In this document: positions 1 to 61,470 of the stretch, in pieces
Layout of the letters: the number at the start of each line of letters is the position of its first letter
How positions within the stretch are numbered: position 1 is the first letter of the stretch
NCBI GenBank assembly: GCA_017553285.1
Contig: JAFZMK010000085.1
Span: 1-61,470, forward strand
Direction: 5' to 3'
Source: Rhodocyclaceae bacterium
GTDB taxonomy: Bacteria > Pseudomonadota > Gammaproteobacteria > Burkholderiales > Rhodocyclaceae
DNA: 61,470 nt
Translations under genes and position numbers: made by a program
The notes under the pieces: model-generated
What the model was told of the DNA's origin: nothing
What the model saw: only the letters and a program-made list of their open reading frames with translations
The model's database searches: none

Positions 1-1967
1 ACCATCTCTAGCCAGAGTTTTTCCGCGACGAGGTCGGAGCCGTCGGCGGAAAGGTGGCCGGAAGAGCGGTAGCGCAATTTGTCGTCTGCCACGCCCGGGC
101 AGCGCGTGGCATCGCAGAGCACGTCGGCAAGGTCAAATGTGCGCACCTGCGGAAATCGCGCCAGCACGCCGTCGATGGCGGCGCGCAGCCGCGCATCGGT
201 GGCATCCTGCCAGACGTTGCGCGCGGTGCCACAAACGGTTTTCGCGGGCGGGCGGGGGCGATGGGTGACGCAGGTGTGCGGGTCAAAATCAATCGCGACG
301 TTGTTGCGGATGAAAACGATGTGTTTGCCGCGCGCCAGCAGGGCGGAAAGGTGGCGGGCGAGGGTTTCCTGAATGGCGCGCTCGCGCGCGGCGTCGGTTT
401 GTGCGGGCAGCGCGTGCAGGAAAGCGTCTTCTTCGCCCGGCCAATGCGGGCTGAAGGCAAAGACGACGGTTTTGACCGAATCGGCTTCATACGCCAGCCG
501 CAGCGCTGTTTCTGTGGTTTGCACGCAGTCTTCGTGCTTGCGTCCGGCGCGGGTGAAGCCGAGAAAGGCGGTGCAGCCGCCTTGATTGAGCGCCAGCACG
601 CCTGCGCTGTGTTGCTGTGCGCGTTTGTTTAGCCCGTGAAAGAAATGCCAGGCTTTGGAATCGCCAATGAGCACGATGGCGGGGTCGGGCTGGTTCGGAG
701 TGAGGCGGCAAAACTGCGGGCGGAAGGTGTCAGTGAAAAAACGCTGTTTGCAAAAATCGTCCTGCGGGTCGCTGCCCCAACCGAGTTGGTGGGTTAGGTG
801 CGACTGGGTGGCAGCGCGCGCTGGAAAACCGCCCATGAACCAGGTGATCGCGCCAACATACCCCAGCGCCGCCACCGTCACCGCCAGCGCAATCGCCTTT
901 GCCTTGCCGTTGCCGCCGAAGCGCAGCGCTCGTTCGATGAAGCGCCAGGTCAGCGCCGCCAGAACAATCGCCGCCAACACTGCCGCAATGCGCACGCTGC
1001 GCGCAGGTGTGCCGCCTTCGATGATGCGGGCGAAGGCCAGCAGCGGCCAGTGCCACAGATACAGCGGAAAACTAATCAGGCCAAAAAACACCGCCACACG
1101 GTTTGAGAGCAGCACACGGTTCAACCACGCCCGCTGCCCTGCGGCGATGACGCAAAACGCCCCCGCCACGGGCACCGCCGCCCACGCCCCGGGAAAGGGT
1201 GTGGACTTGGTGATTTGCCAGAAACTGAGCGCCAGCAGCGCAAAACCGGCAAGGGAAAGCGCGTTGCCATGTTTTTCTTCATTGGGCGTCGGGCGCAGGT
1301 GCCACCACGCCAGCAGGCTACCGGCGAGCAATTCCCAAAAACGGGTATAGGGCGCGTAAAACGTCGCCGTCACATCGCGCGGAAGCAAAAACACGTTGGC
1401 GGCAAACGACGCCAGCAGCAACAGCACGATGAGCGCCAACGGGTTGAATGTCCGCCGCCACGCCCACCACAGCAGCAGCGGCCAGACGAGGTAAAACTGC
1501 TCTTCAATGCCCAGGCTCCACAGATGCAGCAGCGGTTTGAGTTCCGAGGCGGTGTCGAAATAGCCCGCTTCAAACCACAGCACGATGTTGGCAACAAAGC
1601 CCGCGCCGCCCGCCATGTGCTTGCCCAGCGCGGCAAACTCGTCAGCAAACAGGCTGTACCAGCCAAAGGCGAAGGTTGCCGCCAACACCACTGCCAGCGC
1701 CGGAAAGATGCGCCGGATGCGGCGCATGTAGAAGGTGGCAAAACTGAAGGTGCCGCGTGCAAGGTTTTCCAGCAGGATGGTGGAAATCAGATAGCCCGAG
1801 ATGACGAAGAAAATATCCACGCCGACAAACCCGCCCGGCAGCCAGCGCGGGAAGGCGTGGAAGGCGACCACGGCAAGCACCGCCACCGCGCGCAGTCCGT
1901 CGATGTCCGGGCGGTATTTGGGGTGGGTGAGGGTTTCTGCCGCTGTGCTCTGCGCGGGGAGGGACAT
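1..1967 (-). CDS. Acyltransferase family 3 (OafA/YrhL-like) membrane protein with C-terminal SGNH-type domain. The 3' end runs off the window.
   Basis: Not in the ORF track because no stop lies in the window. My translation from the ATG at 1967 gives MSLPAQSTAAETLTHPKYRPDIDGLRAVAVLAVVAFHAF...GVDIFFVISGYLIS...LWSLGIEEQFYLVWP. Later it gives AIVLIGDSKAWH and ...YRSSGHLSADGSDLVAEKLWLEM at the left edge. The frame was checked at 657-689 and 3-59. Confidence 0.8.
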   Translation of the reverse strand, partial: MSLPAQSTAAETLTHPKYRPDIDGLRAVAVLAVVAFHAFPRWLPGGFVGVDIFFVISGYLISTILLENLARGTFSFATFYMRRIRRIFPALAVVLAATFAFGWYSLFADEFAALGKHMAGGAGFVANIVLWFEAGYFDTASELKPLLHLWSLGIEEQFYLVWPLLLWWAWRRTFNPLALIVLLLLASFAANVFLLPRDVTATFYAPYTRFWELLAGSLLAWWHLRPTPNEEKHGNALSLAGFALLALSFWQITKSTPFPGAWAAVPVAGAFCVIAAGQRAWLNRVLLSNRVAVFFGLISFPLYLWHWPLLAFARIIEGGTPARSVRIAAVLAAIVLAALTWRFIERALRFGGNGKAKAIALAVTVAALGYVGAITWFMGGFPARAATQSHLTHQLGWGSDPQDDFCKQRFFTDTFRPQFCRLTPNQPDPAIVLIGDSKAWHFFHGLNKRAQQHSAGVLALNQGGCTAFLGFTRAGRKHEDCVQTTETALRLAYEADSVKTVVFAFSPHWPGEEDAFLHALPAQTDAARERAIQETLARHLSALLARGKHIVFIRNNVAIDFDPHTCVTHRPRPPAKTVCGTARNVWQDATDARLRAAIDGVLARFPQVRTFDLADVLCDATRCPGVADDKLRYRSSGHLSADGSDLVAEKLWLEM

Positions 1968-1973
1968 GGGCGG

Positions 1974-2741
1974 TCAGACCGGGTTGGCAACGTCGAGAAA
2001 TTCCACGGCAATGCCGCAGTGTTGGTGGATGTGTTCGCCCAGCGCGCGGATGCCGTCGCGTTCGGTGGCGTGGTGGCCGCAGGCGAGGAAGGCAACGCCG
2101 GATTCGCGTGCAAGATGGGTGCAGGGTTCGGAAATTTCGCCGGTAATGAAAGCGTCCGCCCCAGCGTCAATGGCGGCTTCAAACCAGCCTTGCGCGCCGC
2201 CGCTGCACCACGCCAGCGTGCGGACGGTGCGCCCGGCATCCCCAATGACCAGCGGTTCGCGCCCGTAGCTTTGCGCCAGTTGGTGCGCCAGCGCATCCAG
2301 CCGGATGGGCGCGGGCGGCGTGCCCAGCCAGCCGAGGTCTTCGTCGCCAAAATGCCCGCTGGGCTGCCAGCCGAAACGCTGCGCGATTTGCGCGTTGTTG
2401 CCGCATTCGGGGTGGGCATCCAGCGGCAGGTGGTAGGCGATCAAGCTGATGTCGTTATGAATCAGCGTGCCGAGGCGCCGGCGGCGCAGCCCCGTGATGC
2501 GCGGACTTTCGTTGCGCCAGAAATAGCCGTGATGCACCAGCACGGCATCAAAATTGTGTGCCACGGCGTAATCGAGCAGCGCCTGGCAGGCGCTGACCCC
2601 CGTGAGCAGACGGGCAATCTTGGGTCTGCCTTCCACTTGCAAGCCGTTTGGGCAATAATCCTTAAAGCGGGCGGCGTCCAGATAGGTGTCCAGATGGTCG
2701 ACGAGTTCGGCAAGTGCGATGCGGGGGGCGTGTCCGGTCAT
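1974..2741 (-). CDS. Nif3-like dinuclear metal centre protein (YbgI / GTP cyclohydrolase 1 type 2 family)
   Basis: Internal ATG at 2741 of ORF 1974..3179. MTGHAPRIALAELVDHLDTYL...NGLQVEG...AVLVHHGYFW...IAYHLPLDAHPECGNN...ACGHHATE is a typical Nif3 signature. Confidence 0.85.
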   Translation of the reverse strand: MTGHAPRIALAELVDHLDTYLDAARFKDYCPNGLQVEGRPKIARLLTGVSACQALLDYAVAHNFDAVLVHHGYFWRNESPRITGLRRRRLGTLIHNDISLIAYHLPLDAHPECGNNAQIAQRFGWQPSGHFGDEDLGWLGTPPAPIRLDALAHQLAQSYGREPLVIGDAGRTVRTLAWCSGGAQGWFEAAIDAGADAFITGEISEPCTHLARESGVAFLACGHHATERDGIRALGEHIHQHCGIAVEFLDVANPV

Positions 2742-2765
2742 GATGGTTTGCGTGCAGGAAAGTGA

Positions 2766-3965
2766 ATGAAACAGATTTGGCTCATTTTTGCACAGGCGGT
2801 GACGATTGTCGCCGCTGCCCTGTTCGCGGTCTCGGTATTCCAGCCACAATGGCTGGGCAGGGGCGGCGCGGCAGCCGTGGTGCGCGTGGCGCAAGAGGCG
2901 GTCAACCCGGCAGGCACGGGCGCGGGCGCGGGTAATACGCTGTCGTATGCCACGGCAGCACAGCGGGCGCTGCCGGCGGTGGTGAGCATTGTGGTGGCGC
3001 TCTCGCCCGAGGCGGTGCGCGAGCGCACGCCCAACCCGCTGCTGGAAGACCCGTTTTTGCGCCGCTTTTTTGAGGGCGAAGGCGATGTGCTGCTGCCCGA
3101 AGACGACAGTGAAGCCGATAGCGGCTTTGGTTCCGGTGTGATGGTGTCGGAAGACGGCTATGTGCTGACCAACAACCACGTTATCGAAAACGGCGAAGGC
3201 ATCGAAGTGGGGTTCAGCGACGGGCGCACCTTTCCGGCGCGGCTGGTGGGGTCGGACCCGGAATCGGATTTGGCGGTGCTGAAAATCGACAGCAACGAGG
3301 CGCTGCCCGCGATTACCTTCGCGGGCAACGAGAGCCTGCGCATTGGCGACGTGGTGCTGGCGATTGGCAACCCGTTTGGCGTCGGCCAGACGGTGACGAT
3401 GGGCATTGTCTCGGCGCTGGGGCGCAGTGAGTTGGGGCTAAGCACGTTTGAAAACTACATTCAGACCGATGCCGCCATCAACCCGGGCAATTCCGGCGGC
3501 GCGCTGGTCGATGGCAGCGGCAATCTGGTGGGCATCAACACGGCGATTTTTTCGCGCAGCGGCGGTTCATTGGGCATTGGTTTTGCCATTCCGGTGTCGC
3601 TGGTGCGCCATGTGATGGAAGAAATCATCGCCCACGGCACGGTCACCCGTGGCTGGATTGGCGTGGAAATTCAGGAACTCACGCCGGAACTGGCGGAATC
3701 GTTCCGCGTGCAGGATAGTGGTGCCAAAACGCTCATTGCCGGTGTGCTCACCGAAGGCCCCGCCTACAAGGCGGGCGTGGAGCCGGGCGACATTCTGCTG
3801 GCCATCGACGACCAGCCGATTGCCAGCCCGAAAGACATGCAAACGCGCGTGGCAGCCATCCGCCCCGGCGATTCGGCGAAGTTTGTGTTTTTGCGCGACG
3901 GGCGCGAGCTGACCAAAAACATCGAAATCGCCCGCCGCCCGCTGCCCAAGGACATGCGCCGCTAA
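2766..3965 (+). CDS. Periplasmic S1C serine endoprotease, DegS/AlgW-like, with a single PDZ domain
   Basis: N-terminal TM anchor. Catalytic motifs TNNHVI, DLAVLKI and GNSGGALVD. PDZ-like C-terminus GVLTEGPAYKAGVEPGDILLAIDD. Confidence 0.85.
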   Translation: MKQIWLIFAQAVTIVAAALFAVSVFQPQWLGRGGAAAVVRVAQEAVNPAGTGAGAGNTLSYATAAQRALPAVVSIVVALSPEAVRERTPNPLLEDPFLRRFFEGEGDVLLPEDDSEADSGFGSGVMVSEDGYVLTNNHVIENGEGIEVGFSDGRTFPARLVGSDPESDLAVLKIDSNEALPAITFAGNESLRIGDVVLAIGNPFGVGQTVTMGIVSALGRSELGLSTFENYIQTDAAINPGNSGGALVDGSGNLVGINTAIFSRSGGSLGIGFAIPVSLVRHVMEEIIAHGTVTRGWIGVEIQELTPELAESFRVQDSGAKTLIAGVLTEGPAYKAGVEPGDILLAIDDQPIASPKDMQTRVAAIRPGDSAKFVFLRDGRELTKNIEIARRPLPKDMRR

Positions 3966-4066
3966 AGGCGCGCGTGCGCGGAGTTTTTACATTTCACGGC
4001 GTCACTGGCGTATACTTGGCGGCGATTGTGCGCATCGTGCGCGCGCCCCGTTTCCGGAGAAAACGC

Positions 4067-4873
4067 ATGAACCAAGATGTGTGTGTAGCCGCCGTTCAGA
4101 TGGTTTCCAGTATGCAAGTGCAGGCCAATTGCGCCTGCGCGGAACAACTGGTGGCCAAAGCGGTGCAGGCAGGGGCGCAGATGGTGGCGTTGCCGGAATT
4201 TTTCCCGCTCATCGGAATGCGCGAAGACGGCGCACTGCAACACGCCGAGGCAGACGGAGAAGGGCCGTTGCAAGATTTCCTGCGCCAGTTGGCGGCGCGT
4301 CACGGCATCTGGCTGGTCGGCGGCACCGTGCCGCTGCGTGGTGAATCGCAAGGCAAGGTGCGCAACAGCCTGCTGGTCTTCAACCCGCAGGGCGAGCGCG
4401 TGCTGCGCTACGACAAGGTGCACCTGTTCAGCCTGGAACGCGGCAGCGAGCGCTATGACGAATCGGCGGTGATGGAGCCGGGGCGCGACGTGTGCTCGTT
4501 TCACACGCCGTTTGGGCACGTGGGCGTGGCGCTGTGTTATGACCTGCGCTTTCCCGAACTGTTCCGCAAGTTTTCCGGCGTGGACATGATTGTCTTGCCG
4601 GCGGCCTTCACCTACGGCACCGGGCAGGCGCACTGGGAAGTGTTGCTGCGTGCGCGCGCCATCGAAAACCAGTGCTACGTCATCGCCAGCGCGCAGGGCG
4701 GGCGCCACGAAAGCGGGCGCAACACCTGGGGGCAAAGCATGATTGTCGACCCCTGGGGCGAAATTCTCGCGCAGCAGGCGCAGGGCGAAGGCGTGGTGGT
4801 TGCCAAATGCACCACCCTGCGCTTGCAGCAGGTGCGCGCCATGCTGCCCGCGCTCAGTCACCGTGTATTCTGA
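4067..4873 (+). CDS. Carbon-nitrogen hydrolase (nitrilase superfamily) protein
   Basis: ATG at 4067. E-K-C triad context: [26 protein letters not shown]. Also [12 protein letters not shown]. Confidence 0.85.
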
Positions 4874-4932
4874 AAACGCCCCCAGAAGGCGGATCATTCC
4901 CGCGCGCTGTTTCTTCTTTTGACCCCGTCACC

Positions 4933-6387
4933 ATGAATGCCCCCGTTACCGCACCGGACGCGCTCGCCATTGCCCGTCCGGTTTTGCTTGCCGCCCACGA
5001 ACTCGATGATGCGGCGCTGGAACACACCTTCTCCCGCCTGATGGCGCACCGGCTCGATTACGCCGACCTCTACTTTCAGCACGCCTGCTATGAGGGCTGG
5101 AACCTCGAAGAAGGCATCGTCAAATCCGGCAGTTTCAGCATTGACCAGGGTGTGGGCGTGCGCGCCATTTGCGGCGAAAAAACCGCCTTTGCCTATTCCG
5201 ACGACATCAGCGCCGAGGCATTGCGCTCGGCGGTGGATACCACGCGCGCCATTGCCGCCGCTGGCGGGCAAGGGCGCGTGTGCGCGCCGCGTCCCCATGC
5301 CGTGCCCGCGCTCTATGGCGCGGAGAACCCGCTGCATCAGATGGACGCCACCGACAAGGTGCGCCTGCTGCACCGGCTGGAACAATTCGCCCGCGCCGAA
5401 GATGCGCGCGTGCTCGAAGTCATGGCGGGCTTGTCGCTGTCGTGGGAAGTGGTGCTCATCGCCCGCCATGACGGGCAGATGGCGGCAGACGTGCGCCCGC
5501 TGGTGCGGGTGTCGGTGACCGTCATCCTCACCGAAAATGGCCGCCGCGAACAAGGCCACGCCGGGGGCGGCGGGCGCTTTGCGCTGCACCGGCTGGATGA
5601 CGAATTGCTGCACCGGCTGGCGCGCGAGGCAGTGCATCAGGCGCGCACCAATCTTGCCGCTTCGCCCGCACCGGCAGGGGAAATGACCGTGGTGCTCGGC
5701 CCGGGCTGGCCGGGCATTTTGCTGCATGAGGCTATCGGCCACGGGCTGGAAGGCGATTTCAACCGCCGTGGCACGTCGGCCTTTTCCGGGCGGCTGGGCG
5801 AGCGCGTCGCCGCCGAGGGCGTCACCGTTGTCGATGACGGCACGCTGGCGGAGCGGCGCGGCTCGCTGAGCGTGGATGACGAAGGCACGCCGACGCAATG
5901 CACCACGCTGATTGAAAACGGCATTTTGGTCGGTTATCTGCAAGACACGCTGAACGCGCGCTTGATGGGCGTGGCGAGCACCGGCAACGGGCGGCGCGAA
6001 TCCTTCGCCCATCTGCCTTATCCGCGCATGACGAATACCTACATGCTGGGCGGTGCGCACGCGCCGGAAGAAATCATCGCCTCGGTGCCCAAAGGCTTGT
6101 ACGCGGCGAATTTCGGCGGCGGGCAGGTGGACATTACCTCGGGCAAATTCGTCTTTTCCGCTTCCGAAGCCTATTTGATTGAAAACGGCAAAATCACCCG
6201 TCCGGTGAAGGGCGCGACGCTGATTGGCAACGGGCCGGACGTGCTCACCCGCGTGCGCATGATTGGCAACGACATGGCGCTTGACCCCGGCATCGGCACC
6301 TGCGGCAAGCACGGGCAAAGCGTGCCGGTGGGCGTCGGGCAGCCGACGCTGCGCATCGACAACCTCACGGTGGGCGGCACGGACTGA
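4933..6387 (+). CDS. tldD: Metalloprotease TldD
   Basis: ATG at 4933. DYADLYFQ...[12 protein letters not shown]...[22 protein letters not shown]...TVDDEGTP...[14 protein letters not shown], full length for TldD. Confidence 0.9.
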
Positions 6388-6411
6388 ACGCGCCCGCAAG
6401 GAGAAACCAGC

Positions 6412-6939
6412 ATGAAAGCAGCGGGCGCGTTGCGCGACGAAATTTGCTATCCCTTCCTCTACGAGACTTCCTGGCTGTGCGATTACGAGGTCGCCACCGA
6501 TGAGCTATGCGGGCTGATTGGCTCGGCGCTGTCGCTGCTGCCGCCCGAAATGGCGGACATCGCCGCTGATCTCGACCGCCTGCAACCGCTGGCGTTTCAC
6601 CTCAATGGCTCATTGCGCGGGCGGCTGGCGGTGACTGATGCCGACGTGGACTGGCTGCGCGCCCGGCTGGAACACTACCGCGAAGAAGTGCGCGATGCAC
6701 ACGCGGGCTTTATCCTGCCGCGTGGCGCGCTGCCCGTGCCGTATTTGTATCAGGCCTGTTCGGCGGCGAAACGCGCGGTGCGGCTGATGGTGCGCATCGA
6801 GGCGGAAGGGCGGGAAATTCCCCCCGTGCTGCCGCGTTTGTGCAATCTGATGGGCAATTTTTTCTTTGTATTGGCGCGCGTCATCAACCGGCGGCGCGGC
6901 GAGGCGGAAATTCCCTTTGTCAGCAAAAGTTACGGCTGA
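6412..6939 (+). CDS. Cob_adeno_trans (PduO-type ATP:cob(I)alamin adenosyltransferase)-like protein without the canonical N-terminal motif
   Basis: AGGAGA lies upstream of the ATG. EVATDELCGLIGSA...LQPLAFHLNGSL...FILPRG resembles the helical-bundle core of PduO-type adenosyltransferases. I see no TKxGDxGxT motif, and only 24 nt separate it from tldD. Confidence 0.5.
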   Translation: MKAAGALRDEICYPFLYETSWLCDYEVATDELCGLIGSALSLLPPEMADIAADLDRLQPLAFHLNGSLRGRLAVTDADVDWLRARLEHYREEVRDAHAGFILPRGALPVPYLYQACSAAKRAVRLMVRIEAEGREIPPVLPRLCNLMGNFFFVLARVINRRRGEAEIPFVSKSYG

Positions 6940-7646
6940 ACCAGCCACGGCCTGTCGGCGCGGCGCGCGCGCCAGTGCATCTGCCCGCTGGTCAAATCGT
7001 ATTCGGCAAGCGTAAACAGCGCGCCGCCAATTTCAGCGGCTTCGTAGCCCAGCAGGTGAAGACGGCGCACCGTGAGCGCCAGCGGCGGCGCATCAGCAAG
7101 CAAGGCAAAACGTTCCGCCACCTGCGCGCACGGCCAGGCGTCGGCATAGAGGCCGACGGTGACGTGCGGCACATACGCGCCTTGCGGGTGCTGCGCATCG
7201 TGTGTGTCCGTATGCAGGCAATGGCGCAGCGAGGCAAATTGCTGCGCGGCACCGTGCACGGTAAGAAACGGGGCGGCGGCGAAACTTTCCAGCGCGCCGA
7301 TTTCGATGCGGAAAACGTCCAGATTGCGCGCGCGCAGCGCGGCAAGCTGCGCGGCGATGTGCTGCGCGTCGATTTCATCGGGCGCGGGCGCGGAAGATTG
7401 TGCGGCAAACCCGCACACCGCCAGCGTAATGTGCGGCTGGCGCTGATAGCGGGAAAGCAGCAAACCATCGAGCGCCTGTTGCGCCGCCTGCACGCGCGCG
7501 CGCACTTCGGGGGTATCCACGTCGATTGCCCACAGCAGGTAATGCGTGCGCCCCCGCCGCCATTCGGGAAAATCGCGGCGTTCGTTGCGTAGCGTGTGTG
7601 TGGCGGCGAGAAACTGCTGGCGCAGCGCGGCGGGCGTTGGCGGCAT
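6930..7646 (-). CDS. 2H phosphoesterase superfamily protein (2'-5' RNA ligase / cyclic phosphodiesterase-like)
   Basis: Two HxT/Sx motifs at the expected spacing: QPHITLAVCGF and VPHVTVGLYA. Its ATG (7644-7646) shares one base with the TGA (7646-7648) of the upstream GGDEF gene. Confidence 0.75.
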   Translation of the reverse strand: MPPTPAALRQQFLAATHTLRNERRDFPEWRRGRTHYLLWAIDVDTPEVRARVQAAQQALDGLLLSRYQRQPHITLAVCGFAAQSSAPAPDEIDAQHIAAQLAALRARNLDVFRIEIGALESFAAAPFLTVHGAAQQFASLRHCLHTDTHDAQHPQGAYVPHVTVGLYADAWPCAQVAERFALLADAPPLALTVRRLHLLGYEAAEIGGALFTLAEYDLTSGQMHWRARRADRPWLVQP

Positions 7647-10075
7647 CAGGCAGGCTGCGCCGGTGCGCCGCTTGGTGCGGCGGCAGGCTGCGGGCGGGGC
7701 GCGGTTTGCTCGGCTTCAAAGCGGGCGAGCACGCGGTTGCGCCCGGCGTGTTTGGCGCGGTAGAGCATGGCATCGGCTTGCTCAATCAGCTCGTTGACGT
7801 TGCCGTTCGCGCTGCCCGTAGCATCGCCAGAGACGATGCCGATGCTGACGGTGATGTGTTCGTAGGGCGATTTTTCGTGCGGGAGCTGGAGCGCCTCCAC
7901 CGCCGCGCGGATGCGTTCGCCAAAAAGGGCGGCCTGAGGATGTTCGCACTGGTACCAGAACAGGATGAATTCTTCGCCGCCATAGCGACCACAGAAATCA
8001 TAGGGGCGCTGCCCGGCGTGCTTGCCGATGACTTTGCCGACGGCAGCCAGCACCGCATCGCCCGCCGCGTGCCCGTAGTGGTCGTTATAGTTTTTGAACC
8101 AGTCGACATCAATCATCGCGGCGGTGAGCTGATTGCGCGCGGCAGGCAGCAGCGGGCGGATGCTGGCAAGGTAGTTGTCCAGCCCCTGCCGGTTCGCCAG
8201 GCCGGTGAGCGCATCTTGCTGGGCGAGGAATTTGAGTTTTTCCTGCTTGACGAAGCTATCCAGCCGCCGGTGGTCCTGAATGGCGCTAAGCGCCGCGCCC
8301 ATGCAATTGACGAGGACAAACGAAATCAGCAGGTGCGACAGGTTGCCGGTGGTGGGCAGGAAGAGGATGCGGGGGACGAGATAGGCGAGCGTAATCGTCC
8401 AGCCGACCACGCACGCCACGCCCCAGTGCTGCGAGCCGACCATGTAGCTCTGGAAGAGCAGGAGCATCAGCAGCTCGTAGGGAATGTCGACCTGATGCTG
8501 GAAGGAGAGCCAGCCGGCATAGCAGATAATCAGCCCGTAAGCGAGGATGAACAGCGGCAAGATGCGCCAGGACAGGCGTTGCGCCCATTCGTGGCGCGTC
8601 AGCGCGATGCCCGCGCACAGCAGCGGCGTGAGGAAAAAGGTGTGCGAGCTAAGCAGCAAGCGGCTGGCGGGGGCATCGGGCAGCACGAAGTTGGCAGCAA
8701 TCAGCGTGAGATTGATGATCATGGTGATAATCAACATGCTGACCAGTTGCGGCTGCTCGATGATGCCGCGCAAGCTGGCAAAACGGGCGCGGTCTTCGCG
8801 GGTGATGGCGGTCTCGCGCGGCGTGAGGGCGGCGATGTAGGCACCCGGCGCAAAGGGCTTGGCACCGGCAGGCACGGCGGATTGCGCATCCTTGCCCGCG
8901 CCGCATTCGTGCGTGCACACCAGATTGCGCCCGCTTTCCTTGGCCAGATAGAGGGCGCGGTCGGCGTTGTCCAGCAGCGTGTGGCGGTCTTCGGCGCAGG
9001 TTGGCACGTGGCTGGTAATGCCGACGCTGACGGTCACCTTGCCGTGGTGGCTGTCTGCGTGTTCGATGGCGGTGGCTTCGACGGCATGGCGCAGCCCTTC
9101 GCCCAGGGCGAGGAGGTCTTGCTGGGGATGGAACCACACGGCAATGAATTCTTCGCCGCCATAGCGGGCGACGTAATCGGGCTTGGGCGAGGCGTGGCGG
9201 GCGATGGCGTGCGCGACGGTGGTGAGCACGTTGTCGCCAGCGGCGTGCCCGTAGCGGTCGTTATAGCGTTTGAAATGGTCGACATCAATCATCGCCACGG
9301 CCAGCGAGGCCTGTTCGCGCGTGGCCTGACGAACCAGGCGCGCGAGCAGCGCCTGCAAGTCGCGGCGGTTGGGCAGCCCGGTAAGCGGGTCGTGCCGGCT
9401 TTGTTCCAGAAAGGTGTTGTTGATGAGAAAGTGGTGGCGGGTGACACGCTCCAGCGTGTGGCTGGAAAAGAGGCTTACCATCATCGCCAGCGCGATATAG
9501 ATGGTGTGCATCCGGCACAGCGTGGCATCGGGCTGGTAGAGCCATTCGGGCACCGCCAGCAAAATGGCGGAAAGCAGGCAAGGCCACACGGCATAGCGCC
9601 ACGGAATGCCGCCGACCAGCGGCGTAAAGAGGATGAGCAGCAGCAAAAGCTGGTAGGAGTGCAAATAGCCGTAATGGCCGGAAACCCACTGGCTGGAACA
9701 CAACATGCAGACCGCCAGCATGGAATACAGGGCGGTGAACATGGGCATTCGCGGCGTAAAACGCGGCAGGAAGGACGCCACCATCCACGCCAGCCAGCAC
9801 AGGAAAAAGAGGGGAATACGGCTGATGATGGGGAAGGTGGGGACGTGTGCGGGCAGGTGGCGCAGGTCTGCCAGACAGAGGAAAAAGCCGGCGTACAGGG
9901 TAATGCCCAGTGCGTAGCGGGTCAGCTTGCGGTCGCGCTCGACGAGGTGAAGCAGGTACTGGTCTTCCAGTTCCGGGTTTTTGAAGCGCAAATTCCACCA
10001 CGACTCGACGGGCGCGAGCCGGGAAGACTGGCTGGGAAGACGCCATTGCACGGCGTCTGTGCTGGGGGCGTCCAT
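7646..10075 (-). CDS. Membrane diguanylate cyclase, duplicated architecture 6TM-GGDEF-6TM-GGDEF (paralog A)
   Basis: 809 aa. RYGGEEF is encoded at 9146-9160 (GGEEF, aa 306-310) and 7967-7981 (aa 699-703). Both domains keep IDVDxFKxYNDxYGHAAGD and AKxxGRN. Six hydrophobic helices precede each domain. Confidence 0.9.
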   Translation of the reverse strand: MDAPSTDAVQWRLPSQSSRLAPVESWWNLRFKNPELEDQYLLHLVERDRKLTRYALGITLYAGFFLCLADLRHLPAHVPTFPIISRIPLFFLCWLAWMVASFLPRFTPRMPMFTALYSMLAVCMLCSSQWVSGHYGYLHSYQLLLLLILFTPLVGGIPWRYAVWPCLLSAILLAVPEWLYQPDATLCRMHTIYIALAMMVSLFSSHTLERVTRHHFLINNTFLEQSRHDPLTGLPNRRDLQALLARLVRQATREQASLAVAMIDVDHFKRYNDRYGHAAGDNVLTTVAHAIARHASPKPDYVARYGGEEFIAVWFHPQQDLLALGEGLRHAVEATAIEHADSHHGKVTVSVGITSHVPTCAEDRHTLLDNADRALYLAKESGRNLVCTHECGAGKDAQSAVPAGAKPFAPGAYIAALTPRETAITREDRARFASLRGIIEQPQLVSMLIITMIINLTLIAANFVLPDAPASRLLLSSHTFFLTPLLCAGIALTRHEWAQRLSWRILPLFILAYGLIICYAGWLSFQHQVDIPYELLMLLLFQSYMVGSQHWGVACVVGWTITLAYLVPRILFLPTTGNLSHLLISFVLVNCMGAALSAIQDHRRLDSFVKQEKLKFLAQQDALTGLANRQGLDNYLASIRPLLPAARNQLTAAMIDVDWFKNYNDHYGHAAGDAVLAAVGKVIGKHAGQRPYDFCGRYGGEEFILFWYQCEHPQAALFGERIRAAVEALQLPHEKSPYEHITVSIGIVSGDATGSANGNVNELIEQADAMLYRAKHAGRNRVLARFEAEQTAPRPQPAAAPSGAPAQPA

Positions 10076-10159
10076 TGCGCGGTACGTGACTGTAAAAATA
10101 ATTCTGCCTGCGGGTGTGTGGAGAGACGAACGCGGTGTGTTCGTGGCTGTGATTGTATA

Positions 10160-12637
10160 TCAGGCAGGCTGCGCCGGCGTGCAGTTTTGCCCAGCGGCGC
10201 TGGCGCAGTCTGCGGCGGCATCGGGCGCGCTGGTGCCGGGGGTGTCTGTGTCGGCGCGGAAGGTAACGCGGTTGCGCCCGGCGACTTTGGCTTGATAGAG
10301 CATCTGGTCGGCCAGTTCAATCAGCGCGCGGATGCTCTTCATCGGCTCGGTGGAAGAGAGCGCGCCCTGCATGATGCCGATGCTGACGGTAATGCGCCCG
10401 TGGGGACTTTTTTCGTGCGGGATGTTGAGCGCTTCGACAGCGGTGCGGATGCGCTCGCCCGAGACGGCGGCGTGCGTCGAATCGCACTGGCACCAGCACA
10501 GGATGAATTCTTCGCCGCCATAGCGACCACAGAAATCGTAGGGACGGCGTCCGGCAAACTGGCCGATGGCTTTGCCGACGGCAGCCAGCACCACATCGCC
10601 GGCGGCGTGCCCGTAGTGGTCGTTGTACGCCTTGAAGTGGTCGACATCAATCATCGCCACGGTGAGCACGTGCGGTTTGGAGAAAGCGAGCGAGCAAATG
10701 CCGGCGAGGTAATTTTCCATGCCCTGGCGGTTCGCCAGCCCGGTGAGCGCGTCTTGCAGGGCGAGGGTTTTGAGTTTTTCTTGCTTGACGAAGCTATCCA
10801 GCCGCAGGCGGTCTTGCTTCAGCCCGATGATGATGCCCCAGATGTTGATGAGCAGGAAGGGCATCAGGGCGAACATCAGTTCTTCGTCCGGCAGGTAGTA
10901 GAAGCGAATGGCGAGATAGACGAGGGTAAACAGCCAGCTATTGAGGCAGGCGGTGAGCCACTGCTGGGTGCCCACCGTGTAGTTCAGGAAGACGGTGAGG
11001 ATGAGCAGTTCGTAGGGCATATCGACCTGCTGCTGGAAGGCGCGCCAGGCAATCAGGCACAGCGACATGCCGTAGAAAAAGATGAACAGGGGCGTGAGAC
11101 GGCGCGAGCGCCGCTGCGCCCATTCGTAGCGCGTAAATTCCGCGCCCACGCACAGCAGCGGGATGATGAAAAACGCCTGCGCGGCAGCCTGCAACTGGCT
11201 GGCGGGCGCGGCGGGCAGGGCGAAATTGGCGCAAATCAGCACGAAGTGGGTCAGCAAGGTGATGGCAATCATGCTGCGCAGTTGGGGGCGCTCCAGCGTG
11301 CCGCGCCGGGCGTTCCAGCGCGCGCGGTCTTCGCGGGTGATTTCGGCCTCGGCAAGGAAGCCGACGGAGTAGGTGACGGGCGCGGCGGGCTGGATGTCCG
11401 GGGCGGTTTCGGCGGCTTCATCCTGGGCGTTGGCGTGCGCGCTCAGGCAAACCCGGTTGCGCCCGCTGGTTTTGGCTTGATAGAGGGCAGCGTCGGTGCT
11501 GCGCAGCAGATTGTCGGCATCGTCTTGCGGCGTGGGCACACAGCAGGTGATGCCGACGCTGACGGTGAGTTTGCCGTTGTGTTCGCTGTGTTCATGGTCG
11601 ATATTGGCGGCCTGCACCGCGCGGCGCAGCCCTTCGCCCAGCGTTTGCGCATCGGCGTAGGGACGGAACCAGACGGCGACAAATTCTTCACCGCCATAGC
11701 GGGCGACGAAGTTGGGCTGTTGCGCGCACTGGCGGGCGATGGCGTGGGCGACGGCGCTCAGCGCGCTATCGCCGGCGGCGTGACCGTAGCGGTCGTTATA
11801 TTTCTTGAAATGGTCGACATCGATGATGGCGAATGCCAGCGGTGCCTGTTCGCGCTGCGCCTGACGAATCAGGCGCGGCAGCAGGGCATCGAGTTCGCGG
11901 CGGTTGGGCAGGCCGGTGAGCGGGTCGTGCCGGCTTTGTTCCAGAAAGAGGTTGCTGAGCAGAAAGTGCTGGCGGCTGATGCGTTCATGGACGTAGCCGG
12001 AAAACAGCGCGCTCATGGCCGCCAGCAGGATGTAGATGCTGTGCAGGGCGCGCAAGGTGCCGTCCGGCTGGTAGAGCCATTCGGGGATGAGCAGCAGCAT
12101 GGCGGAGAGCAGGCAGGGGAAAATGGCGAAACGCCACGGAATGCCGCCGACAAACGGCGAGACCAGCGGCACGAACAACAGCATCTGATAGGGGTGCAGT
12201 TCGCCGTGATAGCCGCAAACCCACTGGTTGGCACACAGCACGGCGGCGGCGGCGGCGGAAAACAGGGCGGTGGCGTGCGGCAGGCGCGCGCGAAAGCGCG
12301 CTGCAAAGGTAAGCGTCATCCAGACCGCCCAGCCAGCAGACAGCAAGAGGACGGGCACGAAAGTGAGGAAGGTCGCCTCTTCAAACAGGTGATGGTCCGA
12401 GAAGAGCAGGAAGAAGGCGGTAATCAGGGCGGTAGTTTGCGCGGCACGGCTGAAGGTGAGTTCGTGCTCGGCGATATGCAGCAGGTATTGCTGTTCGCGT
12501 TCGGCGTCGCAAAAGCGCAGGTTACAGCGCTGTTGCGATGCGTCGGGCTGCTGGGGCGGATGGGCAGCAGCGCCGTTGTGCGGGGAGGCTGCTGGTGTGG
12601 GCGCGGTGCTCATTGCGGGGGGGGGGGGGTTGAACAT
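10160..12637 (-). CDS. Membrane diguanylate cyclase, 6TM-GGDEF-6TM-GGDEF (paralog B)
   Basis: Same architecture (RYGGEEFVAVW and RYGGEEFILCW). Start taken at ATG 12637 (MFNPPPPAMST...). An in-frame alternative ATG lies at 12613. The annotated ORF start at 12979 would overlap paralog C and is rejected. Confidence 0.85.
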   Translation of the reverse strand: MFNPPPPAMSTAPTPAASPHNGAAAHPPQQPDASQQRCNLRFCDAEREQQYLLHIAEHELTFSRAAQTTALITAFFLLFSDHHLFEEATFLTFVPVLLLSAGWAVWMTLTFAARFRARLPHATALFSAAAAAVLCANQWVCGYHGELHPYQMLLFVPLVSPFVGGIPWRFAIFPCLLSAMLLLIPEWLYQPDGTLRALHSIYILLAAMSALFSGYVHERISRQHFLLSNLFLEQSRHDPLTGLPNRRELDALLPRLIRQAQREQAPLAFAIIDVDHFKKYNDRYGHAAGDSALSAVAHAIARQCAQQPNFVARYGGEEFVAVWFRPYADAQTLGEGLRRAVQAANIDHEHSEHNGKLTVSVGITCCVPTPQDDADNLLRSTDAALYQAKTSGRNRVCLSAHANAQDEAAETAPDIQPAAPVTYSVGFLAEAEITREDRARWNARRGTLERPQLRSMIAITLLTHFVLICANFALPAAPASQLQAAAQAFFIIPLLCVGAEFTRYEWAQRRSRRLTPLFIFFYGMSLCLIAWRAFQQQVDMPYELLILTVFLNYTVGTQQWLTACLNSWLFTLVYLAIRFYYLPDEELMFALMPFLLINIWGIIIGLKQDRLRLDSFVKQEKLKTLALQDALTGLANRQGMENYLAGICSLAFSKPHVLTVAMIDVDHFKAYNDHYGHAAGDVVLAAVGKAIGQFAGRRPYDFCGRYGGEEFILCWCQCDSTHAAVSGERIRTAVEALNIPHEKSPHGRITVSIGIMQGALSSTEPMKSIRALIELADQMLYQAKVAGRNRVTFRADTDTPGTSAPDAAADCASAAGQNCTPAQPA
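12617..12629. repeat. Homopolymeric tract: 13 consecutive G (C on the coding strand)
   Basis: Read directly: cattgc-G13-ttgaacat. It lies between the two candidate start codons of paralog B and encodes PPPP if the ATG at 12637 is used. Confidence 0.95.
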
Positions 12638-12699
12638 CCTGGCGTCTGGAAAATTATGCGTTGATGCAGGATTACGAACGGGGCGGTGTTGGTGAAATT

Positions 12700-15129
12700 C
12701 TAGCAGAGTTGGCGCGGGGCTTCGGTGACGTTTTCCACTTCCCACAGCGCGACGCGGTCGCGCCCTTCGGCCTTGGCGCGGTAGAGGGCGCGGTCGGCAT
12801 GGGTAATCAATTGGGCGACAGCGGCAAGATTGGGCAGCGGCGCGTGGGTGCGCGCCAGCCCGATGCTGATGGTCAGTTGCCCGTTGTGGCTGTGGCTGTG
12901 GGGAATGCCCAGTGTGCGGATGGCGGCGCACAGGCGCTCGCCCAGGCGGGCAAGGTCGTCTTCCGGATGTGCGCGCCACAGCAGCAAAAATTCTTCGCCG
13001 CCATAGCGCACCGCCAGCGCGTCGTCTTGCGTGACGTATTGCTGCAAGGTGTGGGCGACGGTGGCGAGCACCGCATCGCCCGCCGCGTGGCCGTAGCAGT
13101 CGTTGTAGTCCTTGAAGTAGTCGATGTCGACCATGGCGACGGTAAAGGCTTGCTCGCCGCGCGCCAGCGCCGGTGCCAGGGCGCTGAGGTGGCGCTCCAG
13201 CGCGGTGCGGTTCGCCAGCCCGGTGAGCGAGTCGTGCAGCGCCAGCGTTTGCAGGCGCTCTTGTTTGCTGAAACTGTCCAGCGCGCGCAAATCCTGCGCC
13301 CGCCCCACCAGCGAGCCGACCACGTTGACCAGAATGAAGGCGCTGGCAGTGCCGGTGAGCGAATCGAAATAGGATGGGGCGTAGTGCAGGTAGAGAAAAA
13401 CGTTCAGCGCCGAGAGCAGCCAGCCCGCCAGCGCTGCCGCAATCCAGGATTGCCCGCCGACGATGTAAATCTGGTAGAGACTGATGAGGATGATTTCATA
13501 GGGCACATAGCCGCCGCGCGACAGCGCGTAGTAGAAGGCGTAGCTGTAACACAGGCCGGGAATGAAGATGACGAAGGGCAGCAGATAGCGCGAACGGCGC
13601 AGCGCCCAGTCTTGCCGCGCCAGATAGAGCGAGACCAGCAACGAGGGGACGATGACGCTCAAAATCAGCGCCACAAAGGGGCGCGAGACCGGTTCGGCAA
13701 GGTTCAGACGGCTGACCAGCGCGGTAAACAGGTTCAGCAGCAGACACAGCACCCCGGCGTTGAAAAGCTGGTGGCGCTCGAAAAGACCGCGTTCGCGCGC
13801 GAAACGGGCGCGTTCTTCGCGCGGCAGCCGTTCGGCGTTGTCGACGAAGCTGGTTTGCGCTTCGCCGCCTTTGCGCAGGCGCGCCGGGCGTGACGGCCAG
13901 TCGACGGCGTCCATGTTGCCGTCTGCCACGCAGTTGCGCCCGGCTTCCTTGGCGCGGTAGAGGGCGTGGTCGGCGGCGGCCAGTACGTCTTCCGTGCGGG
14001 TTTGCGCCGTGGGTGCCAGCCCGATGGCACCGATGCTGATGCTGATCTGCCCTTGCGGGCTGTGCGCGTGCGGCAAGCCCAGACGCGCCACCGCCTGCCG
14101 CAGCCCTTCGCCCAGCGGCAGCGCCTGCGCGCTGTTGTGACGCCAGACGGCGACAAACTCTTCGCCGCCATAGCGGGCGACAAAATCCGGGCGCGGCCAC
14201 GCCTGCTGGCTGATGGCCTGGGCGATGGCAATGAGCACCACGTCGCCGGCGGCGTGCCCGTAGTGGTCGTTGTACGCCTTGAAGTGGTCAACGTCGAACA
14301 TCGCCACGGCAATGCGGCCATCGTCGCGCGCGCATTGTTGCAGCAGTTGCGGCAAGAGCTGGTCGAGCACGCGGCGGTTGGGCAGACCGGTGAGCGCGTC
14401 GTGCCGGCTTTGTTCCAGATAGCGGTTGTTGGTCAGAAAGTGCTGGCGCGAGTGGCGTTCGATGACAAAGGCACCAAAAATGCCGGTGACCGTTGCCATG
14501 GCAAGAAAGCCGATGTGCAGGTTGCGCAGGGCAATATCGGGCTGGTAGTGCCATTCGGGCGCGCCAATCATGATGGCAGCCAGCAGCGTATACGGCGCGC
14601 CCAGCCGCCACGGCAGGCAGCCGGCAAGCGCGGCAAACAGCGGGATGGCGAGCATGGGCTGATAGTGGCGCAGCACGCCGTTTTCCCACGATACACACAG
14701 ACTGAGGGAAAAACAGGCGATGCACAGCAGACCGCTGACCAGCACCAGCCACGGTTGGGCGGTGACGGTGCGGCGACAGCAGCAGGCGTACAGGAACAGC
14801 CCCCAGCAGAAGAGAAACACGGGCAGGCGCAAAAACAGCGCGATGTGCGCCGCGCTGCTGGGCAAGGTGTAGCAATCGGCGATGTGCATCACCACGGCGG
14901 CAACCAGCGTGACCAGGGCGATGTTGCGCGACAGGGCGCGGTCGCGCAGCATCATCTGGGCGAGAAAGCGCTCCTCAAGGTCATCATCCTTGAAGCGCAG
15001 CGACCAGAATGCCTCGGGCTGCGGCACCGGGCTGGCGGCAGCGAATACGGGCGAAGAGGAATCGGCTTGGGCTTCGGACATTTTGCGAATGCGCGCACGC
15101 TGGCAAGGCACGAAGCTGCCATTTTCCAT
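12700..15129 (-). CDS. Membrane diguanylate cyclase, 6TM-GGDEF-6TM-GGDEF (paralog C)
   Basis: 809 aa with RYGGEEFVAVW and RYGGEEFLLLW. Alternative ATG at 15081 (MSEAQADSS...). Confidence 0.85.
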   Translation of the reverse strand: MENGSFVPCQRARIRKMSEAQADSSSPVFAAASPVPQPEAFWSLRFKDDDLEERFLAQMMLRDRALSRNIALVTLVAAVVMHIADCYTLPSSAAHIALFLRLPVFLFCWGLFLYACCCRRTVTAQPWLVLVSGLLCIACFSLSLCVSWENGVLRHYQPMLAIPLFAALAGCLPWRLGAPYTLLAAIMIGAPEWHYQPDIALRNLHIGFLAMATVTGIFGAFVIERHSRQHFLTNNRYLEQSRHDALTGLPNRRVLDQLLPQLLQQCARDDGRIAVAMFDVDHFKAYNDHYGHAAGDVVLIAIAQAISQQAWPRPDFVARYGGEEFVAVWRHNSAQALPLGEGLRQAVARLGLPHAHSPQGQISISIGAIGLAPTAQTRTEDVLAAADHALYRAKEAGRNCVADGNMDAVDWPSRPARLRKGGEAQTSFVDNAERLPREERARFARERGLFERHQLFNAGVLCLLLNLFTALVSRLNLAEPVSRPFVALILSVIVPSLLVSLYLARQDWALRRSRYLLPFVIFIPGLCYSYAFYYALSRGGYVPYEIILISLYQIYIVGGQSWIAAALAGWLLSALNVFLYLHYAPSYFDSLTGTASAFILVNVVGSLVGRAQDLRALDSFSKQERLQTLALHDSLTGLANRTALERHLSALAPALARGEQAFTVAMVDIDYFKDYNDCYGHAAGDAVLATVAHTLQQYVTQDDALAVRYGGEEFLLLWRAHPEDDLARLGERLCAAIRTLGIPHSHSHNGQLTISIGLARTHAPLPNLAAVAQLITHADRALYRAKAEGRDRVALWEVENVTEAPRQLC

Positions 15130-15185
15130 GCTCTGGGCAGGAAAAGAAACTATTGCGTGAAGAAGGTGGCGCGCAGCGCGCGCTT

Positions 15186-17630
15186 TCAGGCGTTTTGCGC
15201 CGGCTGCGCGTCCGCGCCCGGTTCCTGCAAGCCTTGCGGCAGCAGCGATTCGCTTTGCAGCACCAGACGATTGCGCCCCGTGGCCTTGGCGCGGTAGAGG
15301 GCGGTGTCGGCGCGGCGAATCATGCGGTCGAGATTTTTCATGCTGTTGTCCGCCGAGATGGTGCCGTGGGCGATGCCGATGCTCACCGTCACCCGCCCGT
15401 GGCGGCTTTTTTCGTGCGGAATGTTCAGTTCGCGCACGCCCTGACAGACGCGCTCGCCCAGCACGCGGGCGTCTTTTTCGCGGATGTGGTACCAGATGAG
15501 CAGGAATTCTTCGCCGCCATAGCGGGCGGCAAAGTCATACGGGCGCAGGCGCTGTTCGGACAATTCCTGCCCGATGGCGGTGAGCACCGCATCGCCCTGG
15601 GCGTGGCCGTAGTAGTCGTTATAGGCTTTGAAGTGGTCGATATCGACCATGGCGACGGCGACAATGCGCTCGGACGAATCGAGCAGCGGCAGCAGGGTGC
15701 GGAAATAATTTTCCAGCCCCTGGCGGTTCGCCAGCCCGGTGAGCGCATCTTGCAGGGCGAGCACTTCGAGTTTTTCGCTCTTCAGGAAGGCGTCAATATC
15801 GGAGCGGTCGTGCGTGAAGCTGACAAACGCGCCCAGCGCGTTGAGGATGAGGAAGGGCAACACGAGCTGGAGGGGGGCAATGTCGGTATACGCCACCCAG
15901 ATGCCAATGCACAGCAGGGATAAGGTCACGCCGGTGACGGTGACGCTCTTCCAGGAATGACCGCCGATGATGTAGGCCTCAAAGGCGATGAACAGCATGA
16001 TTTCAAACGGCGCGCGCTCGTGGGGAAAATCCAGATGCTGCGAAAAGGCGCTGTAGAAGGCATAGCAGAAGGCACCGCCGCAAAGCAGCAAGGTGGCAGG
16101 CACGCAATAGCGGGTGTTGCGCTGCGCCCAGGGCAGGTAGCACAAAAAGAAGGCGGCAGCCTTGGCGGGCAGCACGATGGCAAGCTGCATCAGCACGACA
16201 AGGGAAGCCAGCGCAGCAGGCAGGTAGAAATGATGCGCCAGCAGCAGGAAAAAGCTGGTCACGGCACAGGCGAGCACCAGCAGGCTGAGGCGGTGCCATT
16301 CGTGCAGCCCCCGGATGCGGCTCCAGCGGCGCGCGTCTTCGCGGGTGACGGGAATCAGGTTGAAGAACGGTTCGTTTTGGCGTTCGCGTTCGCCTTCGCC
16401 CGCCGCTTCGCTGCCCGGGGCGGGTTGTTCGTCGGTTGCCAGCGGGGCGAGCAGGCTGGCGATGTTGTCGGCCTTCACGCAGTTACGCCCGGCATTTTTG
16501 GCGCGATAGAGGGCGCGGTCGGCACTGGCCAGCAGCGCCGGAGGGGTGGTGCGGGCGGTGGGATACTGGCTGGTAATGCCCACGCTGATGCTGACCGTGC
16601 CGTGACCGCTGCGCTCGTGCACGATGTTGGTGGCCTGCACGGCGCGGCGCAGCCCTTCGCCCAGCGTGGAGGCATCCTGCGTGGGATTGAACCAGATGGC
16701 GGCAAATTCTTCGCCGCCATAGCGGGCGACAAAATCGGGCGGATGCTCGGCCTGTTTGGCAATGGCCTCGGCGACGCGGGTGAGCACCATGTCGCCGGCG
16801 GCGTGCCCGTAGTGGTCGTTGTAATCCTTGAAGTAATCGACATCAATCATCGCCGCAGTGAGGCTGACTTTCTCACGCGCGGCCTGACGCAGGATGCGCG
16901 GCAGGAAAAAATCCAGGTCGCGGCGGTTGGGCAGCCCGGTGAGCGGGTCGTGCCGGCTTTGTTCGTAAAAATTCAGACTGATGAGAAACCACTGGCGCGA
17001 TTGTTTTTCCCGGATATAACGGGCGCACAGGCTGAAGAAGGTCGTGCACAGAATGTAGGCAAGGTGCAGGTTGCGCACGTCCGCATCGCCCTGATAGCGC
17101 CATTCCATCGCCACCAGCGCCAGCGCCGTGCCCAGCGTGGCGAGGGTGCAATAGCGCCAGGTCAAACAGCCCAGAAAACACGAAAACAGCAGCACCAGCA
17201 AGACGATTTGATAGGGCACATAGACCTGATGCAGCCAGCCTACCCACAGCGGCGAAACCAGCGCCAGATTGGCACCGAGCAAAAAGGCAGCGAGCAGCGG
17301 TTGCGTCCAGCGCGTGACTTTTCCCGTAAAACACACGCGCGTCCAGCCGATGCCGCAACACACAAACAGCGGCACGCGAACGAATATCGCCGTCCACGCC
17401 GCCTGCGCGGGCATGATGTAAAAATCGGCAACGCTCAGCAGCAATACCGCCAGCAGCACGGCGAGGATGTTGTTGCGCGCGCTGGTGCGCTCTTGCAGCA
17501 ACATCTGGGTGATGAAGCGCGTCTCCAGCACGGCATCCAGAAAGCACAGGTTCCAGCGCAGGGGCGCATTCGGCGTGAGTGCCTTGCGCGACTCGAAGGA
17601 AGGGGGCGTTTGCGCTTGTTGTTGACTCAT
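15186..17630 (-). CDS. Membrane diguanylate cyclase, 6TM-GGDEF-6TM-GGDEF (paralog D)
   Basis: RYGGEEFAAIW and RYGGEEFLLIW. ATG at 17630 (MSQQQAQ...). The ORF-track start at 17657 is a TTG. Confidence 0.85.
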   Translation of the reverse strand: MSQQQAQTPPSFESRKALTPNAPLRWNLCFLDAVLETRFITQMLLQERTSARNNILAVLLAVLLLSVADFYIMPAQAAWTAIFVRVPLFVCCGIGWTRVCFTGKVTRWTQPLLAAFLLGANLALVSPLWVGWLHQVYVPYQIVLLVLLFSCFLGCLTWRYCTLATLGTALALVAMEWRYQGDADVRNLHLAYILCTTFFSLCARYIREKQSRQWFLISLNFYEQSRHDPLTGLPNRRDLDFFLPRILRQAAREKVSLTAAMIDVDYFKDYNDHYGHAAGDMVLTRVAEAIAKQAEHPPDFVARYGGEEFAAIWFNPTQDASTLGEGLRRAVQATNIVHERSGHGTVSISVGITSQYPTARTTPPALLASADRALYRAKNAGRNCVKADNIASLLAPLATDEQPAPGSEAAGEGERERQNEPFFNLIPVTREDARRWSRIRGLHEWHRLSLLVLACAVTSFFLLLAHHFYLPAALASLVVLMQLAIVLPAKAAAFFLCYLPWAQRNTRYCVPATLLLCGGAFCYAFYSAFSQHLDFPHERAPFEIMLFIAFEAYIIGGHSWKSVTVTGVTLSLLCIGIWVAYTDIAPLQLVLPFLILNALGAFVSFTHDRSDIDAFLKSEKLEVLALQDALTGLANRQGLENYFRTLLPLLDSSERIVAVAMVDIDHFKAYNDYYGHAQGDAVLTAIGQELSEQRLRPYDFAARYGGEEFLLIWYHIREKDARVLGERVCQGVRELNIPHEKSRHGRVTVSIGIAHGTISADNSMKNLDRMIRRADTALYRAKATGRNRLVLQSESLLPQGLQEPGADAQPAQNA

Positions 17631-17710
17631 TGAGTGCGTTTGCGTTCTGGAAGGCAAGGCGGCATGGGGCTAGGGTGGGGTGCCGCAGGAACCTGCTATT
17701 GTAACCGAAA

Positions 17711-18388
17711 TTATCTTCCAGAAACAGGCACATCGCCGCTGGCTTCGCCTTCTGGCGCGGCGGCAGGCGGGGGTGCCGGGATGGGTTCGGGCGCGGACGG
17801 CTCGGTCATGCCCGTCAGCCCGGCGGTGAGCATGAAACGCATGGCTTCTTCCATGCCCATGTCCAGCGGCTCGACACGCGAACGCGGCACCGAAAGCGCA
17901 TAGCCGCCGACCATGTAACTCATCGGAAAATACACCAGCACGTTGCCTTCGCCGCCAAAGGGCGCGGCAATGGCGCGCAAGTCGTCGCGCGTGACCAGCC
18001 CGATGGCCTGCACGTCCTGCCCGAAACGCACGCAGACGACTTGCTGGTAGGTTTTCTTTTTCATCGGCGAAAAATATTCCATGAAGTCGCGCAGCGCCGG
18101 GTAAATCAGCTTGACCAGCGGCAGGCGGTGGAGCAGCCGGTCAATGCGCGAGAAGAGCACCTGCACCACGTAGGTGTGCATCAACATGCCGATGATGAAA
18201 CACGCCCCCAGCGCCAGCACCACGCCTACGCCCGGGGGCAGGTGCGTGCCGGCAGGCAGCACCGAGGCGAGCATTTCGCTGAGCCATTGCTCGGTGCCGG
18301 CAATCGCCCAGTACAGCAGGTAGAAAGTCAGCAGCAGCGGGACGACCGTAATCAGACCGGTGAGAATGTTGCGCGTGATGATGCCCAT
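17711..18388 (-). CDS. DUF502 family membrane protein
   Basis: ATG at 18388. MGIITRNILTGLITVVPLLLTFYLLYW...RLPLVKLIYPALRD...VYFPMSYMVGGY is typical of DUF502. Confidence 0.75.
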   Translation of the reverse strand: MGIITRNILTGLITVVPLLLTFYLLYWAIAGTEQWLSEMLASVLPAGTHLPPGVGVVLALGACFIIGMLMHTYVVQVLFSRIDRLLHRLPLVKLIYPALRDFMEYFSPMKKKTYQQVVCVRFGQDVQAIGLVTRDDLRAIAAPFGGEGNVLVYFPMSYMVGGYALSVPRSRVEPLDMGMEEAMRFMLTAGLTGMTEPSAPEPIPAPPPAAAPEGEASGDVPVSGR

Positions 18389-18556
18389 GGCGGTTTGTGC
18401 AAAAAACGTAAAAGAATGTTGATGGTAATCGCATCGGCGGCTTCTTGCATGTTTTTTCCGCCGCGCGCGCAAGGCGCACAATGCGCGCTGTGCATTGTTG
18501 TTTTAGAATACCGCCGCCGCGCCCGCGCGGTATGCGTCTTTCAGGAGCTGTTCTAC

Positions 18557-19498
18557 ATGACTTTGACCGACCTTCGCTATCTGGTCGCGCTCGCCCGTGA
18601 ATGCCATTTCGGACGCGCCGCCGAAGCCTGCCACGTCAGCCAGCCGACGCTGTCGGTGGCCATCAAGAAACTGGAAGACGAACTGGGCGTGTCGCTGTTT
18701 GAACGCGGCGCGAGCGAAGTGCGCATCACCACTGCCGGTGCCTTGGTGGTGGAACAGGCCGCGCGTGTGCTGGCCGATGCCGCGCGCATTCCCGAGCTTG
18801 CGCAAAGCGGGCGCGACCCGCTGCTGGGGCCGCTGCGTGTGGGCGTCATCTACACCATTGGTCCGTATCTGCTGCCCAAGCTGATTCCGCTGGTTCATGC
18901 GCGCGCGCCCGAAATGCCGCTGATTATTCAGGAAAACTACACCACCAATCTGGTCGCCGCGCTCAAGCAAGGTGATCTGGACGTGCTGATTTTGTCCTTG
19001 CCGCTGGAAGAATCCGGCGTCGTCACCCAGGCGCTCTATGACGAACCATTCCGCGTGCTGCTGCCCGCCGGGCATGAATGGACAAAACAAAGAGCCATCG
19101 ACCCGCTGGCGCTGGTGAAAGAAAACATGCTGCTGCTGGGCGTGGGCAACTGCTTTCGCGACCAGGTGCTGCAAGCCTGCCCGCCGTTGCAGAACAACAG
19201 CGCGCTGCAACGCACCTTCGAGGGCAGCTCGCTGGAGACCATCCGCCACATGGTCGCCACCGGGCTGGGCATTACCGTGCTGCCCAGCACCGCTGCCGAC
19301 AACCTGCCCGAACACAACCCGCTGGTGGCGGTGCGCCCGTTCGCCGGGGAAGCGCCCTCGCGGCGTATCGTGCTGGCATGGCGGGTGACCTACCCGCGCG
19401 GCGGTGCCATCGACGTGCTGCGCGAAGCCATTTTCGACACCGATTTGCCCGGCGTGCAGTTTGTGGGCACCAAGCCGCCGCAGCAATCGCACGCATAG
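18557..19498 (+). CDS. oxyR: LysR-family peroxide-sensing regulator OxyR
   Basis: ATG at 18557. HTH region LRYLVALARECHFGRAAEACHVSQPTLS. GNCFRDQVLQAC gives two Cys with the same 9-residue spacing as E. coli OxyR C199/C208. dps lies immediately downstream. Confidence 0.85.
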   Translation: MTLTDLRYLVALARECHFGRAAEACHVSQPTLSVAIKKLEDELGVSLFERGASEVRITTAGALVVEQAARVLADAARIPELAQSGRDPLLGPLRVGVIYTIGPYLLPKLIPLVHARAPEMPLIIQENYTTNLVAALKQGDLDVLILSLPLEESGVVTQALYDEPFRVLLPAGHEWTKQRAIDPLALVKENMLLLGVGNCFRDQVLQACPPLQNNSALQRTFEGSSLETIRHMVATGLGITVLPSTAADNLPEHNPLVAVRPFAGEAPSRRIVLAWRVTYPRGGAIDVLREAIFDTDLPGVQFVGTKPPQQSHA

Positions 19499-19619
19499 TC
19501 TTTTCCAACTGGACGCGCCCCGGAGGGCGGCTCTATCATGATTTGCACGTCCCGCCACGCTTGCGGCGGGGTGACACCAGACCCGTCTCCACACGGAGCA
19601 CAAAACGGAGGAACGCATC

Positions 19620-20090
19620 ATGAAAATCGACATCGGCATCAGCCAGAAAGACCGCAAAGCCATCGCCACCGGACTCTCCCGCCTGCTCGCCGACAGCTAC
19701 ACGCTGTATCTGACCACGCACAATTTTCACTGGAACGTCACCGGCCCGATGTTCAACACGCTGCATTTGATGTTCGAGACGCAGTACAACGAACTGGCGC
19801 TGGCCGTCGACCTGATTGCCGAACGCATCCGTGCGCTGGGTGCGCCCGCGCCGGGCACCTACAGCGAATTTACCAAGCTGGCCTCACTCAAGGAGCCGCC
19901 CGCCGGGCTGAGTGCCGAAGAGATGATTCGCCACCTCGTGCTGGGGCAGGAGACCGTGGTGAAAACCGCGCGCAGCATTTTCCCGCTGGCGGACAAAGCC
20001 AACGATGAGCCGACCGCCGATTTGCTCACCCAGCGGATGCAGCAGCACGAAAAAACCGCCTGGATGCTGCGCAGCCTGCTGGAAGAATAA
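19620..20090 (+). CDS. dps: Dps family DNA-binding ferritin-like protein
   Basis: [38 protein letters not shown]...[11 protein letters not shown] is a Dps ferroxidase signature. GGAGG lies upstream of the ATG. Confidence 0.9.
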
Positions 20091-20122
20091 GGCGCGCGCA
20101 AGGCATCGACCCGCCGCAAAAG

Positions 20123-20160
20123 AAAACGGTGGCTTGCCAGCAATGGCAGCCACCGTTTTT
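20123..20160 (+). terminator. Rho-independent terminator after dps, possibly bidirectional for rppH
   Basis: aaaacggtggcttgcc / ggcagccaccgtttt stem with one bulge and loop agcaat. It is followed by T5 and preceded by an A-rich run. Confidence 0.7.
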
Positions 20161-20184
20161 GTTGGTCGGCGTGTGCGCGGTTTG

Positions 20185-20820
20185 TCAGTCGGCAGAAGCA
20201 AGCTGCTCGCACGCCGATGCGGGCGTTTGTGCCGGCGGCGCGGCAAAGGTCGGGAACGCCGTCATTTGCGCTTGCCGCTGCTGCAACATGGCCAGCCCTT
20301 CCGGCGTGTTCAGCAGCCCGTAAGCGTCGGGCATACGCGGCACCTTGCGGCGCAAAAGCCGTTGCGACAACTCGTGCAGGGCGAGTTGATAAACGTCACG
20401 CTTGAATTCAATCACCGCATCCAGCGGCACCCAATACTGGCACCAACGCCAGGCATCAAATTCCGGGTGCGTGCTGGCGCGCAGGGAAATATCCGTGTCG
20501 CGCCCCACCAGACGCAGCAAAAACCAGATTTGTTTCTGCCCTCGGTAGGTGCTGCGCCACTCGCGTTTAATCCAGTGGCGGGGGACGTTGTAACGCAGCC
20601 AGCTTCGCGTGCGACCGAGAATCTTGACGTGCTCGGGCTGCAAGCCGATTTCTTCGTTCAGCTCACGATACATGGCATCACGCGGGGATTCCCCGTACTT
20701 GATGCCACCTTGCGGAAACTGCCACGAATGCTCTCGGATACGTTTGCCCCAGAAGACCTCATTGCGCGCGTTGACCAGAATGATGCCGACGTTAGGCCGA
20801 TAGCCTTCACGGTCGAGCAT
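20185..20820 (-). CDS. rppH: RNA pyrophosphohydrolase RppH (NudH)
   Basis: ATG at 20820. [15 protein letters not shown]...[28 protein letters not shown] Nudix box. Confidence 0.9.
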
Positions 20821-20910
20821 GTTCAATCCTGAAAATAAACAATGGCGCGATTCTTCCATAATTGCCGTGCTTTGCCTAGCCTGCGCCCGCCACGGCGCGC
20901 AGGAGCGCCA

Positions 20911-20948
20911 AAAGAAAAACGCGAAACCAGCCTGCGGGCGGTTTCGCG
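20911..20948 (-). terminator. Rho-independent terminator downstream of ihfB
   Basis: Stem aacgcgaaacc / ggtttcgcgtt (20918-20950). On the minus strand it is followed by TTTTTCTTT. Confidence 0.65.
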
Positions 20949-20976
20949 TTTTGCGCTGTGGGGATGTGGCAGAAGG

Positions 20977-21267
20977 CTATTTTTTGGCGGATTGATTTAC
21001 GCGCTCGCGCAATTCCTTGCCGGCCTTGAAATGCGGCACGTGTTTGGCAGGCACCTCTACACGCTCGCCCGTCTTGGGATTGCGCCCGATGCGGGCAGGG
21101 CGGTAGTTGAGGGCAAAGCTGCCAAAGCCGCGAATTTCAATGCGCTGGCCTTCCACGATGGCTTGCGCCATCGTGTCCAGCATGGTTTTCACCGCCAGCT
21201 CGGTATCGCGCATCCCAAGATGCGGAAAGCGCGCTGCCAGCCGTAAGATGAGTTCCGAACGGGTCAT
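20977..21267 (-). CDS. ihfB: Integration host factor subunit beta
   Basis: MTRSELI..LA...EIRGFGSF....[27 protein letters not shown], classical IHF-beta sequence and position after rpsA. Confidence 0.95.
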
Positions 21268-21291
21268 ACGCTATCGAACCTCTTGTGTGGC

Positions 21292-22992
21292 TTACTGCTT
21301 TTGCTCTTCGAGCTTGGCTTTCAGCAGCGCGCCCAGGTTGGTGGTACCACTGGCACCGGCGCTGTCGGCAGACAGGCGGTTTAGGGCTTCGGTTTGCTCG
21401 GCCTGATCCTTGGCGCGGATGGAAAGGTTGATGGAGCGCGATTTGCGATCGACATTGACAATCATCGCCTCGACGCTGTCGCCTTCCTTGAGCACGGTGG
21501 TGAGGTCTTCGACACGCTGCGCGGCAGCTTCGGAGGCACGCAGATAGCCTTCGATTTCGTCGCTCAACGCGATGACCGCGCCTTTGGCATCCACGCTCTT
21601 CACCGTGCCGGTGACCACGCTGTTTTTCTCGTGCGTGGCGATGTAGTTGGTGAAGGGGTCGCCATCGAGCTGTTTGACGCCCAGCGAGATGCGTTCGCGC
21701 TCGACATCGATGCCCAGCACCACGGCTTCGACTTCGTCGCCTTTCTTGAACTTGCGCACGGCTTCTTCGCCCGGCTCGTTCCAGGAAAGGTCGGACAGGT
21801 GCACCAGACCGTCGATGCCGCCATCCAGACCGATGAACACGCCAAAGTCGGTGATCGACTTGATGAGACCGCGAACCTTGTCGCCTTTTTTGTGGTTCAT
21901 GGCAAAGTCGTCCCACGGGTTGGAACGGCACTGCTTCATGCCCAGCGAGATGCGGCGGCGCTCTTCGTCGATTTCGAGAATCATGACCTCGACTTCGTCG
22001 TTCAGTTGCACCACTTTGGACGGATGGATGTTTTTGTTCGTCCAGTCCATTTCGGACACGTGCACCAGCCCTTCAATGCCTTGTTCCACTTCCACAAAGG
22101 CACCGTAATCGGTGATGTTGGTGACGTGGCCGAAGAGGCGGGTGCCTTGCGGGTAGCGGCGGGAAATGCCCACCCACGGGTCTTCGCCAAGCTGTTTCAG
22201 ACCCAGCGAGACGCGCTGGCGTTCCTGGTCGAACTTGAGCACTTTGGCTTCGATTTCGTCGCCCACGGAAATGACTTCCGAGGGGTGACGCACGCGACGC
22301 CATGCCAGATCGGTGATGTGCAGCAGACCATCGATGCCGCCCAGATCGACGAAGGCACCGTAGTCGGTGATGTTTTTGACCACACCTTTGACAATCAGCC
22401 CTTCTTGCAGGCTCTCCAGCAGCTTGTCGCGCTCTTCGCCGGTGGTCTCTTCGAGCACCGCGCGGCGCGAGACGACGACGTTGTTGCGCTTGCGGTCGAG
22501 CTTGATGACCTTGAATTCAAATTCCTTGTCTTCGTAGGGCGTGGTGTCCTTGACCGGACGCATGTCGACGAGCGAGCCGGGCAGGAAGGCGCGGATGCCG
22601 TTGATCATGACGGTCAGGCCGCCCTTGACGCGACCGGAAACGTAGCCGGAAACAATGCTGGCTTCGTTGAGCGCTTTTTCCAGATCGTTCCAGGCCGAGA
22701 TGCGCTTGGCCTTGTCGCGCGACAGGATGGTGTCGCCATAGCCGTTTTCCAGGCTTTCGACGGCAACTTCGACGAAGTCACCGACGGCGACTTCGAGTTC
22801 GCCACGGTCGTTGCGGAATTCGTCGATGGGAATGTAACTTTCGGATTTCAGCGCGGCATTGACGACGACGAAATTGTGGTGAATGGCGACAACTTCGGCG
22901 GTGATGACTTCGCCAGCGCGCATTTGCAGCGCAAAACTTTCGTTGAGAAGGTCGGCGAAACTTTCTTTTGCGGGAGTGGTTTGGGTGGTCAT
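21292..22992 (-). CDS. rpsA: 30S ribosomal protein S1
   Basis: 566 aa with six S1 repeats (DYGAFV.. motifs). N-terminus [19 protein letters not shown]. Confidence 0.97.
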
Positions 22993-23098
22993 GGGAAAGG
23001 GTTGATCCTTGGCGTGCCGCAGGCAAAAAGCGCGCGGGCGCGCCGCTTGGGTGAGTTGAAGTGAAAAAATGACGCGGACTGACTTGCCTTGCGACAGG

Positions 23099-25063
23099 TC
23101 AGACGGGCGCCGCCTGGATGGACTGGAGAACGGTTCGCACGGCGGTGTCGATGTCCATTTCGGTGGTATCGACCAGTTGTGCGTCGGGCCAGTGCTTCAG
23201 CGGGGCGTGTGCGCGGGCGGCATCTTGTGCATCCCGCGCGGCGATTTCCCGCCGAAGACTATCAATATTAGCATGAAAACCCATGGCTTGCGCTTGCCGG
23301 GTGCGCCGCTGGGCGCGTGCTTCGACGCTGGCGGTGAGGAAAAATTTGTGCGTGGCATCCGGAAAAATGACCGAACCCATGTCGCGGCCTTCGGCGACCA
23401 GCCCGGGGGCGGCGCGAAAGTCGCGCTGGCGCTGGAAAAGCGCGCTGCGCACGCGCCCATGCGCGCTGATTTGCGAGGCAAGTTGCGAGATACATTCTTC
23501 GCGGATGGCGTCGGTGACATCGTCGTTTTCCAGCCACACCCGCCCTTGCTCAAAACGGGCGGGCAGTTCGCGGGCAATGCGCGCAAGCGCTTCTTCATCG
23601 TCGGCGGCAATGTGCTGGCGCTGGGCGGCAAGGGCGACCAGCCGGTAGAGCGCGCCGCTGTCCAGATGCGTGTAGCCCAGCGCTTTTGCCACCGCAGCGG
23701 CGACCGTGCCTTTGCCGGAAGCGGCGGGGCCGTCAATGGCAATCACCGGCACCGGGCGGCTGATGGCGGCAAAGGCGGTGAAATATTCGGGGAAGGTTTT
23801 GTTCACGCAAGCCGGGTCGCGGATGGTGATGTCGACGCCGCCCAAGGTTGCCAGCGAAAAACACATCGCCATGCGGTGGTCGTCATAGGTGTCGATGGCG
23901 GCGGCGCGCAGCCGCGCGGGCGGGGTGATGGTGAGCGCGTCGGCGTCTTCTTGCACCTGCGCGCCAAGTTTGCGCAATTCGGTGCGCATTGCGGCCAGCC
24001 GGTCGGTTTCCTTGACGCGCCAACTGGCGATGTTGCGCAGTCGGCAAGGGCCGTCGGCAAACAGGGCGGCGACGGCCAGCGTCATGGCTGCGTCGGGGAT
24101 GTGGTTGAGGTCTAAATCAAACGCGCGCAGGCGGCCATTTTCGGGCGGGCGGGCGAGCATGTGGCGCGGGTGAATTTCGATGCGCGCGCCCATGGTGGCG
24201 AGTGCGTCGGCAAAACGCACGTCGCCCTGAATGCTCTCGGCACCGACGCCGTCGACACGCACCGTGCCGCCGCCAATGGCACCGGCGGCGAGAAAGTACG
24301 AGGCGGACGAGGCATCGCCTTCGACATGCAGCGTGCCCGGGCTGCGATAGCCGTGCGTGCCGGGCAGGCGGAAGGTGTTGGCGTCGACTTCTTCGATTTC
24401 CATGCCGAAACGGCGGGCAAGCGCGAGGGTGAGCGCAATGTAGGGGCGCGAAATGGTCTCGCCTTCCAGCACCAGCGTGACGGGGCGGCGCAGCAGGGGC
24501 AGCGCCATGAGCAAGGCGCTGACGAACTGGCTGGAGACCGTGCCGCGCACGCGCACCTGCGCCGCACCATTGTCTTCATGCGGGGCGATGGCAAGTGGCG
24601 GATAGCCTTCGTTGCCGGTGCAGGTGATCTGCGCGCCGAGGCTGCGCAGCGCGTCCAGCAGGTCGCCAATCGGGCGCTCGTGCATCCGCGCGGTGCCGTG
24701 CAGGTGGTAGTGACCACCGGCGAGCGCCAGCACGGCGGTGAGCGGGCGAAACGCGGTGCCGGCGTTGCCCAGAAAGAGGTCGGCTTCACGCACCGGCAAG
24801 ACGCCGCCGCAGCCGGTAATGACGATGGCGGGCGCTTCATCGCCCTGCGCGCTCTGCGTGCGGCAGTCGATGCCCAGCGCGGTGAGCGCCTCCATCATGC
24901 GCGCGGTGTCGTCGGAAGCCAGACAGTTTTCGATGCGGGTGGTGCCTTCGCTGAGTGCGGCCAGCAGCAGCACGCGGTTGGAAATGCTCTTGGAACCGGG
25001 CAGGCGCACGCGGCCTTCCACGCCTAGCAGCGGCGGCAGCAGCAAATCGGGCGAGGCGCTCAT
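23099..25063 (-). CDS. aroA-cmk: Fused 3-phosphoshikimate 1-carboxyvinyltransferase / cytidylate kinase
   Basis: The N-terminal ~430 aa are EPSP synthase ([20 protein letters not shown]...[11 protein letters not shown]). The frame continues without a stop into Cmk ([33 protein letters not shown]). Confidence 0.9.
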
Positions 25064-25974
25064 GCCGGGGTGTCTCCGGCGGCGGGTTGCGCCTGTTCGG
25101 ACTGTTCAATCTGGGCAATCCAGTTGTTGCGCGCTTCGCGGGCGGTGGCAAAGTGCTGGCTGAGCAAATCGCTTTTGCCGGCGAGCAGCAGCGAGCGCAG
25201 ATAGGCCAGCTCGCTGAGGTATTGGTCCAGTTCCGCCAGCAGCGGCTGGCGGTTGGTGATGCAGATGTCGCGCCACATTTCGGGGTGGCTGCCGGCAATG
25301 CGGGTGAAATCGCGAAAACCACCGGCGGCGAAGGCGAAAAGCTGTTCGGCGTTGGCGCGTTTGGCAATGTCGTGCACCAGCCCGTAGGCGAGCAGGTGGG
25401 GCAGGTGGCTGACGGCGGCAAAAATGCGGTCGTGGTCCTGCGGGTGCATTTCCACCACGCTGGCACCGCAGGCGCTCCACAAGTCGCTGACCAGACGCGC
25501 CGAGGCGGTGCTGTTTTCGGGCAGCGGCGTGAGCACGACGCGCCGCCCGTCAAAAAGATGGGCGTGGGCGGCATCCGGGCCGCTGTGTTCGGTGCCGGCG
25601 ATGGGGTGACCGGGGATGACGTGGGTGAGGTGATGCGGCAGGTGGCGGTAGATGGCTTCGACGACGTCGCCCTTGGTGCTGCCGGCATCGGTGACGATGG
25701 TGGTAGGCGCCAGATGCGGCGCGATTTGTTCCAGCACCGCGCCGGTTTGCGCCACCGGGCAGGCAATCAGCACGAGGCTGGCGCCTTCCAGCGCCTGCGG
25801 CCAGCTCTCGGGCGCTTCGTCGATGATGCCCAGCGCCATGGCGCGTTCCAGGGTTTCACGGCTGCGACCCATGCCGACGATTTGTTCGGCAAGCGCGCCC
25901 CGGCGCAGCGCCAGGGCGAACGAGCCGCCAATCAGACCAACGCCGCAAATGACGATTTTTTTGAAGGCTTTCAT
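25060..25974 (-). CDS. tyrA: Prephenate/arogenate dehydrogenase
   Basis: ATG at 25974. [23 protein letters not shown]...DAGSTK...[15 protein letters not shown] overlap with the aroA start. Confidence 0.9.
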
Positions 25975-26005
25975 GATGCGGAAAAACAGGTAAAAAACGG
26001 AAAAC

Positions 26006-27106
26006 TCAGCGGTGCAGGGCGCGTTCCAGCGCGGCGATGCAGGCGGCGTTTTCCGCCTCGGTGCCGATGCTGATGCGCAACCATTCGGGCAGACCGTAGT
26101 TGGCAATCGGACGCACGATGATGCCTTGGCGCAGCAGCGCGGCATTGACGGCGGCAGCGTCGCCCACTTCCACGGTGAGGAAATTGCCGCAAGACGGCAG
26201 CCAGCGCAGCCCGAGGCGCGCAAACGCTTGCGTGTATTGCGCCATGCCACGGCGGTTGAGTTCGGCGCTGGCGCGCAGAAAGGCGGTATCGCCCAGCGCG
26301 GCTTCGGCAGCGGCCAGCGCGATGGTGGAAACGTTGAAGGGCTGACGCACGCGGTTCATCAGATCAATGACGGCGGGCGCGCCGATGCCGTAGCCCACGC
26401 GCAGCCCCGCCAGCCCGTAGGCTTTGGAGAAGGTGCGCAGCACCAGCAGGTGCTCAAAACGGGCAAGCCAGCCGATGCTGTCATAGCGTTGTTCGTCGGC
26501 GAGGTATTCGGTGTAGGCCTCGTCCAGAATGACCAGCACGTCGCGCGGTACGCACTCGATGAATTGTTCCAGCGCTGCGCCGGGCAAAAACGTGCCGGTG
26601 GGGTTGTTCGGGTTGGCGAGGAAGACGATGCGCGTGTTGGCATCAATGGCGGCCAGCATGGCGTCCAGGTCGTGCCCGTAGTTCTGCGCGGGGACGACGA
26701 TGCCGGTCGCACCCGCAGCCTGCGTTGCCAGCGCATAGACGGCGAAGGAATACTGCGAATAGACCGTCGCCGCGCCGGGGGTGAGGAAGGCATCGGCGGC
26801 GATTTCCAGCAGGTCGTTCGAGCCGTTGCCCAGAATGAGGTTTTCCATCTGCACGCCATAGCGTCTGCATAGTGCGGTTTTCAGCGCAAAACCGTTGCCG
26901 TCGGGATAGCGGGTGCTGTCGGTGACGGTGCGAAAAATGGCTTCGCGCGCGGCTTCACTCATGCCCAGCGGGTTTTCGTTGGAGGCGAGTTTGATGATGG
27001 CATCCGGCGACAAGCCCTGTTCGCGGGCGACTTCTTCAATCGGGCGCCCGGGCTGATAGGGCGAAATGGCGCGGATGTGGGCAGGCGCGTGCTCGGCAAT
27101 GGACAT
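26006..27106 (-). CDS. hisC: Histidinol-phosphate / aromatic aminotransferase
   Basis: ISPYQPGRPIEEV...IKLASNENPLG...RTFSKAYGLAGLRVGY. Lies in the aromatic amino-acid cluster. Confidence 0.9.
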   Translation of the reverse strand: MSIAEHAPAHIRAISPYQPGRPIEEVAREQGLSPDAIIKLASNENPLGMSEAAREAIFRTVTDSTRYPDGNGFALKTALCRRYGVQMENLILGNGSNDLLEIAADAFLTPGAATVYSQYSFAVYALATQAAGATGIVVPAQNYGHDLDAMLAAIDANTRIVFLANPNNPTGTFLPGAALEQFIECVPRDVLVILDEAYTEYLADEQRYDSIGWLARFEHLLVLRTFSKAYGLAGLRVGYGIGAPAVIDLMNRVRQPFNVSTIALAAAEAALGDTAFLRASAELNRRGMAQYTQAFARLGLRWLPSCGNFLTVEVGDAAAVNAALLRQGIIVRPIANYGLPEWLRISIGTEAENAACIAALERALHR

Positions 27107-27124
27107 GCTGCGGCTCCTTTGGGC

Positions 27125-28198
27125 TTACATGGGCGGGATGGGGTAGGAGCCGAGCACCTTGACGTACACGGAACGTTCGTTCAGGGTGGCCAGCGCGCGG
27201 CGGATGGCGGTGTCGGAATGGTGACCTTCCACGTCGATGTAAAAGACGTATTCCCACTGCGCGCCCTTGGCGGGACGGGACTGGAACTTGGACATGTTGA
27301 CGCCAAAGCGGGCGAGCGGTTCCAGCAACTTGTGCACCGAGCCGGGGCGGTGCGGTGTGGAGCACACCAGCGAGGTTTTGTCGTGCCCGGAGGCGGCGGA
27401 ATCGTGCGGACCGATAACCAGAAAACGGGTGGTGTTGTTGGTGTCGTCTTCGATATTGGCAGCCAGCGTGTTGAGTTCGTAGAGACGGGCGCTGGCTTCC
27501 CCGGCGATGGCGCAGGCGGTGGGATTTTCGGCGGCGAGACGGGCGGCTTCGGCGTTGCTGGCGACTGGCGTGCGCGCCAATGCGGGCAGGTGGTTGGCCA
27601 GCCATTGCGAACATTGCGCCAGCGATTGCGCGTGCGAATAGATGCAGGTGAGCTTGTCCATGCTGTCTGCGCGCGAGAGCAGTTGGTGATGGATGCGCAA
27701 GCAGGTCTCGCCGCAGATTTTCAGCGGTGTTTCCAGCAGCAAATCCAGCGTGACGCCCACCGCGCCTTCGGTGGAGTTTTCCACCGGCACCACGCCGTAA
27801 TCGACCGTGCCCGCTTCTACCGAGCGGAACACTTCGCGGATGCTGGGCTGCGGCAAAAAGGTGGGGGCAGCGCCAAAATGCTGCATGGCGGCGCTTTCGG
27901 AATAGGTGCCCGCCGGCCCCAGATAGGCGATGCGCAGCGGGCGTTCCAGCGCCAGACAGGCGGACATGATTTCGCGAAAAATGTGGGTGACGGCGGACGT
28001 GGGCAGCGGGCCGGGATTGCGGGTGGTGAGACTGCGCAACACCTGCGCTTCGCGCTCGGGCCGGTACAGATGCTGACCGGCCTTGAGTTCGCCAATGCGG
28101 CTGGCAGCACGCGCGCGCGCCGCGAGGTGTTTGAGGATTTCACCGTCCAGCAGGTCAATTTCGGTACGAAGCTGAAGGAGTTCTTCTTCGGGGGTCAT
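27125..28198 (-). CDS. pheA: Bifunctional chorismate mutase / prephenate dehydratase (P-protein)
   Basis: ATG at 28198. CM region LLQLRTEIDLLDGEILKHLAARA, PDT region RIAYLGPAGTYSE...ENSTEGAV, ACT region at the C-terminus. Confidence 0.9.
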   Translation of the reverse strand: MTPEEELLQLRTEIDLLDGEILKHLAARARAASRIGELKAGQHLYRPEREAQVLRSLTTRNPGPLPTSAVTHIFREIMSACLALERPLRIAYLGPAGTYSESAAMQHFGAAPTFLPQPSIREVFRSVEAGTVDYGVVPVENSTEGAVGVTLDLLLETPLKICGETCLRIHHQLLSRADSMDKLTCIYSHAQSLAQCSQWLANHLPALARTPVASNAEAARLAAENPTACAIAGEASARLYELNTLAANIEDDTNNTTRFLVIGPHDSAASGHDKTSLVCSTPHRPGSVHKLLEPLARFGVNMSKFQSRPAKGAQWEYVFYIDVEGHHSDTAIRRALATLNERSVYVKVLGSYPIPPM

Positions 28199-28231
28199 GG
28201 CGAAAAGGAACGATGGCAAAAAGAAAACGGG

Positions 28232-29326
28232 TTAGCCTTTGCGGCGGGCGAAGTCTTGCATGTACTCGCACAGTGCGGTGACGGCTGCCAGCGGCACGGC
28301 GTTGTAGAGCGAGGCGCGCAGCCCGCCCACGCTCTTGTGCCCCTTGAGCTGTTGCAGACCGCGCTCGGCTGCGCCGGCGAGAAATTCGGTTTCCAGCCCG
28401 GCATCATGCAGGAAAAACGGCACGTTCATGCGCGAACGGCAGGCGGCATCGACCGTGTTGCGGTAAAAACCGCCGCTGGTGTCGATGGTCTCGTAGAGTT
28501 GTGCGGCCTTTTTCGCGTTTTGCGCGGCGATGGCTTCCAGCCCGCCTTGTTCGCGCAGCCAGCGCAGCACCAGCGCGGCGATGTGGATGGCAAACGTGGG
28601 CGGCGTGTTGAGCATGGAACCGTGCGCGGCTTGCGTGGCGTAATCGAGCAGCGGCGGCGTGATGGGCGCGGCACGCCCGAGCAGATCCTCGCGGATGAAC
28701 ACGATGGTCAGCCCGGCAGGGCCGATGTTTTTCTGCGCACCGGCATAGACCAGCGCGTAACGGCGAAAATCCATCGGGCGCGAAAGAATGTGCGAAGACA
28801 TATCCGCCACCAGCGGCACATCGCCGCACTCGGGCAGTTGCGCCTCATCGAGCACTTCAATGCCGTGGATGGTCTCATTGCTGCACAGATGCACGTAGCG
28901 CGCCTGCGGGTCAAGCTGCATGGCTTCGCGGGGCACGACGCCGCCGACGGCTTCGCCCGCCAGCCGCACCTTGCCGCCCAGTTGCGGCGCCAGCCGTGCG
29001 GCTTCGGTGAACGCTTTTTTCGACCAGGTGCCGGTGACGAGATAGTCCGCACTGCCGCCGTCGAGCAGGTTCATCACAAGCTGCGAGAATTGCAGCGTCG
29101 CCCCGCCCTGCAAAAACAGGATTTTGTACTGCGCAGGCAGCCCCGTGAGCGCGCGCAGGTCGGCTTCGGCTTCTTCCAGGATGCGGGAGAACGCCGCACC
29201 ACGATGGCTCATTTCCAGCACACCGCATCCGGCGCCTTGCCAGTCGGTCATTCCGGCGGCAGCGGCTTCCAGTACGGGCAGGGGCAGCGCGGCGGGGCCG
29301 GCGCTGAAGTTGAAAGCACGGTTCAT
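28232..29326 (-). CDS. serC: Phosphoserine aminotransferase
   Basis: ATG at 29326. MNRAFNFSAGPAALPLPVLE...EMSHRG..F...AGAQKNIGPAGLT. Confidence 0.92.
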   Translation of the reverse strand: MNRAFNFSAGPAALPLPVLEAAAAGMTDWQGAGCGVLEMSHRGAAFSRILEEAEADLRALTGLPAQYKILFLQGGATLQFSQLVMNLLDGGSADYLVTGTWSKKAFTEAARLAPQLGGKVRLAGEAVGGVVPREAMQLDPQARYVHLCSNETIHGIEVLDEAQLPECGDVPLVADMSSHILSRPMDFRRYALVYAGAQKNIGPAGLTIVFIREDLLGRAAPITPPLLDYATQAAHGSMLNTPPTFAIHIAALVLRWLREQGGLEAIAAQNAKKAAQLYETIDTSGGFYRNTVDAACRSRMNVPFFLHDAGLETEFLAGAAERGLQQLKGHKSVGGLRASLYNAVPLAAVTALCEYMQDFARRKG

Positions 29327-29354
29327 GGTGTGCGCATGTGTGAAGGGAAGGGCA

Positions 29355-31943
29355 TCAATCTGCGTTGTCGGGCGGTGCAATGTCTTCGTCGGATTCGTCG
29401 GATTCGTCAGATTCGGCGACCAGTTCCACGCCGGCGAGCACCGCACCTTCGTCCAGATTGATGAGCGTGACGCCTTGCGTGGAACGACCCATCTCGCGGA
29501 TGTCGCTCACGTGCGTGCGAATCAGCACGCCGCTGGTGGAAATCAGCATGATTTCGGCGCTTTCTTCCACCAGACAGGCAGCGACCAGGCGGCCATTGCG
29601 CTCGCTGGTCTGGATGGCAATCATGCCCTTGGTGCCACGACCGTGGCGGGTGTATTCAGCCACCGGCGTGCGTTTGCCGTAGCCGTTTTCGGTGGCGGTG
29701 AGCACCGAGCCGCTGTCATCCTGTGTCACCAGCATGGCAATGACGCTTTGCCCGTCTTCAATGTTCATGCCGCGCACGCCGCGCGAGCTGCGCCCCATCG
29801 GGCGCACGTCGCTTTCGGGGAAGCGCACCGCCTTGCCGGCGTCGGAAAAGAGCATCACGTCGTGACTGCCGTCGGTGATGGCGACACCGATGAGGTGGTC
29901 ATCGTCATCCAGGTGTGCGGCGATGATGCCCGCCTTGCGCGGGTTGGCAAAGGCGGTCAGCGCGGTTTTCTTCACCGTGCCTTGCGCCGTGGCCATGAAG
30001 ACGTAGTGGTTGTCGTCAAACGTGCGCACCGGCAGCACGGCGGTGATTTTTTCGCCTTCGATCAACGGGAAAAGGTTGATGATCGGCTTGCCCCGTGCGT
30101 TGCGCGCGCCTTCGGGCACTTCATAGACTTTCAGCCAATAGACGCGGCCACGGTTGGAGAAACACAGGATGCAGTCGTGTGTGTTGGCGATGAAAAGCTG
30201 GTCGATGAAATCGTCATCCTTCATGCCGGTGGCCTGCTTGCCGCGCCCGCCACGGCGCTGGGCGCGGTAATCGGCCAGCGGCTGGCGCTTGAAGTAGCCC
30301 GTGTGCGAGAGGGTGACAACCATGTCTTCGGGCGTAATCAGGTCTTCGATGTTGATGTCGGCAGTATCGAAGACGACCTCGGAACGGCGCGGGTCGCCAA
30401 ACTGCTGGCGCACCGCGCGCAGCTCGTCGGAAATAATGGCAGTGACCCGTTCGGGACGGGCGAGGATGTCGAGCAAGTCGCTGATGAGGTCGATGACTTC
30501 GCGGTATTCGGTGAGGATTTTGTCCTGCTCCAGCCCGGTGAGCCGTTGCAGGCGCAATTCCAGAATCGCGTGCGCCTGCGCTTCGGACAGGCGATAGCCC
30601 TGCGCGGATAGCCCCAGTTCGGGCGCGATGCCTTCGGGGCGGAAACTGTCCGCCGCCGCGCGGTTGAGCATTTCTTCGACCAGCGGCGAGCGCCACAGCC
30701 GCGCCAGCAATGCCGCGCGCGCCTCGGCAGGCGTGGGCGCGGCCTTGATCAGGGCGATGACCTCATCGACGTTGGACAACGCCACCGCCAGCCCTTCCAG
30801 CACGTGACCGCGTTCGCGCGCGCGGCGCAGTTCATAGATGGTGCGGCGGGTGACGACTTCGCGGCGGTGCGACAGGAAGCATTCCAGCAACTGCTTCAGC
30901 CCCAGCGTGCGCGGCTTGCCATTGACCAGCGCCACCATGTTCATGCCAAAGGTGTCTTGCAGTTGCGTTTGCTTGAAGAGATTGTTGAGCACGACATCGG
31001 GCACTTCGCCCTGTTTCAGCTCAATGACCAGCCGCATCCCGGACTTGTCGCTTTCGTCCTGCACATGGCTGATGCCTTCGATTTTTTTGTCCCGCACCAG
31101 TTCGACAATGCGCTCATGCAGCGATTTTTTGTTGACCTGGTAGGGAATTTCATCCACAACAATGGCTTGGCGCCCGTTGCTGTTGGCAATGTCTTCAATA
31201 TGCGTGCGCGCGCGCATCACCACGCGCCCGCGCCCGGTGCGGTAACCTTCGCGCACGCCGGAAAGACCGTAAATCAGACCACCAGTGGGGAAATCCGGTG
31301 CCTGGATGATGGCAAACAATTCTTCCAGCGGCGTCTCAGGCGCTTCCAGCAGGCGCAGGCAGGCATCGACCACTTCGTTCAGGTTGTGTGGCGGAATGTT
31401 CGTCGCCATGCCCACGGCAATGCCGGAAGAACCATTGACCAGCAGATTCGGAATCACCGAAGGCAGCACTACCGGCTCTTGCTCGGAACCATCGTAGTTG
31501 GGTTGAAAATCAACGGTTTCCTTGTCGATGTCGGCGAGCATCTGATGGCCGATGCGCGCCATGCGCACTTCGGTGTAACGCATCGCCGCCGGCGGGTCGC
31601 CATCGACCGAACCGAAGTTGCCTTGCCCGTCGACCAGCATGTAGCGCAGCGAAAACGGCTGCGCCAGGCGCACGATGGTGTCGTAGATGGAAGCGTCGCC
31701 GTGCGGGTGATATTTCCCCATCACGTCGCCCACGATGCGCGCACTTTTCTTGAAGGGCTTGTTCCAGTCGTTGCCCTGTTCGTGCATCCCGAAGAGTACG
31801 CGCCGGTGTACCGGCTTCAGACCATCGCGTGCATCTGGCAGCGCCCGTCCGACGATTACGCTCATTGCGTAATCCAGGTAAGAATGGCGCATCTCGTCTT
31901 CCAGACTGACGGGCAGGGTTTCGCGGGCGAAGGGAGAACTCAT
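29355..31943 (-). CDS. gyrA: DNA gyrase subunit A
   Basis: ATG at 31943. [31 protein letters not shown]...[11 protein letters not shown]. Acidic tail [19 protein letters not shown]. Confidence 0.97.
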
Positions 31944-32088
31944 GACTTCAGGAAACAAACGGAAAAACTGTGTGAGAATACCACGGACCGGCGAACTGCC
32001 CCAAGATTGAGCGTGCGCGAGCGCAAACTTTGCAAACGCATCACAAAGGGGGCGTTTTCGCGCTTTGGGTGCCGTTGTTGCGTGCCTG

Positions 32089-32118
32089 TTGCAAAGCGGC
32101 AACAAAATGCGGGATAAT
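32089..32118 (+). promoter_or_regulatory. Candidate sigma70-type promoter for the OmpA-family gene
   Basis: TTGCAA (32089-32094), 18-nt spacer, GATAAT (32113-32118). This would leave a leader of roughly 135 nt before the ATG at 32259. Pattern match only. Confidence 0.35.
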
Positions 32119-32258
32119 CCGGTGCATAAAGCGCGGACATGTTTGGCATTGCCAGGCTAATCGTGCGAAGGTTTCACCAAGCGGACTTTCCTAGCTGCAA
32201 AGCTTCAGGTCCAGCGGTTTCGTTTCAACTTTTGGAACTTCCCTACGACGAGGAAAAT

Positions 32259-32972
32259 ATGATCAAACACACCAAGAAACACCTGATGCTGCTGGCTTTT
32301 GCCGCGGCTGGCCTGTCTGCTTCCGCCGTTCAGGCTGCTGACGCCGTGACCGATATCGTCGTCAATCCTGCCGGCGAAATTCCCTATGTCATCGATGCCC
32401 GCAACGTGGTTGCCCGCAGCGACTTTGGTCTGTGCTGGCGCACGGGCTACTGGACGCCGGCTGCCGCCGAGCAAGCGCTGGCGGACAATGATCTGCCGGT
32501 CGGCTGCGCCTGCGACGGCGACGTGATTGAAGCCGCCAAGTGCGCGCCGCCTGCTGCCGAGACGCCTGCTGCGCCCCCGGCAGTTGCCCAGAAGATCAAG
32601 CTCTCTGCTGACGCCCTGTTCGACTTCGACAAGGCTGTCCTGAAGCCCACCGGCAAACAAATGCTCGACGAGCTGGCGACCAAGCTGGATCAAATCAATC
32701 TGGAAGTGATTCTGGCTGTTGGTCACACCGACCGCATCGGTTCGGCTGCCTACAACCAGCGTCTGTCCGAGCGTCGCGCTGCCGCCGTCAAGACCTATCT
32801 GGCGAACAAAGGCGTTCCCAGCCAAGCGATCTACACCGAAGGCAAGGGCAAAACCCAGCCTGTCACTGGCGACAAGTGCAACGGCATCAAGAACCGCAAG
32901 GCTCTGATCTCCTGCCTGCAACCGGATCGTCGCGTCGAAATCGAAGTGATCGGTACCACCAAAGGTCAATAA
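32259..32972 (+). CDS. OmpA-family (OmpA_C-like peptidoglycan-binding) outer-membrane protein
   Basis: Signal peptide MIKHTKKHLMLLAFAAAGLSASAVQA. C-terminal FDFDKAVLKP...LAVGHTDRIGSAAYNQRLSERRAAAVKTYL. GAGGAAAA lies upstream. Confidence 0.85.
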   Translation: MIKHTKKHLMLLAFAAAGLSASAVQAADAVTDIVVNPAGEIPYVIDARNVVARSDFGLCWRTGYWTPAAAEQALADNDLPVGCACDGDVIEAAKCAPPAAETPAAPPAVAQKIKLSADALFDFDKAVLKPTGKQMLDELATKLDQINLEVILAVGHTDRIGSAAYNQRLSERRAAAVKTYLANKGVPSQAIYTEGKGKTQPVTGDKCNGIKNRKALISCLQPDRRVEIEVIGTTKGQ

Positions 32973-32997
32973 GCATCACTTTCGCAAAAACGCAAAA

Positions 32998-33024
32998 GCC
33001 CTGCCTCGCGCAGGGCTTTTTTTT
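32998..33024 (+). terminator. Rho-independent terminator after the OmpA-family gene
   Basis: gccctgc / gcagggc stem with loop ctcgc, followed by T8. Confidence 0.8.
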
Positions 33025-33129
33025 GCCGTTCACGGGGGGCGCGCGGCGGGGGCAATGCGAAAAACGGGTGAAGCGGGCAGTGAACGTTAGAATGCGCGCT
33101 TTACAGAACTTTTCCGTTGCCCGTCTGCC

Positions 33130-33840
33130 ATGAGCGAACACAACACCAACGTCGATTTTGCGGAAATCCAGAAATTCAGCGAACTGGCGCATCACTGGTG
33201 GGATGAAACCTCCGAATTTGCGCCGCTGCACCGCATCAATCCGCTGCGTCTGGACTGGATTGACCGCTATGCGCAGATTGCTGGCAAGAATGTGCTGGAT
33301 ATTGGTTGCGGCGGCGGCATTTTGGCGGAGAGCATGGCGGCGCGCGGCGCTTGCGTCACCGGCATTGACCTGTCCGAAGAGGCGCTGACGGTCGCCCGTC
33401 TGCATTTGCTGGAGACGGGGCGCGAGGTTTCTTACCAGCAAATCAGCGCGGAAGAGCACGCGGCGGCGCACCCTGCTGGTTACGACGTGGTCACCTGCAT
33501 GGAAATGCTCGAACACGTGCCCGATCCCGCCAGCATCGTGCGTTCGGCAGCAACGCTGGTCAAGCCCGGCGGGCAGGTGTTTTTTTCCACGCTGAACCGC
33601 AACCGCAAGGCATGGCTGTTTGCCATTGTGGGCGCCGAGCGCATCCTGAAGCTGCTGCCGCGCGGCACGCACGAGTATTCGCGTTTTCTCAAACCCTCGG
33701 AGCTGGCGCGTTTTTGCCGCGATGCCGGTTTGCAGGTGGAAGAAATCATTGGTCTGACCTACAACCCGCTGACGCGCATCTATGCGCTCTCGTCCGATAC
33801 CGACGTGAATTATTTGATTCGCACGCGCCGCGCCGCTTGA
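33130..33840 (+). CDS. ubiG: Ubiquinone biosynthesis O-methyltransferase
   Basis: [10 protein letters not shown]....F.PLH.INPLRL.WI...[13 protein letters not shown]...[11 protein letters not shown]. Confidence 0.92.
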
Positions 33841-33855
33841 GAGGAGCACCCGTCC

Positions 33856-34452
33856 ATGCTGACCACGGAAAGCATTCTTCTGCTTGTTTTTGTCCTCGCG
33901 CTGCTGGGCTATGGCCTGCTGATTTATAGGCGCCTCGTTTCGCTGCGCAAGCAATCCCAGCACGCTTATGCGCTGGTCGACCTGCACTTGCAGCACCGTT
34001 ACGGTCTGGTTGCCAAGATTGTGGAGGCGGCGCGGCAGCATCTGGCGCAGGAACAGGAATTGCCGGAAAACGTGCTTTCCGCGCGCACGCAGGCGCAGAC
34101 GGCGGCGCGCACGGTGGCGATGGACCCCGCCAACAGCGGCGCACTGGCTTTTCTGGCGGGCGCAGAGCATTTGCTGCAAGGGGCGCTGGCGCAGTTGTTT
34201 GCGCGGCTGCAAAGCGCACCGCAGTGGCAGGCGGACGAGCAGGCAGCGCAGTTGCGCCAAAATCTGGCGAGCACGGACGAGGCAATCCGCGCCGCGCAGC
34301 AGGCGTTTAACGACGTGGTGATGCGCTACAACGCGCGCTGCGAGGCCTTTCCCGATGCGCTGGTGGCGGGGCGTTTCGGCTTTGAGACGGCGAGTTTGCT
34401 GGTGCTGACGGATGTGCAAACCAGCGCCCCGGCGCCCGCCGGGTCTGCCTGA
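33856..34452 (+). CDS. LemA family protein
   Basis: N-terminal TM helix, then YRRLVSLRKQSQHAYALVDLHLQHRYGLV...AFNDVVMRYNARCEAFPDALVAGRFGF. GAGGAG lies upstream. Confidence 0.8.
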   Translation: MLTTESILLLVFVLALLGYGLLIYRRLVSLRKQSQHAYALVDLHLQHRYGLVAKIVEAARQHLAQEQELPENVLSARTQAQTAARTVAMDPANSGALAFLAGAEHLLQGALAQLFARLQSAPQWQADEQAAQLRQNLASTDEAIRAAQQAFNDVVMRYNARCEAFPDALVAGRFGFETASLLVLTDVQTSAPAPAGSA

Positions 34453-34491
34453 ACGCTCCCCGCAGGCACAGGATTGCGCAAGGGAAAAACG

Positions 34492-35268
34492 ATGCTGCGC
34501 GACGAGTGGCGCTTGTTCTGGCTGGCGGTGGTGTATTTCACGCGCCTGCCCGCGCCGCGCGCGCTGGCGCTGGGCGAAGTGCCGCCAGAGCGGGCGATTC
34601 GCTATTTTCCGCTTGCTGGTGCGCTGGCGGCCTTGCCGGCGGCGGCGTTGCTGGTGGTGGCGGCACAGTGCTGGTCGCCGTGGATTGCGGCGGCGCTGGC
34701 GCTGGCGGCGCTGGCGTGGCTGACCGGTGCGCTGCACGAAGACGGGCTGGCGGATACCTTTGACGGTCTGGGCGGCGGGCGGGATGCCGCTTCCCGGCTG
34801 GAAATCATGCGCGATTCGCGGCTGGGCAGTTTTGGCGCGCTGGCTTTGGTGCTGACGCTGTTGCTGAAAGCGGCGGCGCTGGCGCAGTTGTTGGGGCAGG
34901 GCGCGCTGTGGGCAGCGGCGCTGTGGTGGGCGGTGCAAGGAATTTCGCGCGCCTTGGCGGCAGCGCTGATGCTGGCGCTGCCCTATGCGCGGGCGGGACA
35001 GACGGGGAAAGTGACGGCTGTGGCGCGCTCGCTGCGCCGTAGCGATGGCGGCTGTGCGCTGGCGGCGGGTGCTCTGTTCTGGTTATTGCTGGCAGCGCTG
35101 GCGTGGCCGTGGCGGGCGCTGGTGGCGCTGGCGGTGTTGGCGCTGCTGTATGCGGTGTGGCGGCGTGTGTTGCGTGCGCGTCTGGGCGGGTATACGGGTG
35201 ACGCGCTCGGTGCCGCGCAGCAAGTGGCGGAGTTGGCGCTGTTGCTGGTGCTGGCGGCGGGGGCGTGA
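34492..35268 (+). CDS. cobS: Adenosylcobinamide-GDP ribazoletransferase (cobalamin 5'-phosphate synthase)
   Basis: ATG at 34492 (the track start at 34474 is a TTG). FTRLP...RYFPLAG...TGALHEDGLADTFDGLGGG...LEIMRDSRLGSFG. Confidence 0.85.
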   Translation: MLRDEWRLFWLAVVYFTRLPAPRALALGEVPPERAIRYFPLAGALAALPAAALLVVAAQCWSPWIAAALALAALAWLTGALHEDGLADTFDGLGGGRDAASRLEIMRDSRLGSFGALALVLTLLLKAAALAQLLGQGALWAAALWWAVQGISRALAAALMLALPYARAGQTGKVTAVARSLRRSDGGCALAAGALFWLLLAALAWPWRALVALAVLALLYAVWRRVLRARLGGYTGDALGAAQQVAELALLLVLAAGA

Positions 35269-35269
35269 A

Positions 35270-35824
35270 ATGCAGCAGGTGTATCTGATTCGGCATCCGC
35301 GCCCGCAGGTGGCGCCGGGCGTGTGTTACGGGCGCACGGATGTGGCGCTGGCGGAAGATGCGCAGACGGTGGCGGCGCGGCTGCGCCCATTGTTGCCGGA
35401 GCGCTTTGCGCTCTACGCCAGCCCCTTGCAGCGGGCGTGGCGGCTGGCGTGCGCGCTGGGCGAGCCGGTGGCGGACGCGCGTTTGCAGGAAATGGATTTT
35501 GGCGACTGGGAAATGCGTCATTACGACGACATTGGCGCGGCGGCTTGGGCAGATTGGCAAGCTGACCCGTTGCATTTTTGCGCCCCCGGCGGTGAATCAT
35601 TGGCGCAAATGGCGGCGCGGGTGATGGCGTGGTGGCAAGAAGTACACACCAGTGGGGCAGAAAACATCGTTGTCGTAGCGCATGGCGGGCCATTGCGTGC
35701 ATGGCTCGGCACACAACTCGAGATTGTGTCAAAATATTGGCTTTCGCTGGATTTTGAATGTGGCGCGTGTTCGCGCGTAGACGTACATAAATGGGGTGTG
35801 TCGCTGCGATGGATGAATCGTTGA
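35270..35824 (+). CDS. cobC: Histidine phosphatase family protein, probably alpha-ribazole phosphatase by context
   Basis: ATG at 35270, 1 nt after the cobS stop. VYLIRHPRP...GRTD and VVAHGGPLRA motifs. The functional call rests on adjacency to cobS. Confidence 0.6.
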   Translation: MQQVYLIRHPRPQVAPGVCYGRTDVALAEDAQTVAARLRPLLPERFALYASPLQRAWRLACALGEPVADARLQEMDFGDWEMRHYDDIGAAAWADWQADPLHFCAPGGESLAQMAARVMAWWQEVHTSGAENIVVVAHGGPLRAWLGTQLEIVSKYWLSLDFECGACSRVDVHKWGVSLRWMNR

Positions 35825-36774
35825 AAACGCAAAACCCGGACGCGGCGCCCGTACTTTGGTTGGTGGCCGACGATCGCCCTGGTCACCGCAATCAATTGGC
35901 GGGCGTAGCCAACTGGCTGCGCGAACTGGCGGGCGTGCGCTGTGAATGGCTGCCGGCGCCAACTTCCCGCCTGCGCGCGATGCTGTGGTGTTTGCTGCAC
36001 CGCTTCCCGCCGGGGGAAGGCAAACCTGCGCCGAACTGGATTCTGGTGGCGGGGCAGCGCACGCACTGGGCGGGCGTGGCGGCGCGGCGCGCGGCAGGTG
36101 GGCGTCTGGTGGTGTTGATGCGCCCGTCGCTGCCGTATAGCTGGTTTGACCTGTGCTGTGTGCCGCAACACGATGAACCGCCCACGCGCCCCAATGTGCT
36201 GCCCACGCTGGGCGTGGCCAATGCCGTGCGGGCACCCAGTTCGCGCAAACCGGGCAAGGTGTTGATTTTGCTCGGCGGCCCTTCGCGTCATCATGGCTGG
36301 GATACGGCAGCGGTGACGGCACAGGTGTGTGAGATCGTGCGCCGCACGCCGAATTTGCATTTCACCATCGCCGATTCGCGCCGCACGCCGCCGCAGGCGT
36401 TGAGCACGGTGTGCGCGGCGGCGAAAACCTGGGCCAGCGGCGGGCTGGAAGCGATGCCGGTTGATCAAGCGCCCAAGGGCTGGCTGGTCGATACCTTGGC
36501 GACGACCGCCACGGTGTGGGTGACGGCAGACAGCGTCTCCATGCTCTACGAGGCGGCCACCGCTGGTGCGGCGGTGGGCGTGCTTTCCGTGCCGATGCGC
36601 CGGCGCGGGCGCAAGCGTGCGCTGCGCGCGCAAGAGCTGGCGACCGAAGTCGGGCTGGCGACCACCTTTGCGCGCTGGCGCAAGGCGCACAAATTGCCGC
36701 AGCCGGCTTTCCCGCTGCAAGAAGCGCAGCGCATTGCGCAGGCGCTGCTGATGCGCTTTCCGGACCGCGATTGA
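35809..36774 (+). CDS. ELM1/DUF1022-like putative glycosyltransferase
   Basis: LWLVADDRPGHRNQLAGVANWL...ILLGGPSRHH...VTADSVSMLYEA resembles the 'mitochondrial fission ELM1' family, recalled from memory. Overlaps the end of cobC. Alternative ATG at 35791. Confidence 0.5.
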   Translation: MDESLKTQNPDAAPVLWLVADDRPGHRNQLAGVANWLRELAGVRCEWLPAPTSRLRAMLWCLLHRFPPGEGKPAPNWILVAGQRTHWAGVAARRAAGGRLVVLMRPSLPYSWFDLCCVPQHDEPPTRPNVLPTLGVANAVRAPSSRKPGKVLILLGGPSRHHGWDTAAVTAQVCEIVRRTPNLHFTIADSRRTPPQALSTVCAAAKTWASGGLEAMPVDQAPKGWLVDTLATTATVWVTADSVSMLYEAATAGAAVGVLSVPMRRRGRKRALRAQELATEVGLATTFARWRKAHKLPQPAFPLQEAQRIAQALLMRFPDRD

Positions 36775-36804
36775 TGGGTGCGTGCGCGGGCGCTGGGTCA
36801 CGGC

Positions 36805-37851
36805 ATGATTACGGTCAAACTGCTCAGTAGCCGCCCGCTTGCGGAGTGGCAGCGCTATTTTCCGGACGAAGCCTGCGTGTGGGGCGCGTGCCGTTTTGTC
36901 TTTGCCCGCGAGGCGCGCGATTACGACTGGCTGGTGGTCTATGACGATGTACCGCCGACGGCAGGCGGCGCGCGCGACGATGCTTGCGAACTGCTCGCCT
37001 GCCCGCGTGCGCGCACGGTGCTGGTCACGACCGAGCCGGAATCCATCAAATGTTACGGGCGCGCCTTTGCCGCGCAGTTTGGTCACGTGCTCACCAGCCA
37101 GCCGCGCTGGGCGCTGCCGCATCCGCACCATCACTGGCAGCAGGCGGCGAATCACTGGTTTTACGGCAGCGCGCCCGATGCCTGTCTGGATTACGCGCAG
37201 ATGCAGGCTGGCCCCGATTGGGCGGAAAAACGCGAAACCCTTTCTGTGGTGCATTCGCAAAAATGCCAGTGGCACACGCAGCACGCGCGCCGTTTTGCGT
37301 TCATCGAAGCACTGCGCCGCGCGCTGCCCGAAATGGCCGTGTACGGGCGCGGCTGGCAGCCGTTGGGCGACAAACGCGAGGCGCTGGCACCGTTTCGCTA
37401 TCACCTGGCGGTAGAAAACCACATTGCGCCGCATCACATCACCGAAAAGCTCACCGATGCCTTCCTCGGGCGCTGTTTGCCGTTTTACGCCGGCGCGCCG
37501 AACGCGGCGGACTATTTCCCGGCGGACAGTTTCATTGCCATCGACCTCTACCGCCCGCGCCAGGCCGTCGACATCATCCGCGAAGCCATCGCCAGCCAGC
37601 AATGGGAAAAGCGGCAAGACGCCATCGAAGCGGCGCGTTGCCGCGTGTTGCAGCACGAGCATCTTTTTGCCGTGCTGGAACGGCTGATTGGCGCGCAGCC
37701 GGATGCGGGCACGGGTACGGGCGCGGGCGAAGCCTTGTGGGGGCGGCACGCCTGGCGGCGGCGGCATCGTGCCGGGGCGCTGGCGCACATGGGCGAAAAG
37801 CTCTACGTGCGCGCGCGTGCGATGTGGGCGCGGGGCAGGGCGCGCGTCTGA
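36805..37851 (+). CDS. Glycosyltransferase family 10 (alpha-1,3/4-fucosyltransferase)-like protein
   Basis: FRYHLAVENHIAPHHITEKLTDAFLGRCLPFYAGAPNAADYFPADSFIAI matches the GT10 motif pattern Y.F.L.FEN....Y.TEK..DA....P.Y.G.P.....F...SF. Alternative GTG start at 36778. Confidence 0.65.
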   Translation: MITVKLLSSRPLAEWQRYFPDEACVWGACRFVFAREARDYDWLVVYDDVPPTAGGARDDACELLACPRARTVLVTTEPESIKCYGRAFAAQFGHVLTSQPRWALPHPHHHWQQAANHWFYGSAPDACLDYAQMQAGPDWAEKRETLSVVHSQKCQWHTQHARRFAFIEALRRALPEMAVYGRGWQPLGDKREALAPFRYHLAVENHIAPHHITEKLTDAFLGRCLPFYAGAPNAADYFPADSFIAIDLYRPRQAVDIIREAIASQQWEKRQDAIEAARCRVLQHEHLFAVLERLIGAQPDAGTGTGAGEALWGRHAWRRRHRAGALAHMGEKLYVRARAMWARGRARV

Positions 37852-37941
37852 AACCGGGGCGATGCGAACGCGGTGCGCGCGTTTTTTGCTGCGCTGCGCT
37901 AAAATCGTCGGCTGTGTCTTTTTTTGCTCAGGAGAATTCCC

Positions 37942-38868
37942 ATGTCGATTTCTGACCGCGACGGCTTTATCTGGAAAGACGGCCAACTGGTGCCGTGGCG
38001 TGAAGCGACCACCCACGTGCTGACCCATTCCCTGCACTACGGTCTGGCCGTGTTTGAAGGTTTGCGCGCCTATGCCACCGATCGCGGGCCGGCGATTTTC
38101 CGCCTCAAAGAGCACACCGACCGCCTGTTTAACTCGGCGCACATCTATCGCATGGAAATTCCGTTCGACCGCGAAACCCTGATGGCGGCGCAGTGCGAAG
38201 TGGTGCGTGCCAACCAGTTGAAATCGGGCTACATCCGTCCGATTGCCTTTTATGGTGCGGAAAAAATGGGCATCAGCACGCGCGGCGCGAAAGTGCACGT
38301 GGCGATTGCCGCCTGGCCGTGGGATGCCTATCTGGGCGCGGAAGGGCTGGAAAAGGGCATTCGCGTGAAGACGGCCTCGTATGCCCGTCACCACATCAAC
38401 GTCACCATGGCGCGCGCCAAGTTTGCCGCCACCTACGCCAATTCCATCCTCGCCAATCTGGAAGCCACCGAAGACGGCTATGACGAAGCGCTGCTGCTGG
38501 ATGTGGACGGCTTCGTCGCCGAAGGTTCGGGCGAGAACATCTTCATCGTCAAGGACGGCGTGATTTACGAGCCGGAACTGACTTCCGCGCTGGTCGGCAT
38601 CACCCGCGCCACCATCGTCGCACTGGCGCGCGAACAGGGGCTGGAAGTGCGCTCCAAACGCCTGACGCGCGACGATATTTACATTGCTGACGAAGCCTTC
38701 TTCACCGGCACGGCGGCAGAAATCACGCCGATTCGCGAGCTGGACCGCCGCGTCATCGGCAACGGTGGACGCGGCCCGGTGACGGCGCGCCTGCAAGCGC
38801 GTTATTTTGAAGTCGTCAATGGCCGTGCGCCCGAATACGCGGACTGGCTGAGCTACGTGAACGGCTGA
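37942..38868 (+). CDS. ilvE: Branched-chain amino acid aminotransferase
   Basis: AGGAGA lies upstream of the ATG at 37942. HSLHYGLAVFEGLRAY...YIRP....G...G...AKF.A.Y.NS.LA..EA...GYDEALLLD..G.V.EGSGENIF. Confidence 0.93.
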   Translation: MSISDRDGFIWKDGQLVPWREATTHVLTHSLHYGLAVFEGLRAYATDRGPAIFRLKEHTDRLFNSAHIYRMEIPFDRETLMAAQCEVVRANQLKSGYIRPIAFYGAEKMGISTRGAKVHVAIAAWPWDAYLGAEGLEKGIRVKTASYARHHINVTMARAKFAATYANSILANLEATEDGYDEALLLDVDGFVAEGSGENIFIVKDGVIYEPELTSALVGITRATIVALAREQGLEVRSKRLTRDDIYIADEAFFTGTAAEITPIRELDRRVIGNGGRGPVTARLQARYFEVVNGRAPEYADWLSYVNG

Positions 38869-38882
38869 ACGGAGGCGCGCTG

Positions 38883-39101
38883 ATGGCTACGCAAAGCACC
38901 CGATTCGGCACGCTGCGCATCGTGCGCGAGCAAGACCTGCCGCTGTTTTGCCCGCGCGAAAACGACCCGCTATGGGCGCGCCATCCGCGTGTCTATCTCA
39001 AGCCCGACAGCGAAGGTCGCGCCCGCTGCCCGTATTGCAGTATGCGCTACCAGATGGAAGACACGCTGCCGGACAAGCATGAAAAAGACCACAAACGCTA
39101 A
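38883..39101 (+). CDS. Small zinc-finger (zf-CHCC type) protein
   Basis: 72 aa with LFCP...H...RCPYCSMRY. This is the usual small gene found after ilvE in Betaproteobacteria. Confidence 0.7.
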   Translation: MATQSTRFGTLRIVREQDLPLFCPRENDPLWARHPRVYLKPDSEGRARCPYCSMRYQMEDTLPDKHEKDHKR

Positions 39102-39128
39102 GACACGCGCGCGTTTTGTATTGCCAAA

Positions 39129-39156
39129 CGGCTGCCCGCACCGGCAGCCGTTTTTT
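39129..39156 (+). terminator. Rho-independent terminator after the zinc-finger gene
   Basis: cggctgcc / ggcagccg stem with loop cgcacc, followed by T6. It overlaps the murJ stop on the other strand. Confidence 0.75.
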
Positions 39157-40702
39157 ATACCCGGCGAAAATCGCGCAACCGAAAACCCAGCGCAAACAGC
39201 GCGGCAAAATACACACCGATACCGGCGGGCACCAGCCAGCACAGATGCACAATGCGCTGGCGCGTGGGCGCGACAAGCCAGTCGCTGGTCTCGCCCGCGC
39301 CCCAGACGAGCACGGCGGCCAGCGCCACCAGCGCCAGCGCGATGCGCAGCAAAAACACGCGCCAGCCCGTCTGCGGCGTGTAATCGCCCCGCCGCAGCAG
39401 CCCGCGCGCCAGCAAGGAAGCGTTGAGAAGCGAAGCCAGCCCGATGGATAGCGCCAGCCCGGCGTGCGCGGGCAGCCCCAAACGTGGCAGACCAAAGACG
39501 AAGATGGCGTTCATCGCCTGCGTGGCGCACAGCGAAATGATGGCAAAGCGCGTAGGCGTGCGAATATCTTGCCGGGCGTAAAAGCCGGGGGCGAGGATTT
39601 TCACCGCAATCAGCCCCGGCAGCCCGAAACTGTACGCAATCAGCGCCGCGTGGGTTTGCCGCACATCCTCACCGCTGAAGGCACCGTGTTGAAACAGCGT
39701 GCTCAACAGCGGCGCGCCCAGCAGCGCCAGCGCCAGCGCCGCAGGCAGCGTGAGCAGCAGCGCCAGGCGCAAGCCGTGGTCGAGCAGGCGGGAAAAGCCG
39801 CTTGCGTCGCCGTCGGCATGGCGTTTTGCCAGACCGGGCAGCAAGATGGTGCCCAATGCCGCGCCCAAAAGTCCGGCGGGAAATTCCATCAGGCGGTCGG
39901 CGTAATACAGCCACGACACACTGCCGTTTTGCAGGAAGGACGCGAACACGGTATTGATGACCAGCGAAATTTGCGCCACCGAAACGCCCAACATCGCCGG
40001 TAGCATCAGTTTGCCGATGCGGCGCACGGCAGCATCGGCGGGCGCGAAGTCAAAGCGCGGCAGCAGCCCCATTTTTACCAGCGGCCAGAATTGCACGAGT
40101 AATTGCAGCACACCGCCGAGCAACACCGCCCACGCCAGCGCCCGCACGGGTTCGTCAAAATACGGCGCGGCAAACAGCGACATGCCGATGAAAGCGATAT
40201 TGAGCAGCGCCGGGGTGAAGGCGGGGATGGCAAAGCGGCTCCACGTATTGAGAATGCCGCCAGCCAGCGCCACCAGCGACATGAAGAAAATGTAGGGAAA
40301 GGTGATGCGGGTCAGCGATACCGTCAGCGCGAATTTGTCGGCCTCATCGGCAAAGCCCGGCGCGGTCAGCCAGATGATGGCGGGTGTGGCCACCATGCCC
40401 AGAATGGAAATGGCCAGCACCACCAGCCCTAGCAAGGTTGCCACGCGGCTGATTAAGGTGCGGGTTTCTTCGGGCGATTGCTGGCGCTGGTATTCGGCAA
40501 GAATCGGCACGAATGCCTGTGAAAACGCGCCCTCGGCAAACATGCGGCGCAGCAGGTTGGGCAGGCGGAAGGCGACGAAAAAAGCGTCCGTCGCCATGCC
40601 CGCGCCGAAGCTGCGGGCGATTACCCAATCGCGCACAAAGCCCAGCACGCGCGACACCAGCGTCAAACTGCTCACCGTGCCCAGAGCACGCAAAAGATTC
40701 AT
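39155..40702 (-). CDS. murJ: Lipid II flippase MurJ (MviN)
   Basis: ATG at 40702. MNLLRALGTVSSLTLVSRVLGFVRDWVIARSFGAGMATDAFFVAFRLPNLLRRMFAEGAFSQAFVP. Confidence 0.93.
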   Translation of the reverse strand: MNLLRALGTVSSLTLVSRVLGFVRDWVIARSFGAGMATDAFFVAFRLPNLLRRMFAEGAFSQAFVPILAEYQRQQSPEETRTLISRVATLLGLVVLAISILGMVATPAIIWLTAPGFADEADKFALTVSLTRITFPYIFFMSLVALAGGILNTWSRFAIPAFTPALLNIAFIGMSLFAAPYFDEPVRALAWAVLLGGVLQLLVQFWPLVKMGLLPRFDFAPADAAVRRIGKLMLPAMLGVSVAQISLVINTVFASFLQNGSVSWLYYADRLMEFPAGLLGAALGTILLPGLAKRHADGDASGFSRLLDHGLRLALLLTLPAALALALLGAPLLSTLFQHGAFSGEDVRQTHAALIAYSFGLPGLIAVKILAPGFYARQDIRTPTRFAIISLCATQAMNAIFVFGLPRLGLPAHAGLALSIGLASLLNASLLARGLLRRGDYTPQTGWRVFLLRIALALVALAAVLVWGAGETSDWLVAPTRQRIVHLCWLVPAGIGVYFAALFALGFRLRDFRRV

Positions 40703-40869
40703 GGCAAAACCGCGTTCCAGATTGGTCGGGAAGGAAAGTCGGCAATGATAAACCAGTGCGCTCTTGCTACGCGGCTGCGCAACATGCCACAGTGCGGCGC
40801 GCGGAAATTTGCCCGCACGCGCGCGGGCGGCTAAGATGCGCAATTCACTTTTTAGCTGGAGAAACCGAG

Positions 40870-42156
40870 ATGTCTGCCCGAACGGTGCCTGAAAAAAACC
40901 CGCAGCAAAGCGGCGGCGGCGCGCGCGCGCGGACGGTGAAAAAATCCCGCAAGCTCGACCACGTCTGTTATGACATTCGCGGCCCCGTGCTGGCGCGTGC
41001 GCGCCAACTGGAAGAAGACGGTCATCAAATCATCAAGCTGAACATCGGCAATCTGGCCACCTTCGGCTTTGACGCGCCGGAAGAAATCCAGCGCGACATG
41101 ATTCGCAACCTGCCCGCCTCGGCAGGCTATTCTGATTCCAAAGGCATTTTTTCCGCGCGCAAGGCGGTGATGCACTACACGCAGGAAAAGCGCATCAAGG
41201 GCGTGGATATTGAAGACATCTATCTGGGCAACGGCGTTTCCGAACTCATCGTGATGGCGATGAACGCGCTGCTGGACGCGGGCGACGAAGTGCTCGTTCC
41301 GGCGCCGGATTACCCGCTGTGGACGGCGGCGGTGAGCCTCTCAGGCGGCACGCCGGTGCATTATCTGTGTGACGAGGCACGCGGCTGGCTGCCCGACCTT
41401 GCCGACATGCGCGCGAAAATCACGCCCAACACGCGCGCCATCGTGGTCATCAACCCCAATAACCCGACCGGCGCGCTCTATCCGGATGAAACCCTGCTGG
41501 GCATCATCGCGCTGGCGCGTGAATTTGGTCTCATCGTCTATTCGGACGAGGTCTATGACAAAGTGCTCTACGATGGCGCGCAGCACACCTCGATGGCGGC
41601 GCTCTCGGAAGACGTGCTCACCGTGATTTTCAACGGTCTGTCGAAAAACTACCGCTCCTGCGGCTATCGCGCGGGCTGGATGGTGGTGTGCGGCGACAAA
41701 CGCGGCGCGCAAGACTATATCGAAGGGCTGGACATGCTCTCGTCCATGCGGCTGTGCGCCAACGTGCCTGGGCAATACGCCATCCAGACGGCGCTGGGCG
41801 GCTATCAGAGCATTCACGACCTCGTCGGCGAAGGTGGGCGGCTGCGCCGCCAGCGCGATCTGGCGTGGGAGCTGATTACCGCCATTCCGGGCGTCTCCTG
41901 CGTGCGCCCGCAAGGCACGTTATACATGTTCCCCCGGCTGGACCCCGCCGTCTATCCGATTCAGGACGACCAGCAATTCATCTCGCGCCTGCTCGAAGCC
42001 GAGCGCGTGCTGCTGGTGCAGGGCACGGGCTTCAACTGGGTCAAGCCGGACCACTTCCGGCTGGTGTTTTTGCCGCACGAAGACGACCTGCGCGAAGCCA
42101 TTGGCCGCATCGCCCGTTTCCTCGAAGGCTGCCGCCGCGAAGCCGGCACGGCCTGA
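40870..42156 (+). CDS. alaA: PLP-dependent class I aminotransferase, AlaA-like
   Basis: ATG at 40870. YDIRGPV...A..LE..G..I.KLNIGN...FGF..P......YSDSKG...INPNNPTGA...NGLSKNYRSCGYRAGW. Confidence 0.8.
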   Translation: MSARTVPEKNPQQSGGGARARTVKKSRKLDHVCYDIRGPVLARARQLEEDGHQIIKLNIGNLATFGFDAPEEIQRDMIRNLPASAGYSDSKGIFSARKAVMHYTQEKRIKGVDIEDIYLGNGVSELIVMAMNALLDAGDEVLVPAPDYPLWTAAVSLSGGTPVHYLCDEARGWLPDLADMRAKITPNTRAIVVINPNNPTGALYPDETLLGIIALAREFGLIVYSDEVYDKVLYDGAQHTSMAALSEDVLTVIFNGLSKNYRSCGYRAGWMVVCGDKRGAQDYIEGLDMLSSMRLCANVPGQYAIQTALGGYQSIHDLVGEGGRLRRQRDLAWELITAIPGVSCVRPQGTLYMFPRLDPAVYPIQDDQQFISRLLEAERVLLVQGTGFNWVKPDHFRLVFLPHEDDLREAIGRIARFLEGCRREAGTA

Positions 42157-42198
42157 GTATTCTCTTTTCACCTAACCATTGATTGAACTGCAAACATC

Positions 42199-43506
42199 AT
42201 GAAAGCAATCCAGGCAGCCCTGCTGGGCATCGGTACCGTCGGAGGCGGCACCTTTGAAGTATTGAACCGCAACAGCGAAGAAATCACCCGCCGCGCCGGG
42301 CGTCCTATCCGCATCGTCACGGTGGCGGACCGCAATCTCGAACACGCCCGCAAAGTCGTGCGCGAGCGCGCGCAGATTATTGATGATGCCTTCGCCGCCA
42401 CCCAAGACCCGCAAATCGATATCGTCATCGAACTGATTGGCGGCACCACCGTGGCGCGCGACCTGGTGCTCTCCGCCATCGAGCACGGCAAGCACGTCGT
42501 CACCGCCAACAAGGCGCTGCTTGCCAAGCACGGCAACGAAATTTTCGCCGCCGCGCAAAAGAAAGGCGTGATGGTCGCCTTTGAAGCCGCTGTCGCCGGT
42601 GGCATTCCGGTCATCAAGGCGCTGCGCGAAGGCTTGTCTGCCAACCGCATCCAGTGGATTGCCGGGATTATCAACGGCACCACCAATTTCATCCTCAGCG
42701 AAATGCGCGACAAGGGCTTGTCGTTTGCCGACGCGCTCAAGCAAGCGCAAGAACTCGGCTACGCCGAAGCCGACCCGACCTTCGACATCGAAGGCGTCGA
42801 TGCCGCGCACAAAGCCACCATCATGAGCGCCATCGCCTTCGGCGTGCCGATGCAATTTGAGCGCGCGCACATTGAAGGCATCTCGCAGCTCCAATCCATT
42901 GACATCACCTATGCCGAACAACTCGGCTACCGCATCAAGCTGCTGGGCATCACCAAAAAGCGCGAACAAGGCATTGAGCTGCGCGTGCATCCCACGCTGG
43001 TCGAAGCCGGTCAGCTTCTGTCCAACGTCGAAGGTGCCATGAACGCCGTCCTCGTGCAGGCAGACGCGGTGGGCAAAACGCTCTACTACGGTGCCGGTGC
43101 CGGGGCGGAACCGACCGCCAGCGCGGTGATTGCCGATTTGGTCGACGTCACCCGCCTGCACACCTCTGACCCCGAACACCGCGTGCCGCATCTCGCCTTC
43201 CAGCCCGAAGAAGTGCGCGAACTGCCGGTGTTGCCGATTGAAGAAACCGTCTCCCGCTACTACCTGCGCCTGAGCGTCTCGGATGAAGCCGGCGTGCTCG
43301 CCAGCATTGCCCGCATTCTTGCCGAACAAGGCATCTCCATTCACGGCATCCGCCAGCTTGCCGCCCCGGCGGGCGCGACCTGCACCGATGTCATCGTGCT
43401 CACGCACGAGACGGTCGAAAAACAGGTCAACGCCGCGCTTGCCGCCATTGAGGCGCTGCCGGCGGTGCATGGTGCCGCCGTGCGCCTGCGCGTTGAACAT
43501 CTGTAA
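42199..43506 (+). CDS. hom: Homoserine dehydrogenase
   Basis: LLGIGTVGGG...TANKAL...FEAAVAGGIPVI...NGTTNFIL..M, with a C-terminal ACT-like region. Confidence 0.93.
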   Translation: MKAIQAALLGIGTVGGGTFEVLNRNSEEITRRAGRPIRIVTVADRNLEHARKVVRERAQIIDDAFAATQDPQIDIVIELIGGTTVARDLVLSAIEHGKHVVTANKALLAKHGNEIFAAAQKKGVMVAFEAAVAGGIPVIKALREGLSANRIQWIAGIINGTTNFILSEMRDKGLSFADALKQAQELGYAEADPTFDIEGVDAAHKATIMSAIAFGVPMQFERAHIEGISQLQSIDITYAEQLGYRIKLLGITKKREQGIELRVHPTLVEAGQLLSNVEGAMNAVLVQADAVGKTLYYGAGAGAEPTASAVIADLVDVTRLHTSDPEHRVPHLAFQPEEVRELPVLPIEETVSRYYLRLSVSDEAGVLASIARILAEQGISIHGIRQLAAPAGATCTDVIVLTHETVEKQVNAALAAIEALPAVHGAAVRLRVEHL

Positions 43507-43533
43507 CCTGTCTCTGTCTGCGAGGACTTGCCC

Positions 43534-44973
43534 GTGCGTTACCTTTCCACTCGCGGCGATGCTGGCCGCCCCGGTTTTTGCGACATCCTGCTGGGCGGCC
43601 TGGCGCCCGATGGCGGTCTGTACCTGCCCGAAACCTACCCGCAGATTGACGCCCAAACGCTCGACGGCTGGCGCACGCTGCCCTATCACGAACTGGCGTA
43701 TGAAGTGCTGCGCCGCCTCATTGACGACATTCCCAGTGATGACCTGCGCGCGCTGTGCGCCCGCACCTGGCGGCCCGAAGTCTATTGCCACGTGCGCGAA
43801 GGCGCGCGCGCGCAAGACATCACGCCCGTCACCTGGCTGGAACGCGGCAAGCTCGCGCTGCTGGAACTGTCCAACGGCCCCACGCTCGCCTTCAAGGACA
43901 TGGCGATGCAATTCCTCGGCCACGTCTTTGAATACGAACTCGCCCGCCGTGGGCAAACGCTCAACATTCTCGGCGCCACCTCTGGCGACACCGGCTCGGC
44001 AGCCGAATACGCCCTGCGCGGCAAGCGCGGCGTGCGCGTCTTCATGCTCTCGCCGCACGGCAAGATGAGCGCCTTCCAGCGCGCGCAAATGTATTCGCTC
44101 ACCGACGAGAACATCTTCAACATCGCCATCACCGGCCTCTTTGACCAGGCGCAGGACGTGGTCAAGGCGGTTTCGGCAGACGCCAGCTTCAAGGCGCGCC
44201 ACCGCATCGGCGCCGTCAACTCCATCAACTGGGCGCGCATTGCCGCGCAAGTGGTCTACTACTTCAAAGGCTACCTTGCCGCCACCGAAAACAGCCGCCA
44301 GCAAGTCGCCTTCTGCGTGCCTTCGGGCAATTTCGGTAACGTCTGCGCCGGGCACATTGCCCGCCAGATGGGCTTGCCCGTGGCACGGCTGATTGTTGCC
44401 ACCAACGAAAACGACGTGCTCGACGAATTTTTCCGCACCGGGCGCTACCGCCCGCGCGCCCCCGAAGACACCTTCGTCACTTCCAGCCCCTCGATGGACA
44501 TCTCCAAAGCCTCCAACTTCGAGCGTTTTGTTTTTGACCTCGTCGGGCGCGACGCGCTCGCGCTGAAACGGCTGTGGGGCAACGGGCAGGGGTTTGACCT
44601 TGCCGGCACACCCGAATTTACCCGTGTCGCGCAAGACTTCGCCTTCGCCTCCGGTGCCAGCAGCCACGCCCTGCGGCTAAAAACCATCCGCCGCATCTGC
44701 GAGCAATACAACGTCCTCATCGACCCGCACACCGCTGATGCCATGCACGTCGCCCTGCAACAGCGCGACACGCTGCCGCCTGATGTGCCGCTGCTGGTGC
44801 TGGAAACCGCGCAACCGGTGAAGTTCGCCGACACCCTGCGCGAAGCCCTCGGCGACGCCCCCCCGCCGCCCGAAGATATGCGCGACCTCGAAACCCGCCC
44901 GCAAAAAGTCGCCGTCCTCGCCCCGGACGCCGAAGTGGTCAAAGAATACATCGCGCAGCGCGACGTAGAGTAA
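43534..44973 (+). CDS. thrC: Threonine synthase
   Basis: GTG at 43534 gives M-RYLSTRGD, 6 nt after GAGGAC. The track start at 43528 is a TTG. LELSNGPTLAFKDMAMQ PLP-lysine motif. Confidence 0.9.
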   Translation: MRYLSTRGDAGRPGFCDILLGGLAPDGGLYLPETYPQIDAQTLDGWRTLPYHELAYEVLRRLIDDIPSDDLRALCARTWRPEVYCHVREGARAQDITPVTWLERGKLALLELSNGPTLAFKDMAMQFLGHVFEYELARRGQTLNILGATSGDTGSAAEYALRGKRGVRVFMLSPHGKMSAFQRAQMYSLTDENIFNIAITGLFDQAQDVVKAVSADASFKARHRIGAVNSINWARIAAQVVYYFKGYLAATENSRQQVAFCVPSGNFGNVCAGHIARQMGLPVARLIVATNENDVLDEFFRTGRYRPRAPEDTFVTSSPSMDISKASNFERFVFDLVGRDALALKRLWGNGQGFDLAGTPEFTRVAQDFAFASGASSHALRLKTIRRICEQYNVLIDPHTADAMHVALQQRDTLPPDVPLLVLETAQPVKFADTLREALGDAPPPPEDMRDLETRPQKVAVLAPDAEVVKEYIAQRDVE

Positions 44974-45616
44974 CGCCCCGCACCCCCGCCGCATCCCCCG
45001 CCCGCGCCGCTCTGCGCCCCGCCCCGGCACCCAGCAGGGCGTGCAGCAAAATGCCGATGGTGCTGCCGTTGTGCAGCATCGAGGTGCTCACCGGTCGCAA
45101 CCAGCCAAAGGCGGCAGCGGTGAGGATGGCGGAATTGAGTCCAACGGTAAGCCGGAAATTGTTGTTCACCCGCCGACGATTGCCCTGCGCCAGCGCGCGG
45201 GCATCGGCCACACGGGCGATGTCGTCTTCCAGCAAGGCAATGTCAGAGGCCATGCGGGCAATCTGCGCGCCACGGTGCATGGAAATGCCTACATGCGCGC
45301 AACTCAAGGCGGGCGCGTCATTGACGCCATCGCCCACAAAGGCCACGCGCGCGCCCGCAGCGCGCATCTGTTCCAGAATGGCGGCCTTGTCTTCGGGCAG
45401 CACGTCGGCATAAAACGCATCCAGCCCGAGCTGGCGCGCCAGCGGGTGAAAGTAATGTTCTTCTACCGAGGCAGCCAGGTTCAGCAAGTCTTCGGGGCAG
45501 TAGCCCGGCGCCAGCGCCACGGAATCGGTGACTTCCAGCTTGCCGTGCGTGAGTGTGCCGGTTTTGTCAAACACAAAGGTATCGGCCTCGGCGAGACGTT
45601 CCAGCGCCTGCGCGCG
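44939..45616 (-). pseudogene. Remnant of a P-type (P1B-like) cation ATPase: N-terminally truncated and internally deleted
   Basis: Reads RAQALERLAEADTFVFDKTGTLT...HPLARQLGLDAFYADVLPEDKA...GDGVNDAPAL...LHNGSTIG. An in-frame TGA lies at 45617-45619. There are no actuator or TM domains upstream. No TGD motif lies between HPLA and LPEDK. Confidence 0.65.
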
Positions 45617-45624
45617 TCAGGGCG

Positions 45625-45649
45625 AAAAAAACCCCCGCGGGTGCGGGGG
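45625..45649 (-). terminator. Rho-independent terminator downstream of phaC
   Basis: cccccgc / gcggggg stem with loop gggt. On the minus strand it is followed by T7 (A7 at 45625-45631 on plus). Confidence 0.8.
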
Positions 45650-45678
45650 TTTCGTGGCGGGGTGGTGTTACACCGAAA

Positions 45679-47442
45679 TCAGGGTTCGATGACGTATTTG
45701 CCGGGGGCGGGGACGATTTCGGGGTATTTGGCGGTGGCCGCCGGGCGGGCGGCGACCATGGCGCCAGCTTTGGGTTTGAGCCACGCCATCCAGTCTTCCC
45801 ACCAACTGCCGGCGACGACTTCGGTGCCTTGCTGCCAGTGTTCGGCGTCAATGACCGTGTCGACGTTGGAGGCGCGGTAGGTGCGCTTGGGAGGGGTGAC
45901 CGGGGGGTTGAGAATGCCGAGGATGTGACCGGAGCTGGAGAGCACAAAGCGACGGTCGGTATTGAGGTGGTTCATGGTGCGGAAGACTTGTTTCCACGGG
46001 GCGATGTGGTCGTCTTCGGTGGCAACACTGTAGAGCGGTTGGGTGATGTTGCCGAGGTTGATGGGTTCGCCGGCGATGGTCAGGGCGTTGGGCTGGATGA
46101 GGCGGTTGTGCAGGTAGAGTTCGCGCAAATACCATTTGTGCATGGCGGCAGGCATCCGGGTGCAGTCCATGTTCCAGTAGAGGACGTCAAACGGCATGGG
46201 GGTCTCGCCATACAGCCAGCCATGCACGACGTAGTGCCAGATGAGGCTGTTGGAGCGCAGCAGACGGAAGGTGACGGCCATGTCTTTGCCGTCCAGATAG
46301 CCGTCGGCGTCCATTTTGCGGCAGAGGTAGTTGATGGAGGATTCGTCGATGAAGACTTCGATGTCGCCGGGGGCGGAGAAGTCGGTGAGGGTGGTAAACA
46401 GCGTCCAGCTTGCGACCGGCTGGTCTTTGGGGCTGAATTTGCTGTTGATCCACGCCATGTAGGCGGTCAGCGCGGTGCCGCCAATGCAGTAGGCGGCGGC
46501 ATGGACTTGCTTGGCACCGGTGAATTGACGGGCGGTCTGGACGATGAAGTCGATGCCGTCGGTGAGGTAGGAATCAAACGTGGTGGCGCGCATGGAGGCA
46601 TCGGGGTTGCGCCAACTGGTGATGAAGACGTCAAAGCCCTGGTTGAGCAGCCAGGCGACCATGCTGCGCTTGGGCGTCATGTCCAGCACGTAGAATTTGT
46701 TGATCCAGGGGGTGACGATGACGATGGGTTCGGAGTGTACTTCTTTGCTGGTGGGGGCGTAGTGGATGACTTCCAGCAGCTTGTTGCGGGCAACGACCGA
46801 GCCGGGGGTGGTGGCGAGGTTTTCGCCGACCTTGAATTTGCTCAGGTCGGTCATGCGCACGTTGCCGACTTCGGCATCGGTGAGGAATTGCTTGAAGCCG
46901 TTGATCAGGCTGACACCGTGACTTTCCATCGCCAGGCGCAGGGCGACCGGGTTGGTAAACAGGAAGTTGGTGGGGGCGACCATGTTGAGCCATTTGCGCC
47001 ACCAGAAGGCGGCTTTGCGGCGCTCGGCATCCGAGATGCCGGGCGTGGCGTAGAGCATGTCTTGCAGGGTGTGGGTGTAGGCGAGATAGACCTCTTTGAC
47101 CAGGTCCCAGCCGGCAGCTTCGGTCCAGACCGGGTCGGCAAAGCGGTTGTCATCGGGGTGCGGGCGAACCGGGTCTTCGCTGGGCAGACCCATCATCCGC
47201 GAGCAGAAGTGCTGTTGCAGACGCCAGATTTCGGAGTTGAGCAGGGCGACGTAACGGGACAGCTCTTGCGGGTGCATGAGCCAGGCGGTGAAGGCGTGGG
47301 CAATCGGCATGCTCATGCCGATGGGGTCAAGCGAGGTGCCCATGTCGCGCGGCCAGTCGGTGATTTCGCGCCAGAGTTCCAGTCCGTGGGCGGCCAGTTG
47401 GGCGTTTTTGTGTGAGAGACTGTCGAGGGCGGGCATTTCCAT
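45679..47442 (-). CDS. phaC: Class I poly(3-hydroxyalkanoate) synthase
   Basis: Lipase-box-like AAYCIGGTAL. Also FDVFITSWRNPD and NYLCRKMDADGYLDG. ATG at 47442 lies 8 nt after GGAG (the track start at 47457 is a TTG). Confidence 0.9.
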   Translation of the reverse strand: MEMPALDSLSHKNAQLAAHGLELWREITDWPRDMGTSLDPIGMSMPIAHAFTAWLMHPQELSRYVALLNSEIWRLQQHFCSRMMGLPSEDPVRPHPDDNRFADPVWTEAAGWDLVKEVYLAYTHTLQDMLYATPGISDAERRKAAFWWRKWLNMVAPTNFLFTNPVALRLAMESHGVSLINGFKQFLTDAEVGNVRMTDLSKFKVGENLATTPGSVVARNKLLEVIHYAPTSKEVHSEPIVIVTPWINKFYVLDMTPKRSMVAWLLNQGFDVFITSWRNPDASMRATTFDSYLTDGIDFIVQTARQFTGAKQVHAAAYCIGGTALTAYMAWINSKFSPKDQPVASWTLFTTLTDFSAPGDIEVFIDESSINYLCRKMDADGYLDGKDMAVTFRLLRSNSLIWHYVVHGWLYGETPMPFDVLYWNMDCTRMPAAMHKWYLRELYLHNRLIQPNALTIAGEPINLGNITQPLYSVATEDDHIAPWKQVFRTMNHLNTDRRFVLSSSGHILGILNPPVTPPKRTYRASNVDTVIDAEHWQQGTEVVAGSWWEDWMAWLKPKAGAMVAARPAATAKYPEIVPAPGKYVIEP

Positions 47443-47466
47443 AACTACAAGCTCCAAGCGGTGAAG

Positions 47467-47560
47467 GTAAAAGTGACGTTTTTACCCCTTCCCCGGCAGC
47501 TTGCGCGGATTATTTCAAATTGTGTTGATTTTAGATAAAAGATTGTGTGTCCGCGCTGGT
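47467..47560 (-). promoter_or_regulatory. AT-rich leader/promoter region of phaC with a direct repeat and a small hairpin
   Basis: ATTGTGT occurs at 47519-47525 and 47542-47548, 23 bp apart, within the only markedly AT-rich patch nearby. ggtaaaa/ttttacc inverted repeat at 47467-47487. No factor is assigned. Confidence 0.3.
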
Positions 47561-47568
47561 GCAGAAAG

Positions 47569-48660
47569 TCAGCGCAGCGCCCCGGGCGGCGGCAGGGCGG
47601 CGAGGTAGTCGGGGGTTTCCAGACTGCGCACCCATTCGCGCCAGAAGGCGACCAGCAGCGCCATCAGTACGGGGCCGATGAAGAGGCCGACTACGCCCAG
47701 CGTCTGTACGCCGCCGACCAGCCCGAAAAAGGTGGGCAGGAAAGGCAGTTTGACCGGGCCGCCGACCAGACGCGGGCGCAAGGTTTTGTCGACGATGAAT
47801 AGTTCGCAGGTGCCCCAGGCGAATAAACCAATGCCGGCACCCACTTTGCCCGCGCCGATGAGGTAGAGCGAAACCAGCGTGAAGGAAAGCGGTGCGCCGC
47901 CCGGTATCATTGCCATGAAGGCGGTGGCGGCACCAAGCAGGATGGGCGAGGGCACACCGGCAATCCAGTAGGCGGTGCCCAGCACAACGCCTTCGCCGAC
48001 CGCAATCAAGCCCATGCCGGCGACGGTGGCGCTGACCGTGGCGGGGATGACGCGCGAAAAACGCTGCCAGTGCGTGGGCAGCAGACGTTCGCCAACGCGG
48101 TCAATCTGGCGCACCAGCGCAGCCCCGTCTTTGTAGACGAAAAACAGCGTGATGAGCATGAACAGCAGCGAGAGGGCGATGCTGACAAAGCGGCTGGTGG
48201 CGGTGAGCACGGTGCGGTAGATGTTGCCGATGTGCTCGCCACTGATGATTTCAAACCATTGCGCCAGCGCTTGCGGCTCGCCCAGATGTTCGTCCCAGTA
48301 ATTGGCCAGATGGCTGCCGACGCCGGGCAGCGAGGCAATCCATTCGGGGGCGGTGCTGCCGTAGGTGTTGGCATGTTGCAGCCAGAGGATGAAACTTTGC
48401 GCTTCGCTGAGCGCAAAGAGCAGGGCGATGCCCAGCGGCAAGATGATGGCGAGAACGACGACCAGCAGCGCAATGCTGGCTGCCAGCGCCGTGCGCCCCG
48501 AGCAGCGGCGCTGCAGGCGGCGATACAGCGGCCAACTGGCAAAGCCGATAATCAGCGCGGCGAGGACGGGAACCAGAAAACGGTGAAAGAAAAAAACCGC
48601 AGCCGCAAAAATGAGCAGCAGCAAAACCCGCAGGACGAAAGATGATTGCAGCAGGGGCAT
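47569..48660 (-). CDS. AI-2E family transporter (PerM/UPF0118)
   Basis: Polytopic membrane protein. The end ...GGAPLSFTLVSLYL...FIVDKTLRPRLVGGPVKLPFLPTFFGLVGGVQTLGVVGLFIGPVL is typical of the family. Confidence 0.8.
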   Translation of the reverse strand: MPLLQSSFVLRVLLLLIFAAAVFFFHRFLVPVLAALIIGFASWPLYRRLQRRCSGRTALAASIALLVVVLAIILPLGIALLFALSEAQSFILWLQHANTYGSTAPEWIASLPGVGSHLANYWDEHLGEPQALAQWFEIISGEHIGNIYRTVLTATSRFVSIALSLLFMLITLFFVYKDGAALVRQIDRVGERLLPTHWQRFSRVIPATVSATVAGMGLIAVGEGVVLGTAYWIAGVPSPILLGAATAFMAMIPGGAPLSFTLVSLYLIGAGKVGAGIGLFAWGTCELFIVDKTLRPRLVGGPVKLPFLPTFFGLVGGVQTLGVVGLFIGPVLMALLVAFWREWVRSLETPDYLAALPPPGALR

Positions 48661-48735
48661 GGGTGGTGAGGCGGCGGCGGTGTTCAGAACAGGCGAGGGC
48701 GAATCATATCACTGGCGTTTTTGCGGCTGGCGGCT

Positions 48736-49407
48736 TCAGGCGCGCGCTGCGGGCAGCAGGGCGGCAAGATGACGGCAGAGCACGGGGGCGAGTTCGGGCG
48801 GCGAGACGGCGATGCCTTGCGCGGCCAGCGAGGTGGTGACCAGACCGGGGTAGCCGCAGGGGTTGATGCGACTAAAAGGGGTCAAATCCAGGTCGCAGTT
48901 GATTGCCAGCCCGTGATAGGCGACGCCTTGCCGGATGCGCAGACCGAGGGCGGCGATTTTGCTGCCGTCGGGCAGATAGACGCCGGGCGCGCCGTCCTTG
49001 CGGCAGCCGTTCAGCCCGCAGGTTGCCAGCGTCTGAATGATGGCTTCTTCCAGCAAATGCACCAGTTCGCGCACTTTGATGGCGCGCCGTGGCAGGTGCA
49101 GCAGGGTGTAGCAGACGAGCTGGCCGGGGCCGTGGTAGGTGATTTGCCCGCCACGGTCGATGGGGATGAGGGGGATGTTCGGGTCGGGGGCAAGCAGGTG
49201 TTCGCGCTTGCCCGCCTGACCGAGGGTGTAGACCGGCGGGTGTTGCAGCAGCCAGAGTTCGTCGTCGGCATCATCTGCGCGCGTGCGCACAAAATCCTGC
49301 ATCGCAGCCAGCGCGGGAAGGTAGGGGACGAGGCCGGGGAAATGGCGCTGCACCAGCAGTGGCGCCAGCGCCGTGGCAGGCGGCAGCGGCAGCGCCGGGA
49401 CGGTCAT
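48736..49407 (-). CDS. lipB: Octanoyltransferase
   Basis: LWLLQHPPVYTLGQAGK...IDRGGQITYHGPGQLVCY...KIAALGLRI. Confidence 0.93.
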   Translation of the reverse strand: MTVPALPLPPATALAPLLVQRHFPGLVPYLPALAAMQDFVRTRADDADDELWLLQHPPVYTLGQAGKREHLLAPDPNIPLIPIDRGGQITYHGPGQLVCYTLLHLPRRAIKVRELVHLLEEAIIQTLATCGLNGCRKDGAPGVYLPDGSKIAALGLRIRQGVAYHGLAINCDLDLTPFSRINPCGYPGLVTTSLAAQGIAVSPPELAPVLCRHLAALLPAARA

Positions 49408-49673
49408 AACACGATTTTGACCATCGGGTGCGCGACCAGCGCGCGGTAGAGGCCGTCGAGCTGTTGCTGCGAGGTGGCGCGGATGGTGCAGGTCAGCGAT
49501 AGGTAGTTGCCCTTGGCCGAGGGGCGCATTTCGATGCCGGCGGGGTCGAAGTCGGGGGCGTGTTCGGCGACCAGCGCGGCGATGGTCTGGGCGAATTCGT
49601 CGTGGCGCGCGCCCATGACCTTGAGCGGGAAATCGCAGGGAAATTCCAGCAGGGTGGGGCGCGCCTGGCTCAT
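49404..49673 (-). CDS. ybeD: YbeD/DUF493 family protein
   Basis: ATG at 49673. LLEFPCDFPLKVMG...Y.S.T.....S..QLD.LY..L..HP.VK..L. ATGA overlap with lipB. Confidence 0.85.
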   Translation of the reverse strand: MSQARPTLLEFPCDFPLKVMGARHDEFAQTIAALVAEHAPDFDPAGIEMRPSAKGNYLSLTCTIRATSQQQLDGLYRALVAHPMVKIVL

Positions 49674-49683
49674 GCGGGCGCTC

Positions 49684-50826
49684 TTACAGGGATTTGAACC
49701 ACATGATGAGCGAATCCCACAGGCGACCAAACCAGCCGGCGAGTTCGACTTCGTTGAGCGCCACCACCGGCCAGGAGCCGATGGTTTGCCCGTCCAGCGT
49801 GAGGGTGAGCGTGCCGATTTCCTGCCCCTTGCGAATCGGGGCGAGCACGGGCTGTACGCTGGTCAGACGCGGTTGCAGCTTGGCGGCTTCGCCCTTGGGC
49901 AGGGCGAGAATCAGCGGTTTTTCAAACCCGGCGGCCACTTCGTTGGTCGCCCCTTTCCAGACCTGAAAACGCGCCAGAGGCTGGTCAGCGTCATAGACCT
50001 TGGCGGCTTCGTAGAACTGGAAGCCATAGTTGAGCAGTTTGAGCGATTCTTGCGCGCGGACGTTTTCGCTGCTGGTGCCCAGCAACACCGAAATCATGCG
50101 GTGATTGTTGCGGTTGGCGGAGGCGACCAGACAATAACCGGCGCTGTTGGTGTGACCGGTCTTCATGCCGTCGACGGTGGCATCGCGCCACAGCAGCAGG
50201 TTGCGGTTGGGCTGGGTGATTTTGTTGTAAGTAAATGATTTTTCGGAATAATATTTGTAGCCTTCGGGATAGTCGCGAATGATGGCGGCGGCCAGTTTGG
50301 CGAGATCTTTCGCGGTGGTGTAGAGCTGCGGGTCAGGCAGACCGTTGGCGTTGGTGTAGTGGGTGTTTTCCAGCCCCAGACGCTTGGCACCCTGGTTCAT
50401 GAGGTGCACGAAGGCTTCTTCGGTGCCGGCGACCAGTTCGGCCAGCGCCACGCAGGCATCGTTGCCGGACTGGATAATCATGCCACGGATGAGTTGCTCG
50501 ACCGTCACCGGCATTCCGGGCTTGATGAACATGCGCGAGCCTTCCTGCCGCCAGGCGTGTTCGGAAACATCCACCTGCTGGTCGAGCTTGATTTTGCCTT
50601 CCTTGAGCGCGCCAAAGACGATGTAGGCGGTCATCAGCTTGGTGAGCGAGGCAGGTTCCAGCCGCTCATCGCCTTTTTCGGTGACGAGAAACTGGTTCGT
50701 CGTCTGGTCGTACAACACCCAGGCTTTGGCCGCCAGCGTCGGCGGCGGCACTTGCGCGGCAGCAGCGGCGCAGGAAAAGAGGGCAAACAGCGAGGCGAGG
50801 ATCAGGCGCTTGAAAACAGCAATCAT
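49684..50826 (-). CDS. dacC: D-alanyl-D-alanine carboxypeptidase (PBP5/6 class)
   Basis: ATG at 50826. Signal peptide, then SxxK in EPASLTKLMTAY, SGN in IIQSGNDA, KTG in MKTGHTNSAG. Confidence 0.9.
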   Translation of the reverse strand: MIAVFKRLILASLFALFSCAAAAAQVPPPTLAAKAWVLYDQTTNQFLVTEKGDERLEPASLTKLMTAYIVFGALKEGKIKLDQQVDVSEHAWRQEGSRMFIKPGMPVTVEQLIRGMIIQSGNDACVALAELVAGTEEAFVHLMNQGAKRLGLENTHYTNANGLPDPQLYTTAKDLAKLAAAIIRDYPEGYKYYSEKSFTYNKITQPNRNLLLWRDATVDGMKTGHTNSAGYCLVASANRNNHRMISVLLGTSSENVRAQESLKLLNYGFQFYEAAKVYDADQPLARFQVWKGATNEVAAGFEKPLILALPKGEAAKLQPRLTSVQPVLAPIRKGQEIGTLTLTLDGQTIGSWPVVALNEVELAGWFGRLWDSLIMWFKSL

Positions 50827-50882
50827 GGCGGATGGTCGTCGGTTCAGAAAAAGGCGCAATGATAACGCGATTGGCGCGCAGC

Positions 50883-50975
50883 TCAACGCACAACAACGAA
50901 TGGTTGCAAACCCAGCGTCTGGCCGATGGAGGGAATATGCACGTGCGTGTGTACGCTGGCTTGTTCGGTGCGTAC
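50883..50975 (-). pseudogene. Orphan relic copy of the rlpA 3' end (last 30 codons plus stop, with a 13-codon deletion)
   Basis: Translates VRTEQASVHTHVHIPSIGQTLGLQPFVVVR*. The end of functional RlpA (52630-52761) reads VRTEQAGANTRVQVGPFASRDEALRHLPTIGQTLDLQPFMVER*. Confidence 0.75.
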
Positions 50976-51040
50976 CATTATGAACGAACGCGCCCCGGGC
51001 AAGGATGCCCGCAAACTGCGTTTTGTGATTGAGTAAGCCC

Positions 51041-52570
51041 ATGACGGAAGACGAACTCCTGCAAATTCTCGCGCGTGGTGAAGACAGCCAGCACCAGTTC
51101 AAACGCGACTTCAACAACGCCGATGCGCTGGCGGCAGAGCTGGCGGCGCTGGCCAATAGCGTTGGCGGTCAGATTTTGATTGGCGTTGCGGACGATGGCC
51201 AGCCCGTCGGGCTGACGCCGCAAGATATTGCCCGCCTGAATCAACTGCTGTCCAACGCGGCCAGCCAGCATGTGCGCCCGCCCATCAGCCCGAACAGCCA
51301 AAACATTCACACCGACCAGGGGCTGGTTTTGCTGGTCGATGTGCCGCTGGGTCTCAACAAGCCTTATATGGACTTGCAAGGGCGCGTGTGGGTAAAACAT
51401 GGTGCCGACAAGCGCCATGTGACCGCCCGCGAAGAGTTGCAGCGCATGTTTCAGCAGTCTGGTCTGCTGCAAGCCGATCAGGTGCCCGTGCGCAATACGA
51501 CGTGGGATGACATTGATGAGCGCGCGTTCGCCCGCTATGTCGAGCGCCGCTTCAAAGACGGGCAGCACGCGCTGCCGCTGTCCAACGTGTTTGAAAACCT
51601 GCAACTGGCCAGCGACGGCGTGCCCAATCTCGCGGGCATGTTGTTGTTTGGCAAATACCCCGAACGGCATTTGCACGTTTGCATGATTACTGCGGTTTGC
51701 TTTCCGGGCGTCAAACTCTCGGATAGCCGCTACCTTGATAGCGAAAACATCCAGGGCACGCTGGAAGAGCAGTTTCAACGCGGCATGGGTTTTATCAAGC
51801 GCAATCTGCACCATGTGCAAGGCGCGCAAGGCTTCAACAGCGTGGGCTTGCTGGAAATTCCCGAAGAAGCATTCGTTGAACTGCTGGTCAATGCGCTGGT
51901 GCATCGGGATTTTTTTACCAATGCCACGGTTCGCCTGCTTATTTTTGCTGACCGGGTCGAAATTATCAGCCCCGGTGCGCTGCCCGACAGTTTGACGCGC
52001 GAACAAATCCTTGCAGGGCGCTCCAACCGCCGCAACAAGGTGCTGGCCGAGCACGCCGCCCACATCCTGCCCTATCGCGGTCTGGGCACCGGCATTCCCC
52101 GCGCATTGGGCGTCTGGCCGAGAATTGAGCTGATTGATGAACCCGAAGGCAATCAGTTCAAAGCCGTACTGTGGCGAACGGATACCGGGCAAGTCACCGG
52201 GCAAGTCAGCGAACAGCCAGAGTCGAAGCCAGAGTTACAGCCAGAGTCACAGCCAGAGTCACAGCAAGAGCCGCAGCCAGAGCGGCATCCAGAGCCTCAG
52301 TTAGAGCCAGAGTCGCAGCCAGAGTCGCAACCGGAACGGGTGCTGAGGCTGCTGGAATCCAGCGAGATGGGCAAGGCGGAAATTTCGTTGGCTTTGGGGC
52401 AACGCGAGGTTTCGGGTTCGCTCAACAAGACTATCCGTCAATTGCTGGCGCTCAGACAGATAGAAATGACCCGACCAGACGCGCCAAACAGCCGTTTGCA
52501 GAAATACCGCATCACGGACTATGGGCGGGCGTTGCTGGCCAGCAAAAACAACACCAAGCCAGAGCGCTGA
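51041..52570 (+). CDS. AlbA_2 (Schlafen-like 'divergent AAA') + HATPase_c_4 (RecG C-terminal-like) + C-terminal wHTH-like protein, function unknown
   Basis: ATG at 51041 (the track start at 51029 is a TTG). EDSQHQFKRDF...LAALANSVGGQILIGVADDG is the AlbA_2 pattern. EAFVELLVNALVHRDF...IFADRVEIISPGALP is the HATPase_c_4 pattern. A PE/SQ repeat linker follows, then a basic tail. Confidence 0.75.
   Translation: MTEDELLQILARGEDSQHQFKRDFNNADALAAELAALANSVGGQILIGVADDGQPVGLTPQDIARLNQLLSNAASQHVRPPISPNSQNIHTDQGLVLLVDVPLGLNKPYMDLQGRVWVKHGADKRHVTAREELQRMFQQSGLLQADQVPVRNTTWDDIDERAFARYVERRFKDGQHALPLSNVFENLQLASDGVPNLAGMLLFGKYPERHLHVCMITAVCFPGVKLSDSRYLDSENIQGTLEEQFQRGMGFIKRNLHHVQGAQGFNSVGLLEIPEEAFVELLVNALVHRDFFTNATVRLLIFADRVEIISPGALPDSLTREQILAGRSNRRNKVLAEHAAHILPYRGLGTGIPRALGVWPRIELIDEPEGNQFKAVLWRTDTGQVTGQVSEQPESKPELQPESQPESQQEPQPERHPEPQLEPESQPESQPERVLRLLESSEMGKAEISLALGQREVSGSLNKTIRQLLALRQIEMTRPDAPNSRLQKYRITDYGRALLASKNNTKPER
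52214..52336 (+). repeat. In-frame tandem repeat (unit about cagccagagtcR) encoding QPESKPELQPESQPESQQEPQPERHPEPQLEPESQPESQPE
   Basis: Read directly from the sequence. It is a coding low-complexity linker, not a CRISPR array. Confidence 0.9.
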
Positions 52571-52629
52571 ACCAAGCCCGCAATCGCGGCACCGGCGCGG
52601 TTTGCGTTGCGCGTTTGCGCGGGGCGCGC

Positions 52630-53973
52630 TTAGCGTTCGACCATAAATGGTTGCAAATCCAGTGTCTGGCCGATGGTGGGCAGGTGACGCAGGGCTTCGT
52701 CGCGGCTGGCGAAGGGGCCGACTTGTACGCGCGTGTTGGCACCGGCTTGTTCGGTGCGCACGAGGCTGGCCAGTGCGCCCAGCGATGCGCGGGCGCGGTT
52801 GGCGAGCGCTTGCGCGGCTTCGGGCGAGGAGAAGGCGCCCAACTGGATAAACGTGCCGCCTTGCGCGGCGGGCAGTGCTGCGCCCGCCATGCCCGCCATC
52901 GACGGGGCAGGCGGGGTGTAGGGCACCGGTGGGGCGGCTGGCGCGGGCGGGGTGATGGGGGTGAGTGAGACCGCCGAGGGTGCGCTGGATACGGCAGGCG
53001 CGGGGGATTCCGGCGGCAAGGTGGTGATCTGGAGGGACTGCGGCGCGTCTGCCGGGGCATTCATCGGCGCGGGCGCGGGGATGGGCGGCGCGATGGGGGT
53101 AGGCGCAACCGGCGCGTTCATAACCGGCGCGGCGGGGGCGGTGGCGGGCAGGGTGGTGGTGCGGATGGAGCTGGGTGCAGCGGCAGTGGTTTCTTCCTGC
53201 GGCAAGGTGGCGGCGATAAAGGGGGCGTCTGCCAGCGGGTCGTCCGCCGCGCCCAGGGGTTCGATTTCGATGCTGGCAGGCGGACGGGTAGGGGTGGGCG
53301 GCAGCGAGGCGATGAAGGGGTCGGGCGGCGGGGCGACGGGCGCGGGCTGCGCTGTGCCGACGCTGCGCCCGGCGTTGTTGGCGAGGCGGATTTCGTCGGG
53401 CAGGATGGCTTCGACTTCCACCGGCGCGCTGCCGCTGTTGACGTAGCCGAGGCGGTAGGCGGCAACATAGGACAAGTCCATGATGCGGCTGTGCAGGAAG
53501 GGTCCCCGGTCATTGACGCGCACCACAACGCTGCGCCCGTTGTTGAGGTTGGTCACACGGGCGTAACTGGGCAGCGGCAAGGTGGGGTGGGCGGCGGTCA
53601 TGGCGAACATGTCGTAAGGCTCGCCGCTGGAGGTGGCTTTGCCGTGAAACTTTTTGCCGTACCAGCTTGCCGTGCCGCGTTCGCGGTAGGGGCGAAAATC
53701 GGTGAAGGGCACAAAGTGCTGCCCCATTACGGTGTAGGGGCGCAGGGTGTTGCGGTTGAGCGGTTCGATGCGCGGCACGGCATCGGGCACTTTGTCGAGA
53801 TCGACGGGGATGTAGTCTGCCGGGCCGTCATCCTTGTAGTAACCGCCGCCGCCGCTGCTTTTGCCGCCGCCGGTGCGCGAAGGGGTGCTGCCGCAGGCGG
53901 TGAGCAGGGCTGCGGCCAGCAGCGCCAGAACGGTGGGGTGCAAGAGACGGGTGCGGGCGGCGGCGAAAGTCAT
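52630..53973 (-). CDS. rlpA: Septal ring lytic transglycosylase RlpA (lipoprotein; DPBB + SPOR domains)
   Basis: ATG at 53973. Lipobox LLTAC. DPBB region GTASWYGKKFHGKATSSGEPYD...AHPTLPLPSYARVTNLNNGRSVVVRVNDRGPF. Long Pro/Ala linker. SPOR-like end FIQLGAFSS...RVQVGPF. Confidence 0.9.
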   Translation of the reverse strand: MTFAAARTRLLHPTVLALLAAALLTACGSTPSRTGGGKSSGGGGYYKDDGPADYIPVDLDKVPDAVPRIEPLNRNTLRPYTVMGQHFVPFTDFRPYRERGTASWYGKKFHGKATSSGEPYDMFAMTAAHPTLPLPSYARVTNLNNGRSVVVRVNDRGPFLHSRIMDLSYVAAYRLGYVNSGSAPVEVEAILPDEIRLANNAGRSVGTAQPAPVAPPPDPFIASLPPTPTRPPASIEIEPLGAADDPLADAPFIAATLPQEETTAAAPSSIRTTTLPATAPAAPVMNAPVAPTPIAPPIPAPAPMNAPADAPQSLQITTLPPESPAPAVSSAPSAVSLTPITPPAPAAPPVPYTPPAPSMAGMAGAALPAAQGGTFIQLGAFSSPEAAQALANRARASLGALASLVRTEQAGANTRVQVGPFASRDEALRHLPTIGQTLDLQPFMVER

Positions 53974-53978
53974 GATGG

Positions 53979-55151
53979 CTAACCCTGTGCGATGAGGCGG
54001 CTGTGGTGGCGGATGTTCATCAATAGTCCGACGGCAATGCACAAGGATACAAGAGAAGTGCCGCCATAGCTGATGAAGGGCAGCGGTACGCCTACGACCG
54101 GCAAAATGCCGCTGACCATGCCCATGTTGACGAAGGCGTAGGTGAAGAAAATCATCGTCACCGCGCCTGCCAGCAGTCGCCCGGCAAAGGTGGTGGCGGT
54201 GATGGTGATGGTCATGCCACGACCAATGAGCAGCACGTAGAGCGCAATCAGCACGAGCACGCCAACGAAGCCGAATTCTTCGCACAGCACGGAGAAGATG
54301 AAGTCGGTATGGCGTTCGGGGATGAAGGCCAGGTGGGTTTGCGTGCCTTGCAGCCAGCCTTTGCCCCACATGCCGCCCGAGCCGATGGCGATGGTCGACT
54401 GGATGACGTGAAAACCGCGCCCGAGCGGGTCTTGCGAGGGGTCGAGCAGGGTGCAGATGCGCTGCTTTTGGTATTCGTGCAGCACGACCCAGTCAAATTC
54501 CGGCGCGCAGAGGATGTCGCCAAAGCCGATGATGGCCAGCAGCCCGCCCGCAGCCAGCAGCATCGCCGGGATGATGAGTTTCCAAGATAGCCCGGCGAAA
54601 AAGATGACGTACAGACCGGCGGCGGTGACCAGCAAGGCGGTGCCCAGGTCGGGCTGCATGGCAATGAGACCGACGGGAATGCCCAACAGCACGAAGGCGA
54701 TGAGGAAGTCGTGCGCGCGCAGGGCGTTTTCGCGTTGCTGGAAATACCATGCCAGCGCCAGCGGCACGGCCAGTTTCATCAGTTCGGAAGGCTGGATGCG
54801 CGCCACGCCAATATCCAGCCAGCGCCGCGCGCCTTTGGAAACATCGCCAAAGAGGGCGACGGCAATCAGCAACAGCACACCCAGCAGATAGAGCATCGGC
54901 GAGATGCGCACGATATGGCGCAGCGGAATGACGGCGGTCAGCAGCATCAGCGACAGCGCCAGCGCGATATGGCTTTGCAGCGATTCGACGCGCTCGGGAC
55001 CGGCGCTGACCAGCATGGTCCAGCTAATGGCGAGCAGCGCGAGCACGACACCGAACAGCCACAGGTCAGTCACCCGCACCAGCGTGCGCAGCCACGCCAT
55101 GGGGGTGAAAAAGCGGGTTTCGTCGGAAAAGGGGAGCGTGTTCGGACTCAT
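53979..55151 (-). CDS. mrdB: Peptidoglycan glycosyltransferase RodA (SEDS family)
   Basis: RIQPSELMKLA...GDILCAPEF...TDFIFSVLCEEFGFVG...LPFISYGGTS. Confidence 0.93.
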   Translation of the reverse strand: MSPNTLPFSDETRFFTPMAWLRTLVRVTDLWLFGVVLALLAISWTMLVSAGPERVESLQSHIALALSLMLLTAVIPLRHIVRISPMLYLLGVLLLIAVALFGDVSKGARRWLDIGVARIQPSELMKLAVPLALAWYFQQRENALRAHDFLIAFVLLGIPVGLIAMQPDLGTALLVTAAGLYVIFFAGLSWKLIIPAMLLAAGGLLAIIGFGDILCAPEFDWVVLHEYQKQRICTLLDPSQDPLGRGFHVIQSTIAIGSGGMWGKGWLQGTQTHLAFIPERHTDFIFSVLCEEFGFVGVLVLIALYVLLIGRGMTITITATTFAGRLLAGAVTMIFFTYAFVNMGMVSGILPVVGVPLPFISYGGTSLVSLCIAVGLLMNIRHHSRLIAQG

Positions 55152-57058
55152 TGTGCCGGGGAAGCTGTGGTGGCGGCATCGGCTTCGGCGTCGGTGCTTT
55201 CGGCGGCCTCTTCGCCTTGCGGGCCGAGTAGATGGTAATCCATCACCTGACGGGCAATGGGCGCGGCGGAGACACTGCCGAAGCCGCCGTTTTCTACCAG
55301 TACGGCCAGCACAATCTGCGGGTCTTGCGCGGGGGCAAAGCCGATGAACCAGGAGTGGTCGCGCAGCCGTTCGCTGATGCGCGCGGCGCTGTAGCGCTGA
55401 CCGTGCAGCGAGAAAACCTGCGCGGTGCCGGTTTTGCCGCCCGCCGAGTAGGTGGCACCGCGAAATGCGGTTTTCGCCGTGCCCAGACGGGTCACGTCAG
55501 CCATCGCCTTGAGCACGGTGGTGACGTTGCGTTTGCGCAGTTTGATGGTGCGCATCGGCTCGGCTTCGACGGGGCGGCGCTCGCCGGTGCGCGAGTCGAT
55601 GATGTTTTTGACCAGATGCGGGCGGTACATGACGCCGTAATTGACCAGCGCAGCCAAGGCGTTGGCCATTTGCAGCGGGGTGTAGGCGTTGTAGCCCTGA
55701 CCGATGCCCACCGAGAGCGTCTCGCCGCCAAACCACGCTTGCTGTTCCGGCTTTTTGAAGCGCTTGCGCTTCCATTCCGGCGAGGGCAGCACGCCTTCGG
55801 CTTCGCCGCTGATGTCGATGCCGGTGCGGTGACCAAAGTCAAACGGGCGCATGAACTTGGCAATGGCGTCAATGCCCAGGTCCTGCGCGAGCTGGTAGTA
55901 GAAGATGTTGCAGGAATAGGTGAGACTGATGTGGATGTTGACGCCGGTCTGGCACTTGGATTTGTGGTCGTAATAGGTGTGACCGGCAAAGCTGAAATAG
56001 CCCTGACGGCTGAAATACTGCCCGGGCGCGCGCCGCCCGGTTTCCAGCCCGGCCATTGCCATGAAGGGCTTGAAGGTGGAGCCGGGCGGGTAGGCGCTGT
56101 AAATGGCGCGGTTGAGTAGCGGGTGATCGGGCGAATCCGAGAGCGCGCGCCAACTTTGCGTGGAAATGCCTTCGATGAACTCGTTGGGGTCGAAACTGGG
56201 CAGCGAGACCAGCGCCAGAATGCCGCCGGTTTTCGGGTCGATGGCGACCAGCGCGCCACGGCGCCCGGCGAAGGCGTCTTCGGCGACTTTCTGCAATTCG
56301 ATGTCCAGCGTCAGCTCCAGATCGTTGCCGGGCTGCGCTTCGGTGCTGGAGAGCGAACGCATCGCCCGCCCGCCCGCGTTGATTTCCACCTGTTCAAAGC
56401 CGGTGGTGCCGTGCAGCTCTTTTTCGTAGCTTTCTTCCAGCCCGCTCTTGCCGATGTATTCCGAGCCGCGATAGTTGGCGGTGTCGTCGTTTTCGTTGAT
56501 TTTTTCCAGGTCGCGGTCGTTGATGCGACCAATGTAGCCGATGACGTGGGCGGTGTGGATGCCTTCGGGGTAATCGCGAAACAGCCGCGCCTGCACTTCG
56601 ACGCCGGGAAAACGATAGCGGCGGGCGACGATGCGGGCGACTTCTTCGTCGGTGAGGTGGGTGCGGATGGGCACGCTCTCGAAATATTTGCTGTCCTTGA
56701 GCTGGCGGTAAAAGCGGCGGCGGTCGCGCTCTTCGATGGTCACGATGCGCGAGAGGCGCTCGATGGTGGCATCCATGTTTTTGACCAGCGAAGGGTTGAT
56801 TTCCAGCGTGTAGGCCGAATAGTTGCGCGCCAGCTCGCGCCCCTTGGCATCCCGGATGACGCCCCGGTTGGGCACGATGGGCAGCAGCGCCATGCGGTTG
56901 CCTTCGGCGCGGGCGTGGTAGTGGTCAAAACGCACCACTTGCAGGAAATACAGCCGTGCCACCAGCACGCCGAAACAAATCAGCACGAACAACATCGCCA
57001 CCGTGGCGCGGCGGCGGAAGCGGGCGAGGATTTGGCCGGGGTGCGGAAATTCGGTCAT
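55148..57058 (-). CDS. mrdA: Penicillin-binding protein 2 (elongasome transpeptidase)
   Basis: ATG at 57058. RGVIRDAKGRELA..., SxxK in PPGSTFKPF, SxN-region, KTG in GGKTGTAQ. ATGA overlap with rodA. Confidence 0.93.
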   Translation of the reverse strand: MTEFPHPGQILARFRRRATVAMLFVLICFGVLVARLYFLQVVRFDHYHARAEGNRMALLPIVPNRGVIRDAKGRELARNYSAYTLEINPSLVKNMDATIERLSRIVTIEERDRRRFYRQLKDSKYFESVPIRTHLTDEEVARIVARRYRFPGVEVQARLFRDYPEGIHTAHVIGYIGRINDRDLEKINENDDTANYRGSEYIGKSGLEESYEKELHGTTGFEQVEINAGGRAMRSLSSTEAQPGNDLELTLDIELQKVAEDAFAGRRGALVAIDPKTGGILALVSLPSFDPNEFIEGISTQSWRALSDSPDHPLLNRAIYSAYPPGSTFKPFMAMAGLETGRRAPGQYFSRQGYFSFAGHTYYDHKSKCQTGVNIHISLTYSCNIFYYQLAQDLGIDAIAKFMRPFDFGHRTGIDISGEAEGVLPSPEWKRKRFKKPEQQAWFGGETLSVGIGQGYNAYTPLQMANALAALVNYGVMYRPHLVKNIIDSRTGERRPVEAEPMRTIKLRKRNVTTVLKAMADVTRLGTAKTAFRGATYSAGGKTGTAQVFSLHGQRYSAARISERLRDHSWFIGFAPAQDPQIVLAVLVENGGFGSVSAAPIARQVMDYHLLGPQGEEAAESTDAEADAATTASPAQ

Positions 57059-57071
57059 CGCGGGCGCTCGA

Positions 57072-57593
57072 TCAGATGGGGCGGTTGTCGTCGCGGTCTT
57101 CCGGCTGATACTGCGGCCAGAGCAGCAACAGGCTGAGCGCCGGCCAGAGCAGCGCGCCGGTAATCGGTGCCAAGAAGTAGGTCCAGCCGGGGAAAGAGTC
57201 GCCGGCAATGAGGCGCACGACGGTCATCACCACTTGCGTAATCAGCAACATGGGCAGAATGTGCAGCGCCTGCTGACGGGGCTGGAACCACAGGATGCGG
57301 CGGGAAAAGGTGTGCGCCATGTGGCTGAGCAGCACGTAGGCCAGCGCGTATTGCCCCATCGCCACGCCGTGACCGATGTCGACGAGCAGACCGAGCAGGA
57401 AGGCTTTGTCCAGCCCGACGTATTGCGGCTGGCGGATGCTCCAGAAACACAGCGTCAGTGCCATCCAGTCCGGCCAGCCAGACAGGCGGCTGACGGGCAC
57501 ATAGCTGAGGATGAGCGCCACGATCAGGCTGAGGTCGATGAACCAGGGCTGCGCCGGGCGAAGGATGCGGTCAGAAAGGTTGGTCGATTGCAT
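57072..57593 (-). CDS. mreD: Rod shape-determining protein MreD
   Basis: 173-aa polytopic protein between mreC and mrdA. PDWMALTLCFWS...GLLVDIGHG..MGQYAL. Confidence 0.85.
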   Translation of the reverse strand: MQSTNLSDRILRPAQPWFIDLSLIVALILSYVPVSRLSGWPDWMALTLCFWSIRQPQYVGLDKAFLLGLLVDIGHGVAMGQYALAYVLLSHMAHTFSRRILWFQPRQQALHILPMLLITQVVMTVVRLIAGDSFPGWTYFLAPITGALLWPALSLLLLWPQYQPEDRDDNRPI

Positions 57594-57605
57594 GATGGCG
57601 GAATC

Positions 57606-58859
57606 TTAGCGGTCGGCAGCGTCCGCGTCGGGTTTCGCGGCGGGTTTCTTGGCGTCAGCAGCAGGTTTTTTGCCGTCGGCGGCTTTTTTGCCTTTTTCCT
57701 TGGGCTTGTCCTTGTCTTTCGGCTTGTCCTTTTCCTTGTCTTTGGACTTGTCCTGCGCGGCATCCGGGGCGGCGGCTTGCGCGCCTTCGCTGGCTGCGCT
57801 TGCCTCGGCCTCTTTCTTCGTGGCGCTGTCCTTGTCCTTTTCCTTGTCTTTGCCTTTGTCTTTGGCGCTGTCCTTGCCTTTGGTCTTGTCCTTGTTCTTG
57901 TCCTTGGCGGCATCCTTGTTGCGCGCGCTGTCGCTGGCGGCGGCGGTTTCAATGGGGCGGGGCACCAGTTGTTCCAGCGGCGGTTCAATGGCACTGTCCG
58001 GGTCGGGCAGCGGCGGGGCTGGCTCGGCACGCCCCAGTACCAGCACTTGCGTGGCGCGCTCCACATGCCCCAGCGGTTCGCACTGGATGCGCAAGAAGGC
58101 ATCGGCGGGCGTGACGGCAGTGACCTGCGCCACCGGCAGGTTGGGCACGAAAATGCCGTCCAGCCCGGAGGTGATGAGTTCGTCGCCAGCTTCTACGTCC
58201 GAGCCAACCGGCATGAAGCGCAGCTCCAGCGAGCCGTCGCCATTGCCAAAGAGCACGCCGCGCAGCCCGTTGCGGGCGACCTTGACGGCGATGGCCTGGT
58301 CTTTGTCGGTGAGCAGCGTGACTTCGGTCTGCGCCGGATAGGCGCGCGTGGCCTGACCGATGACGCCCGCAGCATCGAGCACCGCAAAGCCTGGTTCAAT
58401 GCCATCGGAAGCGCCACGGTTCAGGATGACCTTGCGCGAGAAGGGGTCCGGCGCGTCATAGAGGATTTCTGCCGCAACACTGCGGCTTTGCACGCTTTGC
58501 GCCATGCCCAGCAGGTCGCGCAGTTCCTGGTTTTCGCGCTCCACCTGTGCAAAACGCAGCAATTGTTGCGCCTGCTGCACTTCCTTGCGGCGCAGGTCGG
58601 CGTTTTCTGCCTGCACGCTCACCAGCGTGCCAAAGTAGGTGCTGGCCGAGCGCGCCAGGTCCGCCGGCGCGGCGGCGATGACTTGCAGCGGATAGGTGAC
58701 CACCGAGAGCGTGTGGCGCACCATTTCCAGATAGCGGTAATGCAGGTCTGCCACCAGCATCACCAGACACAGCACGACATAACACATCAGCCGGACGTGA
58801 GACGAGGGCGATGCTTGTCGGGAAAAAACAGGTTGGGAAGACGGTGGCAGTGAAGACAT
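57606..58859 (-). CDS. mreC: Rod shape-determining protein MreC with an extended Lys/Asp-rich C-terminal tail
   Basis: Coiled-coil ENADLRRKEVQQAQQLLRFAQVERENQELRDLL. Beta-barrel core GASDGIEPGFAVLDAAGVIGQ...ITSGLDGIFVPNLPVAQV. Then ~130 aa of KDKNKDKTKGKD...KPKDKDKPKEKGKK. Confidence 0.9.
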   Translation of the reverse strand: MSSLPPSSQPVFSRQASPSSHVRLMCYVVLCLVMLVADLHYRYLEMVRHTLSVVTYPLQVIAAAPADLARSASTYFGTLVSVQAENADLRRKEVQQAQQLLRFAQVERENQELRDLLGMAQSVQSRSVAAEILYDAPDPFSRKVILNRGASDGIEPGFAVLDAAGVIGQATRAYPAQTEVTLLTDKDQAIAVKVARNGLRGVLFGNGDGSLELRFMPVGSDVEAGDELITSGLDGIFVPNLPVAQVTAVTPADAFLRIQCEPLGHVERATQVLVLGRAEPAPPLPDPDSAIEPPLEQLVPRPIETAAASDSARNKDAAKDKNKDKTKGKDSAKDKGKDKEKDKDSATKKEAEASAASEGAQAAAPDAAQDKSKDKEKDKPKDKDKPKEKGKKAADGKKPAADAKKPAAKPDADAADR

Positions 58860-58978
58860 GCGCGATACACAGAAGAGCCGCTCTGCGCGCTGCTGTTTTA
58901 TGCGCAGCGCCCGCGCACGATGGCGCGGGCGGGGTCAGAGGAGAAAAACAACTGGTGCGCCCAAAGGCGGCACGGGGC

Positions 58979-60106
<1,128 letters not shown>

Positions 60107-60160
60107 TTATAAACCACGAATCCCCAAGTCTTTGTGCAGTTTTTCATCCCGCCGTCAATT

Positions 60161-60448
60161 ATGTCGCTTTCCCACGCCGACCTTCGCCGCCTTGGGCGGC
60201 TTGCCAAACTGGCGCTGGACGAACACCAGCTTGCCGCGCTCAACACCCAACTGGACAACATCCTGCACCTCGTCGACGAGATGCAGGCGGTGGATACCCG
60301 CGATGTGGCACCGATGAGCCACCCGCTGGAACTCACCGCCCGCCTGCGCGCCGACGCGCCCACCGAACCCGACCGCCGCGATGCCTTCCAGCGCGTTGCG
60401 CCGCAGGCCGAGTCCGGTCTCTATCTCGTTCCCAAAGTCATTGAATAA
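60161..60448 (+). CDS. gatC: Asp/Glu-tRNA(Asn/Gln) amidotransferase subunit C
   Basis: ATG at 60161. LAKLAL.E.....L...L..IL.LV..M..VDT..V.PM.HP, 95 aa. Confidence 0.9.
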   Translation: MSLSHADLRRLGRLAKLALDEHQLAALNTQLDNILHLVDEMQAVDTRDVAPMSHPLELTARLRADAPTEPDRRDAFQRVAPQAESGLYLVPKVIE

Positions 60449-60466
60449 GCTACTGTTTCTGTTGCC

Positions 60467-61470
60467 ATGATTGACGCTTCCGTTGCCGAACTGCGCCAGG
60501 CGCTGGATGCCCGCAAGGTGTCCGCCACCGAACTGGCGCACCTGTTTTTGAACCGCATCGACGCGCACGATGCCGCCATCCATGCCTTTATCACCATCGA
60601 CCGCGAAGGCGCGCTGAGTGCTGCCGCCGCTGCCGATGAACGGCTGGCGCGCGGCGAGCGCGCGCCGCTGCTGGGTATTCCGTTCGCCCATAAAGATATT
60701 TTCTGCACCGAGGGCGTGCGCACCACCTGCGGCTCGAAAATGCTGGAAAACTTCATCAGCCCGTATGACGCGCACGTCGTCTCGCTGCTGAAAGCGGCGG
60801 GCGCAGTCAGCTTGGGCAAGCTCAATCTGGATGAGTTTGCGATGGGTTCCAGCACCGAGACTTCGTATTTTGGCGCTACGCATAACCCGTGGCGCGCCGG
60901 TTACGTGCCGGGCGGTTCGTCCGGCGGTTCGGCGGCGGCGGTCGCTGCCCGTCTGGTGCCGCTGGCGACCGGCACGGACACCGGCGGCTCGGTGCGCCAG
61001 CCCGCCGCGTTCTGCGGCATTACCGGCATCAAGCCCACTTACGGCACGGTGAGCCGCTACGGCATGATTGCCTACGCTTCGTCCTGCGACCAGGGCGGCG
61101 CGTTCGGGGCGAGCGCGCAAGACTGCGCGGCGCTGCTGGAAGCAATGAGCGGCTTTGACGAGCGCGATTCCACCAGCCTTGATCGCCCCGCGCCGCAGTT
61201 GCGCGCCGCGCTGGAAACCGCGCCGACGGATGCCGCGCGTCCGCTGGCGGGTTTGAAACTGGGTGTGCCGGTGGAGTTTTTCCGCGACGGTCTGCACCCG
61301 GACGTTGCCCGCGCGCTCGATGAAGCGCGCCGCCAGTACGAGGCGCTGGGCGCGCAGTTTGTGGAAATTTCGCTGGAACACGCCGCGCGGCTGGCGATTC
61401 CCGCCTATTACGTGCTCGCCTCTGCCGAAGCGTCCAGCAACCTTTCCCGTTACGACGGCGTGCGCTACGG
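60467..61470 (+). CDS. gatA: Asp/Glu-tRNA(Asn/Gln) amidotransferase subunit A. The 3' end runs off the window.
   Basis: Not in the track because there is no stop. My translation from the ATG at 60467 gives [23 protein letters not shown]...[26 protein letters not shown]...[34 protein letters not shown], the amidase signature. Confidence 0.92.

What the first reader, a model, noticed from the sequence alone, without database searches (positions are those of the whole stretch)
7646..17657. Tandem array of four paralogous 12-TM 'double' diguanylate cyclases with a 6TM-GGDEF-6TM-GGDEF topology resembling membrane adenylyl cyclases
SEEN: four consecutive minus-strand genes (7646-10075, 10160-12637, 12700-15129, 15186-17630) each encode about 800 aa. 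Each is arranged as a short cytoplasmic lead, six hydrophobic helices, a GGDEF domain, a linker (ITREDRARF.. / LPREERARF..), six more helices and a second GGDEF domain. All eight GGDEF domains keep DxFKxYNDxYGHxxGD, RYGGEEF and AKxxGRN, so none looks like a degenerate receptor domain. N-terminal halves resemble each other across paralogs (FLEQSRHDPLTGLPNRR in all four) more than they resemble the C-terminal half of their own protein (LA(L/Q)QDALTGLANRQG). The internal duplication therefore predates the four-fold gene amplification. The paralogs are clearly diverged, so this is not an assembly duplicate. ESTABLISHED: GGDEF domains share the class III nucleotidyl cyclase fold and must pair, with one GTP each, to make c-di-GMP. 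Mammalian membrane adenylyl cyclases are 6TM-C1-6TM-C2 pseudo-heterodimers. INFERENCE: these proteins may be covalently fused, intramolecularly dimerising cyclases whose two 6-TM bundles gate the pairing of the halves. Four copies in a row suggests a family of membrane-signal-specific isoforms. The lead motif before TM1 (LRFKNPELEDQY, LRFCDAEREQQY, LRFKDDDLEERF, LCFLDAVLETRF) reminds me of the F..xxLExxY/F element ahead of 6-TM anchors of class III cyclases. That resemblance is from memory and unverified. I could not assign the TM modules to a named MASE-type domain.
Basis: partly seen in the sequence, partly recalled or inferred. Interest (0 to 1): 0.85.

Follow-up and report, generated by a model that had tools for sequence, protein, structure and literature searches.

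The report
Four tandem double diguanylate cyclase genes
Four neighbouring genes each encode a membrane enzyme built like two c-di-GMP synthases fused head to tail; this mirrors animal adenylyl cyclases and uses a related membrane domain, but the same fused layout also exists, unstudied, in other bacteria.

Summary
Four minus-strand genes (A 7646-10075, B 10160-12637, C 12700-15129, D 15186-17630) each encode 6TM-GGDEF-6TM-GGDEF. All eight GGDEF domains keep GGEEF and the catalytic residues. The paralogs are 40-56% identical. The array sits at the same locus, with 3-4 copies, in related Rhodocyclaceae contigs, one of them a goat-rumen MAG.

New findings:
- The two TM modules are homologous to each other (hhalign 97.4%).
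- They belong to a large 6TM signalling-module family with no Pfam model (3754 cluster representatives). The family is coupled to GGDEF, histidine-kinase and class III cyclase outputs.
- The family includes P. aeruginosa ImcA, a solved 6TM-GGDEF homodimer (8WCN). It is detectably related to the TM1 domain of mammalian AC8 and AC5.
- The AlphaFold model is confident (pLDDT 87.6, pTM 0.82), with 6+6 TM helices. It aligns along its whole length with AC9, AC8 and AC5.
- The RxxD inhibition site is kept in GGDEF2 (44/70 double proteins) but almost never in GGDEF1 (2/70).

The fused architecture is not unique: 80 proteins were classified this way. I found no paper describing it. The best reading is a single-chain pseudo-dimer of an ImcA-type cyclase. 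Pairing of the two halves within one chain is inferred, not shown.

The parts
15186..17630 (-). Gene D: 6TM-GGDEF-6TM-GGDEF diguanylate cyclase, 814 aa from the ATG at 17630 (823 aa if the TTG at 17657 is used). TM1 16980-17561, GGDEF1 16473-16973, TM2 15780-16364, GGDEF2 15261-15773.
   Evidence: ORF. Start supported by homologue P0011. Two GGDEF stretches. HMM envelopes.
12700..15129 (-). Gene C: same architecture, 809 aa. TM1 14431-15012, GGDEF1 13924-14424, TM2 13264-13839, GGDEF2 12748-13257. GGDEF2 lacks the RxxD I-site.
   Evidence: The I-site was read from the sequence shown.
10160..12637 (-). Gene B: same architecture, 825 aa. The ORF is open upstream to the GTG at 12979, but homologue P0006 starts at the ATG at 12637. 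TM1 11957-12532, GGDEF1 11447-11950, TM2 10784-11359, GGDEF2 10262-10777.
7646..10075 (-). Gene A: same architecture, 809 aa. TM1 9422-10003, GGDEF1 8915-9415, flexible linker about 8816-8914, TM2 8246-8824, GGDEF2 7727-8239.
   Evidence: AlphaFold model: pLDDT 87.6, pTM 0.82, low confidence at residues 396-420.
6930..7646 (-). 2H phosphoesterase / LigT-like gene. Its ATG overlaps the stop of gene A by one base (TGATG), so it is probably the last gene of the same operon. This is a context gene with no demonstrated functional link.
   Evidence: PF13563, E 2.6e-20. Junction sequence. Same neighbour in L001-L003.
17711..18481 (-). DUF502 membrane-protein gene immediately upstream of D on the same strand, syntenic in related contigs. 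The true start is probably internal to this ORF. This is a context gene.
   Evidence: PF04367, E 3.6e-25. Synteny.

Best explanation
Each of the four genes encodes a single-chain pseudo-dimer of an ImcA-type membrane diguanylate cyclase.

Shown:
- Each protein is two complete 6TM-plus-GGDEF units joined by a flexible linker of about 35 residues.
- Both GGDEF domains are catalytically intact.
- Both are predicted to be cytoplasmic.
- The TM modules belong to the 6TM family that includes ImcA. That family is distantly related to the TM1 domain of animal adenylyl cyclases.

Inferred:
- The two 6TM bundles of one chain pack against each other, as the two ImcA protomers do.
- The long helix that continues from each TM6 into the cytoplasm forms a two-helix stalk.
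- The stalk holds GGDEF1 and GGDEF2 so that each binds one GTP and together they make one c-di-GMP.
- A membrane-borne signal (a lipid-like ligand or a partner membrane protein) changes the packing of the bundles. This changes how often the two halves meet productively.
- Product inhibition acts through the single retained RxxD site on GGDEF2.
- Fusion fixes the partner of each half. This would keep the four co-expressed paralogs from cross-pairing and would let their faster-diverging TM modules respond to different inputs.
For: Domain content: two GGDEF domains per protein, with nothing else named by Pfam or NCBIfam. GGEEF and the other catalytic residues are invariant in both domains across 70 double proteins. 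A diguanylate cyclase needs two GTP-loaded GGDEF domains (PMC7825114 abstract), so retention of both active sites is what a fused dimer predicts.

Topology: 6+6 TM helices, each TM6 continuing into a helix of 40-44 residues in total (H184-227, H579-618), pLDDT 87.6, pTM 0.82. Positive-inside count is 18 vs 0.

TM-module homology:
- TM1 vs TM2: 97.4%.
- Window-family TM1 and TM2 vs an independent profile of 93 single-module proteins: 99.7% (E 1.4e-25) and 98.9% (E 3.8e-17).
- That profile vs ImcA: E 1.1e-19. Vs AC8 TM1: E 1.4e-7, hhalign 91.4%.
- Profile A3 vs the PDB: ImcA 2.2e-9, AC8 3.4e-9, AC5 1.9e-4; the next hits have E>1.

Structure: Foldseek's best multi-domain hit is ImcA 8WCN (TM-score normalised to target 0.69-0.74 over about 378 columns). 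AC9, AC8 and AC5 align over about 900-990 columns. ImcA is a homodimer held by a 2656 A^2 TM interface, and its TM domain is needed for activity (PMC10904736, section 10 and Fig. 5 legend).

Asymmetry: RxxD is present in 44/70 GGDEF2 domains and 2/70 GGDEF1 domains.

Conservation: the array is syntenic with 3-4 copies in related contigs. TM modules diverge faster than GGDEF domains.
Against: No coordinates of the model were available, so the relative orientation of GGDEF1 and GGDEF2 was never inspected.

In the ImcA structure the two GGDEF domains make no polar contact and are mobile (PMC10904736, section 10). TM dimerisation alone therefore does not prove productive pairing.

Global TM-scores against the mammalian cyclases are low (0.30-0.39, rmsd 16-19 A).

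The window family's own TM profiles do not reach ImcA or AC8 directly.

No ligand, partner or expression data exist. Nothing excludes higher oligomers.
Confidence: 0.65

Rival explanations
1. The halves pair between chains. The protein forms homodimers (24 TM helices, four GGDEF domains) in which GGDEF1 meets GGDEF1' and GGDEF2 meets GGDEF2', or it forms domain-swapped dimers. The fusion then serves only to co-localise two differently regulated cyclases.
For: GGDEF1 and GGDEF2 have diverged to 44-52% identity and differ in the I-site. This could reflect two separate enzymes. Dimeric forms of the mammalian cyclase AC5 exist (8sl4, 'Dimeric form of human adenylyl cyclase 5', listed).
Against: A monomer model with pTM 0.82 implies a confidently packed single chain. 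The single-unit relative ImcA already needs only two units (PMC10904736). The 12-TM colinear alignment with the mammalian cyclases, which are single-chain pseudo-heterodimers, fits intramolecular packing (bioRxiv 10.1101/694877 abstract).
Confidence: 0.2
2. Only one half is the working catalytic unit in vivo. The other GGDEF domain acts mainly as a nucleotide-binding regulatory or receptor domain, like the degenerate site of the mammalian cyclases.
For: There is a conserved asymmetry: the RxxD inhibition site is kept almost only in GGDEF2. The mammalian cyclases have one catalytic and one regulatory pocket (my own knowledge of class III cyclases).
Against: All catalytic and substrate-binding residues, including GGEEF, are invariant in both domains over 70 diverse double proteins. 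A purely regulatory domain would be expected to drift. c-di-GMP synthesis chemically needs two GTP-bound domains (PMC7825114 abstract).
Confidence: 0.1
3. The long ORFs are artefacts: mis-assembled or frameshift-fused neighbouring 6TM-GGDEF genes.
For: Single 6TM-GGDEF genes of about 400-470 aa are the commoner form of the family.
Against: Full-length homologues at 38-100% identity come from many independent assemblies. The array is syntenic in four other contigs. Eighty proteins were classified as double, including Aquabacterium isolate genomes. The linker is in frame in all four paralogs.
Confidence: 0.01

Closest known systems
ImcA (PA1851) of Pseudomonas aeruginosa, PDB 8WCN
   Same: It has an N-terminal 6TM module of the same sequence family followed by an active GGEEF domain, with a lead motif 'LRFEKELENEF'. 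It is the best structural match to the model and a significant profile match. It works as a dimer held together by its TM domains (PMC10904736).
   Different: ImcA is a single unit (461 aa) that homodimerises. The proteins here carry two diverged units in one chain. ImcA is controlled by the CHASE4 protein IsmP and iron; no such partner gene is seen next to this array.
Mammalian membrane adenylyl cyclases (AC8 8BUZ, AC5 8SL3, AC9 6R3Q)
   Same: They share the linear design 6TM-catalytic-6TM-catalytic in one chain, a pseudo-heterodimer. Their TM1 domain is detectably homologous to the TM modules here, including the lead and post-TM6 motifs. The model aligns with them along the whole chain. Their membrane domains are proposed to be receptors (PMC4821796, PMC11606603).
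   Different: Their catalytic domains are class III cyclase domains (PF00211) that form one shared active site and make cAMP. Here the catalytic domains are GGDEF domains, each with its own GTP site, and the product is c-di-GMP. The AC TM2 domain was not matched. Global structural superposition is poor (TM-score below 0.4).
Single-unit bacterial 6TM class III cyclases and 6TM histidine kinases carrying the same module (e.g. P0190, P0220, P0187, P0216)
   Same: They carry the same 6TM module with the LRFxxxLExxF lead, matched at E about 1e-21 to 1e-23 by the TM profile. Output domains were confirmed by Pfam.
   Different: They have one module and one output domain, so they presumably work as homodimers. 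Their outputs are cAMP synthesis or phosphotransfer. Rv1625c, the classical 'half' of a mammalian cyclase, was not among the PDB hits.
MASE-type membrane sensor domains (MASE1-9 of Pfam)
   Same: They are polytopic membrane modules found N-terminal to GGDEF and histidine-kinase outputs.
   Different: No MASE model matches the window proteins at E<=10. MASE8 gives only a sub-threshold hit (E 0.27) on a distant Aquabacterium double protein.

Membership tests
GGDEF diguanylate cyclases (PF00990 / TIGR00254) | GGDEF-domain match above the curated cut-off | tested here: met
   Each protein has two stretches. Whole-protein scores are 278-292 bits against a cut-off of 23.8. TIGR00254 scores 290-292 bits against 37.4.
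GGDEF diguanylate cyclases (PF00990 / TIGR00254) | Intact GG(D/E)EF and metal- and GTP-binding residues, i.e. an active enzyme rather than a degenerate receptor | tested here: met
   All eight domains carry GGEEF. D, K, N, D, R, GGEEF, K and R are invariant in both domains of 70 double proteins.
GGDEF diguanylate cyclases (PF00990 / TIGR00254) | c-di-GMP synthesis from GTP | not testable with these tools
   This needs an enzyme assay or LC-MS.
ImcA-type 6TM-GGDEF cyclases | N-terminal 6TM module homologous to ImcA residues L47-E231 | tested here: met
   The link is transitive. A1 and A2 vs the independent profile S score 99.7% and 98.9%. S vs ImcA scores E 1.1e-19. A3 vs 8wcn_A scores E 2.2e-9. 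Foldseek TM-score normalised to target is 0.69-0.74. Direct A1 or A2 vs the PDB gives no hit.
ImcA-type 6TM-GGDEF cyclases | One 6TM plus one GGDEF per chain, active as a homodimer | tested here: not met
   Each chain carries two units. These proteins are therefore a fused variant, not a plain member.
Membrane adenylyl cyclases (class IIIa, mammalian type) | 6TM-catalytic-6TM-catalytic single chain | tested here: met
   Helix and domain order. Colinear alignment over about 900-990 columns with AC9, AC8 and AC5.
Membrane adenylyl cyclases (class IIIa, mammalian type) | Class III cyclase homology domains (PF00211) as catalytic units | tested here: not met
   No Guanylate_cyc hit at E<=1; the catalytic domains are GGDEF. 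These proteins work like a membrane adenylyl cyclase in layout, but they are not members of that family.
Membrane adenylyl cyclases (class IIIa, mammalian type) | Membrane domain homologous to the AC anchors | tested here: inconclusive
   For AC8 TM1 the scores are E 3.4e-9 (A3) and 1.4e-7 / 91.4% (S). For AC5 the score is 1.9e-4. These are significant but reached only through broad profiles. AC TM2 and Rv1625c were not matched.
MASE1-9 membrane sensor domains | Match to a MASE profile | tested here: not met
   No MASE hit on the window proteins at E<=10.

The most novel reading that the evidence does not exclude
The 6TM-catalytic-6TM-catalytic pseudo-heterodimer design of animal adenylyl cyclases has an independent bacterial counterpart in c-di-GMP signalling. 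It is built on the same ancestral 6TM receptor module. It has its own regulatory asymmetry, with the product-inhibition site kept only in the second half. In this Rhodocyclaceae lineage, known mainly from rumen samples, it has expanded into a conserved array of 3-4 isoforms that read different membrane signals. Such proteins would be tractable bacterial models for how hexahelical cyclase anchors transmit signals.
Probability: 0.45. Interest if true: 0.75.

Novelty: new variant of a known kind. Interest (0 to 1): 0.6.

Why it matters
Whether the two hexahelical membrane domains of animal adenylyl cyclases are receptors, and how they signal to the catalytic dimer, is still being worked out (PMC4821796, PMC11606603). 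A bacterial enzyme family with the same chain layout and a related membrane module, but an easily assayed c-di-GMP output, would offer a simple system for testing 6TM-to-catalytic-dimer signalling. It would also allow study of why fusing a homodimer into a pseudo-heterodimer is advantageous.

For c-di-GMP biology, three points stand out:
- It defines a large 6TM input module that has no Pfam model and is shared by diguanylate cyclases, histidine kinases and class III cyclases.
- It gives ImcA a family context.
- It reveals a conserved asymmetry of the I-site in fused cyclases.

The four-gene array suggests an expanded sensory repertoire in a Rhodocyclaceae lineage known mainly from rumen samples.

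Tried and rejected
1. The word-indexed homology search with the TM1 profile returned only two fragments. Hydrophobic words swamp the index. The exhaustive HMMER search was needed instead.
2. Named membrane sensor domains: no MASE or other Pfam or NCBIfam model fits the TM modules.
3. Profiles of the window family alone, run against PDB sequences, gave nothing. hhalign of A1 or A2 against the single ImcA or AC8 sequences was insignificant. The link therefore rests on intermediate profiles.
4. The genome-contig scan with protein A mostly picked up GGDEF-only similarity. Only L004 carried the array, and L005-L007 carried single units. It says little about the distribution of double proteins.
5. 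I tried to decide whether the fused architecture arose once or several times. GGDEF1 domains cluster mostly with other GGDEF1 domains, and GGDEF2 domains with other GGDEF2 domains, in a neighbour-joining analysis. But the window family's GGDEF1 and GGDEF2 are equidistant from those of other double proteins, and identities are saturated at about 40-52%. This is unresolved.
6. Tandem arrays elsewhere: the three distant double proteins examined (Aquabacterium sp. NJ1, A. soli, one other) are solitary genes.
7. The promoter and terminator scan was uninformative. Promoter-like sites were at chance level, and there were no minus-strand terminators in the three intergenic gaps.
8. There are no tRNA or Rfam features in the window.
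9. Literature searches for tandem or double GGDEF, pseudoheterodimer or hexahelical diguanylate cyclases found no description of this architecture.
Full report
**Observation.** The region holds four consecutive minus-strand ORFs of about 810-825 codons: A 7646-10075, B 10160-12637, C 12700-15129 and D 15186-17630. The B ORF is open further upstream, and D has an alternative TTG at 17657. Pfam finds exactly two GGDEF stretches in each protein (278-292 bits). It finds no family for the hydrophobic stretches, even at E<=1. NCBIfam gives only generic GGDEF-level matches, and almost no equivalog model reaches its cut-off. All eight domains read GGEEF. No other GGDEF gene lies in the window.

**Paralogy and internal duplication.** Full-length paralogs are 40-56% identical. 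GGDEF1 domains are 56-69% identical to each other, GGDEF2 domains 44-63%, and GGDEF1 vs GGDEF2 44-52%. TM1 modules are 32-49% identical to each other, TM2 modules 31-48%, and TM1 vs TM2 about 25-30%. A profile-profile comparison of 16 TM1 modules with 14 TM2 modules gives 97.4% probability and E 1.2e-11 over 167 columns. The TM modules have diverged faster than the catalytic domains.

**Topology.** I predicted gene A with AlphaFold2, using an alignment of 70 double proteins. The model has mean pLDDT 87.6 and pTM 0.82.
- Module 1 has six helices: 34-73 (lead plus TM1), 80-101, 110-134, 142-153, 159-180 and 184-227.
- Module 2 has a short lead helix (426-439) and six TM helices: 441-464, 469-492, 496/502-526, 534-545, 551-572 and 579-618.
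- Each TM6 runs on as a long cytoplasmic helix into its GGDEF domain.
- Only residues 1-19, the inter-unit linker 396-420 and the C-terminal tail are of low confidence.
- Loops are very short.
- K+R counts are 18 on the segments predicted to be inside and 0 on those predicted to be outside.

An even number of helices in each module, together with the positive-inside pattern, places both GGDEF domains in the cytoplasm.

**What the TM module is.** An exhaustive HMMER search used a profile of 37 TM modules (A3: the window family plus distant double proteins). It found 3754 cluster representatives at E<=1e-3 and 1349 at E<=1e-10. I classified the newly retrieved proteins among the best 150 hits (P0123 onward) with local HMMs:
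- 44 are TM-GGDEF-TM-GGDEF.
- 56 are single TM-GGDEF proteins, mostly about 400-470 aa.
- 40 carry the module with another output or are fragments.

Pfam scans of 90 of these proteins gave GGDEF in 59, HATPase_c in 27, HisKA in 24, receiver domains in 19, class III cyclase domains in 2, and a protein kinase, GAF and EAL in one or two each. P0190 and P0220 are 465-aa proteins of 6TM plus a class III cyclase domain (E 4e-63 and 5e-58). One source names P0190 'class 3 adenylate cyclase'. So this is a widespread, modular 6TM signalling-input domain with a conserved lead motif (LRFxxxLExxF/Y) and a conserved post-TM6 motif (ExxxRxxFL). It has no Pfam model. MASE8 gives only a sub-threshold hit (E 0.27) on one distant relative and nothing on the window proteins.

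**Link to solved structures.** Profile A3, run against all PDB sequences, hits three things:
- 8wcn_A 'Diguanylate cyclase': E 2.2e-9, residues 43-239.
- Bovine adenylyl cyclase 8: E 3.4e-9, residues 162-353, which is its TM1 domain. The alignment covers profile positions 6-193 and includes 'SFKsRDLERLYQRYF' and 'SDRAQRQAFL'.
- Human adenylyl cyclase 5: E 1.9e-4.

The next hits are unrelated channels at E>1.

8WCN is ImcA (PA1851) of P. aeruginosa. It is a cryo-EM homodimer with a 6TM domain (L47-E231) and a GGDEF domain. The dimer is held by a 2656 A^2 hydrophobic TM interface with a two-fold axis. Its TM domain is required for activity, and the CHASE4 protein IsmP inhibits it in an iron-dependent manner (PMC10904736, section 10 and Fig. 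5 legend). That paper does not mention adenylyl cyclases.

**A control on the transitive link.** Profiles of the window family alone find nothing in the PDB. I therefore built an independent profile, S, from 93 single-module proteins that contains no window-family sequence.
- Window-family TM1 vs S: 99.7%, E 1.4e-25, 192 columns.
- Window-family TM2 vs S: 98.9%, E 3.8e-17.
- S vs ImcA: E 1.1e-19.
- S vs AC8 TM1: E 1.4e-7 (hhalign 91.4%, 181 columns).

S also hits all eight modules in the window (E 1e-12 to 1e-24). Membership in the ImcA-type family is therefore solid. The relation to the mammalian TM1 domain is significant but distant.

**Fold comparison.** Foldseek comparison of the model with the PDB ranks ImcA first among multi-domain hits (E 3e-12 to 6.5e-12, TM-score normalised to target 0.69-0.74, about 378 columns, 26-27% identity). 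It gives whole-chain alignments of about 900-990 columns with AC9, AC8 and AC5 (E 7e-12 to 2e-9). Global TM-scores for these are only 0.30-0.39, with rmsd 16-19 A. The chains are colinear, domain for domain, but do not superpose as rigid bodies.

**Both halves are active, but not equivalent.** In the 70-protein alignment the metal-, GTP- and catalysis-related residues are invariant in both GGDEF domains. c-di-GMP synthesis needs two GGDEF domains, each loaded with one GTP (PMC7825114 abstract). The RxxD motif lies five residues upstream of GGEEF and is the primary product-inhibition site of PleD- and WspR-type cyclases (my own knowledge). It is present in 44/70 GGDEF2 domains but only 2/70 GGDEF1 domains. 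In the window, A, B and D have RPYD in GGDEF2. C lacks it there, and all four GGDEF1 domains lack the arginine.

**Distribution and context.** The close family (38-100% identity, full length) occurs almost only in metagenome assemblies. The nearest genome is a Rhodocyclaceae MAG from goat rumen, at 76% identity (L004). The same locus carries three double genes in L001 and L004 and four in L003. In L001 and L003, where both flanks were checked, it lies between a DUF502 gene and a LigT-like 2H phosphoesterase gene, followed by cobalamin adenosyltransferase and TldD. The array is thus old and maintained, and copy number varies (the B-type copy is missing in two contigs).

In the window the intergenic gaps are 56-84 bp, with no terminator-like sites on the coding strand. 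The stop codon of gene A overlaps the ATG of the LigT-like gene (TGATG). Together these suggest one D-C-B-A-ligT operon; this is an inference.

They include proteins from Aquabacterium isolate genomes, whose TM modules match the window TM1 profile. Three distant double proteins I examined are solitary genes. Further proteins with two GGDEF domains, each preceded by 4-6 hydrophobic peaks, come from other phyla, but I did not confirm homology of their TM modules. Whether the fusion arose once or repeatedly could not be resolved.

**Mechanism.** The best-supported reading is a covalently fused pseudo-dimer of an ImcA-type cyclase. The two 6TM bundles of one chain pack like the two ImcA protomers. 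The two TM6 extensions form a stalk. GGDEF1 and GGDEF2 each bind a GTP and together make c-di-GMP. A membrane-level input modulates the encounter, and the single I-site on GGDEF2 mediates feedback inhibition.

The following are shown: the domain content, intact active sites, topology, family membership, I-site asymmetry and synteny. The following are inferred: intramolecular pairing, gating by the TM bundles, isoform-specific signals and the operon. The main rival is inter-chain pairing in higher oligomers, which I cannot exclude without coordinates or biochemistry.

**Comparison with known systems, and novelty.** These proteins are bona fide GGDEF cyclases. They are a fused variant of the ImcA-type 6TM-GGDEF family. 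They work like, but are not members of, the mammalian membrane adenylyl cyclase family, because the catalytic domains differ. Work on cyclase anchors has linked AC 6TM domains with CqsS-type quorum-sensor kinases, but it does not mention GGDEF proteins (PMC4821796). Full-text searches found no description of a double or pseudo-heterodimeric membrane diguanylate cyclase.

The architecture is already present in public databases under generic names, so this is a new variant of a known kind rather than a new kind. I score interest at 0.6. The parallel with animal cyclases, now backed by sequence and fold evidence, and the I-site asymmetry would interest specialists and are directly testable. The central mechanistic claim is still an inference.

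Noticed in passing
window 6930-7646 (-) and the junction at 7644-7648: A 2H phosphoesterase / LigT-like gene (PF13563) starts with an ATG that overlaps the stop codon of diguanylate cyclase gene A by one base (TGATG). It is the conserved downstream neighbour of the array in L001-L003. A functional link between a cyclic-phosphodiesterase-family enzyme and the cyclases is possible but untested.
   Followed up: partly
GGDEF2 of A, B and D (RPYD upstream of GGEEF) versus GGDEF1 of all four genes; alignment A5: The RxxD product-inhibition site is retained in the second GGDEF domain of 44/70 double proteins but in the first domain of only 2/70. Gene C lacks it in both domains, so C may escape feedback inhibition.
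   Followed up: partly
proteins P0166-P0264 (exhaustive search): The 6TM module with the LRFxxxLExxF lead has no Pfam model, yet it has 3754 cluster representatives. It is combined with GGDEF, HisKA/HATPase (often with a receiver domain), class III cyclase, Ser/Thr kinase and GAF domains. It looks like an undescribed general membrane input domain that includes ImcA.
   Followed up: partly
window 17711-20859; L001 and L003, roughly 1700-4900: Upstream of the array lies a DUF502 membrane-protein gene on the same strand, followed by an OxyR-like LysR regulator, a Dps/ferritin gene and a NUDIX (RppH-like) gene. All are syntenic in the related contigs. Oxidative-stress and iron genes sit next to relatives of ImcA, a cyclase whose activity is controlled by iron through its partner protein IsmP. 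This may be coincidence.
   Followed up: no
L001, L004 versus L003 and the window: Copy number of the array differs among close relatives: three genes in L001 and L004, four in L003 and the window. The B-type paralog (56% identical to A) is the one absent, which points to a later A/B duplication or a loss.
   Followed up: partly
window 1-61470: No tRNA or tmRNA genes, and no Rfam family at gathering threshold, anywhere in the 61-kb window.
   Followed up: yes

Follow-up and report, generated by a model that had tools for sequence, protein, structure and literature searches.

A catalogue of 5,930 prokaryotic Schlafens is available, of which 19.2% are fused to both a histidine-kinase-like domain and a helix-turn-helix (Perez Taboada et al., 10.1101/2025.07.24.666596). 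According to the available part of that report, 69.6% of the set lie near defence genes and about 30% outside defence islands, their catalytic motif reads E-x4-(E/D)-x-K, and a tested member with another sensor domain is a phage-activated tRNase; the defence-giving proteins named in that part include none of the histidine-kinase-like plus helix-turn-helix class. A Schlafen joined to a minimal histidine kinase and a winged helix has been associated with BREX across at least 1017 taxa and described as a "backup effector" (NAR 2026, PMC12839542), and TrlG, encoded by a temperature restriction locus, restricts growth of Photorhabdus at 36°C (PMC7554251). The view in the original prediction for the locus studied here, that proteins combining AlbA_2 and HATPase_c_4 domains are uncharacterised, is thus outdated. 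Here, we describe a gene of this class that stands alone between two cell wall genes of a Rhodocyclaceae bacterium.

A Schlafen-type gene at the rlpA-dacC junction

The DNA analysed, hereafter the window, is a 61,470-nt stretch from a Rhodocyclaceae bacterium (GCA_017553285.1 JAFZMK010000085.1:1-61470), with positions 50,883-53,973 as the region of detail. ORF listing and Pfam searches confirmed the predicted arrangement, in which a single plus-strand gene (51041..52570) splits the conserved rlpA-dacC junction and is opposite in orientation to the cell wall gene block. On one side lies its downstream neighbour, a dacC/dacA-type D-alanyl-D-alanine carboxypeptidase gene of the PBP5 family (49684..50826, minus strand; Peptidase_S11, E 3e-85, and PBP5_C), whose product is 96% identical in amino acid sequence to that of the nearest genome, the Rhodocyclaceae MAG L001. 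It is preceded by the native rlpA-dacC intergenic region (50827..50882, minus strand), colinear with L001 in a three-way alignment; a sigma-70-like site overlapping this region (TTGAGC-16-TATCAT, 50886..50859, minus strand), a consensus match from a promoter scan, could drive dacC. On the other side, rlpA (52630..54021, minus strand) encodes a DPBB_1 lytic-transglycosylase-type domain and a SPOR domain by Pfam and is colinear with rlpA of L001. The convergent stop codons of the inserted gene and rlpA are separated by a GC-rich 59-nt spacer (52571..52629) with a strong predicted hairpin (-38.5 kcal/mol for 80 nt).

Comparison with other genomes bore out a lineage-specific single-gene insertion. 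In L001, which shares about 88-89% nucleotide identity with the window, rlpA abuts dacC directly, with a 58-nt spacer and no insert (rlpA stop at 9942, dacC start at 10001). Among 80 dacC loci surveyed, RlpA is encoded directly upstream of dacC in about 60 others, and none of the 80 has a homologue of the inserted gene within 10 kb; across the loci compared, the gene occurs at rlpA in this species only. Because the same insert structure is found in contigs of other assemblies that are about 1% divergent from the window (L081 and L082), it is not an assembly artefact. The composition of the gene is foreign, with a GC3 of 0.69 versus 0.77-0.83 in the adjacent genes. Altogether, the insert is a genuine but fairly ordinary scar of horizontal transfer.

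The gene encodes a 509-amino-acid protein with three Pfam domains: SLFN_AlbA_2 (51080-51421, plus strand; E 1.2e-21; 77.9 bits, the cut-off being 25.3; 117 of the 118 profile positions covered), HATPase_c_4 (51926-52108, plus strand; E 6e-11) and a Fic-like_C winged helix (52334-52516, plus strand; E 6e-9). A Pro/Glu/Gln-rich linker, encoded by a 12-nt tandem repeat (52203..52347, plus strand), connects the ATPase-like domain to the winged helix. More than 3000 homologues were found, and an AlphaFold2 model was obtained with a mean pLDDT of 74.7, falling below 50 in the repeat-encoded linker. When the whole model was searched against the PDB, the best match was 3LMM, followed by 2KYY and winged-helix proteins of the MarR/PadR type, with weak matches to PDK/QseC kinases and no Schlafen structure among the whole-protein matches. 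No NCBIfam model was found for the protein, and in PADLOC, a check that the original prediction had proposed, the only matches were weak ones to the Schlafen-like parts of proteins associated with Argonautes. By its domains, PF04326 in fusion with a histidine-kinase-like ATPase plus winged helix (helix-turn-helix), the protein is assigned to the described class of prokaryotic Schlafens.

The region of the catalytic motif reads E14-D-S-Q-H-Q19-F-K21, with Q at the second acidic position, and so departs from the published E-x4-(E/D)-x-K. This Q is present in 117 of the 118 nearest homologues in which the motif was found and is invariant in the multiple alignment; the clade is thus characterised by E-x4-Q-x-K. 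Given this substitution, a nuclease role is putative. By analogy with characterised Schlafens and TrlG, the protein would most likely be a stress- or phage-triggered effector that arrests growth, and in BREX loci it would back up the main system. Because of the conserved Q, biochemical testing of this clade, the commonest of those linked to BREX, deserves priority. The ORF listing revealed no partner ORF of a type II toxin-antitoxin system in the insert; one homologue (P0002) follows a Phd/YefM antitoxin gene.

An rlpA-end duplication and a brxC remnant at the insert's edges

Between the native intergenic region and the insert lies a decayed orphan duplicate of the final 132 nt of rlpA (50883..50975, minus strand), reduced to 93 nt by a 39-nt internal deletion. 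The other copy is the intact, functional 3' end of rlpA itself (52630..52761, minus strand; the last 43 codons and the stop). The two had been predicted to be related, and a direct alignment, with a 39-nt gap, gave a local score of 57, far above the 18.0 ± 2.5 (maximum 28) of 500 shuffles; a repeat search also recovered these blocks, at 79% identity. With self-overlapping pieces set aside, nothing in the 61-kb window matches the left spacer better than the rlpA end does. Past the rlpA stop codon, the similarity is not significant by itself (z 0.6-1.6 against shuffles), and the duplication that can be demonstrated therefore comprises the terminal 132 nt of rlpA, with 93 nt surviving in the orphan. 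In the three-way alignment with L001, the orphan lines up colinearly with the native spacer and dacC, which identifies it as the displaced native end; its 21% divergence and its deletion show that the event is not a recent one.

The duplicated segment offers 90 comparable sites, with 12 changes unique to the orphan, 8 to the intact copy and 5 to L001. As judged from these patterns, in-place duplication and acquisition of the rlpA end from a related donor would fit equally well. Polarising the two copies with the outgroups L002-L005 identifies the M of "...QPFMVER" as derived, and picks out neither copy as foreign.

The other half of the left edge comes from a defence locus. The 60 nt upstream of the Schlafen gene (50977..51036, plus strand) correspond to the final 20 codons, stop included, of BREX brxC/pglY, i.e., 19 codons encoding IMNERAPGKDARKLRFVIE and the stop. 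Aligned to the brxC end of L130, this remnant scored 56 (z 18.6; none of 500 shuffles reached it); it also aligns with six brxC ends in a multiple alignment, and a tblastn search with BrxC residues 1228-1247 matched it at 80% identity. The neighbourhood survey proposed in the original prediction supported its suggestion of a defence-linked family: the closest homologues (63-79% amino acid identity) sit directly after brxC, between brxC and pglX, in type-3-like BREX loci, whose neighbouring genes match BrxF, BrxC (E = 0), PglXI and BrxHI in PADLOC. In all 12 of these loci with enough upstream sequence, brxC ends a few nucleotides upstream of the homologue. When the 61-kb window was searched by tblastn with BrxF, BrxC, PglXI and BrxHI, no other BREX gene was found beyond the 60-nt remnant; of the core set brxC/pglY, pglX, pglZ and brxF/brxH that would be expected in one locus, the window retains no more than those 20 codons of brxC.

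Because its left end matches the brxC 3' end and its closest homologues follow brxC, the insert is best read from these alignments as a fragment of a BREX operon, with the left boundary alone tied to BREX. The 59-nt spacer at the right showed no significant match to brxC ends, the native intergenic region, the left spacer or the downstream flanks of homologues from five BREX or other loci. Among homologues located outside BREX, an upstream brxC remnant is strong in the window alone and marginal in L133 and L101 (z about 4). We dropped the idea that the transferred unit was one brxC repeat plus the gene, as found in L130, since the L130 repeat starts 10-15 nt downstream of the point at which brxC homology begins in the window. 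A prophage origin was also rejected, with only four homologues above 45% identity on IMG/VR contigs.

The gene, cut off from BREX, is under relaxed constraint at the rlpA locus. Compared to the sister strain L081, it has 8 synonymous and 5 nonsynonymous changes, including the nonsense change Q138* (CAG to TAG at 51452) that disrupts it in L081, while dacC, rodA and mrdA together have 37 synonymous and no nonsynonymous changes. The linker repeat varies between strains, and 5 of the 13 codon differences to L081 fall in it. The promoter scan recognised no sigma-70-like promoter on the plus strand upstream of the gene. As the ORF is intact in the window strain and comparison with BREX-embedded homologues gives a dN/dS of 0.1-0.19, the gene may still be functional there.

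Route of entry

We propose, with a probability of roughly 0.6, that a BREX fragment carrying a stress or phage effector gene was captured by illegitimate recombination and that this gene is now cut off and relaxed. An ancestor of this Rhodocyclaceae species would have taken up about 1.65 kb of foreign DNA from a type-3-like BREX phage defence operon, comprising the 20-codon end of brxC, the Schlafen-type gene that lies between brxC and pglX in such operons, and a further 59 nt. Entry at the rlpA-dacC junction would have required no element-encoded recombinase. The left crossover probably lay in a short imperfect homology (GTTCG...ACC, 50964..50976) that pairwise alignments detect in brxC and, on the reverse strand, in the rlpA end; this homology is roughly 5-8 nt long, and the matches to the 3' ends of brxC in L130 and L088 extend into the terminus of the rlpA copy. 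The insertion event itself would have duplicated the last 132 nt of rlpA, and replication template switching and joining of broken sister chromosomes are both possible routes to such a duplication. A literature search for a described mechanism retrieved none specific to bacteria. By virtue of the duplication, rlpA is intact on one side and dacC keeps its native upstream sequence on the other, which is probably what makes the insertion tolerable in a tight cell wall gene block.

A considerably less probable route is that a circle carrying the gene and the rlpA 3' end of a related genome was integrated by RecA through about 130 nt of homology, which would have restored an insert flanked by repeats, in which case the intact rlpA end would be the donor's. 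Recombination between flanking repeats would have released the circle, and the brxC-end repeats that flank homologues in BREX loci could release such circles as well; a 132-nt repeat exceeds the minimum length for homologous recombination. The 8 changes in the intact copy that are absent from both the orphan and L001, three of them amino acid changes within the last 16 codons, would suit a donor origin, but 8 against 5 is no significant excess. This route further calls for a genome with the gene beside rlpA, and this species alone was found with it; it also shifts the first duplication to another genome and leaves it unexplained.

Such repeats recur elsewhere. Bracketing repeats were present in 10 of 44 homologue loci, amounting to four apparently independent events, as compared to 1 of 748 ordinary genes. 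Within the Schlafen gene family, the duplicated targets are rlpA, parC and brxC, with lengths of 48-132 nt, and a like footprint surrounds unrelated accessory genes, i.e., yhcG in L133 and an ATPase_2/DUF234 gene in L019. This recurrence at other targets and genes could reflect a specific mechanism instead of rare chance events retained by selection. In these Betaproteobacteria, individual accessory or defence genes (Schlafen, yhcG and ATPase_2/DUF234) might enter tight housekeeping junctions by an unrecognised, recombinase-independent duplicative process that regenerates the interrupted gene end, for example by replication template switching or by a circle integrating at 50-130 nt of homology; we regard a general process of this kind as speculative and rather unlikely. 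If it exists, essential operons would be permissive landing sites, and repeat-flanked genes could excise and move on. The 48- to 132-nt duplications at single accessory genes are in any case a small testable lead on how non-mobile genes enter compact operons.

It is quite improbable that the insertion is ancestral to a wider group and that L001 lost the gene by recombination between the two rlpA-end repeats. Deletion between direct repeats is scarless, and the decay of the orphan copy speaks for an event of some age; against this, the gene is absent from every other rlpA-dacC locus surveyed, its GC3 is still below the host level, and the rlpA end of L001 lacks a mosaic pattern of the two copies.

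Also very unlikely is the original explanation, a larger site-specific element that targeted the rlpA 3' end, brought a replacement end and lost its integrase. Direct repeats derived from the target end are indeed present (93 and 132 nt, 79% identical in aligned blocks), the cargo lies beside the intact copy, and a 14-nt imperfect inverted repeat occurs near both insert ends (50989-51002 and 52615-52628; reached by 4 of 2000 shuffles), though 13 nt inside the left end. The predicted lack of an integrase or partner gene held, with one gene in the insert and no integrase or transposase within 6 kb in three assemblies, flanks colinear with L001, no recombinase within 6 kb by Pfam calls on L081, and no tRNA or Rfam-matched RNA in or near it, whereas the reading of the insert as the remnant of an integrating element did not: the left repeat adjoins a brxC coding end rather than element DNA, and the non-gene DNA amounts to 60 nt and 59 nt only, so that a near-exact deletion would be needed. 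Nor did the attL/attR-like origin proposed for the repeats survive, since duplications of differing length at three unrelated targets fit one att-specific recombinase poorly and point to no common att target. An insertion sequence or transposon is likewise not indicated, given the absence of a transposase, a duplication as long as 132 nt, and the 14-nt imperfect repeat as the sole candidate for terminal inverted repeats.

Finally, the Schlafen-ATPase-winged-helix protein, which joins nuclease-like, ATPase-like and DNA-binding domains, or a host process dedicated to cassettes of this kind, is highly unlikely to drive duplicative single-gene insertion, since the excess of repeats at its homologues over ordinary genes is offset by the like footprints at yhcG and the ATPase_2/DUF234 gene, the variable repeat lengths and insert boundaries, and the 34 homologue loci without repeats.

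Relation to known systems

Since the brxC remnant ties the gene to its source, capture of a BREX fragment by illegitimate recombination would make this a clean, datable case of a defence gene that has left the system it came from, in which a BREX-embedded Schlafen gene moved alone into a housekeeping locus. Comparison of the sister strains documents the aftermath, i.e., relaxed constraint and a knockout, and bears on the origin of orphan Schlafen genes away from defence islands.

With site-specific islands at gene or tRNA 3' ends, the locus shares direct repeats derived from the target 3' end and an intact target gene; it differs in lacking a recombinase and a defined att core, in a cargo of one gene bordered by operon debris, and in repeat lengths that vary between events. 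A further parallel is offered by the minimal mobile elements of Neisseria and by homology-facilitated illegitimate recombination, in which strain-specific genes lie between conserved genes with no mobility genes and with microhomology at the junctions. To our knowledge, those insertions have not been described as flanked by 50- to 130-nt target duplications, as is the case here.

At the protein level, the eukaryotic tRNases SLFN11/13 and SAMD9/9L have a homologous N-terminal nuclease-type domain (Pfam SLFN_AlbA_2), but they join it to a helicase or STAND-type module rather than to a histidine-kinase-like fold and a winged helix, and the second acidic residue of the catalytic motif is absent from the window protein. 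Photorhabdus TrlG (PMC7554251) is alike in domain positions (AlbA_2 at 14-128 and HATPase_c_4 at 298-365, against 14-127 and 296-356 here) and in its sporadic insertion between housekeeping genes (polA and dsbA for TrlG), yet it belongs to a three-gene operon with trlF and trlR, whereas the window gene has no partner. The catalogued prokaryotic Schlafens (10.1101/2025.07.24.666596) share the N-terminal PF04326 domain, the histidine-kinase-like fold, the helix-turn-helix and homologues in defence loci; the window protein differs from them in its motif, E-D-S-x-H-Q-F-K, and in lying outside any defence island. The BREX-embedded backup effector (PMC12839542) has the same architecture, and the closest homologues of the window gene sit between brxC and pglX; the window gene retains the brxC end of that setting but stands alone in a cell wall gene block, in the opposite orientation.

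A displaced rlpA end at the rlpA-dacC junction

Gene calls and Pfam searches identified one gene, on the plus strand at 51041-52570, as the sole gene between dacC (49684-50826, minus strand; Peptidase_S11 and PBP5_C) and rlpA (52630-54021, minus strand; DPBB_1 and SPOR). An orphan copy of the rlpA 3' end, 93 nt long (50883-50975), sits immediately past the dacC start and aligned to the real end (52630-52761) with a single 39-nt gap and a local alignment score of 57, far above the 18.0 ± 2.5 (maximum 28) obtained with 500 shuffles. A repeat search recovered both blocks, 79% identical, and the top match of the left spacer across the window, with self-overlapping pieces set aside, was the rlpA end. 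The lone gene and the duplicated rlpA 3' end of the original prediction were thus borne out; as similarity past the rlpA stop codon was not significant when tested alone, the demonstrable duplication comprises the last 132 nt of rlpA and stops there.

A DacC scan with one genome per species returned 80 loci. RlpA lay directly upstream of dacC in about 60, and at none of the 80 did the inserted gene have a homologue within 10 kb. E. coli shares this gene order, as mrdA-mrdB-rlpA-dacA-ybeD-lipB. In the nearest locus, L001, from a goat-rumen Rhodocyclaceae MAG (DacC 96% identical, nucleotide identity about 88-89%; the second-nearest DacC locus is only 66% identical), rlpA runs to 9942 and dacC follows from 10001, with nothing in between. 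By three-way alignment, the orphan copy and all sequence toward dacC were colinear with the L001 intergenic region, whereas the sequence beyond the intact rlpA stop was not, which identifies the orphan as the displaced native end. Two contigs from other assemblies, L081 of a sister strain and L082 (98.2-99.1% identical to the window over aligned stretches, and identical to each other in their common region), carry the same insertion and orphan copy, so the structure is real and older than the split between these strains. Altogether, the comparisons indicate that the gene at this junction is a lineage-specific insertion.

Immediately 3' to the rlpA stop, 15 nt are tandemly duplicated in L081 (window 52615-52629 versus L081:7140-7170). 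The Pro/Ala-rich RlpA linker also differs by an indel (window 53105-53168), the protein having 463 aa in the window and 479 aa as called in L081. A promoter scan placed a sigma-70-like site, TTGAGC-16-TATCAT, on the minus strand upstream of dacC (50859-50886), within the retained native sequence, and its -35 element overlaps the stop codon of the orphan. Because L001 has 25 nt between this TTGAGC and the -10 element, the good spacing is particular to the insertion-bearing lineage.

BREX origin and mode of entry

The 60-nt stretch that separates the orphan copy from the gene start (50977-51036) reads IMNERAPGKDARKLRFVIE and then a stop codon, and it aligned to brxC/pglY 3' ends. It scored 56 against the brxC end of the BREX locus L130 (z 18.6, a level attained by none of 500 shuffles), and tblastn with the last 20 BrxC residues gave 80% identity. 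At 12 loci with the closest homologues (63-79% amino-acid identity), namely L084-L090, L095, L124, L130, L131 and L135, the end of brxC lies within a few nucleotides of the gene, on its upstream side. Gene tables for the homologues P0002, P0005 and P0018 likewise place them after brxC, with a pglX-type methyltransferase directly following in the first two, and PADLOC detected BrxF, BrxC (E = 0), PglXI and BrxHI among the L130 neighbours, with HEC-01 and HEC-02 candidate systems embedded in that locus. The brxC remnant and the position of the closest homologues indicate that the insert is a fragment of a type-3-like BREX operon; no further BREX gene was found in the window. The nearest named homologues are from Accumulibacter, in the same family as the window organism, and GC3 is 0.69 in the inserted gene versus 0.77-0.83 in neighbouring genes. 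The 59 nt past the gene stop (52571-52629) form a strong predicted hairpin and matched nothing among the sequences compared.

The BREX type-3 loci hosting homologues are themselves mosaics. L130:9562-15669 has a truncated pglXI (524 aa) followed by HEC-02, HEC-01 and a partial brxHI. On the contig of P0002, the Schlafen gene start overlaps a Phd/YefM antitoxin gene, with a second paralogue 6.5 kb downstream. A further homologue, P0012 (about 70% identity), stands as an islet beside purE-purK and a thioredoxin gene in L132:7700-10900. The gene debris around it comprises 21-nt tandem repeats (7746-7842) together with fragments of ClpB_D2-small (82 aa) and SAICAR synthase (76 aa), and no repeat was found to bracket it.

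The best reading of entry is illegitimate capture of a linear BREX fragment at rlpA-dacC with a 132-nt target duplication, which would have left rlpA intact and dacC with its native upstream sequence. The duplication itself may have come from template switching during replication, a process of a kind that has been reviewed (PMC2621351), or from joining to staggered positions on sister chromosomes. At the left junction, the rlpA end (reverse strand) and brxC share short imperfect homology, GTTCG...ACC (50964-50976). Close to the two insert ends (50989-51002 and 52615-52628) are the arms of a 14-nt imperfect inverted repeat, CGCGCCCCGGGCAA / TTGCGCGGGGCGCG. A match this good arose in 4 of 2000 shuffles and in 0.8% of random window pairs, and the repeat is suggestive only; its left arm coincides with the point where the remnant leaves the brxC consensus. 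The intact rlpA end may be native or donor-derived, as unique changes among 90 comparable sites (12 in the orphan, 8 in the intact copy and 5 in L001) fit either, and outgroups established that the changes of the intact copy are derived, nothing beyond that. An integrative element that targets a gene 3' end and brings a replacement end, as first proposed, is superseded by the stranded BREX fragment, with a brxC end at its left and no mobility genes: neither integrase, as already noted in that proposal, nor transposase occurs within 6 kb of the insert, no tRNA or tmRNA was found, and no Rfam family matched.

A recurrent target duplication

Long target duplications recur beyond the window. When the 400 nt upstream and downstream of the homologue were compared at 44 loci, the outcome was bimodal, with 10 loci at z 15-26 and the others below 3.5. 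The repeat-flanked loci form four groups: the window, L081 and L082 (rlpA 3' end, 132 nt); L133, L134 and L101 (parC 5' start, 65 nt); L130, L131 and L087 (brxC 3' end, 51-63 nt); and L088 (brxC, further upstream, at least 48 nt). The parE-parC interval of L133 (6530-9501) holds two single-gene insertions, each with a separate target duplication: yhcG (DUF1016), bracketed by the parE 3' end and intergenic region (6530-6642 versus 7799-7887), and the Schlafen gene, bracketed by the parC 5' start (7912-7976 versus 9434-9501).

As a control, 748 ordinary ORFs, drawn from the 80 dacC loci, were scored with a threshold of 40, which a single ORF reached. This exception is a sporadic ATPase_2/DUF234 gene in L019 (1063-2526; region 843-2620), flanked by a 55-nt direct repeat that is 93% identical and terminates in a stop codon; it represents a third gene family with such a footprint. 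These results show that a single accessory gene with a duplicated neighbour-gene end is an enriched footprint, not bound to one target or one gene family. It may reflect survivorship, in that tolerated insertions are those regenerating the neighbouring gene, or it may reflect a specific process.

The inserted protein and its present state

The 509-aa protein comprises SLFN_AlbA_2, HATPase_c_4 and a Fic-like_C winged helix (Pfam), and an AlphaFold2 model (mean pLDDT 74.7) predicts three folded modules along with a Pro/Glu/Gln-rich linker that is disordered. The linker is encoded by a 12-nt tandem repeat of about 9 overlapping units (52203-52347), where 5 of the 13 codons that differ from L081 are located. 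Homologues number more than 3000, under labels as varied as RNA-binding, DNA-binding, Fic-family and RecG-like, and the sole solved relative is an uncharacterised protein (3LMM). The published Schlafen catalytic motif is E-x4-(E/D)-x-K (10.1101/2025.07.24.666596); at codons 14-21 (51080-51103) the window protein has E-D-S-Q-H-Q-F-K, with Q in place of the second acidic residue. E-D-S-x-H-Q-F-K occurs in 117 of the 118 nearest homologues in which the motif could be located, and this Q is invariant across a 39-sequence alignment, so nuclease activity is not assured for the clade.

The inserted gene is separated from its operon, its orientation opposes the entire gene block, and the promoter scan found no sigma-70-like promoter upstream of it. 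Values of dN/dS against BREX-embedded homologues were 0.1-0.19; the protein was thus constrained through most of its history. Compared to L081, the gene carries 8 synonymous and 5 non-synonymous differences, versus 37 and 0 for dacC, rodA and mrdA together (Fisher's exact test, p about 6e-4). The non-synonymous differences include a nonsense change in L081, CAG to TAG at window 51452 (L081:5965; Q138*), which divides the gene into an AlbA_2 piece of 137 aa and a remainder of 360 aa. The window copy is intact and may still work, and loss of the gene appears to be under way in the species as a whole.

AlbA_2 plus HATPase_c_4 proteins had been taken as uncharacterised, a view outdated by three papers describing the class, of which the window protein is a new member. 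Of 5,930 catalogued prokaryotic Schlafens, 34% are histidine-kinase-like fusions, and 19.2% have a helix-turn-helix as well; 69.6% are located close to defence genes, and a prokaryotic Schlafen whose sensor is immunoglobulin-like acts as a phage-activated tRNase (10.1101/2025.07.24.666596). The combination of Schlafen, minimal histidine kinase and winged helix is reported as a backup effector, closely BREX-linked in at least 1017 taxa (PMC12839542). Photorhabdus TrlG, which restricts growth at 36 C until relieved by loss-of-function mutations, has its AlbA_2 and HATPase_c_4 domains at nearly the same positions as the window protein (PMC7554251).
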